Assembly (NCBI GenBank): GCA_964431835.1
Contig: CAYSKO010000005.1
Location: 52,167 to 116,166 of the forward strand
Source of the DNA: an uncultured Planctomycetia bacterium
GTDB lineage: Bacteria; Omnitrophota; Gorgyraeia; 2-02-FULL-51-18
Reading direction: 5' to 3'
DNA length: 64,000 nt
Shown here: positions 1 through 64,000 of the stretch, one piece after another
Position numbering within the stretch: position 1 is the stretch's first letter
Layout of the letters: each line of letters starts with the position of its first letter
Made by a program: the position numbers and the translations under genes
Notes under the pieces: model-generated
What the model saw: only the letters and a program-made list of their open reading frames with translations
Databases searched by the model: none
Told to the model about the DNA's origin: nothing

Positions 1-3000
1 GTACCGAGAAGGCCGGAAATCTCGCGGCCAGCGCGCAGGATGTGTCCCGGGGAGAACCAGCCCTCGGCGAACACGTATTTGTCGTAAACGAGTGTGACGC
101 GCTCGAGGGCCGGCATGGAAAGAACGCTCGTGCGGTACCCGAGGACGGTCAGGCTTTCGAGGCCGGCCTCGTGCAGGCGGCGCTCCAGGAGGTTGAACGC
201 CTGGGTGTCGGGCTCGACGACGTGGAGCGTCTTGACGCGCGGGTTGGCTTTCGCGAAACCCACGATGTCTTCGGCGTTGTCGTAGGGGCCGATGAAAAGA
301 ACTTCGTCTTCCGGCCCGTACCCGTCGGGCCGGATCCCCGCTTTTCGCAAGTAGCGGTTCAGATTCTCGAAATCGAAAGCGTACATCCGGTGTGTCATCG
401 TGAGTGCGTTTCCGGAAGCGCCCGCCGCATACCGTTTATTCGTGCGCGCGATCCGGCCGTCCGTGTCCCACTTCTTGATCAGAACGGCGGGCTGGGAAGG
501 AAAACGCACGACGATCGTCCGGATCCAGCCGGAATCGAGCGTGTGTCTTTGCCGGCGGTCGGGGAAGCCCCCCATCAAGTGGAAGCGGCGAAAGAGGGCT
601 TCTTCGCTCCAATACCAATCGTCTCCGCTCGCTTCGGAGCGTGTGACGCCGAGCACGAGCCCACGGCCGTCGTTTTCGATCGACACGCGGACTTCCCCTT
701 GTGATTCCCGGAGCGAGCGCTCGACAAGAATTCCGAGCGCGCGGCGGAAACGTCCGGGGTGGACGCCGTTCGCCGCGAGGTTTATGGGCGCAAGGAGATC
801 GATTTGGACGCGAGCGGCCTGTCCCGGCGGCAGGGTCGCCAGCGCCTGCTGGATGAGCACGATCCCGTCGCTTTGGCTGCCGTCGTTCGCCATGCGCGCA
901 CCCGACGGCGCCGCGGATTTCGACCCGAACGCGGTGACGAGCGTTGGGAGAACGCCGGTGACGATCCGCAGATCGCCGCCGACGCGAGAGGATAAGCGGC
1001 CGACCAGCGAACGGCCGATCGTCTCGGAAGACCACGGCGACACTGCGCTCTCGTCCATCACGCGGAGAATCTCCTTCATGAGCACCCACTGCCGGGCGCG
1101 CCAGTATTTATCGAGCGTCGCATTCTCCACGCTTTCGAGATAAGCTTCGTGCGACGTCGTTTCCTCCTCCCGGGGCGGCAAAGGGAAATCGAAATCCGGG
1201 TCGTCGACGACGTTCTTGCTCCAGAGAGCGAGCCAATCGGAGAGAATTCTCCGCACGAGCGGCGACTTCCGGCCGTCGGGAAGCGCTTGCGCGAGATAAA
1301 GCAGCGTCCGCATGTTAGCGATGCTGACGTTCAGCTCCGTCCCCTCCGGATAAAGCCGCGCGACGAGCTCGTGGAACCGCGACGCGATCCCCGCGCCTTG
1401 GTGGGGCGGGAAGGTCGTGTAAGAAGGTTCGACGACAAGCCCCCCTTCTTTCATCGAATGGCGAAGGGCGAGCGTGGCCGCGAGCTGATCGCCGGACGAG
1501 CGGAACCAACCGGATTTCCGGTAGACACGGAACCGGGCGTAATGCGGCGCTCCGACGACCGGGTCTGAACGGAGATAGTAGCCGGGGCCGAAAGCGATGC
1601 CGTCCAACGCCTCGCCGACGGGGCGCGCGATATCGAGGGCCGGCGAGTCCGAATCGAGCAGCCGTTCGATGCGCCCCCGGGTGGCAGAGACACCGGTGCG
1701 GTAGAAGAGCCAAGCATTGTAAGTGCGCCGGAGGAATCGCGTGAAAGCCGGGCGGGCGCTCCCTTCCGCGGCCACCCGCGCGCCGGAGGCCCGGACGGGG
1801 TCGGCGGAAGGCGTCCCCTCAGGCGAAGGCGGAAGGTAAATGGTGCGGTAGCGTGCGGGGAGCGGACGGGTCGCGCCCTCGTCGTCAGTGGACGTTTCGA
1901 TCCGCGCCACGGAACGCAGCCGTTCGAGTGCCGGAAATTTTGAGCGCGGATAACGGTTCGTCACGTGAAGCCGCATCGAGTCGGCGAAGCTCGCCGGATC
2001 CAGGGCGTGCTCGTATTCGGGAAGCGCATTCCGGTTGTTCAGCCGGTATAAAAGGGTCGTGATCCCCGTCGAAGGCCCGCTCGACCAACCTTCGATGACG
2101 ACGCCTTCGAGCCCCGTTTGGATAAACAGCTCGCCTCCGCGGCGGAGTTTCTCGTTCTTGATCTGCGCGACGAGCTCGAGTTTATTCTGAACGTAGGGCA
2201 GAACCGAAGTTCCGATCAGGATCACGTCGGCTCTCCCCTTAAAGGGTACACCGAGGTCGAGATCGGCGATCGTCTGGTTCTTTTCGAACCACGCGCGGAA
2301 TTCCGGAGACAACCAGCGTTCGGCCTTGCGGCGGACGTCCGAGGGAAGGGACGCGAGGTATTTTTCACGGTCGATCGAGAGACGTTCCTTGTTCACGAAC
2401 CGCAGTTTCACCCGCGGGCCGTAACGTTCCCGGAGTTCCGCCGCCGACGCCCCGAGGCCGGCGCCGAGGATCCAGACGTCGATTTGCTTGCGGGTTTCGA
2501 GCCGCCTCTGAACTGACCTCTCGACCGCGCCTTGAGTCACGTCGTCCTCCTGGGTGAAATCGCGCGCGACGTTCTGTGTTCCGACGTAAGGATTTCCTTC
2601 GGCCATGCGCGCTCCCGCCGGCCGTTCGAGCACCATCATTTTCCCGCTGACGCGGGTGGGGAGGCCGGTGACGCGCGTCAATTCCTCGGCCGCGGTGCGG
2701 CGGAATTCGTCCTGGGCCTCCGAAAAGAGCTCGCGTAGGCGCCCCAGGGAGTTTTCGACTTCGACGCGAGACGCGTGCGCCGGATCGTCCGGGGAAAGAT
2801 TCAGCGTCTCGAAAACGCTGCCGAAAAATTGAGTGTAGGCGAGCCCCATCCCCAGCGCGGATTCGCCGTCGCGTATTTCGCGGGCCCATCTCAAAAGGCC
2901 CGGGGGCAAGGAACGGTACAAACCGCCGGCCGTCAGATCCTCCTCGAGTTTCTTTAAGGCGGCGGAATTCAAGAGCGCCGTGGCTTCGGCGTACATCGCC

Positions 3001-6000
3001 TCGTAAAGTGCCCCGCTCCGCGTGTTTTGATGGACGATCTGCTCCGCCTGGCGAAGGGCCCGGTTCACCGCCTGCCGCGAGACGAGGTCGTTCACCGCCT
3101 CACCCTTCCAGAGTCCGCCTCCGCGATCCATCCAGGTGACTTCCCCGCCCTCGAACGCCGTGCTGAAGACATAAGCTTCGGGGACGAGACGATCCCCTCG
3201 CTTGCGGAACACCGCGAGTTTTTCCATGTCGGCGCCGCCGGACAACGGCGAGAAACCAGCGACGAGCGCGCCGCCCTCGCGCAAAGCCGCCGCCAGCGCC
3301 TCCCGGTTTTCGGGACCCGGAACGTTGAAGACCCGGACGAGATCCGCCGGAGGAAGCGCCGCCGTACGGTAATCGGCTCGAATGAACGAAACGCCGTTCC
3401 TAGAGAACAGGTTCCACGGGGAGGCGACGACGGGCCAGCGAGAATGAACGGAAGTGGGCAGCCAGCGCCCGAGGAAACGCGTTAAGATCTCGGAAAAGCG
3501 ACCGCGCGCGGTGCCGCGAACCCGTGCGGCGTACACCGACGCCTCGGTGAGGGTCCGCGGGACGACGTCTCCGGCGAGAATCACTCCGGAGGACGTGTCG
3601 AGCGCCACGATGTTCCCGGCGGCGTCGAAGAGGATCGCCTCGACCGTCACCGTGAACGACAGCGGGCCCACGTCCTGGTTCGCCAAGAGACCGCTTCTTT
3701 TGGCGCTCACGACAACGGCAGGCCGCACGATATCGACGCCTTTTACCGTGAAGGCGCCGCGCGGCACGATTTCCGAAATCTTCTTCGCCATCTCGAGTGT
3801 AGTGACGGGCGGATAACCGACGCCGATGTCGTAGATTTGGAGTTTACGGCGTTCGGCGCGGGCGCGGGCGGCGAGAGCCGGCACGATCTCCGAAGCCAGG
3901 AAGTCATCGACGCGCCGCAGACGGCCCGCGAACGTCGTGAAGTTGGAGGAGCCCGCAGGACCAGCCTGCGCGGTCTCCAGTTTCTCGAGGACGATCCCGT
4001 AAGCCGCCGGCTTGTCGCCGTTCGGAAGGACCTCCGCCGAAACCACGCGGAAACCGCGGGAGGCAAAATAGCCGGAAGCTTCGTCGGCCGAAGCGAAGAC
4101 GTTTTCGAGCATCGCCGAGAAGATCGCCGCGTCAAGCCGGGATTTTTTGCGTTCCGTCTCAATGCGCCCGAGCGCGCGCGCCGGATCCGCCGGAAGCGGG
4201 CCGCGGCGTCTTTCCAGAAGCTCCGCGTTCGCCGCGGCGAAATCGCCGCGCTCGACGTGCGCCTTCAGAAGGTCGCAGAAATCCTCGGCGGCCTGGAGAG
4301 CGCCGGCCGCTAGAGTCGCTTCCGCCGTGTAATCGGAATCCGGGTGGTGCAGTGCGAGAACGGCCCGGCCGCCCGGCTTGAGAGCCCGCAGGAGTTCGGC
4401 GGCGGCGGCGTCGCGATCGGCATAATCGTAACTGAAACTGTAGAGGGCTGCGTCGAGCTCCCCGTCCACGAAGCCTGTGCTTTCGGCGGATCCGCGCCGG
4501 AAGTCGATGCGCGAAGGCGGCTCGCCTTCCCTGTCCATTTCGAAGATGTCGACGGCTGTGATGCTCGCGCCGGGGAAACGGCTGGTCATCACGCGGGACA
4601 AGAAAAGATCGGCGCCCGCGCCGATGTCGCCGAGCTTTCGTCCTTCACCGGTGCCCCAGTACGCGCGCAGGCCGTTTTCGATGAAAAGTTCGACGGCCGG
4701 CGGGTAGGTGTCGAACGATCCTTGGCGGTTTTGGCGCAAGTTCTTCTCCCACACATCCACCCAGCGATCCTCAATGTCGTCACTCGAAGCCTCGAACGCC
4801 ATCCGCACACCCGACGCCGGCAGACGCCAGAGCTCCGCGCTCTCCCCGTTTAAGAGGACGGTGACGGGCTCCCAGCCCTTCTTACGGAACGCGAACTCGT
4901 AGTTTTCCCACAGGTTCACGCGGGGGATCTTCGGGTAACGCTTCGCGATGCGCCCGGAGTTCGACGCGTAAAACGATTCGATTCCCGCGGCCCGGAGTTC
5001 CCGGACCATCTCAGCGATCGCGTTTTCGATCCAGGGCCGGAAGACATTGCGGACGGACGTCGGACGCAAGAGACGGTACCCTAGAGAGGGGTGCATTTCG
5101 TCGAAGATCGCGGAGGACCGGCCGTCGATCGTTTCGAATTTCACCTGGATCTGCCCGAACGACCCTCTCGGGCCGATGTCTTCCTGCGAGGATCGTGCGT
5201 CGAGGGCCGCGAGTCCGGTGTAGGCCTTCCGCGTCGCGGCGTCCGGCGTCACGACGTAAACGTCGAACGCGCGGTCGTACTCGATCGTCGCGCCCACGAC
5301 GCCGCCTTTTCCGCTCCATTTGATGGGTTGTGGGGTAGAGAATATTCCCCGCAGACGCTCGGCCGGGGCCTGCCCTCCATACACCATGCGGGCGCCGCTG
5401 GCGGAGGCGACGGCCTTGCGCTCGAGGGCGTGACCCACGTACAGCGGCCGGGCTTCCGCGCGGCCGGCGATTTCGGCCAGCTCGGCGTCCGAGACCGTCC
5501 TCAGATTGGCGTTATTGAACATGGCCTGCTCTTGTCCGGAAAGCGTTTTTTCGAAAAGCGTCCGCGTCGCGGCGTTCATGTGGAAGAGGCTGTCGGAAAG
5601 GTACGCGTTGGGCGCGGCGTCCGGCGGCGCGATGAATCCGTAATCGCGCAAAAGAAGGTCCATCGCGATCAGGTTCCGCATGTCGGGGTGGGTCCGCGTC
5701 ACTTCGGGGTATTCCTCGAAGTAGCGGTTTAAAAGCGCTCGAAAAAGGCCGGCTCCGCGCAGCTGGGTTCCGTCTTCCAGAGCGAACCGGATGAGGAAAC
5801 CGCGCAAGCCGTAAACCGAGTCGCCCGCCGCGTCCGTCATCCCGTCCGAGGCGTACACGGACATCACCGGTTGCAGGCCGTCCGCGTGTTTCGAGACGTT
5901 ATCCCAGACGTCGACGCGCAGCTGGCGCCCGGTCCGGGTCGTGAGCAGCGCGAGCTCTCGCCCGGGCAGTGCTTCCAGGAGGAAAGGCTTCCATCCCTCC

Positions 6001-9000
6001 GCCGACTGACCGAGCGCCATCCGCGCGCCGGTCGCTTGAAGAGCCGCGGGGATCGAACGGTCGGTCGAAATGAAGCGATAGAGAGAGAACTTCTCGAACG
6101 GAGGCAGCGCCGCGTCGTTCTTGTAAAGGCCGAGCAGCGTCTTGAGCGCTTGGGCGGAACGGTCCAGGCGGTACGCGCTCGCTAATTTCCAGTAAACGAG
6201 CCAGCGAGGATTGGTTTTTTCGATGAGTCCGACGAGCGGTTCGAATTCGGAGGGATAAGCCGGCGCCACGATCCCGGCCGCGATTTTTTCCGCCTCGGCC
6301 CATTCGACCGACGGAAGGGAGTCCATCACCCCTTCGGGAGCGCTGTCCAGCCTGCGCCCGGCTCTCCCCTTCTCCGAAAGAAGGATGTCCGTGTATTCCA
6401 ATTCCGTTGGCGCGAAGGTTTCCGTCGGCGCGCTCGAATCGTAGGCGTTGAGTCCCGCCAAAAGCGATTTCATGAGTTCCATCGCGAAGGTTTGATCGAT
6501 GAATTCCGGGCTCGTGACGATCGAAACGATTTTCCCCCGCGCGACGATCGGAACGAGCTGCCGCATCGCACGTTGGACGGCCGCGTCGCGGGCCCATCGG
6601 TCGGCTCTCGGCTCGTCGATGCCGGCGTCCCGATGGCTCTTACGGATCCTCTCGTACAACCCCATGAAGAAGTCGAGATCCACGTCGACGATGTCGATGG
6701 AGGGGGCGGAGAGAACGTCCTCGAGCGGTTTTTTCTCGAGACCGTAATGGAAATGAAAAGGGCTGTCGTCGGGCCGGGCATCCGCATCCCAAATCAGCCG
6801 CTGCGGAAGGACCTGGTCGTCGATCTCCGCCAAATGGAACCACGCCTCGGCGTCGATCAGGCCGGCGGCGACCAACGGCGCGATGAAGTCGTCGATTTCA
6901 TAACCCCGGATCGCTTCGGCGAGTTGGGCCGGATCTTCGACGTCGACCGGCGGGAGAAAGTCGAGATCGACCGGCTTCGCGAAAGCTCGTTTGGAGACCA
7001 GGTCGTCCGGATGCCGGTCCACGTGCAGAAGCGTCGAGTTGTTCCCGATGAGTCCCGTCCGCCTGGCTTCCAACCAAAACGGCAGCGCTTTGTGATGGTG
7101 GTCGCTTAGAAAAATCTGGCGGCCCGCCGACGTCGTGATCTTGAAGCTACGCTTGCCGAAAAGAGCGGAGTCCGTCGCGGCCGTCACTTCCGCGGGAACC
7201 TGAAACGTGCCGAACGGTTCCGCGCCGGCGGCCATCCTCGCACCTCGCTCCCCGCTCACCTCCAGCGCTTCCAGAGCGTCGAAAAGTTCGGAGCGCTTTC
7301 CGTCGAGTTCTTTCAGATCGACGCGCACGAGGCGCGCCACGAGCTTGCCGAGTTCCCGCTCGCCCGCGAAAAAAGAAAGCCGCGCGGTCGCACGGTCCAC
7401 GATACGCTGGTTCGGCGCGTAAAAAAGAGATTTGAACGTTTCGCGGCGCGTCGCGAGCGGTTGGTCCCACGCACGCATCGCATCGGGAGAACCGGCGGCC
7501 GCCGCGAGCGCCCGCTCGAGAGTGGGCCCGAGCTCCACGAGGCTCATCTGGGCGATCGAGACGCCGAGCGCGAAGAGATCCGCGTCGTAAGGGTTAAGCG
7601 GCACCTCTTCGGCGAAGGAGAGAACGGCGCTCGTGGGCATGTAGCCCGGCGTACCGCTGATCCCGTAAACCGATTCCACCCCGAGCTTCGCGCGGCTCAG
7701 CCCGTCCCCTTCGAGCAGGGACACGCCGAAATCGTGCAAAACCGGAGGCCGCGCGTCGATCTCGGCCGGCGTCGGCGCGCGCGGTCCGAAATACGAGGGA
7801 GGAAACCAGAAATTGGAGGGCTTCACGTCGCGGTGGGCCACGCCCCGGGAATGCACGTGGCGGAGCGTGCGCGCGAGCGTCTTAAAAAGATGAACGCGCG
7901 ATTCCGCAGGCCACTGCGCGATGAGACGCGACGCCTCCTCCGCATCGATGGCCTGCCGGGCAAGCGATTCGATCTCCTCCCGGGTACCGAAAGGCTCCAA
8001 AAGAAGCGCGACCGGGGTTGTGCGCGCCCGCAGGGCTGCCGCGAGATCCCGCAGGGCGGCTCGTATCTCCGGCTCGCCGCTCTTGGAAGACAGAAGATCG
8101 TAAACCGAAACGAGCTTCGCCGAAATTTCGCTGAAATCTTCCTGCGCACCGGCCGCTCGGGGCAGATCGCGGCGCGCACCTCCGGGATTCACCGCGTTTA
8201 AGATCGCAGCTTGCGCGACGATTCCGCGCAGGATATGGAGGGGTGGAAAAATTTCTCGAAGTGGCCGGGTTTCGAGCGTCGCGACGTCGGCCTCGTCCAG
8301 AGTGACGCGTCCGACCGAATCCACGGCGTACCATCCTTTCGGCAGGAGAGCAACGGAATCCCCGGCCCAGTACGCGCTCGCGAAGCCGCCGCTCCCAATG
8401 ACGCTCCCCACCAGGAAGTCCGCCATCCGCGCGGCGGATACCACGGGAATCTCGGCGGAGTCCGCGTCGCGCGTTTTCGTCGCGTAGCCGAGAGCGGCGA
8501 GGGCCGCTTTGGATTCGATCGCTGTCGCTCGTCCCGGGAAGCGCGTCGTCTCGACTTGCTTGGCCTGGTCGATCAGCTGGTAAATCCAGTCGAATTCGGC
8601 GGCGGGAAGCTTGCGGGCCGTCTCGAAAGTGCCGCGCGGAAGCATCGAGCCGGCGGCGGCGGGCTTTTTCCGGAGCGGCGCCAGAAGCAGCTCCTCGTAT
8701 TTCGCCTGGTTCGTTTCCGTGGAAACCGCCGGAGTGAGGACCGCGTACGAAAAACCGTCTTCGCGGAGAAGTTTTTTGAGGTGCGGCGTGTGGTAGCCGC
8801 CGGTGATCAGAATCGCGACGCTTTCCTTCTCCGCGGCGAGCGCCTTCGACGTATTCCGAACGAACGCAAAATCGCGTTCCCGCACCGAATCGTAAAAGGC
8901 TTCGAGCGGCGTCTTCGCCTTCTCGAGCGCGTCGCGGTACGGCACGAGATCCTCGAACGCGCCCGCTTCCGCGAGAAGACGGTTCACAAAAGCAAGGTAG

Positions 9001-10229
9001 GACGCGGTCGCGAAATCGGTCTCGTTCGCGCGGAACGCTTCGAACTCCTCCGCGCTCATGCGGATGCGAAACGCCGTGTCGAGAAGCGCGACGTAGCGGT
9101 CGATCGCGCGGAGTTTCCGCGGCGCGTCGCCGGCGAGAAGTTTCGCGTAGCAGGCCTCGCGCGCCGCCGCCGCGTCCTTCAGCACCGCGTCGAGATCGAT
9201 TTCAGAGAATGCGCGGAGATAATCCACGTATTTCGAGAGCGCCGGATAATCCTCGAGACGGATTCCCTTCTCTCGCGCGATAACAAAAGTGTTTCGGAAG
9301 TGAGGATAACGCGAGAGCGCGGCGCCCTTGGCGTTCCCCATCCGTTCGAGCGAAGCCCGGAGTTCCGAACCCCCGCCGCGGCGCGCGATTTCTTCCGCGA
9401 GAGCCCCCTGCTCGAGATTGGCACGCTCGAAGTCGATCTCCTTTTCCGTCGCTTCGAGCGCGCCTAGGCGAGCGAGCGACGGATACCCAGAGGCATCGAT
9501 ACCGGCGTACGCCAGAAGTTCCAACGCCGCCCTAAAATCGGCTTCCCCTCCGGCCGCGGCCGCGCGAGCCTCGAACGCCAGAAGTTCCCGCGGATAGAGA
9601 CGGCGCTTCATTTTCTCAATGGCCGTGCGCACGCGCGATAGGTATTCGAGCGCGTCCGTGCGGACCGCCGCGAGGTCCGCGTAGCTCGAGACGCTCTTGA
9701 AATAGAGAGCTTTGTCCTCGACGCCGACGATCTTCATCGGCTTATCCGAGATGAGATTGAGGTATTCCTCGCCGGAGATTTTTCCCTCGACGAGGAAACT
9801 CTTGGCCACGCGCTTCCAGGTTTCCGGCGACGCGATCGACTTGATCGGGGTGAGCGTCGCGTCGCGCGAGCCGCCTTCGACGAGCACGAGCCGCACGTCG
9901 TATTTCTCCATGATCGCGTCGAGTGCCCAGGCTAGATTCTCCTGGCCGCTCAGATTTGAATGGGCGTCCTGAATATGGATGACGAAGGGGCCTGTGCCGC
10001 GATGAACTTCCCGCAAGGAAGCGAATGGAAGGGGCGGCTCGAAACGCGAAGGGTCCGAAGCGAGCGAAACCGCCGAAGGGGCGGGAGAAGACAGCGGGGC
10101 GGCCTGCGCGACTTCCGCCGCCAGAAAAGAAGCGACGAGAACGCAAGCGACCGTGCGCAGTCCGAGACGGCGCCGGTCCCCGCGTAACCAAAATTTATAT
10201 AAAGCGAGCAATGCGAGTGCGTTGGGCAT
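1..10229 (-). CDS. Giant multidomain protein, 5' end (ATG 10229) complete and 3' end beyond window start. At least 3409 aa lie in the window. It carries a signal peptide, a TraB/GumN/Tiki-like domain, a Hanks-type kinase core, arginase/deacetylase-like motifs, at least three SAM-methyltransferase-like modules and an FkbM-like module.
   Basis: Manual reverse-complement translation from ATG 10229 (MPNALALLALYKFWLRGDRRRLGLRTVACVLVASFLAAEVAQAAP...) found no in-frame stop down to nt 1. Codon third positions are strongly G/C-biased, like the verified nuo genes. No minus-strand ORF in the supplied track shares this frame (start coordinate congruent to 2 mod 3) anywhere in 1-10270, as expected for a frame with no stop inside the window. 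Motifs were checked directly against the forward sequence, e.g. HRDVKPSNFWF is the reverse complement of 7803-7835 and VLHDFGVS of about 7730-7753. Confidence 0.8.
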   Translation of the reverse strand, partial: MPNALALLALYKFWLRGDRRRLGLRTVACVLVASFLAAEVAQAAPLSSPAPSAVSLASDPSRFEPPLPFASLREVHRGTGPFVIHIQDAHSNLSGQENLAWALDAIMEKYDVRLVLVEGGSRDATLTPIKSIASPETWKRVAKSFLVEGKISGEEYLNLISDKPMKIVGVEDKALYFKSVSSYADLAAVRTDALEYLSRVRTAIEKMKRRLYPRELLAFEARAAAAGGEADFRAALELLAYAGIDASGYPSLARLGALEATEKEIDFERANLEQGALAEEIARRGGGSELRASLERMGNAKGAALSRYPHFRNTFVIAREKGIRLEDYPALSKYVDYLRAFSEIDLDAVLKDAAAAREACYAKLLAGDAPRKLRAIDRYVALLDTAFRIRMSAEEFEAFRANETDFATASYLAFVNRLLAEAGAFEDLVPYRDALEKAKTPLEAFYDSVRERDFAFVRNTSKALAAEKESVAILITGGYHTPHLKKLLREDGFSYAVLTPAVSTETNQAKYEELLLAPLRKKPAAAGSMLPRGTFETARKLPAAEFDWIYQLIDQAKQVETTRFPGRATAIESKAALAALGYATKTRDADSAEIPVVSAARMADFLVGSVIGSGGFASAYWAGDSVALLPKGWYAVDSVGRVTLDEADVATLETRPLREIFPPLHILRGIVAQAAILNAVNPGGARRDLPRAAGAQEDFSEISAKLVSVYDLLSSKSGEPEIRAALRDLAAALRARTTPVALLLEPFGTREEIESLARQAIDAEEASRLIAQWPAESRVHLFKTLARTLRHVHSRGVAHRDVKPSNFWFPPSYFGPRAPTPAEIDARPPVLHDFGVSLLEGDGLSRAKLGVESVYGISGTPGYMPTSAVLSFAEEVPLNPYDADLFALGVSIAQMSLVELGPTLERALAAAAGSPDAMRAWDQPLATRRETFKSLFYAPNQRIVDRATARLSFFAGERELGKLVARLVRVDLKELDGKRSELFDALEALEVSGERGARMAAGAEPFGTFQVPAEVTAATDSALFGKRSFKITTSAGRQIFLSDHHHKALPFWLEARRTGLIGNNSTLLHVDRHPDDLVSKRAFAKPVDLDFLPPVDVEDPAQLAEAIRGYEIDDFIAPLVAAGLIDAEAWFHLAEIDDQVLPQRLIWDADARPDDSPFHFHYGLEKKPLEDVLSAPSIDIVDVDLDFFMGLYERIRKSHRDAGIDEPRADRWARDAAVQRAMRQLVPIVARGKIVSIVTSPEFIDQTFAMELMKSLLAGLNAYDSSAPTETFAPTELEYTDILLSEKGRAGRRLDSAPEGVMDSLPSVEWAEAEKIAAGIVAPAYPSEFEPLVGLIEKTNPRWLVYWKLASAYRLDRSAQALKTLLGLYKNDAALPPFEKFSLYRFISTDRSIPAALQATGARMALGQSAEGWKPFLLEALPGRELALLTTRTGRQLRVDVWDNVSKHADGLQPVMSVYASDGMTDAAGDSVYGLRGFLIRFALEDGTQLRGAGLFRALLNRYFEEYPEVTRTHPDMRNLIAMDLLLRDYGFIAPPDAAPNAYLSDSLFHMNAATRTLFEKTLSGQEQAMFNNANLRTVSDAELAEIAGRAEARPLYVGHALERKAVASASGARMVYGGQAPAERLRGIFSTPQPIKWSGKGGVVGATIEYDRAFDVYVVTPDAATRKAYTGLAALDARSSQEDIGPRGSFGQIQVKFETIDGRSSAIFDEMHPSLGYRLLRPTSVRNVFRPWIENAIAEMVRELRAAGIESFYASNSGRIAKRYPKIPRVNLWENYEFAFRKKGWEPVTVLLNGESAELWRLPASGVRMAFEASSDDIEDRWVDVWEKNLRQNRQGSFDTYPPAVELFIENGLRAYWGTGEGRKLGDIGAGADLFLSRVMTSRFPGASITAVDIFEMDREGEPPSRIDFRRGSAESTGFVDGELDAALYSFSYDYADRDAAAAELLRALKPGGRAVLALHHPDSDYTAEATLAAGALQAAEDFCDLLKAHVERGDFAAANAELLERRRGPLPADPARALGRIETERKKSRLDAAIFSAMLENVFASADEASGYFASRGFRVVSAEVLPNGDKPAAYGIVLEKLETAQAGPAGSSNFTTFAGRLRRVDDFLASEIVPALAARARAERRKLQIYDIGVGYPPVTTLEMAKKISEIVPRGAFTVKGVDIVRPAVVVSAKRSGLLANQDVGPLSFTVTVEAILFDAAGNIVALDTSSGVILAGDVVPRTLTEASVYAARVRGTARGRFSEILTRFLGRWLPTSVHSRWPVVASPWNLFSRNGVSFIRADYRTAALPPADLVRVFNVPGPENREALAAALREGGALVAGFSPLSGGADMEKLAVFRKRGDRLVPEAYVFSTAFEGGEVTWMDRGGGLWKGEAVNDLVSRQAVNRALRQAEQIVHQNTRSGALYEAMYAEATALLNSAALKKLEEDLTAGGLYRSLPPGLLRWAREIRDGESALGMGLAYTQFFGSVFETLNLSPDDPAHASRVEVENSLGRLRELFSEAQDEFRRTAAEELTRVTGLPTRVSGKMMVLERPAGARMAEGNPYVGTQNVARDFTQEDDVTQGAVERSVQRRLETRKQIDVWILGAGLGASAAELRERYGPRVKLRFVNKERLSIDREKYLASLPSDVRRKAERWLSPEFRAWFEKNQTIADLDLGVPFKGRADVILIGTSVLPYVQNKLELVAQIKNEKLRRGGELFIQTGLEGVVIEGWSSGPSTGITTLLYRLNNRNALPEYEHALDPASFADSMRLHVTNRYPRSKFPALERLRSVARIETSTDDEGATRPLPARYRTIYLPPSPEGTPSADPVRASGARVAAEGSARPAFTRFLRRTYNAWLFYRTGVSATRGRIERLLDSDSPALDIARPVGEALDGIAFGPGYYLRSDPVVGAPHYARFRVYRKSGWFRSSGDQLAATLALRHSMKEGGLVVEPSYTTFPPHQGAGIASRFHELVARLYPEGTELNVSIANMRTLLYLAQALPDGRKSPLVRRILSDWLALWSKNVVDDPDFDFPLPPREEETTSHEAYLESVENATLDKYWRARQWVLMKEILRVMDESAVSPWSSETIGRSLVGRLSSRVGGDLRIVTGVLPTLVTAFGSKSAAPSGARMANDGSQSDGIVLIQQALATLPPGQAARVQIDLLAPINLAANGVHPGRFRRALGILVERSLRESQGEVRVSIENDGRGLVLGVTRSEASGDDWYWSEEALFRRFHLMGGFPDRRQRHTLDSGWIRTIVVRFPSQPAVLIKKWDTDGRIARTNKRYAAGASGNALTMTHRMYAFDFENLNRYLRKAGIRPDGYGPEDEVLFIGPYDNAEDIVGFAKANPRVKTLHVVEPDTQAFNLLERRLHEAGLESLTVLGYRTSVLSMPALERVTLVYDKYVFAEGWFSPGHILRAGREISGLLG
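100..300 (-). other. FkbM-family-like methyltransferase motif region of the giant protein, cut by the window edge
   Basis: LFIGPYDNAEDIVGFAKANPRVKTLHVVEPDTQAFNLLERRL resembles the FkbM/Methyltransf_21 v-A-F-E-P-x-P-x-x-F-x-x-L signature. Confidence 0.3.
2070..2520 (-). other. SAM-methyltransferase-like Rossmann module 3 of the giant protein
   Basis: DVWILGAGLGASAAEL (GxGxG), ADVILIGTSVL, LRRGGELFIQTG. Confidence 0.4.
3200..3840 (-). other. SAM-methyltransferase-like Rossmann module 2 of the giant protein
   Basis: QIYDIGVGYPP (motif I-like), ADLVRVFNV, LREGGALVAGFSP (motif III-like). Confidence 0.4.
4320..4710 (-). other. Class I SAM-dependent methyltransferase-like Rossmann module 1 of the giant protein
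   Basis: Motif I LGDIGAGADLF, post-I ITAVDIFE, motif II LDAALYSFSYDYA, motif III LKPGGRAVLALHHP. Confidence 0.55.
6480..7140 (-). other. Arginase/deacetylase (ureohydrolase)-fold-like metal-binding motif region of the giant protein
   Basis: Ordered motifs FLSDHHH, LLHVDRHPDD (DxHxD) and IDIVDVDLDFF (DxDxxD) resemble the three Mn-ligand motifs of arginase/agmatinase/UPF0489-like proteins. Pattern only. Confidence 0.3.
7500..8430 (-). other. Hanks-type Ser/Thr protein kinase-like catalytic domain inside the giant protein
   Basis: Gly-rich loop VIGSGGFASAY, candidate VAIK-equivalent Lys (ALLPK), catalytic loop HRDVKPSN (H at 7835), DFG (LHDFGVS) and activation-segment GTPGYMP appear in canonical order. 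About 188 residues separate the G-loop from HRD, which implies an insert of roughly 60 aa. Confidence 0.65.
8730..10050 (-). other. TraB/GumN/Tiki-like domain of the giant protein
   Basis: N-terminal FVIHIQDAHSN...VRLVLVEGG and C-terminal SVAILITGGYHTPHLKKLLREDGFSYAVL resemble the TraB/GumN family motif (v-G-A-G-H-l ... LL-R-x-x-G-Y-x-V). Confidence 0.4.
10092..10229 (-). other. Predicted N-terminal Sec signal peptide or signal-anchor of the giant protein (positively charged RGDRRRLGLR, hydrophobic TVACVLVASFLAA, AQA-AP cleavage-like site)
   Basis: n/h/c-region organisation read from the translation; no tool run. Confidence 0.45.
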
Positions 10230-10409
10230 TGGGTTAGGGCAAGTATACCCGCCGTCCGGCTCAAATTCAAAATAGAGACGATCCATAAAACTATATTATA
10301 AAAAGACTTATAAAAATCTTATTCTACGCTGACTCACTTTTGACTGGAAACGCTTAAAACAGGCCGTTTCCTCTATATACAGGGGCCTCCAGTGCTTTTT
10401 CCGATTCCT

Positions 10410-10438
10410 TTGACTTGGTTTTTCGTTTTCTGTACAAT
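10410..10438 (+). promoter_or_regulatory. sigma70-type promoter of the nuo-mrp cluster: -35 TTGACT (10410-10415), 17-nt spacer, -10 TACAAT (10433-10438)
   Basis: Near-consensus hexamers with optimal spacing lie 34 nt upstream of the nuoA ATG, in an AT-rich divergent region. Confidence 0.6.
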
Positions 10439-10471
10439 GGCTCCCATAAACCGTTCGGAGCACTTTTTTTC

Positions 10472-10837
10472 ATGACTTTATTAAACGATTATTCTTACGT
10501 CTTCGGATTTCTCGTCATCGGCGTCGGGTTCGTGGTCGTCAACACCCTCCTGCCCCTCCTGATCAGTCCGCGAAGCCGCGGTTCCCGCGCGAACGACCCG
10601 TACGAAAGCGGCGAAGTCCCGATCGGCGGCGCGTGGGTACAGTTCGACGTCAATTACTACCTCTTCGCATTGATCTTCATCGCCTTCGACGTCGAAGCCG
10701 CATTCCTTTTCCCGGTTCTTGCGGTGTACCGCGAGGTTCCGGGCTGGGGCGCGTTCGTCGAGGTCGCCGTTTTCCTCTTCATCCTGTCGTTCGCGATCCT
10801 CTACGCTTGGAAAAAAGGACTCTTCTCCTGGAAGTGA
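10472..10837 (+). CDS. nuoA: NADH-quinone oxidoreductase subunit A
   Basis: MTLLNDYSYVFGFLVIG...; the track ORF 10415 starts at a TTG inside the promoter, so ATG 10472 is preferred. Confidence 0.9.
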   Translation: MTLLNDYSYVFGFLVIGVGFVVVNTLLPLLISPRSRGSRANDPYESGEVPIGGAWVQFDVNYYLFALIFIAFDVEAAFLFPVLAVYREVPGWGAFVEVAVFLFILSFAILYAWKKGLFSWK

Positions 10838-10840
10838 TGC

Positions 10841-11509
10841 ATGGCCGATCCGATTAAAGAACCCCAGCTGTATAAAAACCCCGCTTACCTGCAGACCCAG
10901 TCGCCTGCGCCAGGAATCGTGAACCTTTTCCACGTCGAGGACGTGCTGAACATGGCCCGCGCCAATTCGCTTTGGCCGCTCACGTTCGGCCTCGCCTGCT
11001 GCGCCATCGAGATGATGGCCGGCGGCGCCGCGCGTTACGATCTCGACCGCTTCGGCTTCGGCGTGTTCCGTCCTTCGCCGCGCCAAGCGGACGTGATGAT
11101 CGTCTCGGGTACGATCTCGCGCAAGATGGTTCCCTGCATCAAAACGCTCTACGACCAGATGCCGTCTCCGAAATACGTGATCGCGATGGGCGGCTGCGCC
11201 ACCGCGGGTGGCCCGTTCAAATTCCCGGGCCAGTACGGCATTCTCGAGGGCATCGACAAGATCATTCCCGTGAACGTCTACATTCCCGGCTGCCCGCCGC
11301 GCCCCGAAGCGCTGATCGCCGGCATCCTCGAGCTTCAAAAGCAAATCAAAGCGGGCAACGTGCAAGGCGTGATGTCGCCGGCGGCCGTCAACGACTCTCA
11401 GGACGCGCGCCCCGCCGAATACAAAAACGCGGTCTCCCGCGCCGATTTCCGCAAACCCGCCGCTCCGGCCGCTCCCGCGGCTCCTGCGTCGGCGGAGCCG
11501 AAAGCCTAA
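10841..11509 (+). CDS. nuoB: NADH-quinone oxidoreductase subunit B (20 kDa, N2 cluster) with Ala/Pro-rich C-terminal tail
   Basis: [28 protein letters not shown] Cys motifs. Confidence 0.95.
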
Positions 11510-11512
11510 AAC

Positions 11513-13144
11513 GTGTCCCCCGTCGCTGAAAAAGACATGAAAGCCTGGCTCGTCTCGTCGGTGAAGCCCGACGAGTTCGCGGAAAAAGATCCGAAGTCGG
11601 GCGTTCTCTTCGAAGCTCTCGTCGGCCGCGAGCATATCCGGGAAGTCGCACGCGAATTCCGCACGCAGGGGTGGTTTCTCGAGTCGATTTCCATCGTCGA
11701 CTTCGCCGAATGCTTCGAGATCGTCTACCATTTCAACAAATGGGGCGTTGCCCGCCGAGCCTGCGTAAAGACGCTCGCCCTGAAGGCGGAAGGCGAAGCG
11801 GCGTCCGCTCCCTCGATCTCGGACGTCTTCCGCGCCGCCAACTGGCACGAGCGCGAGGCGTACGACATGTTCGGTCTCGTCTTCGAAGGCCACCCGAACC
11901 TGAAGCGCCTCCTTCTTCCCGAAACTTCGAAGATCCACCCGCTACGCAAGAGCTTCAAGGGCGAACCCAAGGGCTCCGACGTCGAGGACTCCCTGCGGCT
12001 CATCCAAGAAGACACCGAGGGCTTCGAGGTGCGCTACCCGAGCCAGCTCACGAAGAGCCAGAAGGATTACTACCTGAATCTCGGCCCTCAGCATCCGAGC
12101 ACGCACGGCGTCCTTCGCGTCCTTCTCCATTTAGACGGCGAGCGCGTGCTAGACGGCGAGCCGGTACTCGGCTACTCGCACCGCAACCAGGAAAAGATGT
12201 TCGAGATCCAGAATTACCTCGCCTGCTGGCCGCAGTTCGGCCGCCTCGATTACGTCGGCGCGATGGCGTTCAATTTCGGCTACGCCCACCTGATCGAAAA
12301 GGCGATGGGCATTGAAGCGACGCCCCGCGCCCAAGCGATCCGCGTCCTGGCGACGGAGCTAAACCGCATCTCCTCCCATCTCCTCTGGATGGGCACGTTC
12401 CTCCTCGATCTCGGGGCGTTCACGCCGTTCTTCTACTGCTTCGACGACCGCGAAAAGATCATCGACATCCTCGAGATGGCCACCGGCGAGCGCCTCACCT
12501 ACGACTACTTCCGTTTCGGCGGGCTCGATCACGACATCCCTGAGGAGATGCTCCCCGCCGTGAAGGCGTTCGTCCCCGAATTCAAGAAACGACTCAAGGA
12601 TTACCACAAGCTCGTCACGAAGAATCCAATCTTCATCTCGCGCACGCGGGGCCTCGGCGTCCTCACGAAGGACCAGGCCCTGAATTACGGCGTGAGCGGT
12701 CCCTGCTTGCGCGCCTCGGGCGTCCGCCAGGATCTTCGCCGCGACGAGCCCTATTCTATTTATCCCACGCTCGATTTTGACGTTCCTACCATGACGGACG
12801 GCGACGTCTGGTCGCGTTACACAATCCGTATGCGCGAGATGGAGGAGAGCCTGAAGATCGTCTCCCAGCTGGTGGAAAAAATCCCGGCCGGAGACGTCAC
12901 GCTCGGCAAGTTGCCGAAGAACGTGCCGAAGGGCGAATATTATTCCGCGGTCGAATCGGCGCGCGGCGCATTCGGCATCTATCTCGTCAGCGACGGCACG
13001 CTCAATCCCTACCGCATGAAACTGCGTACGCCCTCGTTCTGCAATTTGAGCGCGTTCAGCGAGATGATCCCCGGCTGCCTCCTCTCCGACGTGATCGCGA
13101 TCCTGGGCTCCATCGACATCGTTCTCCCGGAGATCGACCGGTGA
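11513..13144 (+). CDS. nuoCD: Fused NADH-quinone oxidoreductase subunits C and D
   Basis: NuoC motif [29 protein letters not shown], then Nuo[13 protein letters not shown]...RTPSF in one 543-aa frame. GTG start at 11513, alternative ATG at 11537. Confidence 0.9.
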
Positions 13145-14124
13145 CCGGAAACCCCGTCCTCGACGAGCTTCTGAAAATCGTCCTCTGGGGAACGCTCGTG
13201 ATCCTTTTCGTGTCCGTGAACGCGCTTTTCCTCGTCTGGGCCGAGCGCAAAATCTCGGCGCGCATCCAGCTACGCCAGGGCCCGCTTCACGTCGGCTTCC
13301 AGGGGACGCTGCAGACCGTGGCCGACGCGATCAAGCTCATCTCGAAGGAATTGACGCTTCCCAAATCCTCGGCCAAGAGCCTCTACATGCTCGCTCCGGT
13401 GCTCGTCTTCGCCCCGTCGATCGCGGCGTTTCTCGTGCTTCCGTTCTCGCCGGAAATGCCGATGCGCGATCTCAACATCGGCTTCCTCCTCATCTTCTCG
13501 CTCACGAACGTCACTTTCATCGGCGTCTTCCTCGCCGGCTGGGCCTCGAACTCCAAATACGCGCTCCTGGGCTCCATGCGCGCCATCGCGCAGAACATCT
13601 CTTACGAAATTCCCCTCCTTCTTTCCACGATGGGCGTCGTCCTCTGCGCGGGGACCCTCCAGATGTCCGGAATCGTCCGGGCCCAGGAGCACGGCTGGTT
13701 CCTTTTTAATGGCCAGGTGATCGCGTTCGTCGTCTTCATCGTCTCGGCACTCGCCGAGGCCAACCGTGCGCCATTCGACATTCCCGAGGCCGAATCCGAG
13801 CTCGTCGCCGGTTTCCACACCGAGTACTCGGGCATGCGGTTCGCGCTTTTTTTCCTCGGCGAGTACACGGCCGTCTTCATCTCATCCGCCGTGGCCGTGA
13901 CGCTTTTTCTCGGCGGCTGGAGCGGCCCGCTCCTTCCTCCGCCCGTCTGGTTCCTCCTTAAGACCTATTTGATCGTTTTCGTGGTGATGTGGATCCGGTG
14001 GACGTTTCCCCGCCTGCGCTCGGATCAGCTCATGGCGCTGGCCTGGAAGGTGCTGATTCCGTTCGCTCTCCTCAACATCCTTTTGACGGCGCTTTTTATC
14101 CAGCTGCAAAGGAGCCTCGCATGA
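13141..14124 (+). CDS. nuoH: NADH-quinone oxidoreductase subunit H
   Basis: GTG start overlapping the nuoCD stop (GTGA); typical NuoH TM sequence. Confidence 0.9.
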
Positions 14125-14687
14125 GCGTCGTCGGTCGCTATTTCAAAGACGTCTTCTCGGGTTTCTGGGCGCTCCTCGCGGGTATGGCCGTCACCGCGCG
14201 CTATTCGGTCAAACCCCCGGTCACGCTGATCTACCCCAAGGAGCGCATGCCTCTCAAGCACTTCAAGGGTCCCATCGCTTTCACGACCGACGAGAAGACA
14301 GGGGACCACAAGTGCATCGCCTGCAATGCCTGTATCAAGACCTGCCCGTCGCGCTGCATGTCGCTCGTCGCACAAAAAAGCGCTCTGGACGGAAAGCGCG
14401 TTCTCACGGACTTCAAAGTAAATTACATGCTCTGCAGCCTGTGTAGCCTGTGCATTGACGTCTGCCCCACCGACGCGCTGAAGCACGACTCCCCCAATTA
14501 CGACATGGTCGCCTCGAACCAGCGTGACATGCACATGGATCTCTTGAAGCCTTACCGCGACGCCGGCACGCCGCTCACGAAGATACCGGTGGTCGATCCC
14601 GCGGCCGCGGCGGCAAAGCCTTCGCCGACGAAGCCCGAGAACAATGCCGCGGACAAGCCGCTCAGCCCCGAGGAACCGAAATCTTGA
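14121..14687 (+). CDS. nuoI: NADH-quinone oxidoreductase subunit I (2x[4Fe-4S]) with Pro/Ala/Lys-rich C-terminal extension
   Basis: CIACNACIKTCP and CSLCSLCIDVCP; ATG 14121 overlaps the nuoH stop (ATGA). Confidence 0.9.
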   Translation: MSVVGRYFKDVFSGFWALLAGMAVTARYSVKPPVTLIYPKERMPLKHFKGPIAFTTDEKTGDHKCIACNACIKTCPSRCMSLVAQKSALDGKRVLTDFKVNYMLCSLCSLCIDVCPTDALKHDSPNYDMVASNQRDMHMDLLKPYRDAGTPLTKIPVVDPAAAAAKPSPTKPENNAADKPLSPEEPKS

Positions 14688-15181
14688 GCCTACCCGACGC
14701 CTTTTTCCTCTTCTTCGCGGGAATCACGCTGGGCGGAGCCGTTCTCGCGGTGACCTTGCGGAACGTCTTCTACAACGCGCTCTCCCTGATCCTCTGCCTG
14801 GCGGGTGTGGCGGGACTTTTCGTTTTCCTGAACAGCGAGTTCCTCGCGGTGATGGAGGTCATCATCTACATCGGCGCGATCTCCATCGCGATCCTCTTCG
14901 CGATCATGCTCTCCCAGCCTATGATGCCCGTAAAGGAGCCCTTAAACCGCGGGAAGGTCGCGCGCGCGGCGCTCGTGGCGGGTCTTCTTTTCCTCGGACT
15001 CTCGCGCGTCATCGGGCGTTCGCAGTGGTCCACGGCTCCGCTCGAGGGCGACTACTCGCTTCAGGGAATCGGCCGCATGCTGCTCGGAGCCAACATGATC
15101 CCGTTCGAGGTTGTTTCGCTCGTGCTCCTAGTCGCCATCATCGGTGCGCTGGTCCTCACGGGCTCGAAAGGACGCGGATGA
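14684..15181 (+). CDS. nuoJ: NADH-quinone oxidoreductase subunit J
   Basis: TTG start overlapping the nuoI stop; NuoJ-like TM protein. Confidence 0.8.
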   Translation: MSLPDAFFLFFAGITLGGAVLAVTLRNVFYNALSLILCLAGVAGLFVFLNSEFLAVMEVIIYIGAISIAILFAIMLSQPMMPVKEPLNRGKVARAALVAGLLFLGLSRVIGRSQWSTAPLEGDYSLQGIGRMLLGANMIPFEVVSLVLLVAIIGALVLTGSKGRG

Positions 15182-15489
15182 GCGAGAGTCTCGGCGCCTA
15201 TCTGTTCATTTCGACCGCCCTTTTCTGCTTGGGAGTATACGGCCTTCTCTCGCGGCGGAACCTCGTGGCGATGCTAATCTCGCTTGAGCTGATCCTGAAC
15301 TCTGCGAGCCTCAACTTCGTGGCGTTCAACAAGTTTTCGCTCATCAACAAGGCCGCCGGCCAGACCTTCGCGGTCTTCGTGATCGCGCTGGCCGCCGCCG
15401 AGGTCACGATCGGCTTGTCCCTGATTCTTCTTTTCCACCGTAAACGCGACTCGATCAACGTCGAGGACGCGGGAGAGATGAAAGGATGA
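15178..15489 (+). CDS. nuoK: NADH-quinone oxidoreductase subunit K
   Basis: MSESLGAYLFISTALFCLGVYGLLSRRNLVAMLISLELILN... with conserved Glu residues in TM helices; ATGA overlap with nuoJ. Confidence 0.85.
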   Translation: MSESLGAYLFISTALFCLGVYGLLSRRNLVAMLISLELILNSASLNFVAFNKFSLINKAAGQTFAVFVIALAAAEVTIGLSLILLFHRKRDSINVEDAGEMKG

Positions 15490-17396
15490 CAAGCGACCTC
15501 TTCCTCCTCTGGACGATCCAGCTTGCGCCGCTGGCGGCTTTCCTTCTCCTTTTCGTTCTGCCCAAGGGCGCGCGCCGCGCCGCGCCCGTCGTGGGCATGG
15601 TCTTCGCGTTCGCGGCCGCCGCGGCGTCGATCACGCTCCTTTTCTCACACGCGGGCGAACACGGCGGGTTCGTCTACGAATACAAGACGCTCTGGCTGCG
15701 GGTTACCGAGATGGCGCTTTGGCCGGGCGTCGTGATGCCCGAATACGTCCTTTCCGCCGGCTTCTTGGTCGATCCGCTCAACCTTCTCATGATCGCGATC
15801 GTCACCACGATCGCGTTCTTCGTGCAGATGTTCTCCTACTACTACATGGCGGAAGACCCGTCCAGGCCGCGCTACTTCGCTTTCCTGTCGTTCTTCTCTT
15901 TCGCGATGACGGGCTTGGTCCTCGCCTGCAACCTTCTGCAGACGTTCCTCTTCTGGGAACTCGTAGGACTGGCTTCTTACCTTCTGATCGGATTCTGGTA
16001 CGAGAAGCCGGCGGCGGCGACGGCCGCGCGCAAAGCGTTCGTTCTGAACCGTCTGGCGGATCTCGGTTTCTACCTCGGCATCGTTTTTCTCTTTTTCTTC
16101 GTCGGCACGCTCGATTTCACGGCGTTCCGCCCCGACGCGCTGCGCGAGGCGATGGGCTCCGGCTGGGCGGCCGCCGTGGGGCTCCTCGTCTTCATGGGCG
16201 TCATGGGCAAGTCCGCTCAATTTCCCTTCCACGTCTGGCTGCCAGACGCGATGGAAGGCCCCACCCCGGTTTCCGCCCTAATCCATTCGGCCACCATGGT
16301 TGCGGCGGGCGTGTTCCTCATGGCACGCGCCTTTGGTCTTTTCGCGGCTTCCGAAGCGGCCCTCACCGCGGCGCTCGTGGCCGGCGCGCTGACCGCGATA
16401 ACGGGCGCGCTCCTGGCGACCGTCCAGCGGGATATCAAGCGCATCCTCGCCTACTCGACCGTCAGCCAGCTCGGCCTCATGGTGATGGCGATGGGCGCGG
16501 GCTCTCCGGTCGCTGGGATGTTCCACCTGTCGACGCACGCGTTTTTCAAATCACTCCTTTTCCTCACGGCCGGCGCGTTCATCCACCGTTTCCATTCGAA
16601 CGACATCTGGGAAATCGCGCGTGCCGGCGGAAAAAAAGACAAGCTCGCTATGGCGGCGCTCACGCTCGGCCTCCTCTCGCTTTCGGGTATTCCGCCGCTC
16701 TCGGGCTTCTTCTCGAAGGACCTGCTCCTCGAAGCGCTGAGCGAGCGTTCTGGCTTCTTTTATTGGATCGGCGTCGCGGTGAGCTTCCTGACCGCGTTCT
16801 ATTCGTTCCGCCTTCTTTTCGTTCTCCTTTTCACGAAGCCGGGCCATGCGCCGCACGCCGCGCACGCGCACGCGCCGTCACCTTTCCTGAGCGCCTGCCG
16901 CGCGGTGCCGCTGGTTTCGCTCGCTTTGCTCTCGCTTCTGATCGGAGCGCTGGGAACGTCGTGGGGCGGATCGGCACTGCTCCACTGGCTCGGCGGTCAC
17001 GATGCGCACCTGGATCCGACGATCGCCGGCACGACGCTCGTTCTCGCTTCGATCGCGGTCGTCCTGGCTTTCTTTAAGTTCCGCGATCCCGCGGCAGCCG
17101 AAACGCGCCTCGAGGAAGAAGGCGGGTCCTGGAAGCGCGCGCTCCAGCATAAGTTCTACGTCGACGACGCGTACGAATTCCTCGTTAAGAGCGTCGGCCT
17201 GTCCTTCGCGGCGGCGCTCAACTGGATCGATAAACGGGTGTTCAACCGCCTTTTCGTCGATCGGACCTCCGGCGCCGTGCTCGGTCTCGGAAAGCTCCTC
17301 TCCCGCCTCCAGAGCGGCCTTCTCCAAGATTATCTCTCGCTGGCCGTGGGCGTCGGCATCGTCATTCTCCTTTTCGTATTGAAAGGAACGCCTTGA
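15486..17396 (+). CDS. nuoL: NADH-quinone oxidoreductase subunit L (antiporter-like)
   Basis: 636 aa with WLPDAMEGPTPVSALIHSATMV motif. Confidence 0.9.
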   Translation: MTSDLFLLWTIQLAPLAAFLLLFVLPKGARRAAPVVGMVFAFAAAAASITLLFSHAGEHGGFVYEYKTLWLRVTEMALWPGVVMPEYVLSAGFLVDPLNLLMIAIVTTIAFFVQMFSYYYMAEDPSRPRYFAFLSFFSFAMTGLVLACNLLQTFLFWELVGLASYLLIGFWYEKPAAATAARKAFVLNRLADLGFYLGIVFLFFFVGTLDFTAFRPDALREAMGSGWAAAVGLLVFMGVMGKSAQFPFHVWLPDAMEGPTPVSALIHSATMVAAGVFLMARAFGLFAASEAALTAALVAGALTAITGALLATVQRDIKRILAYSTVSQLGLMVMAMGAGSPVAGMFHLSTHAFFKSLLFLTAGAFIHRFHSNDIWEIARAGGKKDKLAMAALTLGLLSLSGIPPLSGFFSKDLLLEALSERSGFFYWIGVAVSFLTAFYSFRLLFVLLFTKPGHAPHAAHAHAPSPFLSACRAVPLVSLALLSLLIGALGTSWGGSALLHWLGGHDAHLDPTIAGTTLVLASIAVVLAFFKFRDPAAAETRLEEEGGSWKRALQHKFYVDDAYEFLVKSVGLSFAAALNWIDKRVFNRLFVDRTSGAVLGLGKLLSRLQSGLLQDYLSLAVGVGIVILLFVLKGTP

Positions 17397-18850
17397 GCTT
17401 CCCGATCCTGACCTCCATTCTCCTTTGCCCGGTCCTGGGTCTCCTGGCCGTTCTCCTGACGCCAGCTCGCATGGAAGGACTCGTGAAAGCGATTTCTCTG
17501 GCGACCGCCGCGGTTTCGCTCATTCTCTCGATCTTCCTCTGCATGGCTTTCGACGCGTCCAACCCCGGCTTTCAGATGGTCGAGTTCGTCGATTGGATGC
17601 CAAGCTACGGCGTGCATTACTCGATGGCGGTAGACGGCCTCAACGTGACGATGATTCTCCTCACCTCCATCGTCATCTTCTGCGGCATCCTCGTGTCGTG
17701 GGGCCTTAAATTCCGCGTGAAGGACTTCTTCGCGAACATGCTTTTCCTGGTTGCGGGCGTATTCGGCGTGTTCATGACGACGAACCTCTTCTTCTTCTTC
17801 CTGTTCTACGAGATCGCCGTGATCCCGATGTATCTCCTCATCGTGATCTGGGGCTCGACGAACAAGGAATACGCGGCCATGAAACTGACCCTTTACCTCC
17901 TCTTCGGAAGCGCGTTCATTTTCGCGGGCTTCCTGTACATGTATTCCCTGCCGGGGGCACATACTTTCGATCTAGTCGCGCTGAAAGAGAATGTCGCGTT
18001 CGCGCCCGACGTTCAAAATTGGCTCTTCCTCGCGCTTTTCATCGGCTTCGGCGTGCTGGCCGCCTGCTTCCCGTTCCACGTGTGGTCGCCCGAGGGCCAT
18101 GTCGCCGCCCCGACCGCCGCGAGTATGCTTCACGCGGGCGTTCTCATGAAACTCGGCGCGTTCGGCATCCTGCGGGTGGGCGTCTATCTGCTTCCCGACG
18201 GCGCTCGGTTCTGGGCGCCGCTCATCGCGGGTCTGGCGCTCTGCAACATCGTTTACGGTGCGTTCGTCGCCACGCAGCAGAAGGACCTTAAGTTCATCAT
18301 CGGCTTCTCGAGCGTCAGCCACATGGGCATCGTGCTTTTGGGCATCGCGACGATGACGGATGTCGGCTTCAACGGCGCGCTCTTCCAGATGTTCTCGCAC
18401 GGTCTCATGACCGCTCTTTTCTTCGCGTGTGTCGGGTGGATCTACGACGGCTGCCACACCCGCATGCTGGACGAGCTCGGGGGGCTTTCGAAGAAAGCAC
18501 CGAGAATCTCGGCGTTCTTCATCATCGCGGGCCTCTGCGGGCTCGGACTCCCGGGCATGGGTAGCTTCGTCGCCGAGCTTCTCGTCACGATCGCGGCCGT
18601 GAGCCGGTTCCCGGCGGTCGGCGTGATCTCCATCGTCGCGCTCCTCATCACCGCCTATTACGTCCTCACCGCGATCCAGAAGGCGTTCTACGGCCCCCCT
18701 TCGCCCCACACGGAACACCTGCACGACATCGGGTTCTTCCAGTTCATCCCGCGCGCGATCCTCGTGGGCGTCCTAGTTTTCTTCGGCGTGTTCCCTCAAG
18801 TTTTCATCGGTTTCGTCTCGGCCTCGACCAAGGCCCTCGTGGGAGCCTGA
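17393..18850 (+). CDS. nuoM: NADH-quinone oxidoreductase subunit M
   Basis: 485 aa antiporter-like; TTG start after a good SD (AAAGGAA). Confidence 0.85.
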   Translation: MSFPILTSILLCPVLGLLAVLLTPARMEGLVKAISLATAAVSLILSIFLCMAFDASNPGFQMVEFVDWMPSYGVHYSMAVDGLNVTMILLTSIVIFCGILVSWGLKFRVKDFFANMLFLVAGVFGVFMTTNLFFFFLFYEIAVIPMYLLIVIWGSTNKEYAAMKLTLYLLFGSAFIFAGFLYMYSLPGAHTFDLVALKENVAFAPDVQNWLFLALFIGFGVLAACFPFHVWSPEGHVAAPTAASMLHAGVLMKLGAFGILRVGVYLLPDGARFWAPLIAGLALCNIVYGAFVATQQKDLKFIIGFSSVSHMGIVLLGIATMTDVGFNGALFQMFSHGLMTALFFACVGWIYDGCHTRMLDELGGLSKKAPRISAFFIIAGLCGLGLPGMGSFVAELLVTIAAVSRFPAVGVISIVALLITAYYVLTAIQKAFYGPPSPHTEHLHDIGFFQFIPRAILVGVLVFFGVFPQVFIGFVSASTKALVGA

Positions 18851-18851
18851 C

Positions 18852-20273
18852 ATGCTGACTCTCCTCCTTCCCGAGATCCTGCTCGCGATCACGATCACGG
18901 CGCTTCTTTGCCGGATGCTGAGCCGCCAATCGGAGACCGAACCGCGCCTCTTCATGGCCGTGGCGGCGTGCCTTCTGGTCGCCGGAGCGGTCGTCTCCGT
19001 TTTTTTCGGGCCCGCGACGCTCTTCTACGCTTCGTACCGCGTGGATCTCCTCTCACAGGGCTTCAAGGTGATTCTCGCGGCGTCGCTCCTCTTCACGGTG
19101 CTCGCTTCGCGCGATCAGTTCTCGATCCAGGCCAATCGCCTGCCGGAATACTACTTCTTCCTCCTCACCGGTACGCTCGGAATGATGATGATGACGAGCG
19201 CGGCGGATCTCCTGACGCTCTACGTCTCGCTCGAGCTCTCGAGCTACTCGCTCTATCTCCTGACGGCGCTCCGGGACGAGCGCCGCACCACGGAGGCGAG
19301 CGTCAAATACGTGATCATCGGCGCGGCGGTAAGCGGCATCATGCTCTGGGGCTTGAGCCTCATGGCCGGCGTCTCGGGAACGTTCCTCTTAGCCGGCATG
19401 GCGCAAAACGCTCCCGCGCTCCTCGCCGAGCCGGCATTCGCGGCGGGACTCGCGCTCACGCTCTTCGCGGTCCTCTTCAAGCTCTCGGCTTTCCCCGTTC
19501 ACGCGTGGGCGCCGGACGCCTACGAGGCCGCCTCGACCCCCGTGACCGCGTTCCTGGCGACTGCCTCGAAAGCCGCCGCGGTAGCCGTCATGATCCGCCT
19601 TCTCATGCTGACCGGCCTCACACCGGGTCTGACCGCGGCCTTCGGCGCGCTCGCCGTGGCGTCGATGACGCTCGGCAACGCCGCCGCGCTCGTCCAGCGG
19701 GACGTCAAACGCCTGCTCGCCTATTCGAGCGTCGCGCAGGCGGGCTATCTTCTCGTGGGCCTCGCGGCCGTCTCGGGTGAAGGGTTCTCCTCCGCGTTCT
19801 TCTACGCGCTCGCTTACGCCGTCATGAACGCGGGTGCGTTCACGGTGGTGCTCGCGGTCGCGCGCGCGTCGGCCAACGACAATCCGAAGCTCTCCGATTT
19901 CGACGGCCTCGCCGAGCGCTCGCCGCTCCTGGGGCTCCTCCTTCTCGTCAGCCTCCTTTCGCTCGCGGGCATCCCGCCGCTGGCCGGCTTCACGGGCAAG
20001 TGGATCCTTTTCTCGGCGGCCATGGACAAGGGCCGCTGGCTTCTCGTCCTTTGGGCGGTTCTCAATAGCGTCGTGTCGCTCTTTTACTACCTCACGCTCG
20101 TGAAGCACGCCTATCTCGAGAAGCCTAAGACACTCGCGCCCGTCGGGGCGTCGCCGCGCGTGCGCGTGTTGGCTATCGGACTCTGCGTGGCGATCGTTCT
20201 TCTCGGTCTTTTCCCGAATTTCTTCGTCACCTTCGCGCAGCAGGCCGTCGTTTCGGCCGCGACGCCTTGGTAA
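18852..20273 (+). CDS. nuoN: NADH-quinone oxidoreductase subunit N
   Basis: 473 aa antiporter-like subunit. Confidence 0.85.
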   Translation: MLTLLLPEILLAITITALLCRMLSRQSETEPRLFMAVAACLLVAGAVVSVFFGPATLFYASYRVDLLSQGFKVILAASLLFTVLASRDQFSIQANRLPEYYFFLLTGTLGMMMMTSAADLLTLYVSLELSSYSLYLLTALRDERRTTEASVKYVIIGAAVSGIMLWGLSLMAGVSGTFLLAGMAQNAPALLAEPAFAAGLALTLFAVLFKLSAFPVHAWAPDAYEAASTPVTAFLATASKAAAVAVMIRLLMLTGLTPGLTAAFGALAVASMTLGNAAALVQRDVKRLLAYSSVAQAGYLLVGLAAVSGEGFSSAFFYALAYAVMNAGAFTVVLAVARASANDNPKLSDFDGLAERSPLLGLLLLVSLLSLAGIPPLAGFTGKWILFSAAMDKGRWLLVLWAVLNSVVSLFYYLTLVKHAYLEKPKTLAPVGASPRVRVLAIGLCVAIVLLGLFPNFFVTFAQQAVVSAATPW

Positions 20274-20401
20274 ATCCAGGGAGCCGGAACCCAAACACGG
20301 CGAAACTCGGCCTGAAGGCCGCTCTTCCAGCCCTTTTACCAGCTTCTCTTTTTTCTTTCCTCGCGGCTCTCGCGCCTTCCGCCTTGTCGGATGGCAGGCG
20401 G

Positions 20402-22528
20402 ATGTCTTTTGAATGGGCTCCCAGTATCGGCTTAGACATGACTTTCCGCCTCGACGGACTGGGCCTTCTCTTCGCCCTGCTGATTACGGGCATCGGAACG
20501 GCGGTGTGCTTTTACGCCCGCGGCTACCTCGACGGCGATCGGCGCCTCGGTCGTTTTTACGCCTTCCTGTACTTCTTCATGGCGTCCATGCTGGGGCTCG
20601 TACTAGCGGATAATTTCATCCTTTTCTTCGTGTTTTGGGAATTGACCGGCATCTCCTCGTATTTTCTCATCGGCTTCGACCATGAGAAAGAGTCCAGCAG
20701 GACCTCGGCGCTACAGGCACTTCTCGTTACGGGAGGCGGCGGTCTGGCGATGCTGGCCGGTCTTCTCTGCGTTTCGATGATCACGGGCGCGTCCAGGTTC
20801 AGCGAGCTCGATAGTCTCGGCTTCTCCGCCGCTTCCCTGGTTCCGCCCGGCGTGCTTGCGCTCGTCCTGGCCGGCGCCTTCACGAAGTCCGCGCAGTTTC
20901 CTTTCCATTTTTGGCTTCCCAACGCGATGACGGCGCCGGCGCCGGTAAGCGCGTACCTCCACTCGTCCACCATGGTGAAAGCCGGAATTTATCTCATGCT
21001 CCGCCTTTCGCCTTCGTTTTCCGGTGACTCTTTCTGGCGTTTCTCCCTCACCGCGATCGGTGCCGCTACGGTGGCTACGGGCGCGGTGCTTGCCGTCAAG
21101 CAAACGGACATGAAACGATCTCTCGCCTACCTCACGGTCAGCGCGCTGGGAATGATGACGATGATGATCGGCGCCGGTGCCGAAGGCGCAATTCACGCCG
21201 CGGTGGCGTTTCTCGTGGCGCACGCCTTCTACAAGGCGTCGCTTTTCATGTGCGCCGGATCGGTGGATCACGCGACGCACGAAAGGAATCCCGAGGCGTT
21301 AACGGGTCTTGCGCGCTTTATGCCGTTCACGGCTGTAGCCGCCGTCCTCGCGGGTGCGGCGATGGCGTCCTTGCCGCTGTTTCTTTCGTTCCCGGCCAAG
21401 GAAGCGGTGCTCGAAGCGGGTCTGCACTCGCCCGCACCCTGGATCGCCGGGATCGCCGCGGGTGCGGGAGCCGTTTACGCGGCGATGGCGTGGCTGCTCG
21501 GCGTCAAACCCTTCGGGGGAGCTGTAGAAAGCGCGAAAACACACGGCCACGAGGTCTCATTCCCAATGTACGTGCCGCCTCTCGCCCTCGCGGCGTGCGG
21601 CCTCGTTTTCGGCGTGTTTCCGGATCTGGTCGCGCCGTTCGTCGACGGCGCCGTCCGGTCCGCGGGCGGCTCGCCGGGGAAACTCGTGGCATGGCACGGG
21701 TTCACGCCGGCGCTTTTTCTCAGCCTGGGAGGCTTGGTCGTGGGCGCCGTCCTTTATCGCGGGCGGTTTGCCGCACGGAAAGCGCTCGCGCCCCTTGACC
21801 TTCCGGGATGGCCCGGGCCGGAACGCCTGTATCGGACGGTCCTAGAGGCGACGGTCGCCGGTGCCGGCCGCCTGACGCGGACCTTACAGAACGGGTATCT
21901 GAGGCGGTATCTCCGCGTGACGTTCGCTTCCGTTTCGGCACTTCTCGCCGTCGCGCTTTTCCGCTCCGGGAATCTGCCTTCACCTGCCCCGGATACGGCG
22001 CGGGCGTATGAGATCGTCCTTTCGTTCTTCATCTGCGCCGCCGCTCTCGCGGCCGTGTTGGCACGCTCGCGGTTCGTCGTCGTCGCCATGCTGGGATCCG
22101 TCGGTATGAGCATCACCCTTCTCTTCGTCCTTTACGGAGCGCCCGATCTCGCGATGACGCAGTTCACGGTTGAAACGTTGACCGTCATTCTCCTCGCCCT
22201 CGTTATGCACCGGTTACCTCCCTTCGCGCCCGCCTATTCCTCCGTGCCGCAACGCGCGATCGACCTCCTGCTCGCGGGAGGCTTTGGATTCCTGATGTCC
22301 GTCCTGACGTGGATATCGTTCACGGACGCGCGGCCGCAGCTTTCGGCCGTATCGGCGTTCTTTTCCGAGAACAGCCTTCCGGCGGCCCACGGACGCAACA
22401 TCGTGAACGTCATCCTGGTTGATTTCAGAGGACTCGACACGCTGGGCGAGATCACCGTTTTGGCGGTGGCGGGTGTCGGCGTGTTCTCCCTGGTCAAAGC
22501 CGCGGCCTCGAGGGGATCATCCCGATGA
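20402..22528 (+). CDS. mrpA: Mrp-type cation/proton antiporter subunit A (NuoL-like plus C-terminal MrpB-like domain), N-terminally short
   Basis: LEWIPSLG-equivalent [73 protein letters not shown] 20402 is preferred over the track start 20267. Confidence 0.8.
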
Positions 22529-22935
22529 ATTCGCTGATTCTCAGGACGGTCGCCGAGTTCCTGAAACCCCTTTTAATCCTTTTTTCCCTTTTCCTCTTGT
22601 TCCGCGGACATCACGAGCCAGGAGGCGGATTCACGGGCGGCCTCGTCGCCGGCGCGGCGTACGTCTTGCACGCTCTCACGCGCGGTACGAATGCCACTCG
22701 CGCGCTGATCGTCGATCCGCGGCTATTGGTCTCCATCGGGCTTCTCACCGCTCTCTCCAGCGGGCTCTTTTCCGTCCTCTCCGGCCTTCCGTTCATGACC
22801 GGCATTTGGGCGAAGCTCGACTTGCCGGTCTTCGGAGCGCTCGAGATCGGCACTCCGATCGTTTTCGACGTGGGCGTTTACTTGGTGGTCGTGGGAACGA
22901 CGCTCACGATGTTTTTGGCGCTGGCGGACGACTGA
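22525..22935 (+). CDS. mrpB: Mrp antiporter subunit B
   Basis: 136 aa TM protein; ATGA overlap with mrpA. Confidence 0.75.
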
Positions 22936-22936
22936 C

Positions 22937-23284
22937 GTGGCGATCCTTTTCTGCGTAGTCGTCGGGTTCCTCTACGCGGCAGCACTCTACATGTTGCTGA
23001 GCCGTAGCGTTGTGAAACTGCTGATGGGTCTCATCCTCCTGTCCCATGCGACGAACCTGCTCATCTTCTCGGCCGGCCGGCCCGTGCGAGGCGGCGTACC
23101 GCTCGTGCCACCCGGCGCGGCAGCACCGTCCCAACCGTTCCCGGATCCGCTTGCCCAGGCCATGATCCTCACCGCCATCGTCATCAGCTTCGGCGTTCTC
23201 GCCTTCGCGCTCGTCCTCGTCTACCGCTGCCACGCCGCCACCGGCAGCGACGACGTCGACGAACTCAGGAACACCGAATTGTGA
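22937..23284 (+). CDS. mrpC: Mrp antiporter subunit C (NuoK-like)
   Basis: 115 aa, GTG start. Confidence 0.75.
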
Positions 23285-24768
23285 ACGTGCTACTCGCGCT
23301 CCCCATCGTCGTGCCCATGGCGGCCGCCGCGGTGTCCCTCGCGTTTCGACGCTCGCCGAAGGTCCAGTACGCGGCGGGCGCGGTTTCCTCCGCCGCGGGA
23401 CTGGCCGTCGCGGTCGGAATATTCTTCAACGTCTCGCGGGAGGGCATTCTCAAGCTGGAAATCGGAAATTGGCCCGCGCCGTTCGGCATCGTGCTCGTCG
23501 CCGACCTCTTCAGCGCCATTATGCTTTTGGTCTCCACCGTGATCGCGGCGGCCGTTTTTGTGTATTCGACAGCCTCGACGGACGAAGAAAGGCGCTCGCT
23601 CGGCTTCTATCCCCTACTCCAGGTGCTGCTCATGGGCGTCTACGGCGCCTTCATGACGGGCGACCTGTTCAACCTTTACGTTTGGTTCGAGGTCATGCTG
23701 ATGGCTTCGTTCGTCCTGCTTTCCCTCGGAGGCGGCAGGGCCCAGATCGAAGGCGCGATCAAATACCTGGCCCTGAACCTGATCTCGTCGGCTTTTTTTC
23801 TGGCCGCGACCGCCGTGCTGTACGGGATCACAGGGACCGTGAATTTCGCGGAGCTCGCCCGCCAGCTCGACGGACAATCCGGGTCGGTTACGGTCGTCGC
23901 GATGCTGTTCCTTGTCGCTTTTTCGATCAAAGCGGCGGCATTTCCGTTTTTCTTTTGGCTTCCGGCGTCTTATCATACGCCCCCCGTGGCCGTTTCGGCG
24001 GTGTTCGCGGGTCTGCTCACGAAGGTCGGCGTATACGCTCTCGTGCGCGTGTTTACCCTGCTTTTCGTCGGGGACACGGCGTTCACGCACGGCATCATCC
24101 TATGGATGGCGGCGTTCACGATGATCGTCGGCGTGTTGGGCGCCGTCAGTCAGAACGATGCGAGGCGGGTCTTATCCTTCCATATCGTCAGCCAGATAGG
24201 GTACATGCTCATGGGATTGGGAATCTTCACTCCGGCGGCGCTGGCCGGTTGCGTCTTCTACATCTTTCATCACATGCTTGTGAAAACCAATCTCTTCCTG
24301 GTCGCCGGAATCGCCGAAAAGACTCTAGGTACGTTCGAATTGAAAAAAATGGGCGGGTTGTACGCCTCCTCCCCGCTCCTCGCCGGTCTTTTTTTGGTAT
24401 CCGCCCTCTCGCTCGCCGGCCTGCCACCGCTTTCGGGATTTTTCGCCAAATTGATCCTGATAAAAAGCGGAATCGAGGCGGGCGCCGGGTGGGTGTCCGC
24501 AGTGGCCCTCATCGTGGGGCTGTTGACGCTCTTTTCAATGACGAAAATCTGGAACGAGGCGTTCTGGAAACCGCTGCCTGCGTCGTCCGGGGCGACCAAT
24601 GGCGGGCGACCCGCCTTCGCATGGATCGCCCCGGTGGCGCTGCTCGCCGCGTGCACCGTGGCTATCGGGCTCGCAGCCGGGCCGGCTTACGATCTGTCAT
24701 TGCGCACGGCAACGCAGCTCATGGACCGCGGCGCTTACGTTCAAGCGGTTCTCGGGGACGGGTCATGA
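23281..24768 (+). CDS. mrpD: Mrp antiporter subunit D (NuoM/N-like)
   Basis: 495 aa; GTGA overlap with mrpC. Confidence 0.85.
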
Positions 24769-25238
24769 AATTTCTGCTATGGAACGTTTTCCTGGCTCTG
24801 GCGTGGGTCGCGGTGACGGGCAGCCTGACGGCCGCCAATCTTGCGGCCGGATTCGCGCTGGGTTACAGCACGCTGTGGGTCACGACATCGGGCCCGGGGA
24901 AGGCCACTTATTTTTCGAAGCTCAAGCACGTCGTCAAATTCGCGAGCTTCCTCGGCTACGACCTCGTCGTCTCGGCGCTGCAGGTCGCATGGAACGTCCT
25001 TACGCCGAAAAGCGGGATCCGTCCGGGCGTCATTGCCATCCCCATCGAGTTGAAGACGGCCGCCGAAATCGTCATTCTCGCCAATTCCATCACGCTGACG
25101 CCCGGGACCCTTACGCTGGACATCTCCGAAGACAAAAAGACGCTGTTCGTGCACGCGATATTCATCGACGATCCCGCGCGTTTCCGCGCGGAAATACGCG
25201 ACGGCATCGAAAAGCGAACCGCGGAGCTGATGAAGTGA
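24765..25238 (+). CDS. mrpE: Mrp antiporter subunit E
   Basis: [19 protein letters not shown]..., 157 aa; ATGA overlap with mrpD. Confidence 0.7.
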   Translation: MKFLLWNVFLALAWVAVTGSLTAANLAAGFALGYSTLWVTTSGPGKATYFSKLKHVVKFASFLGYDLVVSALQVAWNVLTPKSGIRPGVIAIPIELKTAAEIVILANSITLTPGTLTLDISEDKKTLFVHAIFIDDPARFRAEIRDGIEKRTAELMK

Positions 25239-25516
25239 TTCCCGTCCTCGCGGTGGGGTCCGCATTCACGTGGACGACCTGCTTCATGGTCGTCGGCCTG
25301 CTGCTCGCCTTCATCAGGCTGCTGCGCGGCCCTAGCCTCTGCGACCGCATCGTCGCCCTCGATCTCATGATGACGCTTTCTGTCGGAATCATCGGTCTCC
25401 GCTCCATCCAAACCGGACAATCCGTTTTTCTTTCAGTGATCGCCGTGATGGCCCTGATCGCTTTCCTCGGAACGATAGGATTCGTCTATTACGTCGGGAA
25501 AAGGATATCCTCATGA
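25235..25516 (+). CDS. mrpF: Mrp antiporter subunit F
   Basis: GTG start overlapping the mrpE stop; 93-aa 3-TM protein. Confidence 0.65.
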   Translation: MIPVLAVGSAFTWTTCFMVVGLLLAFIRLLRGPSLCDRIVALDLMMTLSVGIIGLRSIQTGQSVFLSVIAVMALIAFLGTIGFVYYVGKRISS

Positions 25517-25857
25517 AAGAGCTCGTCGTCGTCCTGTTGATTATGACGGGTTCCGTCTTTTCGCTGATCGCGTCGATAGGAATCATGAACATGCCGGACT
25601 TGTTCACCCGGATGCATGCGGCGACGAAAGCCGGGACGCTGGGTGTGGGCTTCATCCTATGCGGGGTAGCGGTGCATTTTTCGCAGACGGGCGTGACCAT
25701 GCTTGTCCTCGCCACGATCGGCTTCATCGTTCTCACCGCGCCGATCGCGGCGCACATGATCGGACGCGCCGCGTATTACACGGGCGTGCCGTTATGGAAG
25801 GATTCCGTGATGGATGAACTGAGGCCGGAATACCACAAGCGGGCGCGAGACCGCTAA
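25513..25857 (+). CDS. mrpG: Mrp antiporter subunit G
   Basis: MKELVVVLLIMTGSVFSLIASIGIMNMPDLFTRMHAATKAGTLGVG... Confidence 0.8.
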   Translation: MKELVVVLLIMTGSVFSLIASIGIMNMPDLFTRMHAATKAGTLGVGFILCGVAVHFSQTGVTMLVLATIGFIVLTAPIAAHMIGRAAYYTGVPLWKDSVMDELRPEYHKRARDR

Positions 25858-25886
25858 AAAGACGTCCGGGCGACGCTTCGGCCGAA

Positions 25887-26741
25887 TCAGGGCTTCCGGA
25901 TGGTGACGACCCTGTTCCCCTTGAACGAGGGCACGAGGAGCTCATTTTTTTTGCGGTCGTAGGCGATATCCGCCGGCGAGGTAAGACCTTGCTGGTACAC
26001 CGAAAGCACGCCGCGGCCGTAGTTGGGCACGAGGTAGATCTCCCCCTTTTCAAAGCTCGAGACGTACAGGTTTCCTGCTGAATCGAAATCGATGCCGTCC
26101 AGCGTATGCAGCCCGCGCTTCAAGACATGCACCCGCCGTGAAGGGTCGATCTCGAGAATCCGCCCGGTTTCCCAGGTGACGGCCATGAGGTTCTTGGACT
26201 TCGGGTTGAAGAGGAGTCCGCTCGGGCTGCCGAGCTCCTGGCTCTCCAAGTACACGCTCGCCTTGTGGCCGTCCTTCGTGTCGATCTTGAAAATCCGGTT
26301 GGTCATGGTATCGCTTACGTAAAGCGCGCCCTGGGCGTCGGCCACGAGGTCGTTCAGGAAGCGCGCGCGGAACTTCGAAAGGTCTACGACCACGGAGGGC
26401 TTGCGCGTCTTCCGGTCGAAACCCTTCACCGTATCGACATCCGTCACGTACAGCGTGCGCCCCACGATCGCCATCCCCTTCGGCGCGTTCAGCGACAGCT
26501 CATCCTTGCGCCCGCCCATGAATTTCTGGATCACGATGCTGCCGCTCGAGCTGATCTTCGAGATGTAGCCGTTCCCGTCTTTTTCGTTCATCGTGCCGTT
26601 GGAATTGGAAACGTAATACGAGCCGTCTTCGGGATCGACGATGACGCTTTTGGGCGCCTCGAAATTGGAGAGCGAGAAAGCCGCCGCCGGCGACACGGCC
26701 GTCAGGACGAACGTTGAAAAAAGAAGCAAAAATCGTTTCAT
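25887..26741 (-). CDS. Secreted six-bladed beta-propeller protein (SMP-30/gluconolactonase/LRE- or NHL-like)
   Basis: Signal peptide MKRFLLLFSTFVLTAVSPAAA; repeated LYVTD/LYVSD blade motifs. Confidence 0.6.
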   Translation of the reverse strand: MKRFLLLFSTFVLTAVSPAAAFSLSNFEAPKSVIVDPEDGSYYVSNSNGTMNEKDGNGYISKISSSGSIVIQKFMGGRKDELSLNAPKGMAIVGRTLYVTDVDTVKGFDRKTRKPSVVVDLSKFRARFLNDLVADAQGALYVSDTMTNRIFKIDTKDGHKASVYLESQELGSPSGLLFNPKSKNLMAVTWETGRILEIDPSRRVHVLKRGLHTLDGIDFDSAGNLYVSSFEKGEIYLVPNYGRGVLSVYQQGLTSPADIAYDRKKNELLVPSFKGNRVVTIRKP

Positions 26742-26763
26742 GGTCCGATTATAGCACGCGCCG

Positions 26764-27942
26764 TCAGAGGGACGAGACCTCGAAGAGGAATCCTTTCAAA
26801 TAATACGTCTCGGGAACGAACGGGTCGATCGGATGATCGAGCGACTGCTTGAGGAAACGCAGGACCCGCAGGGATTTGCGCACGTCCATCGCCGCCGTGA
26901 GCGACGTGTGCATGAGCACCGCGTCGTCGACGTGGTAGGAGCAGGAGAATACCGCCACGCGCCCGCCCTCTTTTACGATCTTCATCGAGCGCAGAAGGAG
27001 TTCCTTGTAGCCCGTGATCGCGCCCTCCAAGGCGGCCTTCTTTTTTACGAAAGACGGCGGGTCAAGGATCACGAGATCGAAACGGGCATCCGCCTTGTCG
27101 AGGGCCTTCAGCTCGTCGAAGACGTTCGCGATCTTGAAACTCAGTTTTTCCTCGGAAATGCCGTTCCGCTTCCGGTTTTCTTCTGCGCGGCGGATCGCGT
27201 CCTCGCCGATGTCGATGCCTGTCGTCTTCCAGCCCGCCCGGGCCAGGTGCAGCCCGAACCCGCCCTCGTAACAGAACGCATCGAGCGCTTCACCCGGCTG
27301 CCCTTGAGCCAACAGTTCGCGGTTTTCCCGTTGATCGAGGTAATGGCCGGTCTTGTGCCCCGCTTCGAGACGAAGGCTGTAACGGATATCCCCTTCGACA
27401 ATCTCGATCTCCCCGCCGCACTCGCGGCGGATCCAGCCGGTCTTCTCCGGAAGGCCTTCGATCCGCCGAGACGACGAATCGCTTCGCTCGAAGATCCCGC
27501 GCGAGGGCATGATCTCGTCCAGAGCGTCAAGAATAAGCGGCCGGAGGCGCTCCATGCCGAACGTCAGGAACTGCACGACGAGCGCTTCGCCGTACTTGTC
27601 GACGATGAGGCCCGGAAGGCCGTCGGCTTCGCTCGAAACGGCCCTCCAGGAGTTCGTTCCACGCACGTTGCGGCGCCGGTAATCGGCCGCAGCGGCTAGA
27701 CGGCGCTGCACGAAGTCCGCGTCGATCGGTGTCTCGCGCCGGGAAAGGATCCGGACCGCGATTTCGGAAGAGGGGTTGTAATAACCGACGCCGGGCGGAC
27801 CCGCGTCGAAACGCACCTTCACGATCGAGCCCGGTTCCGGCGAACCCGCGACGGAGGCGATCTGGCTCTTGTAAATCCAGGGGTGGAACGGACGGTCTGC
27901 GGACGCGCCGCGTTTCAGGGTAACTTGGCCTTCGGTCTTCAT
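26764..27942 (-). CDS. rlmI: 23S rRNA m5C methyltransferase RlmI-like (PUA plus class I SAM methyltransferase)
   Basis: 392 aa; DLVILDPPSF motif IV, DAFCYEGGF motif I. Confidence 0.75.
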   Translation of the reverse strand: MKTEGQVTLKRGASADRPFHPWIYKSQIASVAGSPEPGSIVKVRFDAGPPGVGYYNPSSEIAVRILSRRETPIDADFVQRRLAAAADYRRRNVRGTNSWRAVSSEADGLPGLIVDKYGEALVVQFLTFGMERLRPLILDALDEIMPSRGIFERSDSSSRRIEGLPEKTGWIRRECGGEIEIVEGDIRYSLRLEAGHKTGHYLDQRENRELLAQGQPGEALDAFCYEGGFGLHLARAGWKTTGIDIGEDAIRRAEENRKRNGISEEKLSFKIANVFDELKALDKADARFDLVILDPPSFVKKKAALEGAITGYKELLLRSMKIVKEGGRVAVFSCSYHVDDAVLMHTSLTAAMDVRKSLRVLRFLKQSLDHPIDPFVPETYYLKGFLFEVSSL

Positions 27943-28415
27943 TTTTTCTCGGGATCCTTCAATTTGTCGAACGGACGGTTGAAACCCAGCGAACGAACCC
28001 GGTGGCGGGACGCCCGCTCGTCGCTTTCCTTGCCCCCTTCGGCGATCATCACCGCGAATTCGGCGGGTGCGAACACGCGTGCTCCGGCCCCGCGGGCGAT
28101 GGTCCGGATGGCTGAATCGCGCGTGACGACCACGGTCTTCGCGCGGCCGGCTTCCGTCTTCGAAAAAAGATACCGCTCGATATACGAGTCGGCATTCACC
28201 TTTTGGGAATAAACGGCCCGGAAAGAAGCGGTCCCAAAGGGCGTGAGCTCGTCGTCGGGGCCAATGCCGTCCAAAACGACGAGCACCGTCCGCTCGCCGC
28301 CGGATGCGAAGGAAGCGGCGGCCGTGAACAGGGTCTCGCGGGAAGCGTCACGCGCGCCGGAATGACGCCATTCGTACAGCACGTTATAGCCGTCGATGAG
28401 CCATTCTTCGGACAT
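27939..28415 (-). CDS. NYN/YacP-like (Rae1-type) domain protein
   Basis: N-terminal WLIDGYNVLY...LVVLDG. Confidence 0.55.
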   Translation of the reverse strand: MSEEWLIDGYNVLYEWRHSGARDASRETLFTAAASFASGGERTVLVVLDGIGPDDELTPFGTASFRAVYSQKVNADSYIERYLFSKTEAGRAKTVVVTRDSAIRTIARGAGARVFAPAEFAVMIAEGGKESDERASRHRVRSLGFNRPFDKLKDPEKK

Positions 28416-28502
28416 GACGAGAGAGCCTTAAGGAATGCCAGACGAGACCGTGATCGGTCTGCTCTTAAGCATAGAACGGGCAGGAAAAACCGGTCAACCT
28501 AT

Positions 28503-28763
28503 TTATTTTTCTTCCATTTGCTTCGTGAGATACGCGTCGAGCAGGTCCTTCTTCGAACGCCACCTGCCACCGATCTTGAAGCCCGGGAGAACACCCTTTT
28601 TCAGCCAGCGATACACCGTCATTTCATGGACGCCAAGGTATTTTGCGATCTCCTTGGTCGTCATGATCTGCGTGCGCTCGGGCTTGGCGTACAACCTGGG
28701 GTCCGCCCCGTTGTCGTTGCCGTTACCGTTGTTCATCATGATCGCTTCTCCGGTTAATTCCAT
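28503..28763 (-). CDS. Excisionase/MerR-superfamily HTH (HTH_17) small DNA-binding protein, paralog A
   Basis: TQIMTTKEIAKYLGVHEMTVYRWLKKGVLPGFKIGGRWRSKKDLLDAYL. Confidence 0.75.
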   Translation of the reverse strand: MELTGEAIMMNNGNGNDNGADPRLYAKPERTQIMTTKEIAKYLGVHEMTVYRWLKKGVLPGFKIGGRWRSKKDLLDAYLTKQMEEK

Positions 28764-28781
28764 TTCTTCAGAACTAAACGA

Positions 28782-28810
28782 AGTATAATATAATAATTAC
28801 TATTTGTCAA
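28782..28810 (-). promoter_or_regulatory. Candidate sigma70 promoter for HTH paralog A (TTGACA-17-TATACT on the minus strand)
   Basis: Plus-strand tgtcaa at 28805-28810 and agtata at 28782-28787, in an AT-rich island. Confidence 0.4.
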
Positions 28811-28867
28811 CTTACTTAAGCAATTTTTATCAATTATACATAAATGAATATAAACTTAATAAAACAT

Positions 28868-28897
28868 AAGCCCTTCAATTTGAAGGGCTTATGTTTT
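28868..28897. terminator. Bidirectional intrinsic terminator (AAGCCCTTCAA-t-TTGAAGGGCTT with T-runs on both sides)
   Basis: Perfect 11-bp inverted repeat followed by GTTTT on the plus strand and preceded by AAAACA. Confidence 0.6.
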
Positions 28898-28919
28898 CAT
28901 GCATTTTTGAGCCGTTCGA

Positions 28920-29684
28920 TCAATCGAAGAGACTGAGAACTTTCTTGGTCTGGTTCTCGACGGCCTGTGTGCCATCCGAAACGACACCCAGCCCCCCGGA
29001 TACGGCTCCGAGAGCGCCGTCTTTAAAAATCCCGACGTCGAGACCCGCCAGGCGTGAAAGCGTGGTGCGGGTCAGAGCCTCGAACATGATGATCCGGACG
29101 ATCGCGGTGGGGTTGTCGATGTTCGTGTAGACGCGGTCCTTGATGTTTACGTCGAACACCTGCACATTCGGCTCTTTGCCCCCCGAAGAGTAGTCCTTGT
29201 AAACCACGCGGCCGATGGTGAGCGAGAGCTTATCGATTTGAAGCTTCGTCTTCTTGCCCGCCGTTTTCTTCGTTTCAGCGGCCCGCTCCTTGTCGGCCTG
29301 CTTCTCCTCCGGCGTGGGCTTGACGGCGTCGATGTTGAGTTTGCCCTCCCGATTTTTCACGACGATGACTTCTTTTAGGTTCAGGCTCGCCTCCTCGAAG
29401 TGGGCGATTCCCTTGAAGAGATCCATCGGTTCGACGTCGATCTTCACCTGGGGCGCGTGAATCATGAGCTTCTCTGGAAAACCGCGCGGATTCTCGACAC
29501 GCAGATCGCGGAGATCGATGGAGGAAGCCAGGAACGAGAAGCGCGTGCTCCCGATTTTTACGGGTACCTTGGCGGCTTTGGACGCACCCGCGCAGATGGC
29601 GGCCTGAACGATCATGTTCTTGGCGACGTTGAGAACGACGAGCACGACGACGATCGCCACCACGACTTTGAGCTTCCCATTCAT
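28920..29684 (-). CDS. Membrane-anchored hypothetical protein (possibly AsmA/DUF748-like)
   Basis: Start moved to ATG 29684 (MNGKLKVVVAIVVVLVVL...), which follows a strong SD (AAAGGAGG). The upstream 127 codons of the track ORF are Arg/Gly-rich junk. Confidence 0.6.
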   Translation of the reverse strand: MNGKLKVVVAIVVVLVVLNVAKNMIVQAAICAGASKAAKVPVKIGSTRFSFLASSIDLRDLRVENPRGFPEKLMIHAPQVKIDVEPMDLFKGIAHFEEASLNLKEVIVVKNREGKLNIDAVKPTPEEKQADKERAAETKKTAGKKTKLQIDKLSLTIGRVVYKDYSSGGKEPNVQVFDVNIKDRVYTNIDNPTAIVRIIMFEALTRTTLSRLAGLDVGIFKDGALGAVSGGLGVVSDGTQAVENQTKKVLSLFD

Positions 29685-29713
29685 ACGAGCCTCCTTTATC
29701 GGTCGATTCGGTG

Positions 29714-30763
29714 TCAGCGGAAAAGCGCGTTCGCGATCGCTCCCAGAACCATCACCTGCGGGACGGCGATCGCGGGAAGCCAGAGCGCCGCACGGCGTCC
29801 GACGTTCCCCCATAAAAGTGAAATTTCCGTGTAATCGGTCACGACCCCGGCCATCAAAAAAATGAACGCATTCCCGAACGCCAGAGTCTGACGGTATAGC
29901 TCGAAAGCGAACGGCGCCGTGCCCTCCGAGCACACTTCGACGACGGTGGCTAGGCCCAGCGTCGCGGCCATCCCCCCCGGTGTGGGACCCATGTAACGCC
30001 GGAAGAATTCCGCCGGCACGAACGTCGCTGCGAGTCCCGAAAACGCCACGCCCACAAAAATCCACGGCAGCGTCATCGCCCCCAGCGCGGTGGAGCCTTT
30101 AAGAATCGCGAGCGCGTCGGCTCGCAGACGGCCGGGCGTCGGCCGGTATTCCTGGAACCTGCGCCGCAGATCGCCCGTTACGGAAAAACCCTCCGCGACG
30201 GAGAACGTTTGCGGGTTCGCCTCCACCCATCCGCGGCGCTCGAGTCCCTGATAGAGAACGCCCGTCGTCGTCGCCACCATGAGCGCGCCTCCTAGAACGA
30301 AGAATGCTTTGGCGCCGAAAAGGCCGAAAAGAAGGAGCGTGATCGGGAGATTCGCCCACGGGCTCGCCAAAAGGAACGCGATCACTACGGGCACCGAAGC
30401 GCCCTTCCTGTAGAGCTGGATCGCGAGCGCAAGGATGCCATGACTACAGGCGCTCATCAACGTCCCTAGGAGGACGGCGGACAGGATCGTGCGCTTTTTT
30501 TGGCCTGTCAGGAGCCTCGAAATATACTCCTTGGGCACGTAACGGTCCATCGCGCCGCCGAGAAGAAGCCCCAAAGCCACGGGGCCGGCGATCTCTCGAA
30601 GGTACATCCCCGCGAACTCCCGGAAGGGCGCGAGCCTGGGCCAGGTGTAGGAGACGGCCCAGAGGGTTGCGAAAGCGGCGGCGGCGGCGGCCAAAGACTT
30701 CGGAAACCGGGGACCGACCGCGGGGCCGCAGCAGCTCGTGGAATCGACGGGACGAGTGGGCAT
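29714..30763 (-). CDS. Predicted permease, DUF318/YraQ/ArsP-like family
   Basis: 349-aa polytopic membrane protein. Confidence 0.5.
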   Translation of the reverse strand: MPTRPVDSTSCCGPAVGPRFPKSLAAAAAAFATLWAVSYTWPRLAPFREFAGMYLREIAGPVALGLLLGGAMDRYVPKEYISRLLTGQKKRTILSAVLLGTLMSACSHGILALAIQLYRKGASVPVVIAFLLASPWANLPITLLLFGLFGAKAFFVLGGALMVATTTGVLYQGLERRGWVEANPQTFSVAEGFSVTGDLRRRFQEYRPTPGRLRADALAILKGSTALGAMTLPWIFVGVAFSGLAATFVPAEFFRRYMGPTPGGMAATLGLATVVEVCSEGTAPFAFELYRQTLAFGNAFIFLMAGVVTDYTEISLLWGNVGRRAALWLPAIAVPQVMVLGAIANALFR

Positions 30764-30805
30764 GGGATCATTTTACTCCCCTACGCCCGGCGGTTCAACC
30801 GCCGT

Positions 30806-31216
30806 TCACTCTTCTTCGTAACGATCGTACGCGACGATTTCGGTGACGGTCTCGCGGCCGTCTCGGCCGGGCTCCGTGTAAAGGTCGACGTGGTCGCCAA
30901 CCTGAAGCGCGGAGAACTCGAGGTCGTGATTCAGCCGGTTCGTCACGTAGACGTTTTCCGGATCCGCGCGGAAGGAGAGTTTGGATTCGGCGTCGGTCTC
31001 CTCATCGTAGACCGCGACGCCCAGCCAACCCCCCGCATGGTCGACTAGAAGAACGACTCCGTCGTAATATTCCTTGGATTCTTTAACCGGCGCGGGAATC
31101 GGCAACGTTTCGCGGGCGACGGGCTTGGGGGCCGGAGCGGATGCGGGAGCATCCTCCGCCCCGGCGCTGGACGCGACAAGGAGAGCGGCCGACAGGCTAA
31201 TAAGCCAGCGCTTCAT
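30806..31216 (-). CDS. Small secreted acidic protein, hypothetical
   Basis: Signal peptide MKRWLISLSAALLVASSAGA. Confidence 0.5.
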   Translation of the reverse strand: MKRWLISLSAALLVASSAGAEDAPASAPAPKPVARETLPIPAPVKESKEYYDGVVLLVDHAGGWLGVAVYDEETDAESKLSFRADPENVYVTNRLNHDLEFSALQVGDHVDLYTEPGRDGRETVTEIVAYDRYEEE

Positions 31217-31565
31217 CGACCTTTACTTTGAGATTCTCCAGCGATAGAGCGCCCTTTTCGAAGAACGCGTAATAACCGAGACCCCTAAAGCGGTCCTCGA
31301 CGTCCTCCTCGGTGCATCCGGAGATGACGATGGCCTTCACCCCCGCTTCGATCCCTTGGAGGACCGGCAGGAACTTGTCGCCGTTGACGATCGGCATGTT
31401 GAAATCCAGGAGCACCACCGGCGGACGCTGGCGGCGGAAAGAAACGATCGCGTCCTCGAGATTATTGGCCACGCTCACTTCGTATCCGTGGGTCTTGAAA
31501 TATTCGACGATCATCTGGGAGAACGCCAGATCGTCGTCGATGATCAAAAGCTTCTTTTTTAACAT
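31197..31565 (-). CDS. Stand-alone CheY-like response regulator receiver
   Basis: LLIIDDD ... LLDFNMP ... IVISG. Confidence 0.8.
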   Translation of the reverse strand: MLKKKLLIIDDDLAFSQMIVEYFKTHGYEVSVANNLEDAIVSFRRQRPPVVLLDFNMPIVNGDKFLPVLQGIEAGVKAIVISGCTEEDVEDRFRGLGYYAFFEKGALSLENLKVKVDEALAY

Positions 31566-31566
31566 T

Positions 31567-32478
31567 TCAAATGTCCTCGTGATCGTGCGAGACGGGTTCG
31601 ATGTGAACGATCACATCGTTCACGCCCGGGATCTCGCGCCGGATTTCGCGTTCGATGATGTTAGACAAGCGGTGCGCCGCTTGGACGGTCATGCCGTCGT
31701 CCACCACGACATGAAGATCGACGTAGGCCTCTTCCTTCCGGCCGCGCGCGCGGATCTCATGGCAGTCGCGCACCCCCTCCACCCGGCGGACGATCGCGTC
31801 GATCGCCTCGGTCTGAATCGGCGCCTTGTCGAGAAGCACGTCGGAGCTCGTCTTTAGGAGCCGGAGCGCGATCGTGACAATGATCGTCGCGATGACGAAC
31901 GCCAGGATGGCGTCGATTTTGGGGAAACCCAGCCGCAGTCCAGCCAGACCCGCCAATACCGACACCGTCACGAAGACGTCCGAAGCGGTGTGCCAGGCGT
32001 CCGCTCTTAAAAGCTCGCTTTTCAGCTCGTCGGCTTTGCGGCGCTCGTACCACGCCACGAACAGATTAACGACGAGCGTGGCGCCCATGATCGCGAAGCT
32101 GGCGCCGGTGACGCGCGGCGAGCGGTCTTCCATAAAAGCCGAAATCGCGTCCCGGTAGATGCCGAAAGAAACGGCGAACAACAGGAACGCGATGATCGAT
32201 GACGCGAACGTCTCGTATTTCTGGTGACCGTAATGGTGGTCGAAATCGGCCGGATGGCGCGCGAGCGAAATTCCTACTAGGCCGATCACGTTCGAGGCAC
32301 CGTCGGAGAAGGAATGCAGGCCGTCGGCGAAGATCGCGGAACTGTGAATCTTGTAGCCCAGTAATACCTTAAGGAGCGCCACCGTCCAGTTGAGCACGAG
32401 GACCGTCCAAAGAACTCGGAGGATCTCCCGGTGTCGTTCGGGCCGCGGCGCAATCCGTGGATCCGCCAAAGCGGCCAT
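31567..32478 (-). CDS. Cation diffusion facilitator family metal efflux transporter
   Basis: HSFSDGASN, HHYGHQ, HTASDVFVTVSVL; cytoplasmic C-terminal domain. Confidence 0.8.
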   Translation of the reverse strand: MAALADPRIAPRPERHREILRVLWTVLVLNWTVALLKVLLGYKIHSSAIFADGLHSFSDGASNVIGLVGISLARHPADFDHHYGHQKYETFASSIIAFLLFAVSFGIYRDAISAFMEDRSPRVTGASFAIMGATLVVNLFVAWYERRKADELKSELLRADAWHTASDVFVTVSVLAGLAGLRLGFPKIDAILAFVIATIIVTIALRLLKTSSDVLLDKAPIQTEAIDAIVRRVEGVRDCHEIRARGRKEEAYVDLHVVVDDGMTVQAAHRLSNIIEREIRREIPGVNDVIVHIEPVSHDHEDI

Positions 32479-32481
32479 CGC

Positions 32482-32703
32482 TTAAGAAGTGGTCTTCCTC
32501 TTCTCGCCGCCCCTGTCGATCTCTTTCAGGAGGTAGTTGTCGAGGACTTCCTTCTTGGTCCGCCACTGTCCGCCGACCTTGAAGCCCGGGAGCTTCTTTT
32601 CTTTGAGAAGGCGGTATACGGTCATGGAATGCACCCCGAGGTACTTGGCGACTTCCTTCAAGGTCATGATCTGTGTGCGCTGAGGTCTTTTTTCGTCTGG
32701 CAT
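32482..32703 (-). CDS. Excisionase/MerR-superfamily HTH (HTH_17) small DNA-binding protein, paralog B
   Basis: TQIMTLKEVAKYLGVHSMTVYRLLKEKKLPGFKVGGQWRTKKEVLDNYL. Confidence 0.75.
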   Translation of the reverse strand: MPDEKRPQRTQIMTLKEVAKYLGVHSMTVYRLLKEKKLPGFKVGGQWRTKKEVLDNYLLKEIDRGGEKRKTTS

Positions 32704-32776
32704 GAGTCGTCCTTTTCGCGTTTTTTGTCCTGCGGAAAAAATTCCGGCTCGCGTCAGGCGCGAACCGATGAAAACG

Positions 32777-32805
32777 ATTGTATCAGAGCCTTTACCACTT
32801 TACAA
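32777..32805 (-). promoter_or_regulatory. Candidate sigma70 promoter for HTH paralog B (TTGTAA-17-TACAAT on the minus strand)
   Basis: Plus-strand ttacaa at 32800-32805 and attgta at 32777-32782. Confidence 0.5.
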
Positions 32806-32833
32806 CTTCTTTTATCAAAAATAACTATTCTTC

Positions 32834-33262
32834 TTAGGAGGTTTTTTTGGCATCGACGGCGACGCCGAGCTTCCGGATCCCGGCCTGCTTCGCCGTGTCG
32901 AGCACCTTCACGAGGGCCTCCACCGAGGCGGACTTGTCGGCTTTCACCACGAGACCCGCGGATTTAAGCGTCTGGGCGCGGGAGGCGAATTCTTTTTTGA
33001 GGGCGCTCGCGGCCACGCGCCGGCCCCCTACGAAAACCTCGTTCCCCGAGGTGACGAAAACGACCAGTGGCTCCTCCTCTTTCACGCCTGGCGTGGCCGC
33101 AGACTCCCCCGCCGGCAGGCTGACGCGGATCGCGTCCCTCGTTCCCTTCACCATCGAAAGCGACACCATGACGAACGTTGCCAGAAGAAAAAAGACGATA
33201 TCGATGAGCGGGACGATCTCGATACGCGGCTTCCGGCGTTTCTTGGCGGAGGAAAGGTCCAC
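32834..33262 (-). CDS. exbD: Biopolymer transport protein ExbD/TolR
   Basis: EIVPLIDIVFFLLATFVMVS. Confidence 0.8.
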   Translation of the reverse strand: MDLSSAKKRRKPRIEIVPLIDIVFFLLATFVMVSLSMVKGTRDAIRVSLPAGESAATPGVKEEEPLVVFVTSGNEVFVGGRRVAASALKKEFASRAQTLKSAGLVVKADKSASVEALVKVLDTAKQAGIRKLGVAVDAKKTS

Positions 33263-33263
33263 G

Positions 33264-33860
33264 TCAGGCCTTGAGAAGAAGCTCGAGGCGAGTTCCCGCG
33301 TCTTCCAAGTCGCGGCGCGCCTTCTCGAAGCGCGTGTTCAGGAAATTGAGCGGAACAAGCGCGAGAATCGCGATACCCAAGCCGAAGGCCGTCGCGATGA
33401 GGGCTTCGGCGATGCCGCCCGTGATCACGGCGGGCGCGTCGAGCTCCCGGCCGCCGAGGAGGCCGAAGGAGCGGATCATGCCCGTCACCGTGCCCAGAAG
33501 ACCCAGAAGCGGGGCGAGCGTGACGATCGTGTCGAGCGTCGAGAGGCCACGGTCGAAGCGGTCGAGCTCCCGTTTGGCCGCATGGGCCAGCGCCGCGGGT
33601 GCGGCGCTCTTCGGCTGGGAGAGGCCCTGGGCCAGCGCGCGCGCCACGAAATCGCGGCTCTCGGCCGCCTTGCGCGAGGCTTCCTGGACGTTTCCGTCCG
33701 CCACATCCTTCAGGATCGCGTCGACCGTCTGCGGGTCGCGGCGCAGGCCTTCCGACACGTAGAAAAAAAGTCTCTCGAGCACGATGGCCAGCGACACCAC
33801 GGATGCCGCGAAGAGCGGCCACATAATCGGTCCGCCTTTGGAAAAGATCTCGGGTATCAA
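33264..33860 (-). CDS. exbB: Biopolymer transport protein ExbB/TolQ (MotA family)
   Basis: TTG start at 33860 follows AGGAGG and overlaps the cca stop (TTGA). The track ORF extends upstream into Arg-rich junk. Confidence 0.7.
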   Translation of the reverse strand: MIPEIFSKGGPIMWPLFAASVVSLAIVLERLFFYVSEGLRRDPQTVDAILKDVADGNVQEASRKAAESRDFVARALAQGLSQPKSAAPAALAHAAKRELDRFDRGLSTLDTIVTLAPLLGLLGTVTGMIRSFGLLGGRELDAPAVITGGIAEALIATAFGLGIAILALVPLNFLNTRFEKARRDLEDAGTRLELLLKA

Positions 33861-35185
33861 CGCATTCCCTCCTGTTTGGGCGGTTCGAGGCGGCGCACCC
33901 ACGCAGTCGCCTCTTCCTTCGTGTTCAATTTGCCTTCGAGCTGCGCTTCCTCGACCGCGCGCAGAATGCGCCCGATCTCGGGTCCCTCGGGAACTCCCAG
34001 TGCCATTACGTCTCGGCCGCTCAAGAGCGGGGCGGGCCGGAGAGCCTCCGCGCCGAACGCCTTCATCTTCTTTTTTAAAAAACGCCAATTCGAAAGATCC
34101 CCGTGGCTGGCCAGGCAGTCGATCCGGTGCTGTTCGAGCTCGACCTCGAAGGTGTCCCGGCGGAGAAAGCGCTTGAGCGTCGAGTCGCGCATCTCCTTCA
34201 CGTCCTTAAAACGCATATGGCCCTCGACGCAGGCCACGATCCGGTCCTTGTCTCCGTTTGGGAAGCGCAGACGCTCGAGAATCTTCTCCGTGAGGCGCGC
34301 GCCCACGCGGTCGTGGCCGTCGAAGCGGATCCGCTCGGCCCGCCGGAACGTCGGCGGTTTTCCCACGTCGTGGAGGAGGCACCCGAACGCGAGATCGACC
34401 GGCGCGCGGTCCAGCTGCTCGAGAAGCATCCGCGTGTGGACGAACACGTCCCCTTCCGGATGAAACTGCTTAGGCTGTTTCACCCCTTTCATCGCGGCCA
34501 CCTCGGGCAGCACTTCGACGAGAAGGCCGCTCTTGTCGAGGAGGGTAAGGGCGGCTGCCGGATCGGGCCCGGTGAACATCTTCACGAGTTCGTCGCGCAC
34601 GCGCTCGTGGCTCACGACCCGGATTTTCTTCGCGTGCTTTTTGATGGAACGGAAGGTCTTGGGTTCGATCTTGAAACCCAGCACACACGCGAAACGCACC
34701 GCGCGGAGCATGCGGAGCTTGTCTTCCGAGAAACGGCGCTCCGGGTCGCCGATCGCGCGGATCACCCGGCGCTTCAGGTCGTCGCGACCACCCACCCAGT
34801 CGAGCACCTTCTTCGAAAGAGGGTCGTAGAAAAGGCCGTTCACGGTGAAGTCCCGTCGCAGCGCGTCTTCCTTGGCGTCCGTGAAACGCACGCTCGTCGG
34901 ACGACGGCCGTCGACGTAGCCCTTGTCCGCGCGGAAGGTCGCGACTTCGAAAGGCTTACCGTCGCGGATGACCACGGTCACGCCGAACTGTGCGCCGACG
35001 CCGACCGTCCGGGGGAAGATCGCCGAGATGCGCTCGGGCGTCGCGTCGGTCGCGACATCAAAATCCTTCGGTTTTTTCTTAAGGAGAAGATCGCGCACGG
35101 AGCCGCCCACGAAATAGGCCTCGTGACCCTTTTCACGCAGCGTCCGGAGGATGTCCAGCGCCAACGCCTGGTTGTCGTCGCTCAT
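33857..35185 (-). CDS. cca: CCA-adding tRNA nucleotidyltransferase with HD domain
   Basis: GGSVRDLLL...DFDVAT head domain and HD-domain motifs LLHDVGK. Confidence 0.85.
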   Translation of the reverse strand: MSDDNQALALDILRTLREKGHEAYFVGGSVRDLLLKKKPKDFDVATDATPERISAIFPRTVGVGAQFGVTVVIRDGKPFEVATFRADKGYVDGRRPTSVRFTDAKEDALRRDFTVNGLFYDPLSKKVLDWVGGRDDLKRRVIRAIGDPERRFSEDKLRMLRAVRFACVLGFKIEPKTFRSIKKHAKKIRVVSHERVRDELVKMFTGPDPAAALTLLDKSGLLVEVLPEVAAMKGVKQPKQFHPEGDVFVHTRMLLEQLDRAPVDLAFGCLLHDVGKPPTFRRAERIRFDGHDRVGARLTEKILERLRFPNGDKDRIVACVEGHMRFKDVKEMRDSTLKRFLRRDTFEVELEQHRIDCLASHGDLSNWRFLKKKMKAFGAEALRPAPLLSGRDVMALGVPEGPEIGRILRAVEEAQLEGKLNTKEEATAWVRRLEPPKQEGMR

Positions 35186-35194
35186 AATTGAAAC

Positions 35195-35222
35195 GCCCCG
35201 TTAGAGGGGTCTCTAACGGGGC
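35195..35222. terminator. Perfect 12-bp hairpin GCCCCGTTAGAG-gggt-CTCTAACGGGGC, probably the peroxiredoxin terminator
   Basis: Lies 8 nt upstream of the cca ATG, and cca has no SD. Confidence 0.55.
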
Positions 35223-35246
35223 GCATTGGTGAAGTGATGGATTCGA

Positions 35247-35789
35247 TCAGTTCAGCGTCTTCTGGCCGGGCTTCCACTCACAACCCGTGAGCTTTCCCGT
35301 CTGAAGGGCCTGGAGTGTCCGGATGGTCTCTTCGACCGAGCGGCCCACCGGCAGGTCGTTGACGACCGCCGACTTGAGCACGCCGTTCGGGTCGATGATG
35401 AATGTCCCGCGGAGCGCGATACCCTTGTCCTGCAAGAGGACGTTGAAGTTCTTGGAAACCGTGTGGTTCGTATCGCCGAGGATCGGGAACTTGATCTTCC
35501 CGAGGCTCGATTCGCTCCAAGCCTTGTGCGAGTACACGCTGTCGGTGCTCGCGGCGAGGACTTCGGCGCCGAGTTTCTTGAACTCGTCGAGATTCTTGTC
35601 GAAGTTCTGGATCTCGGTCGGGCACACGAACGTGAAATCGAGCGGGTAGAAGAAAAGAACGAGCCACTTGCTCTTGTAATCGGCGAGCTTTACTTCCTTG
35701 AAGCTTCCGTCCGGCATGAAAGCTTGGGCCGTGAAATCGCCTACCTTCTGACCGACTTGGATGACCTGCTGTTCGTTGGCGATCGCCAT
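35247..35789 (-). CDS. Peroxiredoxin (AhpC/Tsa family)
   Basis: FTFVCPTE peroxidatic Cys motif. Confidence 0.9.
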   Translation of the reverse strand: MAIANEQQVIQVGQKVGDFTAQAFMPDGSFKEVKLADYKSKWLVLFFYPLDFTFVCPTEIQNFDKNLDEFKKLGAEVLAASTDSVYSHKAWSESSLGKIKFPILGDTNHTVSKNFNVLLQDKGIALRGTFIIDPNGVLKSAVVNDLPVGRSVEETIRTLQALQTGKLTGCEWKPGQKTLN

Positions 35790-35825
35790 GGGGAAAACCC
35801 CTCCTTTTCGTTTTAGGGAAATACC

Positions 35826-35853
35826 ATTATACCGCGCCGGAGAAGCGCGTCAA
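35826..35853 (-). promoter_or_regulatory. sigma70 promoter of the peroxiredoxin gene (TTGACG-16-TATAAT) followed by GGAGG
   Basis: Plus-strand cgtcaa at 35848-35853 and attata at 35826-35831. Confidence 0.55.
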
Positions 35854-35865
35854 CCCGTACCGGAT

Positions 35866-36795
35866 TTAAAGGGCGCGGGGACGGAGCCGCCGCACGAGGC
35901 CGGGAATATCTTCGTTTACGCAGAGCCGGGGCGCTTCCCGCATCACCGCCGAGGTACTGGCGGCGATCCCAAGCACGGCCGCTTCCCGGAACGGACGCCC
36001 CCGAAGGAGCCCGGTCGCAAGGCCGCCGATCAGCGAGTCCCCCGCTCCCACCCGGCTCCGCACACGGACCGAGACCGTCGGGACCAGAAACGCCTCATGC
36101 GCCGAGACAAAAAGGGCGCCCCGGGCGGCGAGCGAGACCACCACGTACTTCACGCCCGAATCCACCACCCGACGGGCCGCGTCCAAATATTCCGGCACGG
36201 TGTCCAGCCGGCGCCGGGTCAGGCGCCGCATCTCGAATTCATTCGGCTTGATGAGAAAAGGCTTCGCTTTCAATCCCTGCCGAAGCGCTTCGTCGTCGGC
36301 GTCGAGCACGCAAGGCGTTCCGTTGGCCTGGAGCGCTTCGATGAAACGGCGGTTCGTCGAGGCGTTCATGCCGCGCGGCAGGCTGCCGCCGAACACCCAG
36401 ATGAAAGGCTTGGGACGGACGGCCAGCAGTTTCTTGAGGAACCGCGTGATTTCGGCTGGCTTCGCGCAGGGGCCCGGCGCCGAGATGCGCGTCTGCGTGC
36501 GGTCGAGCCGGTCGGTGATAACGGTGTTCACGCGCGTCTGGCCCTCAACCCGCATCGACCAGTGCGGCACGTCGATTTCCTCGACGAGCTCGTTCCAGAA
36601 ATCGCCGACGAAGCCGGCCACGATCGTGTAGGCGCGCGTCGGCCCTCCGAGCTCCCGCACGACCTTTGAAACGTTTACGCCCTTTCCGCCCGCGTGGTAG
36701 GTCACCGAGGACGCGCGGTTGGCGTCATGCTTCACGAGTTTTTCCACTTCGAGATGCTGGTCGATCGAAGGGTTGAGCGTGACGGTCGCGATCAT
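35866..36795 (-). CDS. PfkB-family sugar kinase (1-phosphofructokinase/tagatose-6-phosphate kinase-like)
   Basis: GGKGVN, GAGDSL motifs. Confidence 0.75.
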   Translation of the reverse strand: MIATVTLNPSIDQHLEVEKLVKHDANRASSVTYHAGGKGVNVSKVVRELGGPTRAYTIVAGFVGDFWNELVEEIDVPHWSMRVEGQTRVNTVITDRLDRTQTRISAPGPCAKPAEITRFLKKLLAVRPKPFIWVFGGSLPRGMNASTNRRFIEALQANGTPCVLDADDEALRQGLKAKPFLIKPNEFEMRRLTRRRLDTVPEYLDAARRVVDSGVKYVVVSLAARGALFVSAHEAFLVPTVSVRVRSRVGAGDSLIGGLATGLLRGRPFREAAVLGIAASTSAVMREAPRLCVNEDIPGLVRRLRPRAL

Positions 36796-37418
36796 CGGAC
36801 GAGATCCTTTTCAGAGCGGTCCTGATAAATGTCGTCCTTGGCGGAATAAAACTTCCGGATCCAAGGCTGCCAATCCTGATAATCGTCGTAAACGAGCCGG
36901 GCCGGTGCCGTCGACCCGGAGCGCAGTTTGTAGCCCTCGGAAACCTCGACGGGACTCTCTTCGCCAGCGGCGACCGCGAGCGTTCCGCCGAACACGCGCG
37001 CGACCGCTCCCTGGGCCGACGCGTCGATCTGACAGCCGCCGGAAACCAGCCGCGCGCGCGTGCCGGCGGCGCGCACCGTAAGCGGACCCTCCGCCGTGCC
37101 TGCGGAATCGGCCAGGAGGAAGAGCCGGCCTTCCTCGAGCCGCGTGCCGGCCGGGCCTTGAAGCCGGACGTGCGTGTCCTCGGCAAGCGCGAGCACGCGC
37201 TCGAGCGAGGGGCCGAACGCGAGGACAACCGAACCCTTCCCGCCGGTACGCAGGCGCGTCCCGGCCGGCAGAGCCGCGTTCTTGGAGGCGGGCTTCCAAG
37301 CGGCTCCGTGAAGCGAAACTTCGGCGTTCTGGGCGTCGAAAACGACGGGGTCCGCGAGTTCCGCGCGGGCCGGTGCGGCCGCGAGGAAAAACACGGCCGC
37401 GAGCGCCGCGGCCCTCAC
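36792..37418 (-). CDS. Secreted hypothetical protein (FecR-like?)
   Basis: Signal peptide; 4-nt overlaps with both neighbouring genes. Confidence 0.45.
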   Translation of the reverse strand: MRAAALAAVFFLAAAPARAELADPVVFDAQNAEVSLHGAAWKPASKNAALPAGTRLRTGGKGSVVLAFGPSLERVLALAEDTHVRLQGPAGTRLEEGRLFLLADSAGTAEGPLTVRAAGTRARLVSGGCQIDASAQGAVARVFGGTLAVAAGEESPVEVSEGYKLRSGSTAPARLVYDDYQDWQPWIRKFYSAKDDIYQDRSEKDLVR

Positions 37419-37876
37419 GCGCGGGCCGCGCGTTCGAGCGCGCGGAGACAGTAAAATTTAATGGAACGCGTGAGGCGCAATTCGCGTTTTCCGAGGTCCG
37501 CGCGAGAGACCCAGCGGTATTCGTGATGCTCGCGCTCGCACAGCTTCACGCGATCCGAGGCGGCCGTCGCAAAATAGACGAACGCGACGTGACGGTGCGT
37601 GTCGGAGATCTGGTGGGCGTCCACGTACGACGGCGTGAGGAGCGGCTTCACGCCGCGGTGCGCGATCGGCGGTTTCTCGGCTAGGACGCGCACTTTGAGC
37701 CCGCACTCTTCGCGTATCTCACGGTAAAGCGCCTCCTCCGGATCCTCGTCGAGTTCGACGTGCCCCCCGATCGGAAGCCACTCGTCGTACCGTTTGTGGT
37801 GGATGAGAAGCACGCGGCCGCGCCGGACGATGAAAACGGAAACCACGAAATCGTAAAGTTCGTGGATGTGCGGCAT
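37415..37876 (-). CDS. NUDIX hydrolase
   Basis: Nudix box GGHVELDEDPEEALYREIREECGL. Confidence 0.85.
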   Translation of the reverse strand: MPHIHELYDFVVSVFIVRRGRVLLIHHKRYDEWLPIGGHVELDEDPEEALYREIREECGLKVRVLAEKPPIAHRGVKPLLTPSYVDAHQISDTHRHVAFVYFATAASDRVKLCEREHHEYRWVSRADLGKRELRLTRSIKFYCLRALERAARA

Positions 37877-37879
37877 GGG

Positions 37880-39301
37880 CTAAAAGCGGGAAAGAAGAAG
37901 CGTGGCGAGCGAGAAATAAATGATGTTCGAAATGATGTCCGTGATCGTCGTCACGAGCGGGCCGGTCGCGGTGGCGGGGTCGATCTTCATCCGGTCGAGA
38001 AGAAGCGGGCCTACGGCGCCCATCGTGGCCGCGACGGTCATCGCCGTCCACATCGCCGTAACGACGACCAGGGAGAAATAGTGTCCGTACTGCCCGCCGT
38101 AGATCACGTACGCGATGAGCCCCAGCAAAAGCCCGTAAAGCCCGCCCAGACACCAGCCGATTCCCATTTCATGGTAAATGGTCTTCATCTTCTGGCTGCG
38201 GTCCAGCTTCCCAAGCGCGAGCCGGCGCACGATGATGGTCGCCGACTGCGACCCGACGTTGCCGCCCATGCCGGCGATGAGCGGCGAGAACGCCGCGAGC
38301 GCGATCACTTTCGCAAGGATCGGTTCGAAGGAGCGTATCACCATGGAGATCATCGTCCCGCCGATCAGAGTGACGACGAGCCACGGCATCCGAAGACCCA
38401 CGCTCCTGAAGACCGAGCTTTCCTCGATCGCCGAGGCCTGGGTACCGGCCATCTTCGCGATGTCCTCGGTGGCCTCCTGCTTGACGATGGAAATCATGTC
38501 CTTCAGGGTCACGACGCCCAAGAGCTTTCCCTCGTCGTCCACGACCGGCGCGGCGTTGATCTGGTATTTCGCGAAAATCTTGGCGATTTCCTCCTGGTCG
38601 GTGTCGGGCTTAACCTTGATGCCTTCGATCGAATTCATAAACTCCCCGAGACGCTCGTCTTCGGGGGAGCTCAAGAGATCCTGGAGCGAAAGCCACCCGA
38701 GCGCGCGGCCGGGCTCGTCCGTGACGAAAAGCGAATAGAGGTGCTCTTTTTGATTCGGGCGTACGATCGCCTGGAGAAGGTTCAAGGCCTGTTTGGAGGT
38801 CACACGGGGGCCGAGACGGACGAACTCGGGATGCATGAGACTCCCCGCGGAGTTCTCCGGGAATTTCATGAGGTAATCGATATGCGTCAACGCCTGCTGG
38901 CGGCGGATCAGGCTCTTCATTTTTTTTACGGCGCGGGGCGGCATCGTGTTGAAGATCTTCGCCAGATCGGGAGAATTCATGTTCTCGAGCATGGGGCCGA
39001 CGCTGTTCTCGAGATGGTTGTCGCGTGCCTGGGCCGAACCCGCGTCCCCTTCTTCGCTCAACTTCTCAAGAAGGAAGCGCTGATCCTCGATCTCGAGAAT
39101 TTCAAAGAGCTTGAGGGCAGAGGTGACGTTCAGTAGCCGGAAGATCTGGAGGCGCTCCCCTTCCGAGAATGAGCGCCAGACGTCCGCGAAGTCGAGGGGA
39201 TTGCATTCGCGGATGATTTGCTTGAGAAGGGCGTAATCCTTCTTCTGAAGGAGTTCTTTAAGTTCGGGGACCAGGAGTGCGGCGGATTGGAACTGTTCCA
39301 T
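37880..39301 (-). CDS. mgtE: Magnesium transporter MgtE
   Basis: MgtE N-domain, CBS pair and C-terminal TM domain. Confidence 0.85.
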   Translation of the reverse strand: MEQFQSAALLVPELKELLQKKDYALLKQIIRECNPLDFADVWRSFSEGERLQIFRLLNVTSALKLFEILEIEDQRFLLEKLSEEGDAGSAQARDNHLENSVGPMLENMNSPDLAKIFNTMPPRAVKKMKSLIRRQQALTHIDYLMKFPENSAGSLMHPEFVRLGPRVTSKQALNLLQAIVRPNQKEHLYSLFVTDEPGRALGWLSLQDLLSSPEDERLGEFMNSIEGIKVKPDTDQEEIAKIFAKYQINAAPVVDDEGKLLGVVTLKDMISIVKQEATEDIAKMAGTQASAIEESSVFRSVGLRMPWLVVTLIGGTMISMVIRSFEPILAKVIALAAFSPLIAGMGGNVGSQSATIIVRRLALGKLDRSQKMKTIYHEMGIGWCLGGLYGLLLGLIAYVIYGGQYGHYFSLVVVTAMWTAMTVAATMGAVGPLLLDRMKIDPATATGPLVTTITDIISNIIYFSLATLLLSRF

Positions 39302-39334
39302 AGGGGGTTCCGTGCCGGGCCGCCGAGAAAGCGG

Positions 39335-39559
39335 TCAGGTCTTGAAGTTGTAGTACCCGAGGACCTCGACGGGACACTTGGAGAGCGAGACCAGCCGGTC
39401 GTGATGCGCTTTCATGAACCGGTCGTGATCCCGCTCGGATTTCCACATGTAGGAGGACGCGTACTGGTCCTTCTCGTTGGTCCTGAAAAGCGTCTTGTAA
39501 CCCAGAAAGCCTTTGCCGAGCTTCTTAGCCGCCTTTTCCCACATTCGGCAATCCTTCAC
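39335..39559 (-). CDS. Small protein resembling the C-terminal half of an ABM (antibiotic-biosynthesis monooxygenase) domain; possible remnant
   Basis: GFLGYKTLFRTNEKDQYASSYMWKSERDHDRFMKAHHDRL; the upstream in-frame stop leaves no room for a full ABM fold. Confidence 0.35.
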   Translation of the reverse strand: MKDCRMWEKAAKKLGKGFLGYKTLFRTNEKDQYASSYMWKSERDHDRFMKAHHDRLVSLSKCPVEVLGYYNFKT

Positions 39560-39620
39560 GTACGTGGAAACGTGCTTCTTCCGTATCCGGAAGAGAACGA
39601 GGTGGATGAACAGGGTCGGC

Positions 39621-40049
39621 TTAGTTCAGCAGCGACCAGGTCTTCTCGCCGACGATGCCGTCGGCTTTGAGACCGTTCTTCCGCTGGAACGACTTGATCG
39701 CCGACTTCGTCTTCTGGCCCATCTTGCCGTCCGCAGGACCCGGATCGTATCCCGCATTCGCGAGCGCCTTCTGAACCTGCTTCACGGTCACGCCCGAGAC
39801 GCGGATGGCCGCGGATTTCGAGCTGCGCGAGAAGTTGGTGGAAGTGCCGCCAAGCGACTGCTGGTAGCTGTCGAGCTGGTACTGGAGGTCCTGGATCTGC
39901 TGGTCTTTTGCCGTGAGCTCGCTTTGGAGCTGCTCGACCTGGGAAGAAAGTTCCTTCTGGTCGGGCTTGCGCGCGCGAGTCGTGGCACAACCGGTGAGAG
40001 CGACGACGACGAGGGTAACAGCCGAGAAACGAATCGTATTTTTGTGCAT
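39621..40049 (-). CDS. Lipoprotein with coiled coil and C-terminal peptidoglycan-binding (PG_binding_1) domain
   Basis: ATG 40049 after AAGGAG; lipobox VALTGC; KTWSLL C-terminus. Confidence 0.7.
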   Translation of the reverse strand: MHKNTIRFSAVTLVVVALTGCATTRARKPDQKELSSQVEQLQSELTAKDQQIQDLQYQLDSYQQSLGGTSTNFSRSSKSAAIRVSGVTVKQVQKALANAGYDPGPADGKMGQKTKSAIKSFQRKNGLKADGIVGEKTWSLLN

Positions 40050-40125
40050 CTGATCTCCTTGTAAATGGATGTGATGATTATACCTAGGAGCGAAAAGAGT
40101 GCAACAGTTAGTTTGTTGTGCGAAA

Positions 40126-40896
40126 ATGAAAAGCATGAGGCCTGAAAACGAGAGTGGCGATCTCATCGTCGCGAAGAAACTCACGAAAAAATATTCGGAC
40201 GTCGTCGCCCTCGACGGGCTCGATCTCACGCTCCGCCGCGGCGAGATCGTGGGTTTGCTCGGGCCCAACGGCGCGGGAAAAACGACGGCGATCCACATGC
40301 TGGTCGGGCTCCTGGAACCCACGTCGGGTGAAGCGAGCGTGCTCGGCATGTCCCCTTTGCGCCAGCGGCACGAGATCGCCAAGCGCTCCAATTTTTCCTC
40401 CGCCTACGTCCAGCTGCCGTCGAACCTCACCGTCGGCGAGAACATGCGGATCTACGCGATGCTCTACGGCGTGCGCGACGCGAAGAAAAAAATCGCAGAG
40501 CTTCTCGAACTCTTCGAGATCGCGGACCTCACGAAGCGCGCGACCGGAAAGCTTTCCTCCGGCGAGAAAACTCGCGTGAATCTCGCCAAATGCCTTTTGA
40601 ACGACCCGGAGCTCCTCCTCCTCGACGAGCCGACGGCGAGCCTCGACCCCGAGATGGCCGACACGGTCCGGAAGACGCTCCGCGGGATCCAGCGGGACAA
40701 AGGGATCGGAATCCTCTACACCTCCCACAACATGCCCGAAGTGGAGGAGCTGTGCAACCGGATACTCTTCATCCACGAGGGCCGTCTTGTCACCCAGGGT
40801 ACGCCCGTCGAAGTGATGAAAAATTTCCAGAGCGGGAATTTGGAGCAGGTTTTCATCAAGATCGTCCGGCGCGGCGATTTCGTGGTGAAGGCGTAA
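40126..40896 (+). CDS. ABC-2-type exporter ATP-binding protein
   Basis: Walker A GPNGAGKTT, signature LSSGEKTR, Walker B LLLLDEPT. Confidence 0.85.
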   Translation: MKSMRPENESGDLIVAKKLTKKYSDVVALDGLDLTLRRGEIVGLLGPNGAGKTTAIHMLVGLLEPTSGEASVLGMSPLRQRHEIAKRSNFSSAYVQLPSNLTVGENMRIYAMLYGVRDAKKKIAELLELFEIADLTKRATGKLSSGEKTRVNLAKCLLNDPELLLLDEPTASLDPEMADTVRKTLRGIQRDKGIGILYTSHNMPEVEELCNRILFIHEGRLVTQGTPVEVMKNFQSGNLEQVFIKIVRRGDFVVKA

Positions 40897-40899
40897 TCT

Positions 40900-41703
40900 T
40901 TGAGCGCTCCCCGGCGCGTGGGCGCGATGGTGCTTCGCTACGTCTATCTCCACAAGCGGAGCCTTCCGCGTTCTCTCGAGATCGTTTTCTGGCCGGTGAT
41001 GGAGCTTTTCGTCTGGGGATTCGTCGCGATGCACATCCGCGCGTCTGCCGGAGACGCCCTCGCCGCGATGGCGTCGTCCCTCATCAACGCGATGATTTTC
41101 TGGGATCTTCTGTACCGCAGCCAGCAGGGCGTAAGCGTGTCGGTCGTCGAGGACATCTGGACGCAGAATATCGTGAATCTGCTCGTGTCTCCCCTCAAGA
41201 TCTGGGAATGGATGCTCGCGACGTTCCTTTACGGGACGTTGAAGACGCTCCTCATCGTGGTGATCCTCACCGCGCTCGCGCTCGCGATGTACGAGTTCAA
41301 TCTCGTCTCGACCCTTCAGTTTTATTTGATTCCGCTCGGCGCATGCCTTCTCCTTTTTGGCTGGGCGCTCGGTCTTTTCACTTCCGCGCTCGTGATCCGC
41401 TGGGGCCACGCGGCCGAGGCGCTGATCTGGGGCGTTCCGTTCCTGATCCAGCCTTTCTCGGCGATCTTCTATCCGGTGTCCGCGCTCCCCGAGTGGCTTC
41501 GGCCGCTCGCCCTGGCACTGCCGAGCACCTACGTGTTCGAAGGCATGCGCGAAGTGATCCGTACCGGGACGATGCCGCTCGGCCATCTGGCGGCCGCGGC
41601 CGTGCTCGACGTCGTCTATTTCGCTCTGGCGGCTCTTTTCTTCGCGTGGATGCACCGACAAGCCCGCAGGTCGGGACGTCTCGGGCGACTGGGGGTCGAC
41701 TGA
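40900..41703 (+). CDS. ABC-2-type transporter permease
   Basis: 6-TM ABC-2 permease. Confidence 0.7.
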   Translation: MSAPRRVGAMVLRYVYLHKRSLPRSLEIVFWPVMELFVWGFVAMHIRASAGDALAAMASSLINAMIFWDLLYRSQQGVSVSVVEDIWTQNIVNLLVSPLKIWEWMLATFLYGTLKTLLIVVILTALALAMYEFNLVSTLQFYLIPLGACLLLFGWALGLFTSALVIRWGHAAEALIWGVPFLIQPFSAIFYPVSALPEWLRPLALALPSTYVFEGMREVIRTGTMPLGHLAAAAVLDVVYFALAALFFAWMHRQARRSGRLGRLGVD

Positions 41704-43181
41704 TGCATCTTTCGGTGGATCTCATCCTCCTCGTCGTGCCCGCTCTCCTTCTGGCGAGCGTCTTCGCGTCGAAGGCTGCCTCGCGCTTCGGCGTGCCGGC
41801 GCTCCTGGTGTTCCTGGCGATGGGCATGCTTGCGGGCTCGGAAGGCCCCGGCGGGATCTATTTCGACAATCCGTTCCTCGCGCAGTCGATCGGCGTTTTC
41901 GCGCTCGTCCTCATCCTCTTCTCGGGCGGCCTTTCGACCGAGTGGAGCGCGATCAAACCTGTCTTTCTCCGCGGTCTGTCGCTGGCGACCCTCGGCGTTC
42001 TCGTGACGGCGGGCCTCGTCGGCTGGTTCTCATCGAGGCTCTTCGGGCTTTCGCCGCTCCAAGGCCTTCTCCTGGGCGCGATCGTATCATCGACGGACGC
42101 GGCGGCCGTTTTCGCGGTCTTGAAGGCGCGCGGGGCGGGCCTCAAACGGCGGCTCGAGCCGCTCGTCGAGTTCGAATCGGGCTCCAACGATCCGATGGCA
42201 GTCCTCCTGACGGTCGGATTCATCGAGCTCATGCAGAATCCAGGAAAGTCGGCCGTGGAACTCTGTCTCGGCTTCGCGTGGCAAGTGGCGGTGGGCGCGC
42301 TCGTCGGATGGGGCATGGCGCGGGCCATGAAAGCCGCGATGACGCGCGTGAAGCTCGAATACGAAGGCCTCTACCCCGTCATGATGCTTTGTCTTGCGCT
42401 TCTCACCTACGGCCTCACTGCGACGCTCCGCGGAAGCGGGTTTCTCGCGGTTTACCTCGCCGGGATTGTCTTGGCCCGCGGTGAGTTCCCGCACAAGCGC
42501 AACGTCGTGCGCTTCCACGACGGCGTGGCGTGGCTCGCGCAGATCGCGATGTTCCTGGTCCTCGGGCTTCTCGTCTTCCCTTCCCAGCTCGCCGGCGTCG
42601 CGGTGCCGGGCATGATCGTCTGCTTTTTCCTCATCTTCGTGGCAAGGCCGGCGGGCGTCTTCCTCTCGCTTCTTTTCGCGCGGATGTCGTTCGCGGAAAA
42701 AACGATGGTCTCGTGGGCCGGCCTGCGCGGGGCGGCGCCGATCATCCTCGCCACCTTCCCGCTTCTGGCGGGAATCCCAGGTTCGCAGCTCCTTTTCAAT
42801 CTCGTCTTTTTCACGGTTCTCCTGTCAGTGCTCCTCCAGGGGACGTCGATCTCGTTCGTCGCACGGCGTCTGGGCGTGGACGCGCCGCCCGAGAAGAAGA
42901 TCCGCTCGCCGATTGAATTGGAGCAGACCGAGGGCATGGACGCGGATTTGGTGGAGCTCCTCGTTCCGTACGGGGGAGCCGCCGCGGGCCGCGCGATTCA
43001 CGAGATCGCCGTACCGACGGGGTGCCTCATCACGCTTGTGTGCCGCGACGAAAAATTCATCGTGGCTTTGGGAAAGACGGTCTTAGAGGAAGGAGACGTC
43101 GTTCTCGCGCTCGTGCGCGAGGAGGACAAAGCGGCGCTTCAGGCCGTCATCGGAAAGATGGGAACGCGTCAGAAGGAGTAG
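41703..43181 (+). CDS. CPA1-family monovalent cation/proton antiporter (NhaP2/K+:H+-like) with C-terminal TrkA-C domain
   Basis: ATG 41703; the 863-aa track ORF's N-terminal part is an off-frame read-through of the ABC genes. Confidence 0.75.
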   Translation: MHLSVDLILLVVPALLLASVFASKAASRFGVPALLVFLAMGMLAGSEGPGGIYFDNPFLAQSIGVFALVLILFSGGLSTEWSAIKPVFLRGLSLATLGVLVTAGLVGWFSSRLFGLSPLQGLLLGAIVSSTDAAAVFAVLKARGAGLKRRLEPLVEFESGSNDPMAVLLTVGFIELMQNPGKSAVELCLGFAWQVAVGALVGWGMARAMKAAMTRVKLEYEGLYPVMMLCLALLTYGLTATLRGSGFLAVYLAGIVLARGEFPHKRNVVRFHDGVAWLAQIAMFLVLGLLVFPSQLAGVAVPGMIVCFFLIFVARPAGVFLSLLFARMSFAEKTMVSWAGLRGAAPIILATFPLLAGIPGSQLLFNLVFFTVLLSVLLQGTSISFVARRLGVDAPPEKKIRSPIELEQTEGMDADLVELLVPYGGAAAGRAIHEIAVPTGCLITLVCRDEKFIVALGKTVLEEGDVVLALVREEDKAALQAVIGKMGTRQKE

Positions 43182-44125
43182 ACCAGCGTCGTGATCACGC
43201 GCAGGTCGTTTTTCTCGGCTCCGGGGCCCGGATCGTTGTTGTACTCGTCGATGATACCCAGCCGCAAGGAAATCCGGTCGCTGATTTCGTTCTGGAAGAC
43301 GGTTTCGGAGCGGATGCGGAAGTCGCCGAACTCCGTGATTGAGGGATAAAACGTGAGGTCCTGCGAGACGCGCGTGCGTGGAAGGATACGCTTTTCGAGG
43401 AAGACGCGAGGCGTGAGGACGATCTCGGTCTGGCTCAAACCGTCGATGCCGCGCGGAATCGTGTAGCGCGTGTGCGTGAAACCGGCGCCGAGTTCCGCGA
43501 ATGCCTTCCAGTCGGCGTCGTTCGAGAACCAGTACCCGAGACCGCTCGAGGGCGTGTAACGGTAGCGGATACGGGCGAACCGGTCCTTGTCGCCCTCGAT
43601 CTTGTAGAAATTGTACCAGCGCGCCTTTTTCCCGAAGTAGGGCGCGTAATAGGTATTGCCGTACAGGCGCTGGCCGCTCATGCGGCCGCGGTTCGACGAG
43701 TAATACGCGTCTCCCCTAGCCTTGAATTCCCGGTTCTTCGTCTTTCGCGACAACTTCATGCGCGAGTGAAGTTCCGAGAACTGCGTGTTGCCCGTCCGGC
43801 GGTCGTAGCCGAAAGAAACCTCGCGTTTCCATATTTTGGGTTTGGGCGGCAGGGGTTTGGGGAGCGGCTTTTTAACGGCGGGTTTGGACGGGAGCTTCGT
43901 CGCTTCCTTCGGGACCGCTCCTTCCTTGAGCCTTCCCTTCAAGAATTCGCGCTTCACCGACACGTCCCCCATCGCCCGCGTGCGGACGACGAGTTCCTTC
44001 AGGTCCTCGTAAACAACATCCCCGGACACACGGTCCCCGTTCATGAGCTCCAGCGTTTCGGCGCATACGGCGTTCCCGCAGCAGAGCGCGGCGAAGAGAA
44101 GGGACAGCGCGGCCTTCTTGAGCAT
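43169..44125 (-). CDS. DUF481/YdiY-like outer-membrane beta-barrel protein
   Basis: Signal peptide, Pro/Lys-rich linker, alternating aromatic beta-strand pattern, C-terminal ...VYSF. Confidence 0.5.
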   Translation of the reverse strand: MLKKAALSLLFAALCCGNAVCAETLELMNGDRVSGDVVYEDLKELVVRTRAMGDVSVKREFLKGRLKEGAVPKEATKLPSKPAVKKPLPKPLPPKPKIWKREVSFGYDRRTGNTQFSELHSRMKLSRKTKNREFKARGDAYYSSNRGRMSGQRLYGNTYYAPYFGKKARWYNFYKIEGDKDRFARIRYRYTPSSGLGYWFSNDADWKAFAELGAGFTHTRYTIPRGIDGLSQTEIVLTPRVFLEKRILPRTRVSQDLTFYPSITEFGDFRIRSETVFQNEISDRISLRLGIIDEYNNDPGPGAEKNDLRVITTLVYSF

Positions 44126-44158
44126 GGGAGTTTCCTTGCGGTGCGTCCTATCCGCGCG

Positions 44159-44710
44159 TCAGCGCGAGGCTAGGACGGATTCGAGCTTGGAGACGAGCTC
44201 AGTCGATAGTGGATCGGTCGTCGCGCCGTAGCGGGCGACGACTTTACCGTCGGGAGCGATCAGGAACTTGTTGAAATTCCAGCCAATCGGGCCGTCGTGC
44301 CCCGATCCTTCCGTGAGAAACTTGTAGAACGGATGCGCGCCCTTCCCCTTGACCTTGATCTTCGCAAAGAGCGGGAACGTCGCGCCGTAGTTCATCGAGC
44401 AGAATTCCTTGATCTCGGCGTCGCTGCCCGGTTCCTGCCCCATGAAGTCATTAGAAGGAAAAGCGAGGATCTCGAAACCACGGTCCTTGTAGTTCGAATA
44501 AAGCTTTTGGAGAGAGGCGTACTGCGGCGTGAAACCGCATTTGGAGGCGACATTGACGACGAGGAGCGCTTTTCCGCTATAAACGGAAAGCGGCCGCTCC
44601 TCGCCGTCGATGGTCGTCATCGTGAAATCGTGTACGCTTTCTGGCATGCGGGATTCGGCTGCGGCCGGGGACGCCCAGAAGAGGAGCGCCAGGAAGGCCG
44701 CGCGCTTCAC
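44159..44710 (-). CDS. gpx: Glutathione peroxidase with signal peptide
   Basis: VNVASKCGFT, WNFNKFL. Confidence 0.85.
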   Translation of the reverse strand: MKRAAFLALLFWASPAAAESRMPESVHDFTMTTIDGEERPLSVYSGKALLVVNVASKCGFTPQYASLQKLYSNYKDRGFEILAFPSNDFMGQEPGSDAEIKEFCSMNYGATFPLFAKIKVKGKGAHPFYKFLTEGSGHDGPIGWNFNKFLIAPDGKVVARYGATTDPLSTELVSKLESVLASR

Positions 44711-45283
44711 CTAGTCGAGCCGCTCGATTTGCGGGCGGTCACTGCCTTTGTAGCCGTAGCCGCCGCGTTCCCGTCCGCCGCGCTCTCCACCGCGTTCGTT
44801 GCCGCGCTCGTTGCCGTTGCCGCCACGTTCACGGCCGCCGCGGTTACGTCCACCCCGGCGCCGGCGTCTGCCGCCGTCACCGCCGGCACTGCCGCTCTTT
44901 TCGGCGTTTCCGCCGCCGTTGCCGCCGTTGCCGCCGCCGCGCTCATTGCCGCCTTTATCACGGGCCAGCGAGACGACGATCTTGCGGCTCAGGAAATCAT
45001 TGCCGTTCAGGTCGAGCGCCTTCGAGGCGTCGTCCGACGGCATCTCGACGAACGCGTAACCCTTCGGCTTGCGGGTGATCCGGTCGGTGATGATATCCAC
45101 GCCGAGCACGCGGCCGTAGCGGGAAAACAACTCACGGAGCTCGTTTTCCTTGGCCGAATAGCTTAAGTTCCCCACGTAGAGACGGCTGACGTCGCTGAAC
45201 GAGGCGTTAAGGCGGGCGACGCGGTTGCCAGGCACGAAAAGCCCGCGCCACCAGTTGAGAAAGCCCTCGAGAAAGTTACCCAA
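44711..45283 (-). CDS. RRM-type RNA-binding protein with Gly/Arg/Asn-rich C-terminal tail
   Basis: RNP-2 LYVGNL, RNP-1 KGYAFVEM; TTG start after AAAGGAG. Confidence 0.75.
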   Translation of the reverse strand: MGNFLEGFLNWWRGLFVPGNRVARLNASFSDVSRLYVGNLSYSAKENELRELFSRYGRVLGVDIITDRITRKPKGYAFVEMPSDDASKALDLNGNDFLSRKIVVSLARDKGGNERGGGNGGNGGGNAEKSGSAGGDGGRRRRRGGRNRGGRERGGNGNERGNERGGERGGRERGGYGYKGSDRPQIERLD

Positions 45284-45385
45284 GTGATTCTCCTTTAATT
45301 GTCGTGCGTTTGATGGGCCCCCGGCGCCAGGCGCCGCGTGAGGCCGTTCGAGTGTATTATACAGCCCAGTTCGGAGAACGGAAAG

Positions 45386-45631
45386 TCAGATCTGCTTTCC
45401 GGACCGGTACAGGGCCACGAGATCGTCGTAGCCGCCTAAGGACTCGCCGTCCACAAAGATCTGCGGGACCGTGGTGCGGCCCCCACTCATCTCGACGAGC
45501 TTATCGCGAGCCGCAGCGTCATCGCTGACGTCAATTTCGCGGAACTTCACTTTCTTTGCGGTCAGAAAATCCTTGGCCGCGCGGCAGAACGGGCAGTAGT
45601 CGGTCGAGTAGACGACGACGTCCTTGGTCAT
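45386..45631 (-). CDS. grxC: Glutaredoxin
   Basis: CPFC active site. Confidence 0.9.
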   Translation of the reverse strand: MTKDVVVYSTDYCPFCRAAKDFLTAKKVKFREIDVSDDAAARDKLVEMSGGRTTVPQIFVDGESLGGYDDLVALYRSGKQI

Positions 45632-45632
45632 C

Positions 45633-46484
45633 TCAGTCCTTCGGTTCGGCCTTTTTCTTCGGGCCGCCGCGGGCGCCGATGCCGGCCGCTTCGCGGAGCG
45701 CCGCCACTTCGGAGTGCGTGAGCTCCCGGCGCTGGCCGGGTTTCAGCCCTTCGACGGTGACGGGACCGTACTGAATCCGCTCGAGGTCCGTGACAAAAAA
45801 ACCGACCGACTGGAAAATGCGGCGGATCTGGCGCTTTTTCCCCTCATGGAGCGTGATGAAGAGCGTCGTGTGCAGGGCGTCGCGCGATTCGAGGTCGATC
45901 TTGCACGGCGCCGTTTTGCCCTCTTCCAGCTCGACGCCCTTCGCGAGCCGGCGAAGCGCCTCGTCCGGCACCGCTCCCTCGACGGCCGCGCGGTAGCGCT
46001 TGGTCACGCCGAAGCGGGGGTGCATGAGGCGGAACGCGAGCTCGCCGTCGTCGGTCATAAGGAGAAGCCCCGTCGTATCGCGGTCGAGCCGCCCCACCGG
46101 GAAGAGCCGCGAGGGCACATCCCGGAAGAAATCGGCGACCGTGTGCTCGGCATTCGGGTCCTGCATCGTGGTCATCACGCCGCGCGGCTTGTTGAGCATG
46201 AAGTACCGCGGGTTGCGAGGCGCCGAGATGTCGAGCGTACGGCCTTCGACCTCGATCACGTCCTTGTTCGGGTCGACGCGAAGCCCTTTTTCGCGCACGA
46301 CTTCGCCGTTGACCTTCACCAGGCCGCCTTCGATGGCCTCGACCACGCCGCGCCGGCTCCCGATCCCGAAACGCGACAGCGCCACCTGAAGACGTTCGGT
46401 CCCCGCGTTTTCCTTAAGCGGCTTGAACGAGGTCTTCTTGGCCGGAGCGGGTTTCGATTCCGGGGCGGGCTGCGGTTCGGGCAT
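45633..46484 (-). CDS. rluB: Pseudouridine synthase, RsuA/RluB family (S4 domain plus catalytic domain)
   Basis: RLDRDTTGLLL catalytic Asp motif. Confidence 0.8.
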   Translation of the reverse strand: MPEPQPAPESKPAPAKKTSFKPLKENAGTERLQVALSRFGIGSRRGVVEAIEGGLVKVNGEVVREKGLRVDPNKDVIEVEGRTLDISAPRNPRYFMLNKPRGVMTTMQDPNAEHTVADFFRDVPSRLFPVGRLDRDTTGLLLMTDDGELAFRLMHPRFGVTKRYRAAVEGAVPDEALRRLAKGVELEEGKTAPCKIDLESRDALHTTLFITLHEGKKRQIRRIFQSVGFFVTDLERIQYGPVTVEGLKPGQRRELTHSEVAALREAAGIGARGGPKKKAEPKD

Positions 46485-46486
46485 CG

Positions 46487-48313
46487 TTAGGAGTCCCGCT
46501 TCGTGCGCTTGCGGACCGTCGGATCGAGCTGGCGCTTGCGCAGCCGGATCGATTTCGGCGTCGTCTCGAGAAGCTCGTCGGGACCGATGTACTCGATCGC
46601 GAGCTCCAACGTCAATTCGCGCGGAGGCGAAAGGACGATCGCGTCATCCGAACCCACCGAGCGCATGTTCGAGAGCTTCTTCGTCTTGCACGGCGAGATG
46701 TCGAGATCCTCGTCGCGCGAGTTCATGCCGATGATCTGGCCCATGTACACTTCGACGCCCGGGGGCACGAAAAGGTCGCCGCGCTCCTGGACGTTGCAAA
46801 GGCCGTAGGCGTTCGTCATTCCCGTTTCGCTCGCGATGAGCGAGCCATGCGGCATAGCGCCCATGTCCGAGTTTTCCATCGGACCGTATTCCTCGAACAC
46901 GTGGTGGACGATCGCCGTGCCGCGCGTCTTGGTCATGAGCGCGCCTTTCAGGCCGATCACGCCCCGGGTCGGGATCCGGTATTCCAGATGGATTTCCCCC
47001 GTCGGCGCCTGCGAAAGGTTCTTCAGCTGGCCGCGGCGGCGTCCCACCTCTTCGATGATCGTGCCCTGGTATTCGGAGGGCACGTCGATGATGAGAAGCT
47101 CGTAAGGCTCCTGCTTCTTTCCGTCTTTCTCGTGGAAGATAACCTGCGGCTGCGACACCTGGAGCTCGTACCCTTCGCGGCGCATCTGCTCGATCAAGAT
47201 CGCCAAGTGAAGCTCGCCTCGGCCGGAGACGAGCAGCGTATCGGGGCTGCCGGTTTCGGTGACGCGGAGCGACACGTTGGTCTCGAGTTCCTTGAACAGG
47301 CGATCGCGGATCACGCGCGATGTCACGTACTTGCCCTCTTTGCCGGAGAACGGGCTCGTATTGACGCCGAACGTCATCTGGACGGTGGGTTCGTCGATCG
47401 TCGGCGGCTCGAGCGGCCTCGGATTCTGCGGATCGGTGATGGTCTCGCCGATGCCGAGCGATTCGAATCCGGCCAAGGCGACGATGTCGCCGGCGAAAGC
47501 TTCGTCGACCTCGACGCGCTCCAGACCCTCGTACGAAAGGAGGCTCGTGACCTTCGCGGTCACTTTGCTTCCGTCGCGGCGAACGAGCATCACGTTGTCG
47601 TTCTTCCTCAGTCTTCCGCCCGAGATCTTGCCGATTCCCATCTTCCCCTTATACGAATCCTGCGTAAGCGCGAGGATCAGGAGCTGGAGCGGGTCTTCGA
47701 CCTTGGCGGTGGGAGGCGGAACTTCGCGGATGATCGTATCCAGAAGCGCGTCGATGTTGTCCGAGGGATTCTTCATGTCCATCGTGGCGGTCCCTTTCAG
47801 GGCCGACGCGTAGACGATCGGAAAGTCGAGCTGCTTATCGTGCGCGTTCAGCTCCACGAAGAGATCGAACGTGCGGTTGACGACCTCGTCGATTTGCGAA
47901 TCAGGACGGTCCACCTTATTGATGACGACGATCGCGCGGTGGCCGATCTCAAGCGCCTTGCGGAGCACGAAACGAGTCTGCGGCATCGGGCCGTCCTTCG
48001 CGTCGATGACGAGGAGGACGCCGTCCACCATGCGGAGCGTGCGTTCGACTTCGCCGCCGAAATCCGCGTGTCCCGGGGTGTCGACGATGTTGATCTTCGT
48101 TCCCTTGTACGACACGCTCGCGTTCTTGGCGCGGATGGTGATACCGCGTTCGCGCTCCAAGTCCATCGAGTCCATGATTCGCTCACCCATGTCTTCGACG
48201 TTGCGGTGCACTCGCGTCTGACGCAGGATCGCGTCGACGAGCGTCGTCTTGCCGTGGTCAACGTGCGCGATGATTGCGACGTTTCGGATCTGTGTTGCTG
48301 CATTCGTTTCCAT
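46487..48313 (-). CDS. typA: Translational GTPase TypA/BipA
   Basis: [21 protein letters not shown]. Confidence 0.95.
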
Positions 48314-48332
48314 TTATTCTCCTAAAAATCAC

Positions 48333-48373
48333 GAAACCCTCGCTCGGGCCGAACGGCGCGAGTCGAGGGTTTC
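48333..48373. terminator. Hairpin GAAACCCTCG...CGAGGGTTTC followed on the minus strand by TTTTT; cspA terminator
   Basis: 10-bp stem between cspA and typA. Confidence 0.5.
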
Positions 48374-48418
48374 GGAGTCGGTCGAGACTCGCCCTAAAGC
48401 GAGCACGGCCAGGCTCTT

Positions 48419-48625
48419 TTAAGCGGTCCGCATCACGTTCTGGGCTTGCTCGCCCTTGGGGCCGTTCGTCAGTTCGAACTCGACGGTCTCACCCTCGCGA
48501 AGAGTCTTGAAACCCTCGCCTTTGACGGCGGAAAAATGCACGAAAACGTCCTTATTGCCGCCTTCCGGGGTGATGAATCCGTAGCCCTTTTGATCGCTGA
48601 ACCACTTCACGGTGCCTTTGGCCAT
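48419..48625 (-). CDS. cspA: Cold-shock protein
   Basis: [16 protein letters not shown]. Confidence 0.95.
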
Positions 48626-48801
48626 GCTTTGAACCCTCTCGAAAATTTCTAAATTGCTTAAGATGCCGGCAAAAAAATGGGCCGCGAATCGATCATTCGC
48701 AGCCGCTCTCGTCGCTCCGCATCAACCGATTGTTCCTATCACTTACGCCCGAAAGTGTATCAAAAACGGGTACCGAAGTCAACCGTAAACGGGAGGTTTT
48801 G

Positions 48802-48810
48802 TGGTAGAAT
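48802..48810 (+). promoter_or_regulatory. Extended -10 element TGgTAGAAT 6 nt upstream of the dusB ATG
   Basis: tggtagaat-acgcgg-ATG geometry, no SD. Confidence 0.35.
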
Positions 48811-48816
48811 ACGCGG

Positions 48817-49830
48817 ATGCTCAAATTAAAATCGTTGACGCTCAAATCAAGCGTGATCTCCTCCCCCATGGCCGCCTGCACGGATCTTGCTTACCGCATG
48901 ATTTCGCGCGAACACGGCCTCGAATTTTGCTTTCTCGAGATGGTCGCCGCCGAATCGCTCGTGCGCGATAACAATGCTACTAAAGAACTTATGAAAACGA
49001 TCCCCGAGGACAAGCCTCTGGGTGCCCAGCTCGTCGGGTGCCGTGCCCAAGCCATGGGCGAAGCCGCGGGAATGGTCGAAGCCATGGGCTACGACCTCCT
49101 CGACCTCAACCTCGGCTGCCCCGTCCCTAAAATCGCTGGCAAAGGCGCAGGGTCGGCCCTCCTCGCCCGCCCGGACGAATGCCGGGAGATTTTCACGGCC
49201 GTCGTCCGGAACGTGAAACGGATCCCCGTTACCGTCAAAATGCGCCTCGGAGTCTCGGATGCGAGCGGGGCCGAGGCCGCCCGCGTGGCGAAGATCGCGG
49301 AGGAATGCGGGATTACCGCCGTTTCCGTGCACGGGCGCACGCGCGTCCAGGGCTATTCCGGCCAAGCGGACTATCACGCGATCGCGCGCGTCAAGGAAGC
49401 CGTCTCCATCCCCGTCATTGGCAACGGAGACGTCTGCTCCGGCGAGGACGCGCGGCGCATGCTTGCGATCACCGGCTGTGACGGCGTCATGATCGGCCGC
49501 GGCGGCATGGGCAACCCTTGGATCTTCAAAAGCGTCGAGAACGTCCTCGCCGGCAAGGACCCGCTCCCCGAGCCTTCGGCCGAAGACAAAAAGAAGGCAC
49601 TTTTGCGCCACCTCGAACTCGAGCTTCTCTACCGCGAGGAGCGCTCGGTCCTCTACTACATGCGCCGCATCGCCTGCTGGTACTTCAAAGGGCTTCCGGG
49701 CGTCGCCGAATTCCGCGGGAACATCAACACGGCGGAATCCATCGCCCAGGTGAAGGATTATATCCGGAACTTCGAAGTGGTGGCGGGCGCTCCGCCCGAG
49801 ATCGGACCGGAAGACCGCTTCGAGGGGTAA
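48817..49830 (+). CDS. dusB: tRNA-dihydrouridine synthase B
   Basis: SPMAACTDLAYR, NLGCP motifs. Confidence 0.9.
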   Translation: MLKLKSLTLKSSVISSPMAACTDLAYRMISREHGLEFCFLEMVAAESLVRDNNATKELMKTIPEDKPLGAQLVGCRAQAMGEAAGMVEAMGYDLLDLNLGCPVPKIAGKGAGSALLARPDECREIFTAVVRNVKRIPVTVKMRLGVSDASGAEAARVAKIAEECGITAVSVHGRTRVQGYSGQADYHAIARVKEAVSIPVIGNGDVCSGEDARRMLAITGCDGVMIGRGGMGNPWIFKSVENVLAGKDPLPEPSAEDKKKALLRHLELELLYREERSVLYYMRRIACWYFKGLPGVAEFRGNINTAESIAQVKDYIRNFEVVAGAPPEIGPEDRFEG

Positions 49831-49832
49831 AG

Positions 49833-49904
49833 AAAAACGCTCTCTATTTGCGCTACGGGAACACATTCGTGTTCCCTCGTACGCTGCAAATAGAGAGCGT
49901 TTTT
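49833..49904. terminator. 72-nt imperfect palindrome (AAAAACGCTCTCTATTTGC ... GCAAATAGAGAGCGTTTTT) with T-runs on both strands; bidirectional terminator for convergent dusB and greA
   Basis: Outer 19-nt arms are exact reverse complements; an inner hairpin is nested inside. Confidence 0.6.
49850..49884. repeat. 35-nt hairpin element, copy 1 (nested inside the large palindrome)
   Basis: gcgctacgggaacacattcgtgttccctcgtacgc. Confidence 0.5.
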
Positions 49905-49965
49905 CTTTTCCTTCCCAGACCAAGAGCAGGGTGGCGGAAAAGCGGAAGGCCTCTTTTGTTTTTTA

Positions 49966-50002
49966 GCGCGTACGAGGGACCACGAACGGGGTCCCGTAGC
50001 GC
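49966..50002. repeat. 35-nt hairpin element, copy 2, inverted relative to copy 1 (30/35 identity to its reverse complement, stem-preserving changes)
   Basis: gcgcgtacgagggaccacgaacggggtcccgtagcgc. Confidence 0.5.
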
Positions 50003-50039
50003 AGAAAATTAAAAAGGGCCTCTCGCGTAACCGATTCGG

Positions 50040-50516
50040 TCAGTCGCGATTGATCTTAAGGACCTTGTACTTGAGGATTCCTGCGGGGATTTTGATCTCT
50101 GCGGTCTCGCCTTCGCGGAGGCCGAGGAGGCCTTTGGCGATCGGCGAGGCGACCGAGATTTTATTCTCGTCGAAATTCGCTTCGTCCTGGGGAACGATCC
50201 AATAAGTGAACTCCTCGTCGTGCTTCAGATCCTTAAGGAGCACTTTCGCGCCGATGAAAACCTGGTCTTTCGGAATCTTGGAATCGTCGATGAACTCGGC
50301 GTTCGTCAGGCGCTCTTCATAATCGGAGATGCGCTTCTCGTTCATCGCCTGGTTGTTCTTGGCCGCGTCGTACTCGGCATTTTCCTTAAGATCGCCGAAC
50401 GCGCGTGCCTTCCCGATATCCTCGGCGATTTCGCGGCGCTTGGTGGTCTTGAGGTGCTCAAGCTCCTTGCGGAGCTTCTCATACCCTTCCCGGGTCATCA
50501 GTCTTTTATCGTTCAT
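50040..50516 (-). CDS. greA: Transcription elongation factor GreA
   Basis: MTREGYEKLRKELEHL... Confidence 0.95.
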   Translation of the reverse strand: MNDKRLMTREGYEKLRKELEHLKTTKRREIAEDIGKARAFGDLKENAEYDAAKNNQAMNEKRISDYEERLTNAEFIDDSKIPKDQVFIGAKVLLKDLKHDEEFTYWIVPQDEANFDENKISVASPIAKGLLGLREGETAEIKIPAGILKYKVLKINRD

Positions 50517-50546
50517 AACAGCAATATTGTACCACAGGCGCCCGCC

Positions 50547-53500
50547 TTAAGTCGCAGAGGGTTCCGTTTGGGCTCCCTGGCTCTCCAGAACCTGCTGGCG
50601 CAAGTCGTTGGCGATCGCCGCGTGCTTGGAGGCGAGCTCCTTGAGACCTGTCTTGTCCGCGCACTCGGCCAGAAGCGCGTGGGCCACCCCGTTTTCCGGG
50701 TCCACCTCCACGATTTTCTGGAAGTAAGCCCGCGCGGCACCGTATTCCCTCGCCTTGAACTTGTCGCGGCCCATCCGCAGGAGCGCCAGGATGCGGCGAC
50801 GCAGCTGCACATCCACGTACATTTGGCGCGCCTCGAGAAACGAGGTGTCCTCGGGATTGATCCGCGCCGCGGATTCGAGAAGATCGAGTGCTTCCGCTTC
50901 GCGGCCTTCCGCGAGAGCGAAACGAGCCATGTCCGAATAATTCTTCGCGTACATCGGATTCAGGTCGATCGCTTTCTTGAGAGCGTCCACCGCCGTCACG
51001 ACGTCCCCCATTTGGAAACTGAGACCCGCGATTGTGTTGTGCCATTCGACGTCGCGCTGCAAGATCGGATTTTGTTGGAGGCGGATGCGCAGCTTGGCGC
51101 GTCTGAAGCCGCTGCCGATCTTCCGTTTGAAAGGCGTCGACGGACGGATACGCGCGTATTCACGAATCGCCCGGCGGTAGTGCCCCTGCGCGTCGTACGT
51201 GAGCCCAATCGCGTACGGGATCCTCGGCTCGCGCGGCGCCAAGCGGCGAGCCTCGCGAAAATCGTCGAGCGCGCGGTCGTAGTTCTGCGCGGCGTAGGCG
51301 TCCATGCCATGCCGGTAATAGATGTTCCAAATGTGGGGCGAGCCCAGGATCTTCTCGCGCGTCCACCCGGTGAACTCAGGGAAAGGATCCTGGCGTTTCA
51401 GCGAGTAGAGCCACTTCGAGATGTCCTCGCTCGTGGCTTTATAGAGATGTTTCGGCGCGTTGTATTCCAGGCGCAGGCGGTCGTCGGTGTTGAGGCGGAT
51501 GCGGCCCGGAAAAGCCGCAAGGGCAGCGCGGAGATCGCGGTCCGAAAGCATGAACGAGCCCAGAACGAAATGCTCGGCGTGCGGGGAGAAATATTCGATG
51601 TCGGAACGGGTCGAAGGGTTTTCGCGGATGAGCCGCATCATGCGGCCGTAATCGAACGTCAGAGGCTTCTTCGAACCTAGAAGAAGGTAGTCGCTATCGT
51701 TGACGCGGTACATCTCCGTGTGCGGGAACGACGATGAGAAGGTTTTGGCCACCATGAGGAAGTCCTCGAGGGACATCTGATAGGACTGGAGCCACTGAAG
51801 ATATAGACCGTCGTCCGAGAGCTTTTTCTTGGCGAGCTCGTAGTTCTCCGTCGAGAAAAGATTCGAAATGCCGGATATCCACGGATTGGAGGGCTCGGAG
51901 ATGATCACGTCGTAGGTGTTCTTCGTGAACGCGATGTGGTTTCGTCCGTCGCCGATGACCACCTTCACGCGCGGATCCTTCAGCGCGAAATTGTTCTCGG
52001 TCGCGAAGTAGCGGTTGGCCTCCACGACGGCGGGTTCGATCTCAACCATTTCGACGGCCTTCACGCTCTTGAACTGGGTGACCGCTCCGAGCGTGACGCC
52101 CGAACCCAGGCCGATCACGAGCACATTTTCGGGATTCGGATGCGCGAACATCGGAATGTAGCCCGAGTAGAGCTGGGTCGCCATGTCGCCGATCGTCGAC
52201 GCGTCGGTCTTACCGTTGACTCGGAGGGATTTAGACGGCAACTCGTTGTTCGGTGCCGACGGCGAATTGTACTGGATGACGGTGACGGTCGAAGAGATGC
52301 CGTCCTTGTAATACACGAGCTTGTGATTGGAAGCGAGCGCGCGTTCGAAGCTCTGCTTGCCGCCGAGTGCCGCGCGCGTCCATGTCGACGCGTAAAGGAA
52401 AACGCCGCTCGAGAATATCTCGCGGTTCCACGGATACAGGAGAAAAACCGCGGCCAGGGCGAACGCGACGAGGGTCTTGCCGGCGTTCAACTTGAAGTTA
52501 GGCCGCTGAGTCCCCTTCCAGACGAGGGCGGCTCCGGTCACGATGCTGAAAACGCTGACGAGCTGGAGCGTGCCATTCAAACCGATGCTTCCTATGAAGA
52601 AAAAAGCTCCCACGAAGGAGCCGGCGACGCCGCCGAGCGTATTGGCGGCGTACGTCGCGCCGACCACGCGGCCGATGTTCTTCGGACGACCGACGTAATA
52701 GAGCGTCGCCGGAAACACCGTGCCCATCAGAAAAGTCGGAACGATCATGGCCATCGCGGAGAAGAAGAATTGGGCGGTGAATGCGGTGAACGTGGAGATC
52801 GTGATGATCGGGAAAGCGAGCACGTAATAAAAGACGATCCATTCGAAGACCGGAATAAAGAAAAGGACGCTTAGTCCTACCGCGATCTCGAGGAAACCGA
52901 GCGAGGCGAGTGTGAACGGCACGCGGCGCGCCGCGAACTTCGACACCGCCCAGCTGCCGAGACCGAGGCCGGCGAGGAACGTCGTCAGCATGGCCGAGAA
53001 CGCGTAGGTGGACGAGCCCAGGATCAGCGCCATCGTACGCGTCCAGCAAATCTGGACCACGAACGCCACGAACCCGTGGACGACCATGAGAGCGAGGATG
53101 AAAAGGAAAGTCGACTGCGGAAGCGGGGCGTCGGCAGGCGTCTCGGAAATTGTCTCCGTTGCGGGCGCGGCGGCGCCCCTCTCGGCGCGCATCACGTACG
53201 CGAAAAGACCCAGATTCACGGCGGCCGCGGCGATCGACGTCAGCCAGATACCGAGGTTTGCCAGGAGAATGAAGCCTGAGGCGAACGTGCCGGCCATCGC
53301 CCCGAACAGATTCATCGCGTAAAGCCGGCTCAAATTATCTTTCATCGACGCGTCGTCGCGGCTCAAATAACGGCTGAGGAGAGGTAGCGTGCCGCCCATG
53401 AGAGTGGTTGGCACGATGAGCACGAGGAAAGACATCGCAAAACGGATGACGGAAATCGTCAGGAAATCATGGTGAAAACGAAGGTAGATCGATTCGTATA

Positions 53501-53792
53501 CGGGATGAAGAAGCCGGATGATGAGCGGGAAAACGAGTGCGAAGAGTGCGATCCCGGCCTCGAGGCAGGCGTAGAGCTTGAGACCCGATTCGGGACGGCG
53601 GTCGGCGAGTTTACCGAAGAAGTGGCTGCCAATCGCCAGACCCGTCATGAACGCGGCGATGACGGAGGCCGAAGCGAGCGTGGTATTCCCGAAGATCAGG
53701 CAGGCTTGCTTCGCCCACACGACCTCGAAGACAAGCGCCGTGAAACCCGAAACGAAAAAGAGGAAAAGCACGTTGCGATATTTGAGTAGCAT
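50547..53792 (-). CDS. Large fusion protein: N-terminal polytopic membrane domain, spermidine synthase-like aminopropyltransferase domain, C-terminal TPR repeats
   Basis: VLVIGLGSGVT...ISEPSNPW spermidine-synthase motifs; TPR-like YDAQGHYRRAIREY repeats. Confidence 0.7.
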   Translation of the reverse strand: MLLKYRNVLFLFFVSGFTALVFEVVWAKQACLIFGNTTLASASVIAAFMTGLAIGSHFFGKLADRRPESGLKLYACLEAGIALFALVFPLIIRLLHPVYESIYLRFHHDFLTISVIRFAMSFLVLIVPTTLMGGTLPLLSRYLSRDDASMKDNLSRLYAMNLFGAMAGTFASGFILLANLGIWLTSIAAAAVNLGLFAYVMRAERGAAAPATETISETPADAPLPQSTFLFILALMVVHGFVAFVVQICWTRTMALILGSSTYAFSAMLTTFLAGLGLGSWAVSKFAARRVPFTLASLGFLEIAVGLSVLFFIPVFEWIVFYYVLAFPIITISTFTAFTAQFFFSAMAMIVPTFLMGTVFPATLYYVGRPKNIGRVVGATYAANTLGGVAGSFVGAFFFIGSIGLNGTLQLVSVFSIVTGAALVWKGTQRPNFKLNAGKTLVAFALAAVFLLYPWNREIFSSGVFLYASTWTRAALGGKQSFERALASNHKLVYYKDGISSTVTVIQYNSPSAPNNELPSKSLRVNGKTDASTIGDMATQLYSGYIPMFAHPNPENVLVIGLGSGVTLGAVTQFKSVKAVEMVEIEPAVVEANRYFATENNFALKDPRVKVVIGDGRNHIAFTKNTYDVIISEPSNPWISGISNLFSTENYELAKKKLSDDGLYLQWLQSYQMSLEDFLMVAKTFSSSFPHTEMYRVNDSDYLLLGSKKPLTFDYGRMMRLIRENPSTRSDIEYFSPHAEHFVLGSFMLSDRDLRAALAAFPGRIRLNTDDRLRLEYNAPKHLYKATSEDISKWLYSLKRQDPFPEFTGWTREKILGSPHIWNIYYRHGMDAYAAQNYDRALDDFREARRLAPREPRIPYAIGLTYDAQGHYRRAIREYARIRPSTPFKRKIGSGFRRAKLRIRLQQNPILQRDVEWHNTIAGLSFQMGDVVTAVDALKKAIDLNPMYAKNYSDMARFALAEGREAEALDLLESAARINPEDTSFLEARQMYVDVQLRRRILALLRMGRDKFKAREYGAARAYFQKIVEVDPENGVAHALLAECADKTGLKELASKHAAIANDLRQQVLESQGAQTEPSAT

Positions 53793-53836
53793 AGAGCCTC
53801 TGAAAAATAGATTTATTTAAGTGATACTATACAATA

Positions 53837-54415
53837 CTATTCAGTCATAATCAAATTTAATTTGCGTATCCGGGACGCCAGGCTTTCCATGGGAAGCCCG
53901 ACGGCGTTCGAGAAGGAACCTCTCAGCTGCGCGACGATGTTTGTCGTGGACTGGATCGCGTAGGCGCCGGCCTTGTCGAGGGGAGAAATCTTGCGAAAGT
54001 AGCGCCGGATGTCCGCCTCCTCCATCGGACGAAGACGGACCAGCGTCTTTTCGACGTACACGGCACGTGCGGCCACGCGGCCGTCGATCATCGCTGCGAG
54101 TGCGACTCCCGTGTAAACGGCGTGCCAGCGGCCTTGGAGCGACCGGAGGGTACGTACCGCATCGGCCATGTCGCGCGGTTTTCCGATGGTTCGTCCGCGG
54201 AACGCGACGACGGTGTCCGCCGCGAGGATGAGGCCGTTCTTCACCCGCGGCGCCGCGGAGAGCGCTTTCCCCCACGCGTGCGTCCGGACGAGCCGCCGGG
54301 GCGTCGCGCCGCGGATCGGGCGCTCTTCGTAATCGGGCCGCACGAGACGGTAGCGGAGGCCCGCGGCGCGAAGAAGCGCTCGGCGGCGCGGCGACGACGA
54401 CGCGAGGTGGATCAC
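53837..54415 (-). CDS. maf: Maf-like nucleoside triphosphate pyrophosphatase
   Basis: GTG 54415 is preferred as start: it overlaps the upstream stop (GTGA) and gives the canonical N-terminus IHLASSSPRR. The track start 54463 would overlap the upstream gene by 52 nt. Confidence 0.75.
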   Translation of the reverse strand: MIHLASSSPRRRALLRAAGLRYRLVRPDYEERPIRGATPRRLVRTHAWGKALSAAPRVKNGLILAADTVVAFRGRTIGKPRDMADAVRTLRSLQGRWHAVYTGVALAAMIDGRVAARAVYVEKTLVRLRPMEEADIRRYFRKISPLDKAGAYAIQSTTNIVAQLRGSFSNAVGLPMESLASRIRKLNLIMTE

Positions 54416-55644
54416 GACGCGGCCGCCGCGCGGCCCGCGATCCAGCCACTCGACCATGCCCACTGAAAGTTAAAACCGCCGATACGTCCGTCGACGTCCA
54501 GAATCTCCCCCGCGAAGTGAAGCCCGGCGACACGCTTCGATTCCATCGTCGCGACGCGGACCTCGCGAAGATCCACACCGCCGGCGGTGGCTTCGGCTTT
54601 TTTGTAACCGTAGACGCCGTTCACTTCGAGCGGCGCGTGCTGAAGAAGGTGAAGAAGGCGTCCCGCCTCCTTCAGCGTACGGACGGGCATGCGGGGATCG
54701 ACGCCGCATTTTTCCAGGAACACCTCGGCGAAACGGTCGGGCAGGCCGAGCTCCTCGGCGAAAAAGGTCTTCAGGTAGCGTGCGCCACCCGCTTTCCTGA
54801 ACGCTTCGAAGCGGCGGCCGAGCTGTCCGATTTCGACGTCGGGCGCGAAGTCCGCTTCCACCGACGGTTCGTCGGCAGGGTCCGCCGCGGCCCAGTAGCG
54901 CGAGATATCCAAAGCGGACGGACCGCTGAATCCGAAATGAGTGAAAAGGAAAGAACCCTTCGCGGACGCTTTCTTTTTACCCTTCGCATAAAAAGCGAGT
55001 GCCGCCTCGAGCGTGATCCCCGAGAGCGAGCGCCAGCCTTCGTCGTCCGTGAGGAGCGGCGTGAGAGCCGGAAACGTCGGCACGATCGCGTGCCCGAGCC
55101 CCCGCGCGATCTCGATACCTTTCCCGTCGCTGCCGGTCTCCGGAAGCGAGAGGCCGCCCGTCGCAAGGATGACCCGCCGGGTGGGAAACTCGAAGTCCCC
55201 TTCGCCGCGCAGGAGAAAACCGCCGTCACGAGGAAAGACGCCGGTCACGCGCGCGGTCTCGAGCGTGACGCCCGAACGGCGAACTTCACGAACGAGCGCG
55301 TCGAGCACCGTGCGGCCCGAATGCGTGGTGGGAAAATATTTGCCCGTCGGCTCGAGGACGAGCTCGACGCCGATCTCGGAAAAAAAACGGCGGGTTTTCT
55401 CGGGAGAGAAAGCCTCGAGGACGTGGCGGACCGCGTGCGGCGGCGCGCCCTGATAATCGGAAGGAATCACCTGGCGGTTCGTGACGTTGCAGCGGGTGCC
55501 GCCGGAGATCAGAATCTTCGCGCCGATCTTGGCGCGGGAATCCAAAAGGAGGATTTTCGCGCCCGGCTTGGCGCGCGCGGCGGAAATCGCCGCGATCAAC
55601 CCGGCCGCTCCCGCGCCGACGACGGCGACGTCCGCGCGGTCCAC
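54412..55644 (-). CDS. HI0933/YhiN-family FAD-dependent flavoprotein
   Basis: VAVVGAGAAG dinucleotide fold. Confidence 0.75.
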   Translation of the reverse strand: MDRADVAVVGAGAAGLIAAISAARAKPGAKILLLDSRAKIGAKILISGGTRCNVTNRQVIPSDYQGAPPHAVRHVLEAFSPEKTRRFFSEIGVELVLEPTGKYFPTTHSGRTVLDALVREVRRSGVTLETARVTGVFPRDGGFLLRGEGDFEFPTRRVILATGGLSLPETGSDGKGIEIARGLGHAIVPTFPALTPLLTDDEGWRSLSGITLEAALAFYAKGKKKASAKGSFLFTHFGFSGPSALDISRYWAAADPADEPSVEADFAPDVEIGQLGRRFEAFRKAGGARYLKTFFAEELGLPDRFAEVFLEKCGVDPRMPVRTLKEAGRLLHLLQHAPLEVNGVYGYKKAEATAGGVDLREVRVATMESKRVAGLHFAGEILDVDGRIGGFNFQWAWSSGWIAGRAAAAS

Positions 55645-55650
55645 GTTTTT

Positions 55651-56487
55651 TTAGCGCGAGCGCGCGTGAAGCCAGAGACCGAACGCGGCCAGGCGCTCGA
55701 TGTCGGTCCAGGGCTCGGTTGAGGAAAGCATCGCGAACGTAATGCGTTTTTTCGCTTCGTAATTCGTGCCGACGAACGTGTGGCGAGACGCGAACGTCCA
55801 GCCTGTTTTACCCTTCACGAACTTCGGCATGCGCCAGAGCATCTTATTGTGGCTCTTGAGCTTAAGCGTCTTGCCGTCGGACCCGCGGATTTCGGCCTCG
55901 AGGATCCCCATCCGTTCGTCGATCCTCTTGTCTCGGAGCGCGTGGCGCATCAGCGTGGAGAGGTCGTAGGCGGTGGTGTACTGCTTGCGCTTCTTGTCCG
56001 GAAGGCCCGAAGCGTTCACGAATCGGGTGCCTTTCATCCCGAGCCGCGCGGCCTTGGCGTTCATGAGCCCGGCGAATGCGATCTCGGAACCGGCCGCCCC
56101 TTCCGCGAGGGCCACTGCCGCGTCGTTCGACGACGACACGAGCGCGGCGGTGACGAGGTCCCAAACGCGGTACTCGGCCCCAAGCGTGAGCCCGGCCTTG
56201 CTCGGCGTCGCGTTCACGGCGTTCCGCGAAATCCGGATCCGCTTCTCGGGATGCATGCGCTCAAGCGCGACGACGACGGTCATTACTTTCGTAGTGGACG
56301 CCGGAGGCAGACGCAAATGGGGGTTCTTCGAATAGAGGATGCGGCCGGTCGAGACGTCGAGCACCGCGGCCGCACGGGCCGTGAGCGAAGGAATGCGGGT
56401 GGCAGCCGGAGCCGGCGACGGAAACAGAAGCGAAAGGACGAGAAGCGGTAGGAACGCGGCGGTCGCGAATCGGCGACGGAGCCTCAT
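55651..56487 (-). CDS. D-alanyl-D-alanine carboxypeptidase (PBP5 family serine peptidase)
   Basis: STTK, SSND, KTG motifs; signal peptide. Confidence 0.8.
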   Translation of the reverse strand: MRLRRRFATAAFLPLLVLSLLFPSPAPAATRIPSLTARAAAVLDVSTGRILYSKNPHLRLPPASTTKVMTVVVALERMHPEKRIRISRNAVNATPSKAGLTLGAEYRVWDLVTAALVSSSNDAAVALAEGAAGSEIAFAGLMNAKAARLGMKGTRFVNASGLPDKKRKQYTTAYDLSTLMRHALRDKRIDERMGILEAEIRGSDGKTLKLKSHNKMLWRMPKFVKGKTGWTFASRHTFVGTNYEAKKRITFAMLSSTEPWTDIERLAAFGLWLHARSR

Positions 56488-56491
56488 CCGG

Positions 56492-56722
56492 TCAGAATTG
56501 CCTGCTGAGGGCGGGGTCGCCGTCTTCGTTGAAGCCGAGCGTCGTCGTGTCGTCGAAGCGGAGCCCGAACTTGTCCTCTTCCTTCTTCGCGTAGAGCGAG
56601 AAACCGCCGAGCTCGGAAGAATCGACCGAGACGTCTGTGTTGCGTGCGGCCGCCGTGCGCGCGGCCAGGAACGCGAAGCCCGCTACGGCGAGGCAGAAAA
56701 GAGTTTTCGTGCGAAGCGTCAC
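56492..56722 (-). CDS. Small secreted protein (76 aa), hypothetical
   Basis: GTG start overlapping the upstream stop (GTGA); signal-peptide-like N-terminus; high GC3. Confidence 0.4.
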   Translation of the reverse strand: MTLRTKTLFCLAVAGFAFLAARTAAARNTDVSVDSSELGGFSLYAKKEEDKFGLRFDDTTTLGFNEDGDPALSRQF

Positions 56723-56888
56723 TTGCCGGCTTCCTTTTCCGTGGGCTCGACGGGCTGCTTCTTCCCGAATCGGTCGCGGGTGTAGCGGAGAGCACTGTCC
56801 TGTCGCTCGACATCTGGGACTTCCAGGATGTCGTGCATGTTCATGTGCGCCTTGCGTTCGAGTTTGTTGCGGGAGCGATGCGTGGTCA
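56719..56888 (-). CDS. Small highly charged protein (56 aa; not in the ORF track), probably leaderless
   Basis: MTTHRSRNKLERKAHMNMHDILEVPDVERQDSALRYTRDRFGKKQPVEPTEKEAGK. High GC3. TTGGCA-18-TACAAT promoter whose -10 lies 6 nt upstream of the ATG. Confidence 0.4.
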
Positions 56889-56894
56889 TGGGGC

Positions 56895-56924
56895 CATTGT
56901 ATCACCGCTTCCGGGCCGCTGCCA
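56895..56924 (-). promoter_or_regulatory. sigma70 promoter TTGGCA-18-TGaTACAAT immediately upstream of the small-ORF ATG (leaderless geometry)
   Basis: Plus-strand tgccaa at 56919-56924 and attgta at 56895-56900. Confidence 0.45.
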
Positions 56925-56955
56925 AGCTCCCGACTTTTTTTTCGCGGCCAATCTG

Positions 56956-56964
56956 TGCTAGAAT
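56956..56964 (+). promoter_or_regulatory. Extended -10 TGcTAGAAT for the divergent small plus-strand gene
   Basis: Followed 18 nt later by GGAGGG and then the ATG at 56989. Confidence 0.35.
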
Positions 56965-56988
56965 ACTTTTTCGAAACCGGCGGAGGGT

Positions 56989-57190
56989 TATGCTCGAAAA
57001 AATTTGCGACGTCTGCGGCGCGACCGAACAGGTCGAAATCGAAACTGTCACCAACGTGATGCCCCAGCCCGATGAGATGTACCCCGTCCTCCTCTGCGCC
57101 AAGCACAAAAAAGCGCTTCAGGACAAGCTCCTGGACATCACGCTCGACAAAGCCGGCAAGCTCAGTTTCGTCCTCAAGAAGAAAAGCTGA
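56989..57190 (+). CDS. Small Cys-containing hypothetical protein (66 aa)
   Basis: MLEKICDVCGATEQVEIE... after GGAGGG. Confidence 0.45.
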
Positions 57191-57193
57191 CGG

Positions 57194-57901
57194 CTAACTG
57201 CCGCCGAGGTAGGCGCTCCGGATCTCGGGGCGCCTCTCGATTTCCCGGGCGTCCCCTTCCAGCACGATCCTTCCCGTTTCCAACACGTAGGCCCTTCCCG
57301 CGACTTTAAGCGCCATGCGCGCGTTCTGCTCGACGAGAAGGATCGTCATCCCGTCGCGGTGAACCTCTTCGATTAGACGGAAAATCGCCGACACGAGGAT
57401 GGGCGCGAGCCCGAGCGACGGTTCGTCGAGGAGCAGCATCTTCGGACGGGACATGAGCGCCCGGCCAATCGCGAGCATCTGCTGCTCGCCTCCCGAAAGC
57501 GTGCCGGCGCGCTGTTTTTCGCGCTTCTTGAGGATCGGAAAGAGCCCGAAAACGCGCTCCATGTCCTTTTTCACCCCGTCCGCGTCCTTCCTGAGAAACG
57601 CGCCCATTTCGAGGTTCTCGAGAACGTCGAGCCTTTGAAATATTTTCCGGCCCTCCGGAACGTGCGAAAGACCCAGGCGCACGATCGCCTGCGGAGAAAG
57701 GGCGGAGACGTTTTTTCCTTCGAACTTGACCTCGCCCGTCGTCGGTCGCACGAGGCCCGAGATCGTCTTCAGGACCGTCGTCTTCCCCGCCCCGTTCGCA
57801 CCCAGGAGCGCGACGATCTCGCCCGGCTTCACAGAAAACGTAACGCTCTTCAGGCACTCGACCTTCCCGTAACGCGTGTGGACGTGGTTCACTTCAAGCA
57901 T
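57194..57901 (-). CDS. livF: Branched-chain amino acid ABC transporter ATP-binding protein LivF
   Basis: Walker A/B and signature motifs. Confidence 0.9.
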   Translation of the reverse strand: MLEVNHVHTRYGKVECLKSVTFSVKPGEIVALLGANGAGKTTVLKTISGLVRPTTGEVKFEGKNVSALSPQAIVRLGLSHVPEGRKIFQRLDVLENLEMGAFLRKDADGVKKDMERVFGLFPILKKREKQRAGTLSGGEQQMLAIGRALMSRPKMLLLDEPSLGLAPILVSAIFRLIEEVHRDGMTILLVEQNARMALKVAGRAYVLETGRIVLEGDAREIERRPEIRSAYLGGS

Positions 57902-58670
57902 CGGCCACTCCCAGATACGCCTCGATCACGCGCGCGTTGCAGCGCACGCTCTCCGGCGATCCCTCCGCGATGCGTTCCCCTTCGTCCATCACGACCACGC
58001 GGTCCGAGAGGGGCATCACGACCTTCATGTCGTGCTCGATGAGGAGGATCGCGGTGCCCTTCTCGCGGATTTTCCGCACGAGCACGGCGATTTCTTCTTT
58101 TTCGGTGGGATTCATTCCCGCCACCGGTTCGTCGAGGAGGAGGAGCTTTGGCTCGCAGGCGAGCGCGCGTGCGATCTCGAGGCGTTTCTGTCCGCCGTAC
58201 GGCAGGTTCGCCGCGATCTCGTTGCCCGCGCCGCTCAACCCGATGAAGTGTAGAAGCTCTAGGCTCCGTGCGAGAATCATCCGCTCCTCGACGTGGTAGC
58301 GGCGCGTGCGCAGAACCGCGTCGAGAAACCCGGAACGCGTGCGCGTGTGGAAACCGATGGCCACGTTCTCGAGGACAGTCATGTTGCGGAAGATGCGGAG
58401 ATTCTGAAAGGTGCGCGCGACGCCGCACTCGAGAATCTTGTTCGGCGACAGTCCGTCCAATCGCCGCTCGCCCTCGCGGAAGAGGATCTCCCCCGAATCG
58501 ATGGACACGAGGCCCGTCACGCAGTTGAAGAAAGAGGTTTTACCGGCTCCGTTTGGGCCGATCAGCCCGACGATTTCGCCTTCACCCACCGTAAGGCTCA
58601 TGGCCTTCAGCGCCACGACGCCGCCGAAGCGCTTGGACACCGAGCGCACGTCAAGAAGCGGCATCGACAC
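57894..58670 (-). CDS. livG: Branched-chain amino acid ABC transporter ATP-binding protein LivG
   Basis: Walker A/B and signature motifs. Confidence 0.9.
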   Translation of the reverse strand: MSMPLLDVRSVSKRFGGVVALKAMSLTVGEGEIVGLIGPNGAGKTSFFNCVTGLVSIDSGEILFREGERRLDGLSPNKILECGVARTFQNLRIFRNMTVLENVAIGFHTRTRSGFLDAVLRTRRYHVEERMILARSLELLHFIGLSGAGNEIAANLPYGGQKRLEIARALACEPKLLLLDEPVAGMNPTEKEEIAVLVRKIREKGTAILLIEHDMKVVMPLSDRVVVMDEGERIAEGSPESVRCNARVIEAYLGVADA

Positions 58671-59652
58671 CCTCCTCTTCTGCGTGTTTCTTGCGTTTGC
58701 CGAGCTCGCGCTGGATCAGCTGGCCTCCGAGTATCCCCTGCGGCCGGAAGATCATCATGAGGATCATGATCACGCCGAAAAGAAGCATGCGGTACGACGC
58801 GAAGCCGCGTAAAAGCTCCGGAAGAATGCCTAGGACGAGCGCCCCAAGGGCGGCGCCCCAAATGTTCCCGAGGCCGCCCAGGACCACCATGGCGAGAATG
58901 AGCACCGAGAGGACGAAGTCGAAGCTATCGGGGCTCACGATCGTCTGTTTGGACGCGAACACGGCTCCCGCCATTCCCGCGATGAAGGACGAGAGGCCGA
59001 ACGCGGTCAGCTTCACACGGAGCGCCGGAACGCCCATGCAGCCCGCGGCGAGCTCGTCTTCGCGTATCGCCACCAGCGCACGGCCGATCTTGGAATCCGA
59101 GAGCCTAAAAAGAACCCACGCCACGAGCGCCACGAGCGCGAGCGTGAGGTACACGTAAGGCGTCGCGTTGATGGAGAACTTATAACCGAAGAAAGTCGGA
59201 CGGTCGATGCCGAGAAGGCCGTTCGGCCCGCCGGTCCACGCGTCCAGGTTATTGAACGCGATGCGCACGATCTCGCCGAAGCCGAGGGTCGTGATCGCCA
59301 GGTAGTCGCCGCGGACGCGGATGGACGGCATGCCGATGAGGAGGCCAAAAGCCATCGAAACGAGGCCCGCTGCCGGGAGCCCGAGCCAGAAGGGACACCC
59401 CGTGTGGATATTCAGGAGCGCGTACGCGTATGCGCCGAGTGCGAAGAACGCCGCGTAGCCAAGATTGAGAAGACCCGCGAACCCGACGACGACGTTGAGC
59501 CCCATCGCGAGGATCGCGTAGATGCCGACCGTTGCCAGAAGATCCATGTGGTAGGCGTTTTTGTCGAAGAGCGGAATGAGCGCGAACGGGAAAAGGACGA
59601 GGAAAACGCGCGCCAGATGGGATTTTCTCAAGCGTTCCCGCAGCGCTTCCAT
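58651..59652 (-). CDS. livM: Branched-chain amino acid ABC transporter permease LivM
   Basis: Start moved to ATG 59652 (MEALRERL...); the track ORF has a 138-codon Arg-rich false extension. Confidence 0.8.
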   Translation of the reverse strand: MEALRERLRKSHLARVFLVLFPFALIPLFDKNAYHMDLLATVGIYAILAMGLNVVVGFAGLLNLGYAAFFALGAYAYALLNIHTGCPFWLGLPAAGLVSMAFGLLIGMPSIRVRGDYLAITTLGFGEIVRIAFNNLDAWTGGPNGLLGIDRPTFFGYKFSINATPYVYLTLALVALVAWVLFRLSDSKIGRALVAIREDELAAGCMGVPALRVKLTAFGLSSFIAGMAGAVFASKQTIVSPDSFDFVLSVLILAMVVLGGLGNIWGAALGALVLGILPELLRGFASYRMLLFGVIMILMMIFRPQGILGGQLIQRELGKRKKHAEEEGVDAAS

Positions 59653-59654
59653 CG

Positions 59655-60548
59655 TCAGACCTTGTCGGGGAGGTTTTCCCCGAGGAGCCCCGACGGCTTG
59701 AAGATGAGGACCGCCGCCAGGAGAACGAACGCGAACACGTCTTTCCACTCCGAAGAGACGTACCCCGCGCCCAGGCTCTCGAAGACGCCCAGGAGGATTC
59801 CCCCGAGCATCGCGCCGGGGATACTCCCGATCCCTCCGAACACGGCCGCGGTGAACGCTTTGATTCCCGCGAGATAACCGTCGTGGAAATTGATGCTGCC
59901 GTAGTAGATCGCGAAGAGGCCGCCGCCTACCGCCGCGAGCGTCGAACCGAGCACGAAAGTCTGGCGGATCACGCGGTTGGGCGAAATACCCATGAGTTCG
60001 GCGGCCTCGGCGTTCTCGGCGACGGCGCGCATCGCTTTTCCCGTTTTCGTGTTCTTCACGAACCACGTGAGGAAAATCATGAGCCCCGTCGCGACCGCGA
60101 AGATCACGATTTGGACGAGCGAAAGGGAGAAAGTTCCCACGTCGAAGCGGACCGGAGGCACGATATCGGGCACGCTCTGCTCTTTGGAGCCGTAGATCAG
60201 CATGACCGCATTTTGGAGGAAGAAGGAGACGCCGATGGACGTAATGAGCGCCGTGAGTTTGGGGGAACCGCGCAGCGGCTTGTACGCGGTGCGCTCGATC
60301 GCCGCGCCCAGAAGCGCCGACCCGAGCGCCGAGACGGCGAACGCCGCCGGAAGTGCAGCCCAGAACGGAAAGCCCGAAAACGCCAGGATCGCGGAGAGCG
60401 TGAGGTAGGCGCCGACCATGAACACTTCGCCGTGGGCGAAATTGATGAGCTGGATGACGCCGTAGACCATGGTGTAGCCGAGCGCGATCAGCGCGTAAAC
60501 CATGCCGATCGTGAGACCGTTCAGGAGCTGCTGGAGAAAAAGCTCCAT
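59655..60548 (-). CDS. livH: Branched-chain amino acid ABC transporter permease LivH
   Basis: Start moved to ATG 60548 (MELFLQQLLNGLTIG...). Confidence 0.8.
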   Translation of the reverse strand: MELFLQQLLNGLTIGMVYALIALGYTMVYGVIQLINFAHGEVFMVGAYLTLSAILAFSGFPFWAALPAAFAVSALGSALLGAAIERTAYKPLRGSPKLTALITSIGVSFFLQNAVMLIYGSKEQSVPDIVPPVRFDVGTFSLSLVQIVIFAVATGLMIFLTWFVKNTKTGKAMRAVAENAEAAELMGISPNRVIRQTFVLGSTLAAVGGGLFAIYYGSINFHDGYLAGIKAFTAAVFGGIGSIPGAMLGGILLGVFESLGAGYVSSEWKDVFAFVLLAAVLIFKPSGLLGENLPDKV

Positions 60549-60558
60549 CGAACGGGCG

Positions 60559-61713
60559 TTAGGCCGCGGCGGCGGCCGGTGCCGCGGAGGAGGCGGGCTT
60601 GAACTCTTCGATGAACTGGAACTTGCCGTCCCGGACCTGGAAAATACCGACCGACTTGCCCACCGCATCGCCGCGGGCGTCGAAATTCACGGGCCCCAGG
60701 ATGCCGGGGAAATCTTTCGTCTTCTTCATCTCGGCAAGGATCGCCTCGCGGTCGTTCTTGCCGGCGCGCCGGATAGCGTCGATGAGGACATTCGCGGAGT
60801 CGTAGGCGTACGCCGCGAAAGAACCGATCTCGCCGTAGCGCGCTTCGTAACGCGCGACGAAGTCTTTGGCGTCGGGGAGCGATCTCGGGTCCACGCCGAG
60901 CATCGTGGCGTAAACACCCTCCCCCGCCGGCCCCGCGAGCTTCGGAAGCGACGGATCGAAAATGCCGTCTCCCGCCATCCATTCGGTCTCGAGGCCCACT
61001 TTTTTCGCTTGCCGAAGGAGAAGCGCCATCTCGGGATAGATTCCGCCGAAGAAAACGAGCTCGGGCTTCGTGGATTTGATCTTCGTGAGGAGGGGGGTGA
61101 AATCCTTCTCGCCCTGCGTGACGCCTTCGCGCCGGATCACTTCCCCGCCGCCCGCTTTGAATGATTTCTCGAACTGATCGGCCAGCCCTTTGCCGTAGGT
61201 CGTCTGGTCGTCCAGAATCACGATGCGCTTAAGCCCCAGCTTCGCAACGTAGCTAGCCGCCGCCGGCGCCTGGACGTCGTCGGTCGGGCAGACGCGGAAG
61301 AACGTGTCGAAACCCTGCTTCGAAATATCCGGATTGGTGGACGCGGGGCTCACTTGCGCGAGCCGCGCCTCGTGATAGATGGCGGAAGCGGCCTTCGTGC
61401 AGCTTGAATTGAAGTGGCCGACGACGGCCGCGACGGCCGGATCCGCGGCGAGTTTGTTGGCGGCGAGGACGGCCTGCGTGGGGTTGTGCTGGTCGTCGAG
61501 CGGGACGAGCTTGAGCTTCGCGTTTCCGAAAACGGGCCCTTTGACGTTGGCGTCCTCGATCGCCATGAGCGCTCCCTGCTGACAACCGATGCCGATGTAC
61601 GCCTGGTCGCCGGTGAGGGGCGCGACGAGTCCGATGGAAACCGTCTCGTCGGCGGCGGCCGGTACGCACACGAGTGCCGTTATCGCCAGAAACGCGGCCG
61701 CACGATGCGTCAT
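60559..61713 (-). CDS. livJ: Periplasmic branched-chain amino acid-binding protein
   Basis: Signal peptide plus type I periplasmic binding fold. Confidence 0.85.
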
Positions 61714-62102
61714 TTGCCGGCCTTCGAGCGCTTGAGGCTCCGGAGAACGACCTCGAGCACCTGCTCCAGCTCTTCGAACGCGCCCATCTTCGAAAAGAAG
61801 CCGGAGATGTTGAGTTCCTTGGTTTTATGGATCATCGCGTCGTCCGCGTGCGCGGTGACCATGACGACCGGGATGGTTTTGTTGAATTCGCGGATCCTCG
61901 TGAGCACTTCTACCCCGTTCATCACCGGCATCTTGAAGTCGGTGAACACGATGTCCACGCGTCCGGATTTCACGATGTTCACGCCGGCTTCGCCGTCGCC
62001 CGTCGTCACGACGTCGTATCCCTTGGATTTCATCCAGAAGGCCATGGTCTCGAGGAAGTCGGGCTGGTCGTCGATAAAGAGGATTCGGATCGCGTCGGAC
62101 AT
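61710..62102 (-). CDS. Stand-alone CheY-like response regulator receiver
   Basis: ILFIDDQ...VFTDFKMP; ATGA overlap with livJ. Confidence 0.8.
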
Positions 62103-62112
62103 TTGTTTTTTA

Positions 62113-63588
62113 CTAGCCTCCCGCTTGGCGCTGCTTGACCGGTAAGGTGCACGTGAAGGTCGAACCCTTCTTCGACTCGCTCTCCGCCCAGATCTTTCCG
62201 CCGTGCCGTTCGACGATCTCTTTGGTGATCGAAAGGCCCAGCCCCGTCCCTACGATCCCCTGCTGGTCGCCGAACTGCTCGAAGCGCCCGAAGAGCTTCT
62301 TCATGTTCTCCGGAGTCATGCCGACGCCGGTGTCCGAGACGCTGAGAAGAACAGCCGTGCTGTCGGCGGCCCAGGCGGTCTTCACGGTGATCGTGCCCCC
62401 GTTGGGCGTGAATTTGATCGCGTTTCCGATGAGGTTGTTCAGAACCTGCGTGATCTTGTCCGGATCGACCGGAACCTCCGGGAGGCTCTTGTCGAATTGG
62501 CGCGCGATCTTGATGTCTTTGGTCTTGGACCACGTCTCGAGTGCGTCGCAGACGTCCGCGGCGACCCGGTCCAGGCGGGTCGGCACGATTTTGAGCCGGT
62601 AGGTTCCCGATTCGATCTTCGCCATGTCGAGGAGATCCTCGACGAGGCGGTGGAGCTGTCCCAGGTTCCGCGAGACAATATTGAGGAATTTTTCCTGATC
62701 GCTCGAAACGACTCCGGCGGCGCCGCTCGACAGAAGCGTCATCGCCTTCTGCATCGCGACGATCGGCGTCCGCAGCTCATGCGTGACGTTCGAGACGAAG
62801 CGGTTCTTTACCTCGTCGAGTTCTTTTTGCTTGGTGACGTCAGTGAGGACCTTCACCATGCCGACCGTCTGCCCGTTTTCGTTCTGGATGACGGCGCTGG
62901 ACGACCGCAGAATGCGGCGCGTGTTCTCGTCCTTCGACCTGAATTCTATCACCTTTTCGGAGCCGTCGCTAGAATCGCGGGTCAGCGAAACCATCACGTC
63001 GTCGCGGCTCCCGTCCAGGATGGACTGGCCGACCTTTTTCTCTTTCCCGAGCAGCTTTTCGGCCGACGGGTTCATGAGGAGGACTTCGCCCTTGTGGTTA
63101 ACGACCACGACGCCCTCGGCGATCGACTTCACAACCGCTTCGGTCGTCTTCTTTTCGATCTCGGACTTCTCGTACGCCTTCTGCGTCTCGACGAACTTCT
63201 GCTCGACTTCCTTGAACTGGCGTTTCACGGCGTCGACTTCGCGCCGCTTCTCCTGTTCGACGACTTGGTATTTGACGGAGTACTCCTGCTTGATCTCCTG
63301 CAGGAGGTTATGGGTTTCCTCTTCGACGATCTTGGAGAGAGCTTGGACGGTTTCTTCGGCGTGTTCGGCGCGGATGGGGAGCTTTTTAATCTTCTCGCGG
63401 ACGTCGGAGGGGACCTTGGTCGTGTTGACCTCGATCCGCTGGACGTCGAGGACGTCGATGTCGAGCTTGTTTTTGACGTGGGCGGTCTTATAAAGGACGA
63501 GCGCGGCGATGAGGCCGATTCCCGCCGCCATGCCGATGAGGACGGGAAGCGAGGTGCCGCCCGACTCCACCGCTAAAAAAAACGGCAT
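62113..63588 (-). CDS. Sensor histidine kinase (TM/coiled coil, PAS, HisKA, HATPase_c)
   Basis: H-box VTHELRTP, N-box [10 protein letters not shown]-boxes DTGVGM and GTGLGLSI. Confidence 0.9.
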
Positions 63589-63591
63589 CCG

Positions 63592-64000
63592 CTATCCTCG
63601 GACGAGGACGATTTCGCCGCAAGCCGAGCGGGCGCCCGCGTTTCCGGCCGGCTGTGCGAAGTCGTCGACTTTCTCGTGGAAGACGACCGCGCGGCCCCCG
63701 ACCGAATACTTGCCGCCGCTGAGCGTGAGACCAGGAACAAGCGCTTCGTAGCTGCCGCTTCCGTCGGCGCCGACTTCGAAGTTACCGAGGTCGCCGGCGT
63801 GGGCCTGCAGGAGGCCGTCTTTCAGGAGATGGCCGTGGTGAACGCCGTCTGGATTATAGTGGTCTCCCGCGGCTTTGCCGGAGTCGGCGCAATCGCCGAA
63901 CTGATGGACATGGAAGCCGTGTTTGCCCGGGGAAGCGTTCCGGACGGTTCCGGTGACTTTGAGCCCTTCGGCGGTTTCCTGGAAAGTGATCTTGCCTTCG
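63592..64000 (-). CDS. sodC: Cu/Zn superoxide dismutase, partial (5' end beyond window)
   Basis: GFHVHQFGDC, HYNPDG, GDLGN, HEKVDD, AGNAGARSACG. Confidence 0.85.
   Translation of the reverse strand, partial: EGKITFQETAEGLKVTGTVRNASPGKHGFHVHQFGDCADSGKAAGDHYNPDGVHHGHLLKDGLLQAHAGDLGNFEVGADGSGSYEALVPGLTLSGGKYSVGGRAVVFHEKVDDFAQPAGNAGARSACGEIVLVRG

Follow-up and report, generated by a model that had tools for sequence, protein, structure and literature searches.

A tightly packed nuo-mrp cluster lies on the forward strand of the window (the whole 64,000-nucleotide stretch analysed here), with 17 co-oriented ORFs in the order nuoA-B-CD-H-I-J-K-L-M-N and then mrpA-B-C-D-E-F-G, and Pfam and NCBIfam matches confirmed the family identity of all 17 genes. 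Because NuoC and NuoD are fused in one ORF, the 17 ORFs encode 18 canonical subunits, so that the "eighteen genes" of the initial annotation hold as a count of subunits but not of ORFs. Its description of tightly coupled genes was borne out at every junction except nuoN-mrpA: neighbouring genes overlap by 4 nt or are 1-3 nt apart, the exception being a 128-nt spacer between nuoN and mrpA. The window derives from an Omnitrophota-type metagenomic genome: JGI and Logan metagenome contigs match it at 100% identity, and NuoN relatives that bear a source name are mostly assigned to Candidatus Omnitrophica/Omnitrophota.

Upstream of nuoA, and divergent from a giant minus-strand gene, a consensus scan located a sigma-70-type promoter-like site on the forward strand (TTGACT-17 nt-TACAAT, 10410-10438) with 10 of 12 positions matching the consensus. 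Both hexamers and the spacing between them are kept in three relatives (L004, L088 and L089), with 48% identity in the rest of the spacer, and the promoter proposed earlier for this site is thereby strengthened. The first gene, nuoA (121 aa, 10472-10837; PF00507, Oxidored_q4, E = 3e-29), starts at ATG 10472, which is conserved in relatives together with its GGAG; an ORF start at 10415 was rejected, being a TTG inside the promoter. It is followed by nuoB (222 aa, 10841-11509; PF01058, Oxidored_q6, E = 1.3e-28), the carrier of cluster N2, whose translation shows the CC...C...C cysteine motif, and by the fused nuoCD (543 aa from GTG 11513, 11513-13144), which joins PF00329 (Complex1_30kDa) and PF00346 (Complex1_49kDa) in a single ORF and which JGI calls from 11537 at 535 aa. 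Next come nuoH (327 aa, 13141-14124; PF00146, E = 7e-118), nuoI (188 aa, 14121-14687), a 2x[4Fe-4S] subunit with Fer4-family matches and two CxxCxxCxxxCP motifs, nuoJ (165 aa, 14684-15181; PF00499), nuoK (103 aa, 15178-15489; PF00420), nuoL (636 aa, 15486-17396; PF00662 and PF00361), nuoM (485 aa, 17393-18850; PF00361) and nuoN (473 aa, 18852-20273; PF00361), with nuoJ and nuoM using TTG starts that overlap the nuoI and nuoL stops. NuoL is full length including its C-terminal part: it scores 519 bits with NCBIfam NDH_I_L (cutoff 407) and spans profile positions 2-626 of 630. NuoN, too, is full length relative to homologs, which cover 98-100% of it.

The enzyme retains every cofactor and quinone-site motif and groups with true complex I, not with hydrogenases. 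Among solved structures NuoCD is closest to the NuoC/D subunits of bacterial complex I (E = 1e-108 to 1e-99, versus 1e-41), two of its motifs ([12 protein letters not shown] and GYSHR) correspond in alignment to the His and Tyr motifs of the E. coli quinone site, and inspection of the NuoD translation found no NiFe cysteines. A domain scan of 20 larger ORFs elsewhere in the 64-kb window revealed no NuoE, NuoF or NuoG domain. The Pfam domains of each gene thus agree with the NuoEFG-less, 11-subunit complex I with fused NuoCD that had been described; the novelty implied for the absent N-module does not hold, this architecture being well known, widespread and long described (PMC3144371, PMC11238625).

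Directly downstream and on the same strand stands a complete group-1 mrpABCDEFG set for a Na+(K+)/H+ antiporter, as first annotated. The gene mrpA (20402-22528; 708 aa from ATG 20402, 753 aa if from TTG 20267) matches PF00662 and PF00361 (Proton_antipo_N/M, the former from residue 8), followed by MbhD and MbhE, behind an N-terminus shorter than that of canonical MrpA; alignment with homologs shows no variation in its catalytic-type Glu, Lys and His columns. It is followed by mrpB (136 aa, 22525-22935; PF04039, MnhB; NF009163, 161 bits, cutoff 148), mrpC (115 aa, 22937-23284; PF00420; NF009302, Na+/H+ antiporter subunit C, E = 4e-44), mrpD (495 aa, 23281-24768; PF00361; NF009306, 563 bits, cutoff 542), mrpE (157 aa, 24765-25238; PF01899, MNHE, E = 4e-42), mrpF (93 aa with a GTG start, 25235-25516; PF04066, MrpF_PhaF) and, as the final gene of the cluster, mrpG (114 aa, 25513-25857; PF03334, PhaG_MnhG_YufB; NF009314, 134 bits, cutoff 102). 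Several Mrp subunits score below their NCBIfam equivalog cutoffs, MrpA among them with 827 bits against 937. The seven separate genes, their canonical order, the representation of all subunit families, the C-terminal MbhD/MbhE portion of MrpA and its conserved charged residues are all shared with group-1 Mrp systems of the CPA3 family, such as those of Bacillus and Anoxybacillus flavithermus (PMC5703873, PMC7419157), whereas the window MrpA is without the first one or two TM helices and the window cluster is without an upstream region of its own, standing directly behind nuoN.

The nuoN-mrpA spacer and the start of mrpA

With mrpA starting at ATG 20402, nuoN and mrpA are 128 nt apart (20274-20401, forward strand), a distance first described as a gap with neither hairpin nor T-run. 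As far as termination is concerned that description stood: a consensus scan, which a weak internal promoter in the spacer or the 3' end of nuoN could escape, found no terminator-like or promoter-like motif in the spacer, its RNA fold is unremarkable (z = -0.82), and Rfam returned no match for it. The mrpA frame stays open through the gap, reaching back across the nuoN stop to TTG 20267. Because the junction contains neither kind of motif, a single transcript is the simplest reading, and the earlier proposal that it runs from the nuoA promoter gains from the conservation of that promoter.

The open frame raises the possibility that mrpA starts at TTG 20267, with a 7-nt overlap of the nuoN stop, translational coupling and an MrpA that would miss TM1 alone, a difference that touches only the anatomy of the junction. 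Homology points this way: the spacer translation aligns with the TM2 region of ~767-aa MrpA homologs and scores 14.6 bits against an HMM of homolog N-termini, above 1000 of 1000 shuffles, while homologs cover 96-99% of the 753-aa ORF in BLASTP and the NCBIfam profile NF009287 begins its match at residue 19, aligned to profile position 30. TTG starts at stop-overlapping junctions also occur in nuoJ and nuoM, and the nearest stand-alone MrpA (locus L166) encodes TM2 with normal codon usage and has no TM1.

Codon usage in the spacer speaks against translation from TTG 20267: the synonymous-codon score (-0.325) and GC3 (0.57) lie below those of all 4333 genic windows and equal the off-frame mean, and no period-3 GC pattern was found there. 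Nor is there a purine-rich Shine-Dalgarno sequence before TTG 20267, whereas an AGG-type sequence precedes ATG 20402; two independent gene callers placed the start at ATG 20402 or 20438 (JGI, 20438); and, given the GC content, an open frame of 45 codons was calculated to be ~25% likely by chance. A start at 20438 would leave out the near-invariant W50, which is encoded upstream of it, so the start is at or before 20402. On balance we consider initiation at TTG 20267 the less probable of the two, though a serious contender, and read the spacer as most likely what is left, after decay, of an ancestral mrpA 5' end (TM2 region), probably untranslated, in which case MrpA starts at ATG 20402 without the first two canonical TM helices.

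A variable slot after nuoN in relatives

Comparison with 12 close relatives (loci whose NuoM and NuoN are ~70% identical to those of the window) placed the mrp genes at a variable position in an otherwise constant neighbourhood. The giant gene, nuoA-N and the genes for SGL, PUA-methyltransferase, YacP, HTH and AsmA proteins are conserved, and only the slot after nuoN differs. Its right edge is marked by a convergent SGL/NHL-repeat gene (25887-26741, minus strand in the window; synteny in L004, L086-L089 and L167-L171), which in relatives directly adjoins either nuoN or the slot gene. The slot is empty in seven relatives (L004, L086, L167, L168, L169, L171 and L172) and filled in the other five (L006, L087, L088, L089 and L170) by a single CitMHS_2/NhaD-like gene, tightly coupled to nuoN through a 4-nt overlap (L089, L170) or a gap of a few nucleotides (3 nt in L088). 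At least 21 further contigs with NuoN relatives exactly match in size contigs that bear relatives of the NhaD-like protein. Going by database names alone, this gene would be a putative antiporter: NCBI and JGI call the family "sodium:proton antiporter" or "NhaD/arsenite permease-like", the Pfam name of the same family is "putative citrate transport" (CitMHS_2), and no NCBIfam or PDB match was found for the protein.

The mrp genes occupy the slot in the window and in none of the 12 close relatives, and Mrp-specific genes were absent downstream of nuoN in all 106 other nuoN loci, each with at least 3 kb of downstream sequence. The closest mrp cluster elsewhere (L166; 54-67% identity, all seven genes) stands alone, not beside nuo. 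A conserved nuo-mrp linkage was thus not supported when synteny was compared; the linkage is real but lineage-specific, probably an add-on at the variable slot. A neighbour-joining tree, weakly supported at its deep nodes, puts the window lineage as the sister group of the sampled relatives, and arrival of mrp as a replacement of the NhaD-like gene or as an insertion into an empty slot would fit this tree equally well.

Such a pattern could also reflect neutral juxtaposition, in which mrp arrived by rearrangement or horizontal transfer at a permissive convergent intergenic site, has its own promoter or is decaying, and is functionally unrelated to complex I. The lineage specificity of the linkage, the alternation of empty and filled states that marks the slot as an indel hotspot, the lost canonical MrpA N-terminus behind a spacer resembling a degraded 5' end, and nearest mrp homologs that are ~50% identical and spread over many phyla are all consistent with this. 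However, mrpA to mrpG are all intact: their junctions overlap, each gene has normal codon usage (GC3 0.75-0.82), the catalytic-type columns of MrpA are conserved, and composition shows no anomaly relative to nuo; their orientation and spacing fit an operon continuation across a spacer free of promoter-like motifs; and chance is hard to invoke where another antiporter-annotated gene repeatedly fills the same slot, coupled to the nuoN stop. We consider neutral juxtaposition unlikely.

Electron donor, ion coupling and known parallels

Enzymes of 11 subunits are known from Desulfitobacterium hafniense (nuoABCDHIJKLMN), Chlorobi, Bacteroides and cyanobacterial NDH-1 (Moparthi & Hagerhall 2011, PMC3144371; PMC11238625), and members of this class are conventionally taken to receive electrons from ferredoxin or another donor that is not NADH (PMC3144371, PMC11238625). 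The window enzyme shares their subunits (A, B, C, D, H, I, J, K, L, M, N), lack of an N-module, retained Q-module cofactor motifs and compact operon, as well as the donor question, with ferredoxin the usual candidate. Two outgroup loci (L091 and L092) carry PFOR genes directly after nuoN, which lends mild support to a ferredoxin-type donor, and by analogy with the class the donor is most likely a low-potential carrier, reduced ferredoxin or flavodoxin, in keeping with the earlier suggestion. The window differs from these enzymes in its fused C-D subunit and in the seven-gene Mrp operon at its 3' end. The C-D fusion is also present in other bacteria, such as E. coli; an 11-subunit enzyme with a 3'-appended seven-gene Mrp operon was described in none of the papers searched.

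The initial annotation had also raised a complex I-Mrp supercomplex. [quoted passage not shown] The 17 closely packed, co-oriented genes without a terminator motif and the departure of the MrpA N-terminus from the canonical form could be read in this light, as could the homology of complex I and Mrp and the integrated Mrp-like module of Mbh-type enzymes described in PMC8165549 and PMC7419157. In Mbh, Mbx and MBS, relatives of NuoB, C, D, I and H likewise make up a redox module that is joined to Mrp-type membrane subunits (PMC8165549, PMC7684303), and the conceptual outcome is similar, a redox-driven proton gradient turned into a sodium gradient. Each of these, however, is one complex in which a single set of antiporter-like subunits is shared, NuoA and NuoJ are missing, and the catalytic subunit is of the NiFe or a modified kind, whereas the window encodes the entire membrane arm of complex I alongside an entire Mrp, with a NuoD of the quinone-reducing type that has quinone-site residues and no NiFe cysteines. 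(The L136 locus is an example of an Mbh/Mbx/MBS-like hybrid cluster.) Each set is complete and canonical alone, with NuoL at its full 636 aa and MrpA retaining MbhD/MbhE; neither the 12 close relatives nor the nearest mrp cluster show the linkage; and the stand-alone L166 MrpA is also N-terminally short, so this trait is not tied to nuo linkage. The slot in relatives, moreover, takes a structurally unrelated single-subunit transporter, which points to coupling via the ion circuit or to co-expression, and away from a specific protein interface. Taken together, this evidence makes a supercomplex or hybrid highly improbable.

A further parallel may be Rhodothermus marinus, whose complex I (nqo) cluster reportedly holds a co-transcribed nhaD Na+/H+ antiporter gene. 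As in the window, an antiporter gene is in or attached to the complex I operon and presumably co-expressed, and the nearest counterpart of this nhaD is the NhaD-like gene after nuoN in the window's close relatives, likened to it by name. The R. marinus enzyme is a 14-subunit, NADH-dependent complex with a single-subunit antiporter, unlike the 11-subunit form and seven-subunit Mrp of the window. For the antiporter, PMC9408914 cites Melo et al. 2006.

The reading that we favour, with a probability of roughly 70%, is that a proton-pumping complex I-like enzyme, probably fed by ferredoxin, is co-transcribed with an independent Mrp Na+/H+ antiporter that was appended at the variable slot, with the spacer a relic of mrpA. 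Both gene sets would be transcribed from the conserved nuoA promoter, and the complex I-like enzyme would take low-potential electrons, reduce membrane quinone and pump protons. Nuo and Mrp would form separate membrane complexes coupled through the ion circuit alone, with complex I setting up a proton gradient and Mrp using part of it to expel Na+, whether for sodium or pH homeostasis or for a sodium-motive force. Of the options first proposed, co-regulated bioenergetic modules are thus the favoured one, strengthened by the different antiporter-like gene that relatives often hold in the same slot, and there may have been recurrent selection to co-express a NuoEFG-less complex I with an antiporter.

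Two gene sets in one co-oriented array

The array consists of 17 ORFs arranged head to tail on the forward strand (10472-25857), the first ten of which Pfam assigns to NuoA, NuoB, a fused NuoC and NuoD, NuoH, NuoI, NuoJ, NuoK, NuoL, NuoM and NuoN, and the last seven to MrpA (Proton_antipo_N/M, MbhD and MbhE domains), MrpB, MrpC, MrpD, MrpE, MrpF and MrpG, with NCBIfam top matches in agreement for the mrp genes, NuoCD and NuoL. The initial annotation counted eighteen genes, a number that is correct for canonical subunits and not for genes, as C and D share one ORF. Within the nuo set and within the mrp set, junctions are either 4-nt start/stop overlaps or spacers of 1-3 nt, and we found no compositional break between the two sets. 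The stretch 8852-30273 is 100% identical to one JGI metagenome contig and two Logan contigs, and the best NuoN relatives (53-65% identical), where named by their source, are mostly Candidatus Omnitrophica/Omnitrophota.

We place the nuoA start at ATG 10472, as TTG 10415 falls inside a promoter-like motif, TTGACT-17-TACAAT (10410-10438), located upstream of the gene. In three relatives both hexamers, their spacing, the GGAG and the ATG are kept 5' of nuoA within a spacer that is otherwise 48% identical as a whole; this amounts to phylogenetic-footprint support, and it is reasonable to regard the motif, already called as a promoter in the initial annotation, as a genuine one. Divergent from nuoA is a giant minus-strand ORF that runs from 10286 past the window start (1-10286), open over at least 3428 codons (the JGI call gives 4873 aa), with domain matches to Pkinase, FlmR_OhkR_N and methyltransferase, and an N-terminus that two relatives, L088 and L089, conserve in this position at 48-53% identity. 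A 2026 preprint describes very long proteins as an Omnitrophota feature. At the other end of the array, mrpG and a minus-strand SGL/NHL gene (25887-26741) converge only 29 nt apart (25858-25886). This gap contains one terminator-like hairpin (25876-25862), but the T-run is on the minus strand and the hairpin hence belongs to the SGL gene; for the nuo-mrp array itself, the gap after mrpG yielded no intrinsic terminator motif.

Homologs of NuoA, B, C, D, H, I, J, K, L, M and N are thus encoded together, each above its Pfam gathering score, with NCBIfam models also matched by NuoD and NuoL. The nuoCD stop overlaps the nuoH start (13141-13144) with no nuoE, F or G between them, and a scan of the 20 larger ORFs elsewhere in the 64-kb window detected no NuoE, F or G domain, which bears out the fused-NuoCD, NuoEFG-less 11-subunit set proposed from the sequence. 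NuoCD has its best PDB matches in the NuoC/D chains of solved bacterial complex I (E = 1e-108 to 1e-99) and matches formate hydrogenlyase and MBH subunits far more weakly (1e-45 and 1e-41). Its segments GPQHPSTHG and GYSHR align with the quinone-site (His/Tyr) motifs of E. coli NuoCD, and inspection of the NuoD translation and alignment found no NiFe cysteines. In the translations, NuoB also retains the N2 cysteines and NuoI a pair of 4Fe-4S motifs; NuoL is of full length (636 aa, profile positions 2-626 of 630 in the standard NDH_I_L model). Public gene calls for NuoCD start later than our 543-aa ORF.

The enzyme belongs to an established class, the 11-subunit complex I. Its exact subunit composition is common and long documented, with ferredoxin as the usual candidate electron donor (PMC3144371, PMC11238625), and the missing N-module is accordingly no novelty. 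Across 176 complete Omnitrophota genomes, one preprint records no nuoG at all and the remaining core subunits in about 11 genomes (10.64898/2026.06.07.730766), which is consistent with a minority of the phylum having the 11-subunit form. A nuo operon of this kind, EFG-less and with fused CD, is also present in two outgroup loci, L091 and L092 (NuoN 43-47% identical), where a same-strand ORF of ~1190 aa lies directly 3' of nuoN (11555-15139 and 11447-15112, respectively); the L092 protein, on which the Pfam scan was run, is a pyruvate:ferredoxin/flavodoxin oxidoreductase, and its L091 counterpart is a putative one by position. By guilt-by-association, this neighbour weakly hints at ferredoxin as the donor in this branch of the enzyme.

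The seven mrp genes are separate, in canonical order, intact and of normal codon usage, with the expected subunit A-G models as NCBIfam top matches and a Pfam content of MnhB, MNHE, MrpF_PhaF, PhaG_MnhG_YufB, two Proton_antipo_M proteins and a NuoK-like MrpC; the complete mrpABCDEFG set claimed after nuoN is confirmed. MrpA keeps its conserved charged residues. A full-length group-1 MrpA has about 21 TM helices, with TM1-3 at the N-terminus preceding the Proton_antipo_N region. By this measure the MrpA of the window is not full length: Proton_antipo_N starts at residue 8 of the product from ATG 20402, and even the longest possible mrpA ORF lacks TM1, the remainder of the protein being complete. 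Judged by its gene content, the antiporter is a group-1 Mrp apart from the shortened MrpA N-terminus, with predicted Na+(K+)/H+ activity.

The nuoN-mrpA junction

The 128 nt separating the nuoN stop (20273) from the mrpA ATG (20402) had been described as a gap free of hairpins and T-runs. A motif scan of this spacer (20274-20401) likewise found no terminator-like or promoter-like motif, its predicted RNA fold is unremarkable (z = -0.82), and it has no match in Rfam. Unexpectedly, the mrpA frame stays open through the whole spacer as far as TTG 20267, a codon overlapping the nuoN stop. MrpA homologs of ~767 aa, which carry roughly 60 extra N-terminal residues relative to the ATG-20402 product, align across this extension at 96-99% coverage, and the spacer translation aligns with their second helix. 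The spacer peptide scores 14.6 bits against an HMM of homolog N-termini (exceeding 1000/1000 shuffles), and the NCBIfam NF009287 match begins at residue 19 of the long ORF, aligned to profile position 30, all of which points to an origin of the spacer in the coding region of mrpA.

That this sequence is no longer translated is suggested by its synonymous-codon score (-0.325) and GC3 (0.57), which match the off-frame mean and are lower than in any of the cluster's 4333 genic 44-codon windows, by the lack of a period-3 GC pattern, and by the absence of a Shine-Dalgarno-like sequence before TTG 20267. An AGG-type sequence does precede ATG 20402, and a near-invariant Trp located between this ATG and the JGI start (20438) places the mrpA start at or before 20402. 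We favor, at about twice the likelihood of its alternative, a reading of the spacer as what is left of the ancestral 5' end of mrpA, now decaying and untranslated, with MrpA probably made from 20402 and lacking helices 1-2. The alternative, a start at TTG 20267 that would fully couple translation of nuoN and mrpA and cost MrpA helix 1 only, draws on the same open frame and homolog alignment, and is about half as likely given the codon usage and the missing Shine-Dalgarno-like sequence. The non-coding look of the codon usage speaks against the spacer being simply the true 5' end of mrpA.

A junction scar that removed TM1 was considered and rejected: the nearest stand-alone MrpA homolog (L166) likewise lacks helix 1, with helix 2 encoded in normal codon usage, so N-terminal shortening began before the linkage to nuo. 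At this same locus (L166 851-1132) the public MrpA call begins inside helix 3 and is too short, as conserved sequence reaches upstream to GTG 878 or 908. Under either mrpA start, the mrp genes of the window lie within 128 nt of nuoN without a recognisable transcriptional stop.

A variable position after nuoN

We compared the window with twelve distinct close relatives, which are 69-74% identical to it over concatenated NuoM+NuoN. All twelve share a neighbourhood of the giant minus-strand gene, nuoA-N on the plus strand, and then minus-strand SGL/NHL, PUA-methyltransferase, YacP, HTH and AsmA genes, the same minus-strand genes that come after mrpG in the window. The position between nuoN and the convergent gene is empty in seven relatives, where nuoN directly abuts its convergent neighbour (L004/L005, L086, L167, L168, L169, L171 and L172), and holds mrpA-G in the window lineage only. 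In the other five it is filled by a single plus-strand CitMHS_2 (PF16980) gene of 422-428 aa, which begins either a few nt beyond the nuoN stop (3 nt in L088, 11423-12697) or within it, with a 4-nt overlap (L089, 11416-12702, and L170, 8425-9693); the other two copies are in L087 (3807-5063) and L006 (2924-3298). This family is annotated as "sodium:proton antiporter" by NCBI and as "NhaD/arsenite permease-like" by JGI; searches returned no PDB relative, no NCBIfam model and nothing useful on its function in the literature. At least 21 further contigs with NuoN relatives are exactly equal in length to contigs with CitMHS_2 relatives, which makes the pairing with nuoN a common one among these relatives.

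In a neighbour-joining tree of NuoM+NuoN the empty and NhaD-like states are interleaved (L087 and L086, one of each, pair with 96% bootstrap), and the window lineage is sister to the other relatives, with weak deep support. The synteny comparison called for by the initial annotation therefore speaks against a conserved, dedicated nuo-mrp module: mrp is missing after nuoN in 12/12 close relatives, and Mrp-specific genes follow nuoN in 0/106 other loci with at least 3 kb downstream, the window's own copies being the only ones found. These background loci came from NuoN-based searches of genome and metagenome contigs and are mostly distant complex I, with five close ones among the matches listed. 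The nearest mrp cluster, in L166 (54-67% identity over all seven genes), does not adjoin nuo: it is preceded by an unrelated gene and followed by one for isocitrate dehydrogenase. The linkage is thus rare and lineage-specific, and is most simply explained by co-regulation. Neutral juxtaposition of mrp with nuo, to which a linkage confined to one lineage would conform, is unlikely in our estimate, as the repeated occupation of this position by another gene annotated as an antiporter suggests selection for co-expression; the five relatives with this gene likewise favor the co-regulated modules proposed at the outset.

Other transporter genes lie within 20 kb of the cluster, namely a CDF cation-efflux protein (31567-32478, minus strand), an MgtE Mg2+ channel (37880-39301, minus strand) and an 863-aa CPA-type Na_H_Exchanger protein with a TrkA_C domain (40590-43181, plus strand), the last of which implies that the cell would have at least one further cation/proton exchanger. 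Five ORFs of 208-538 aa had no Pfam match at E <= 1e-5: 32847-34463, 44297-45166 and 45624-46490 on the plus strand, and 48847-49923 and 36792-37418 on the minus strand.

Probable co-expression of the modules and sodium handling

Both gene sets are complete and lie close together in one orientation, downstream of a conserved promoter; a single transcript would cover both. The complex I-like enzyme would reduce quinone and pump protons, fed by ferredoxin or a similar donor, and a separate Mrp antiporter would swap protons for Na+ (or K+), so that respiratory proton pumping may be coupled to sodium extrusion or pH homeostasis.

Enzymes of the Mbh/Mbx/MBS type combine one shared set of Mrp-like subunits with a NuoB/C/D/I/H-like module and a hydrogenase-type catalytic subunit, and have no NuoA or NuoJ. 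We rejected a hybrid of this type for the window, which has NuoA, NuoJ and a complex I-type NuoD and, unlike those enzymes, three complex I antiporter-like subunits besides MrpA and MrpD. One locus fetched as a NuoN relative (L136 7263-14444) is itself Mbh/Mbx-like, with mrpE, F, G, B, C and D-like genes followed by NuoB-, NuoD- and NuoH-like genes, in contrast to the two complete sets of the window. The "2M" or extended complex I, reportedly described by Chadwick and colleagues in 2018, is said to have an extra NuoM and an MrpA-like extension of NuoL; it was set aside because the window has one nuoM and a NuoL of standard size. Among complex I operons that include an antiporter gene, the closest precedent is that of Rhodothermus marinus with nhaD, reportedly described by Melo and colleagues in 2005. 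Literature searches returned no description of a nuo-mrp operon or of complex I plus Mrp in Omnitrophota, and papers on Antarctic-lake Omnitrophota tie Mrp to group 4g hydrogenase, not Nuo.

A supercomplex or Mbh-like hybrid of complex I and Mrp, raised in the initial annotation from their physical linkage, found no positive support and appears very improbable: the subunit content fits two complete sets, and relatives carry a structurally unrelated transporter in the same position, which is not expected if a specific docking interface mattered. Also very improbable is a bolder proposal, in which the clade's complex I would be obligatorily paired with a Na+/H+ exchanger on the same transcript (NhaD-like in some lineages, Mrp in that of the window), making a net redox-driven sodium pump, and in whose strongest form the shortened MrpA would dock Mrp onto the complex I membrane arm; such docking would be a modern re-enactment of the fusion behind Mbh/Mbx-type enzymes.

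The 11-subunit enzyme is itself ordinary, and it is the comparative picture that is mildly interesting: within one clade, a single position after nuoN holds two unrelated transporters (a clear Mrp and an antiporter-annotated gene) or nothing. This variable position is a natural experiment on matching a proton-pumping complex I to sodium handling, and touches both the old debate on complex I-linked Na+ transport and the evolutionary account in which complex I and Mbh-type enzymes arose from a redox module joined to an Mrp antiporter. Homologous systems encoded side by side need not form a supercomplex. If the two complexes do associate, they would be a living intermediate of that joining; if they are separate, as we think likely, the cluster would be a tidy case of operon growth by addition of a functionally related module.
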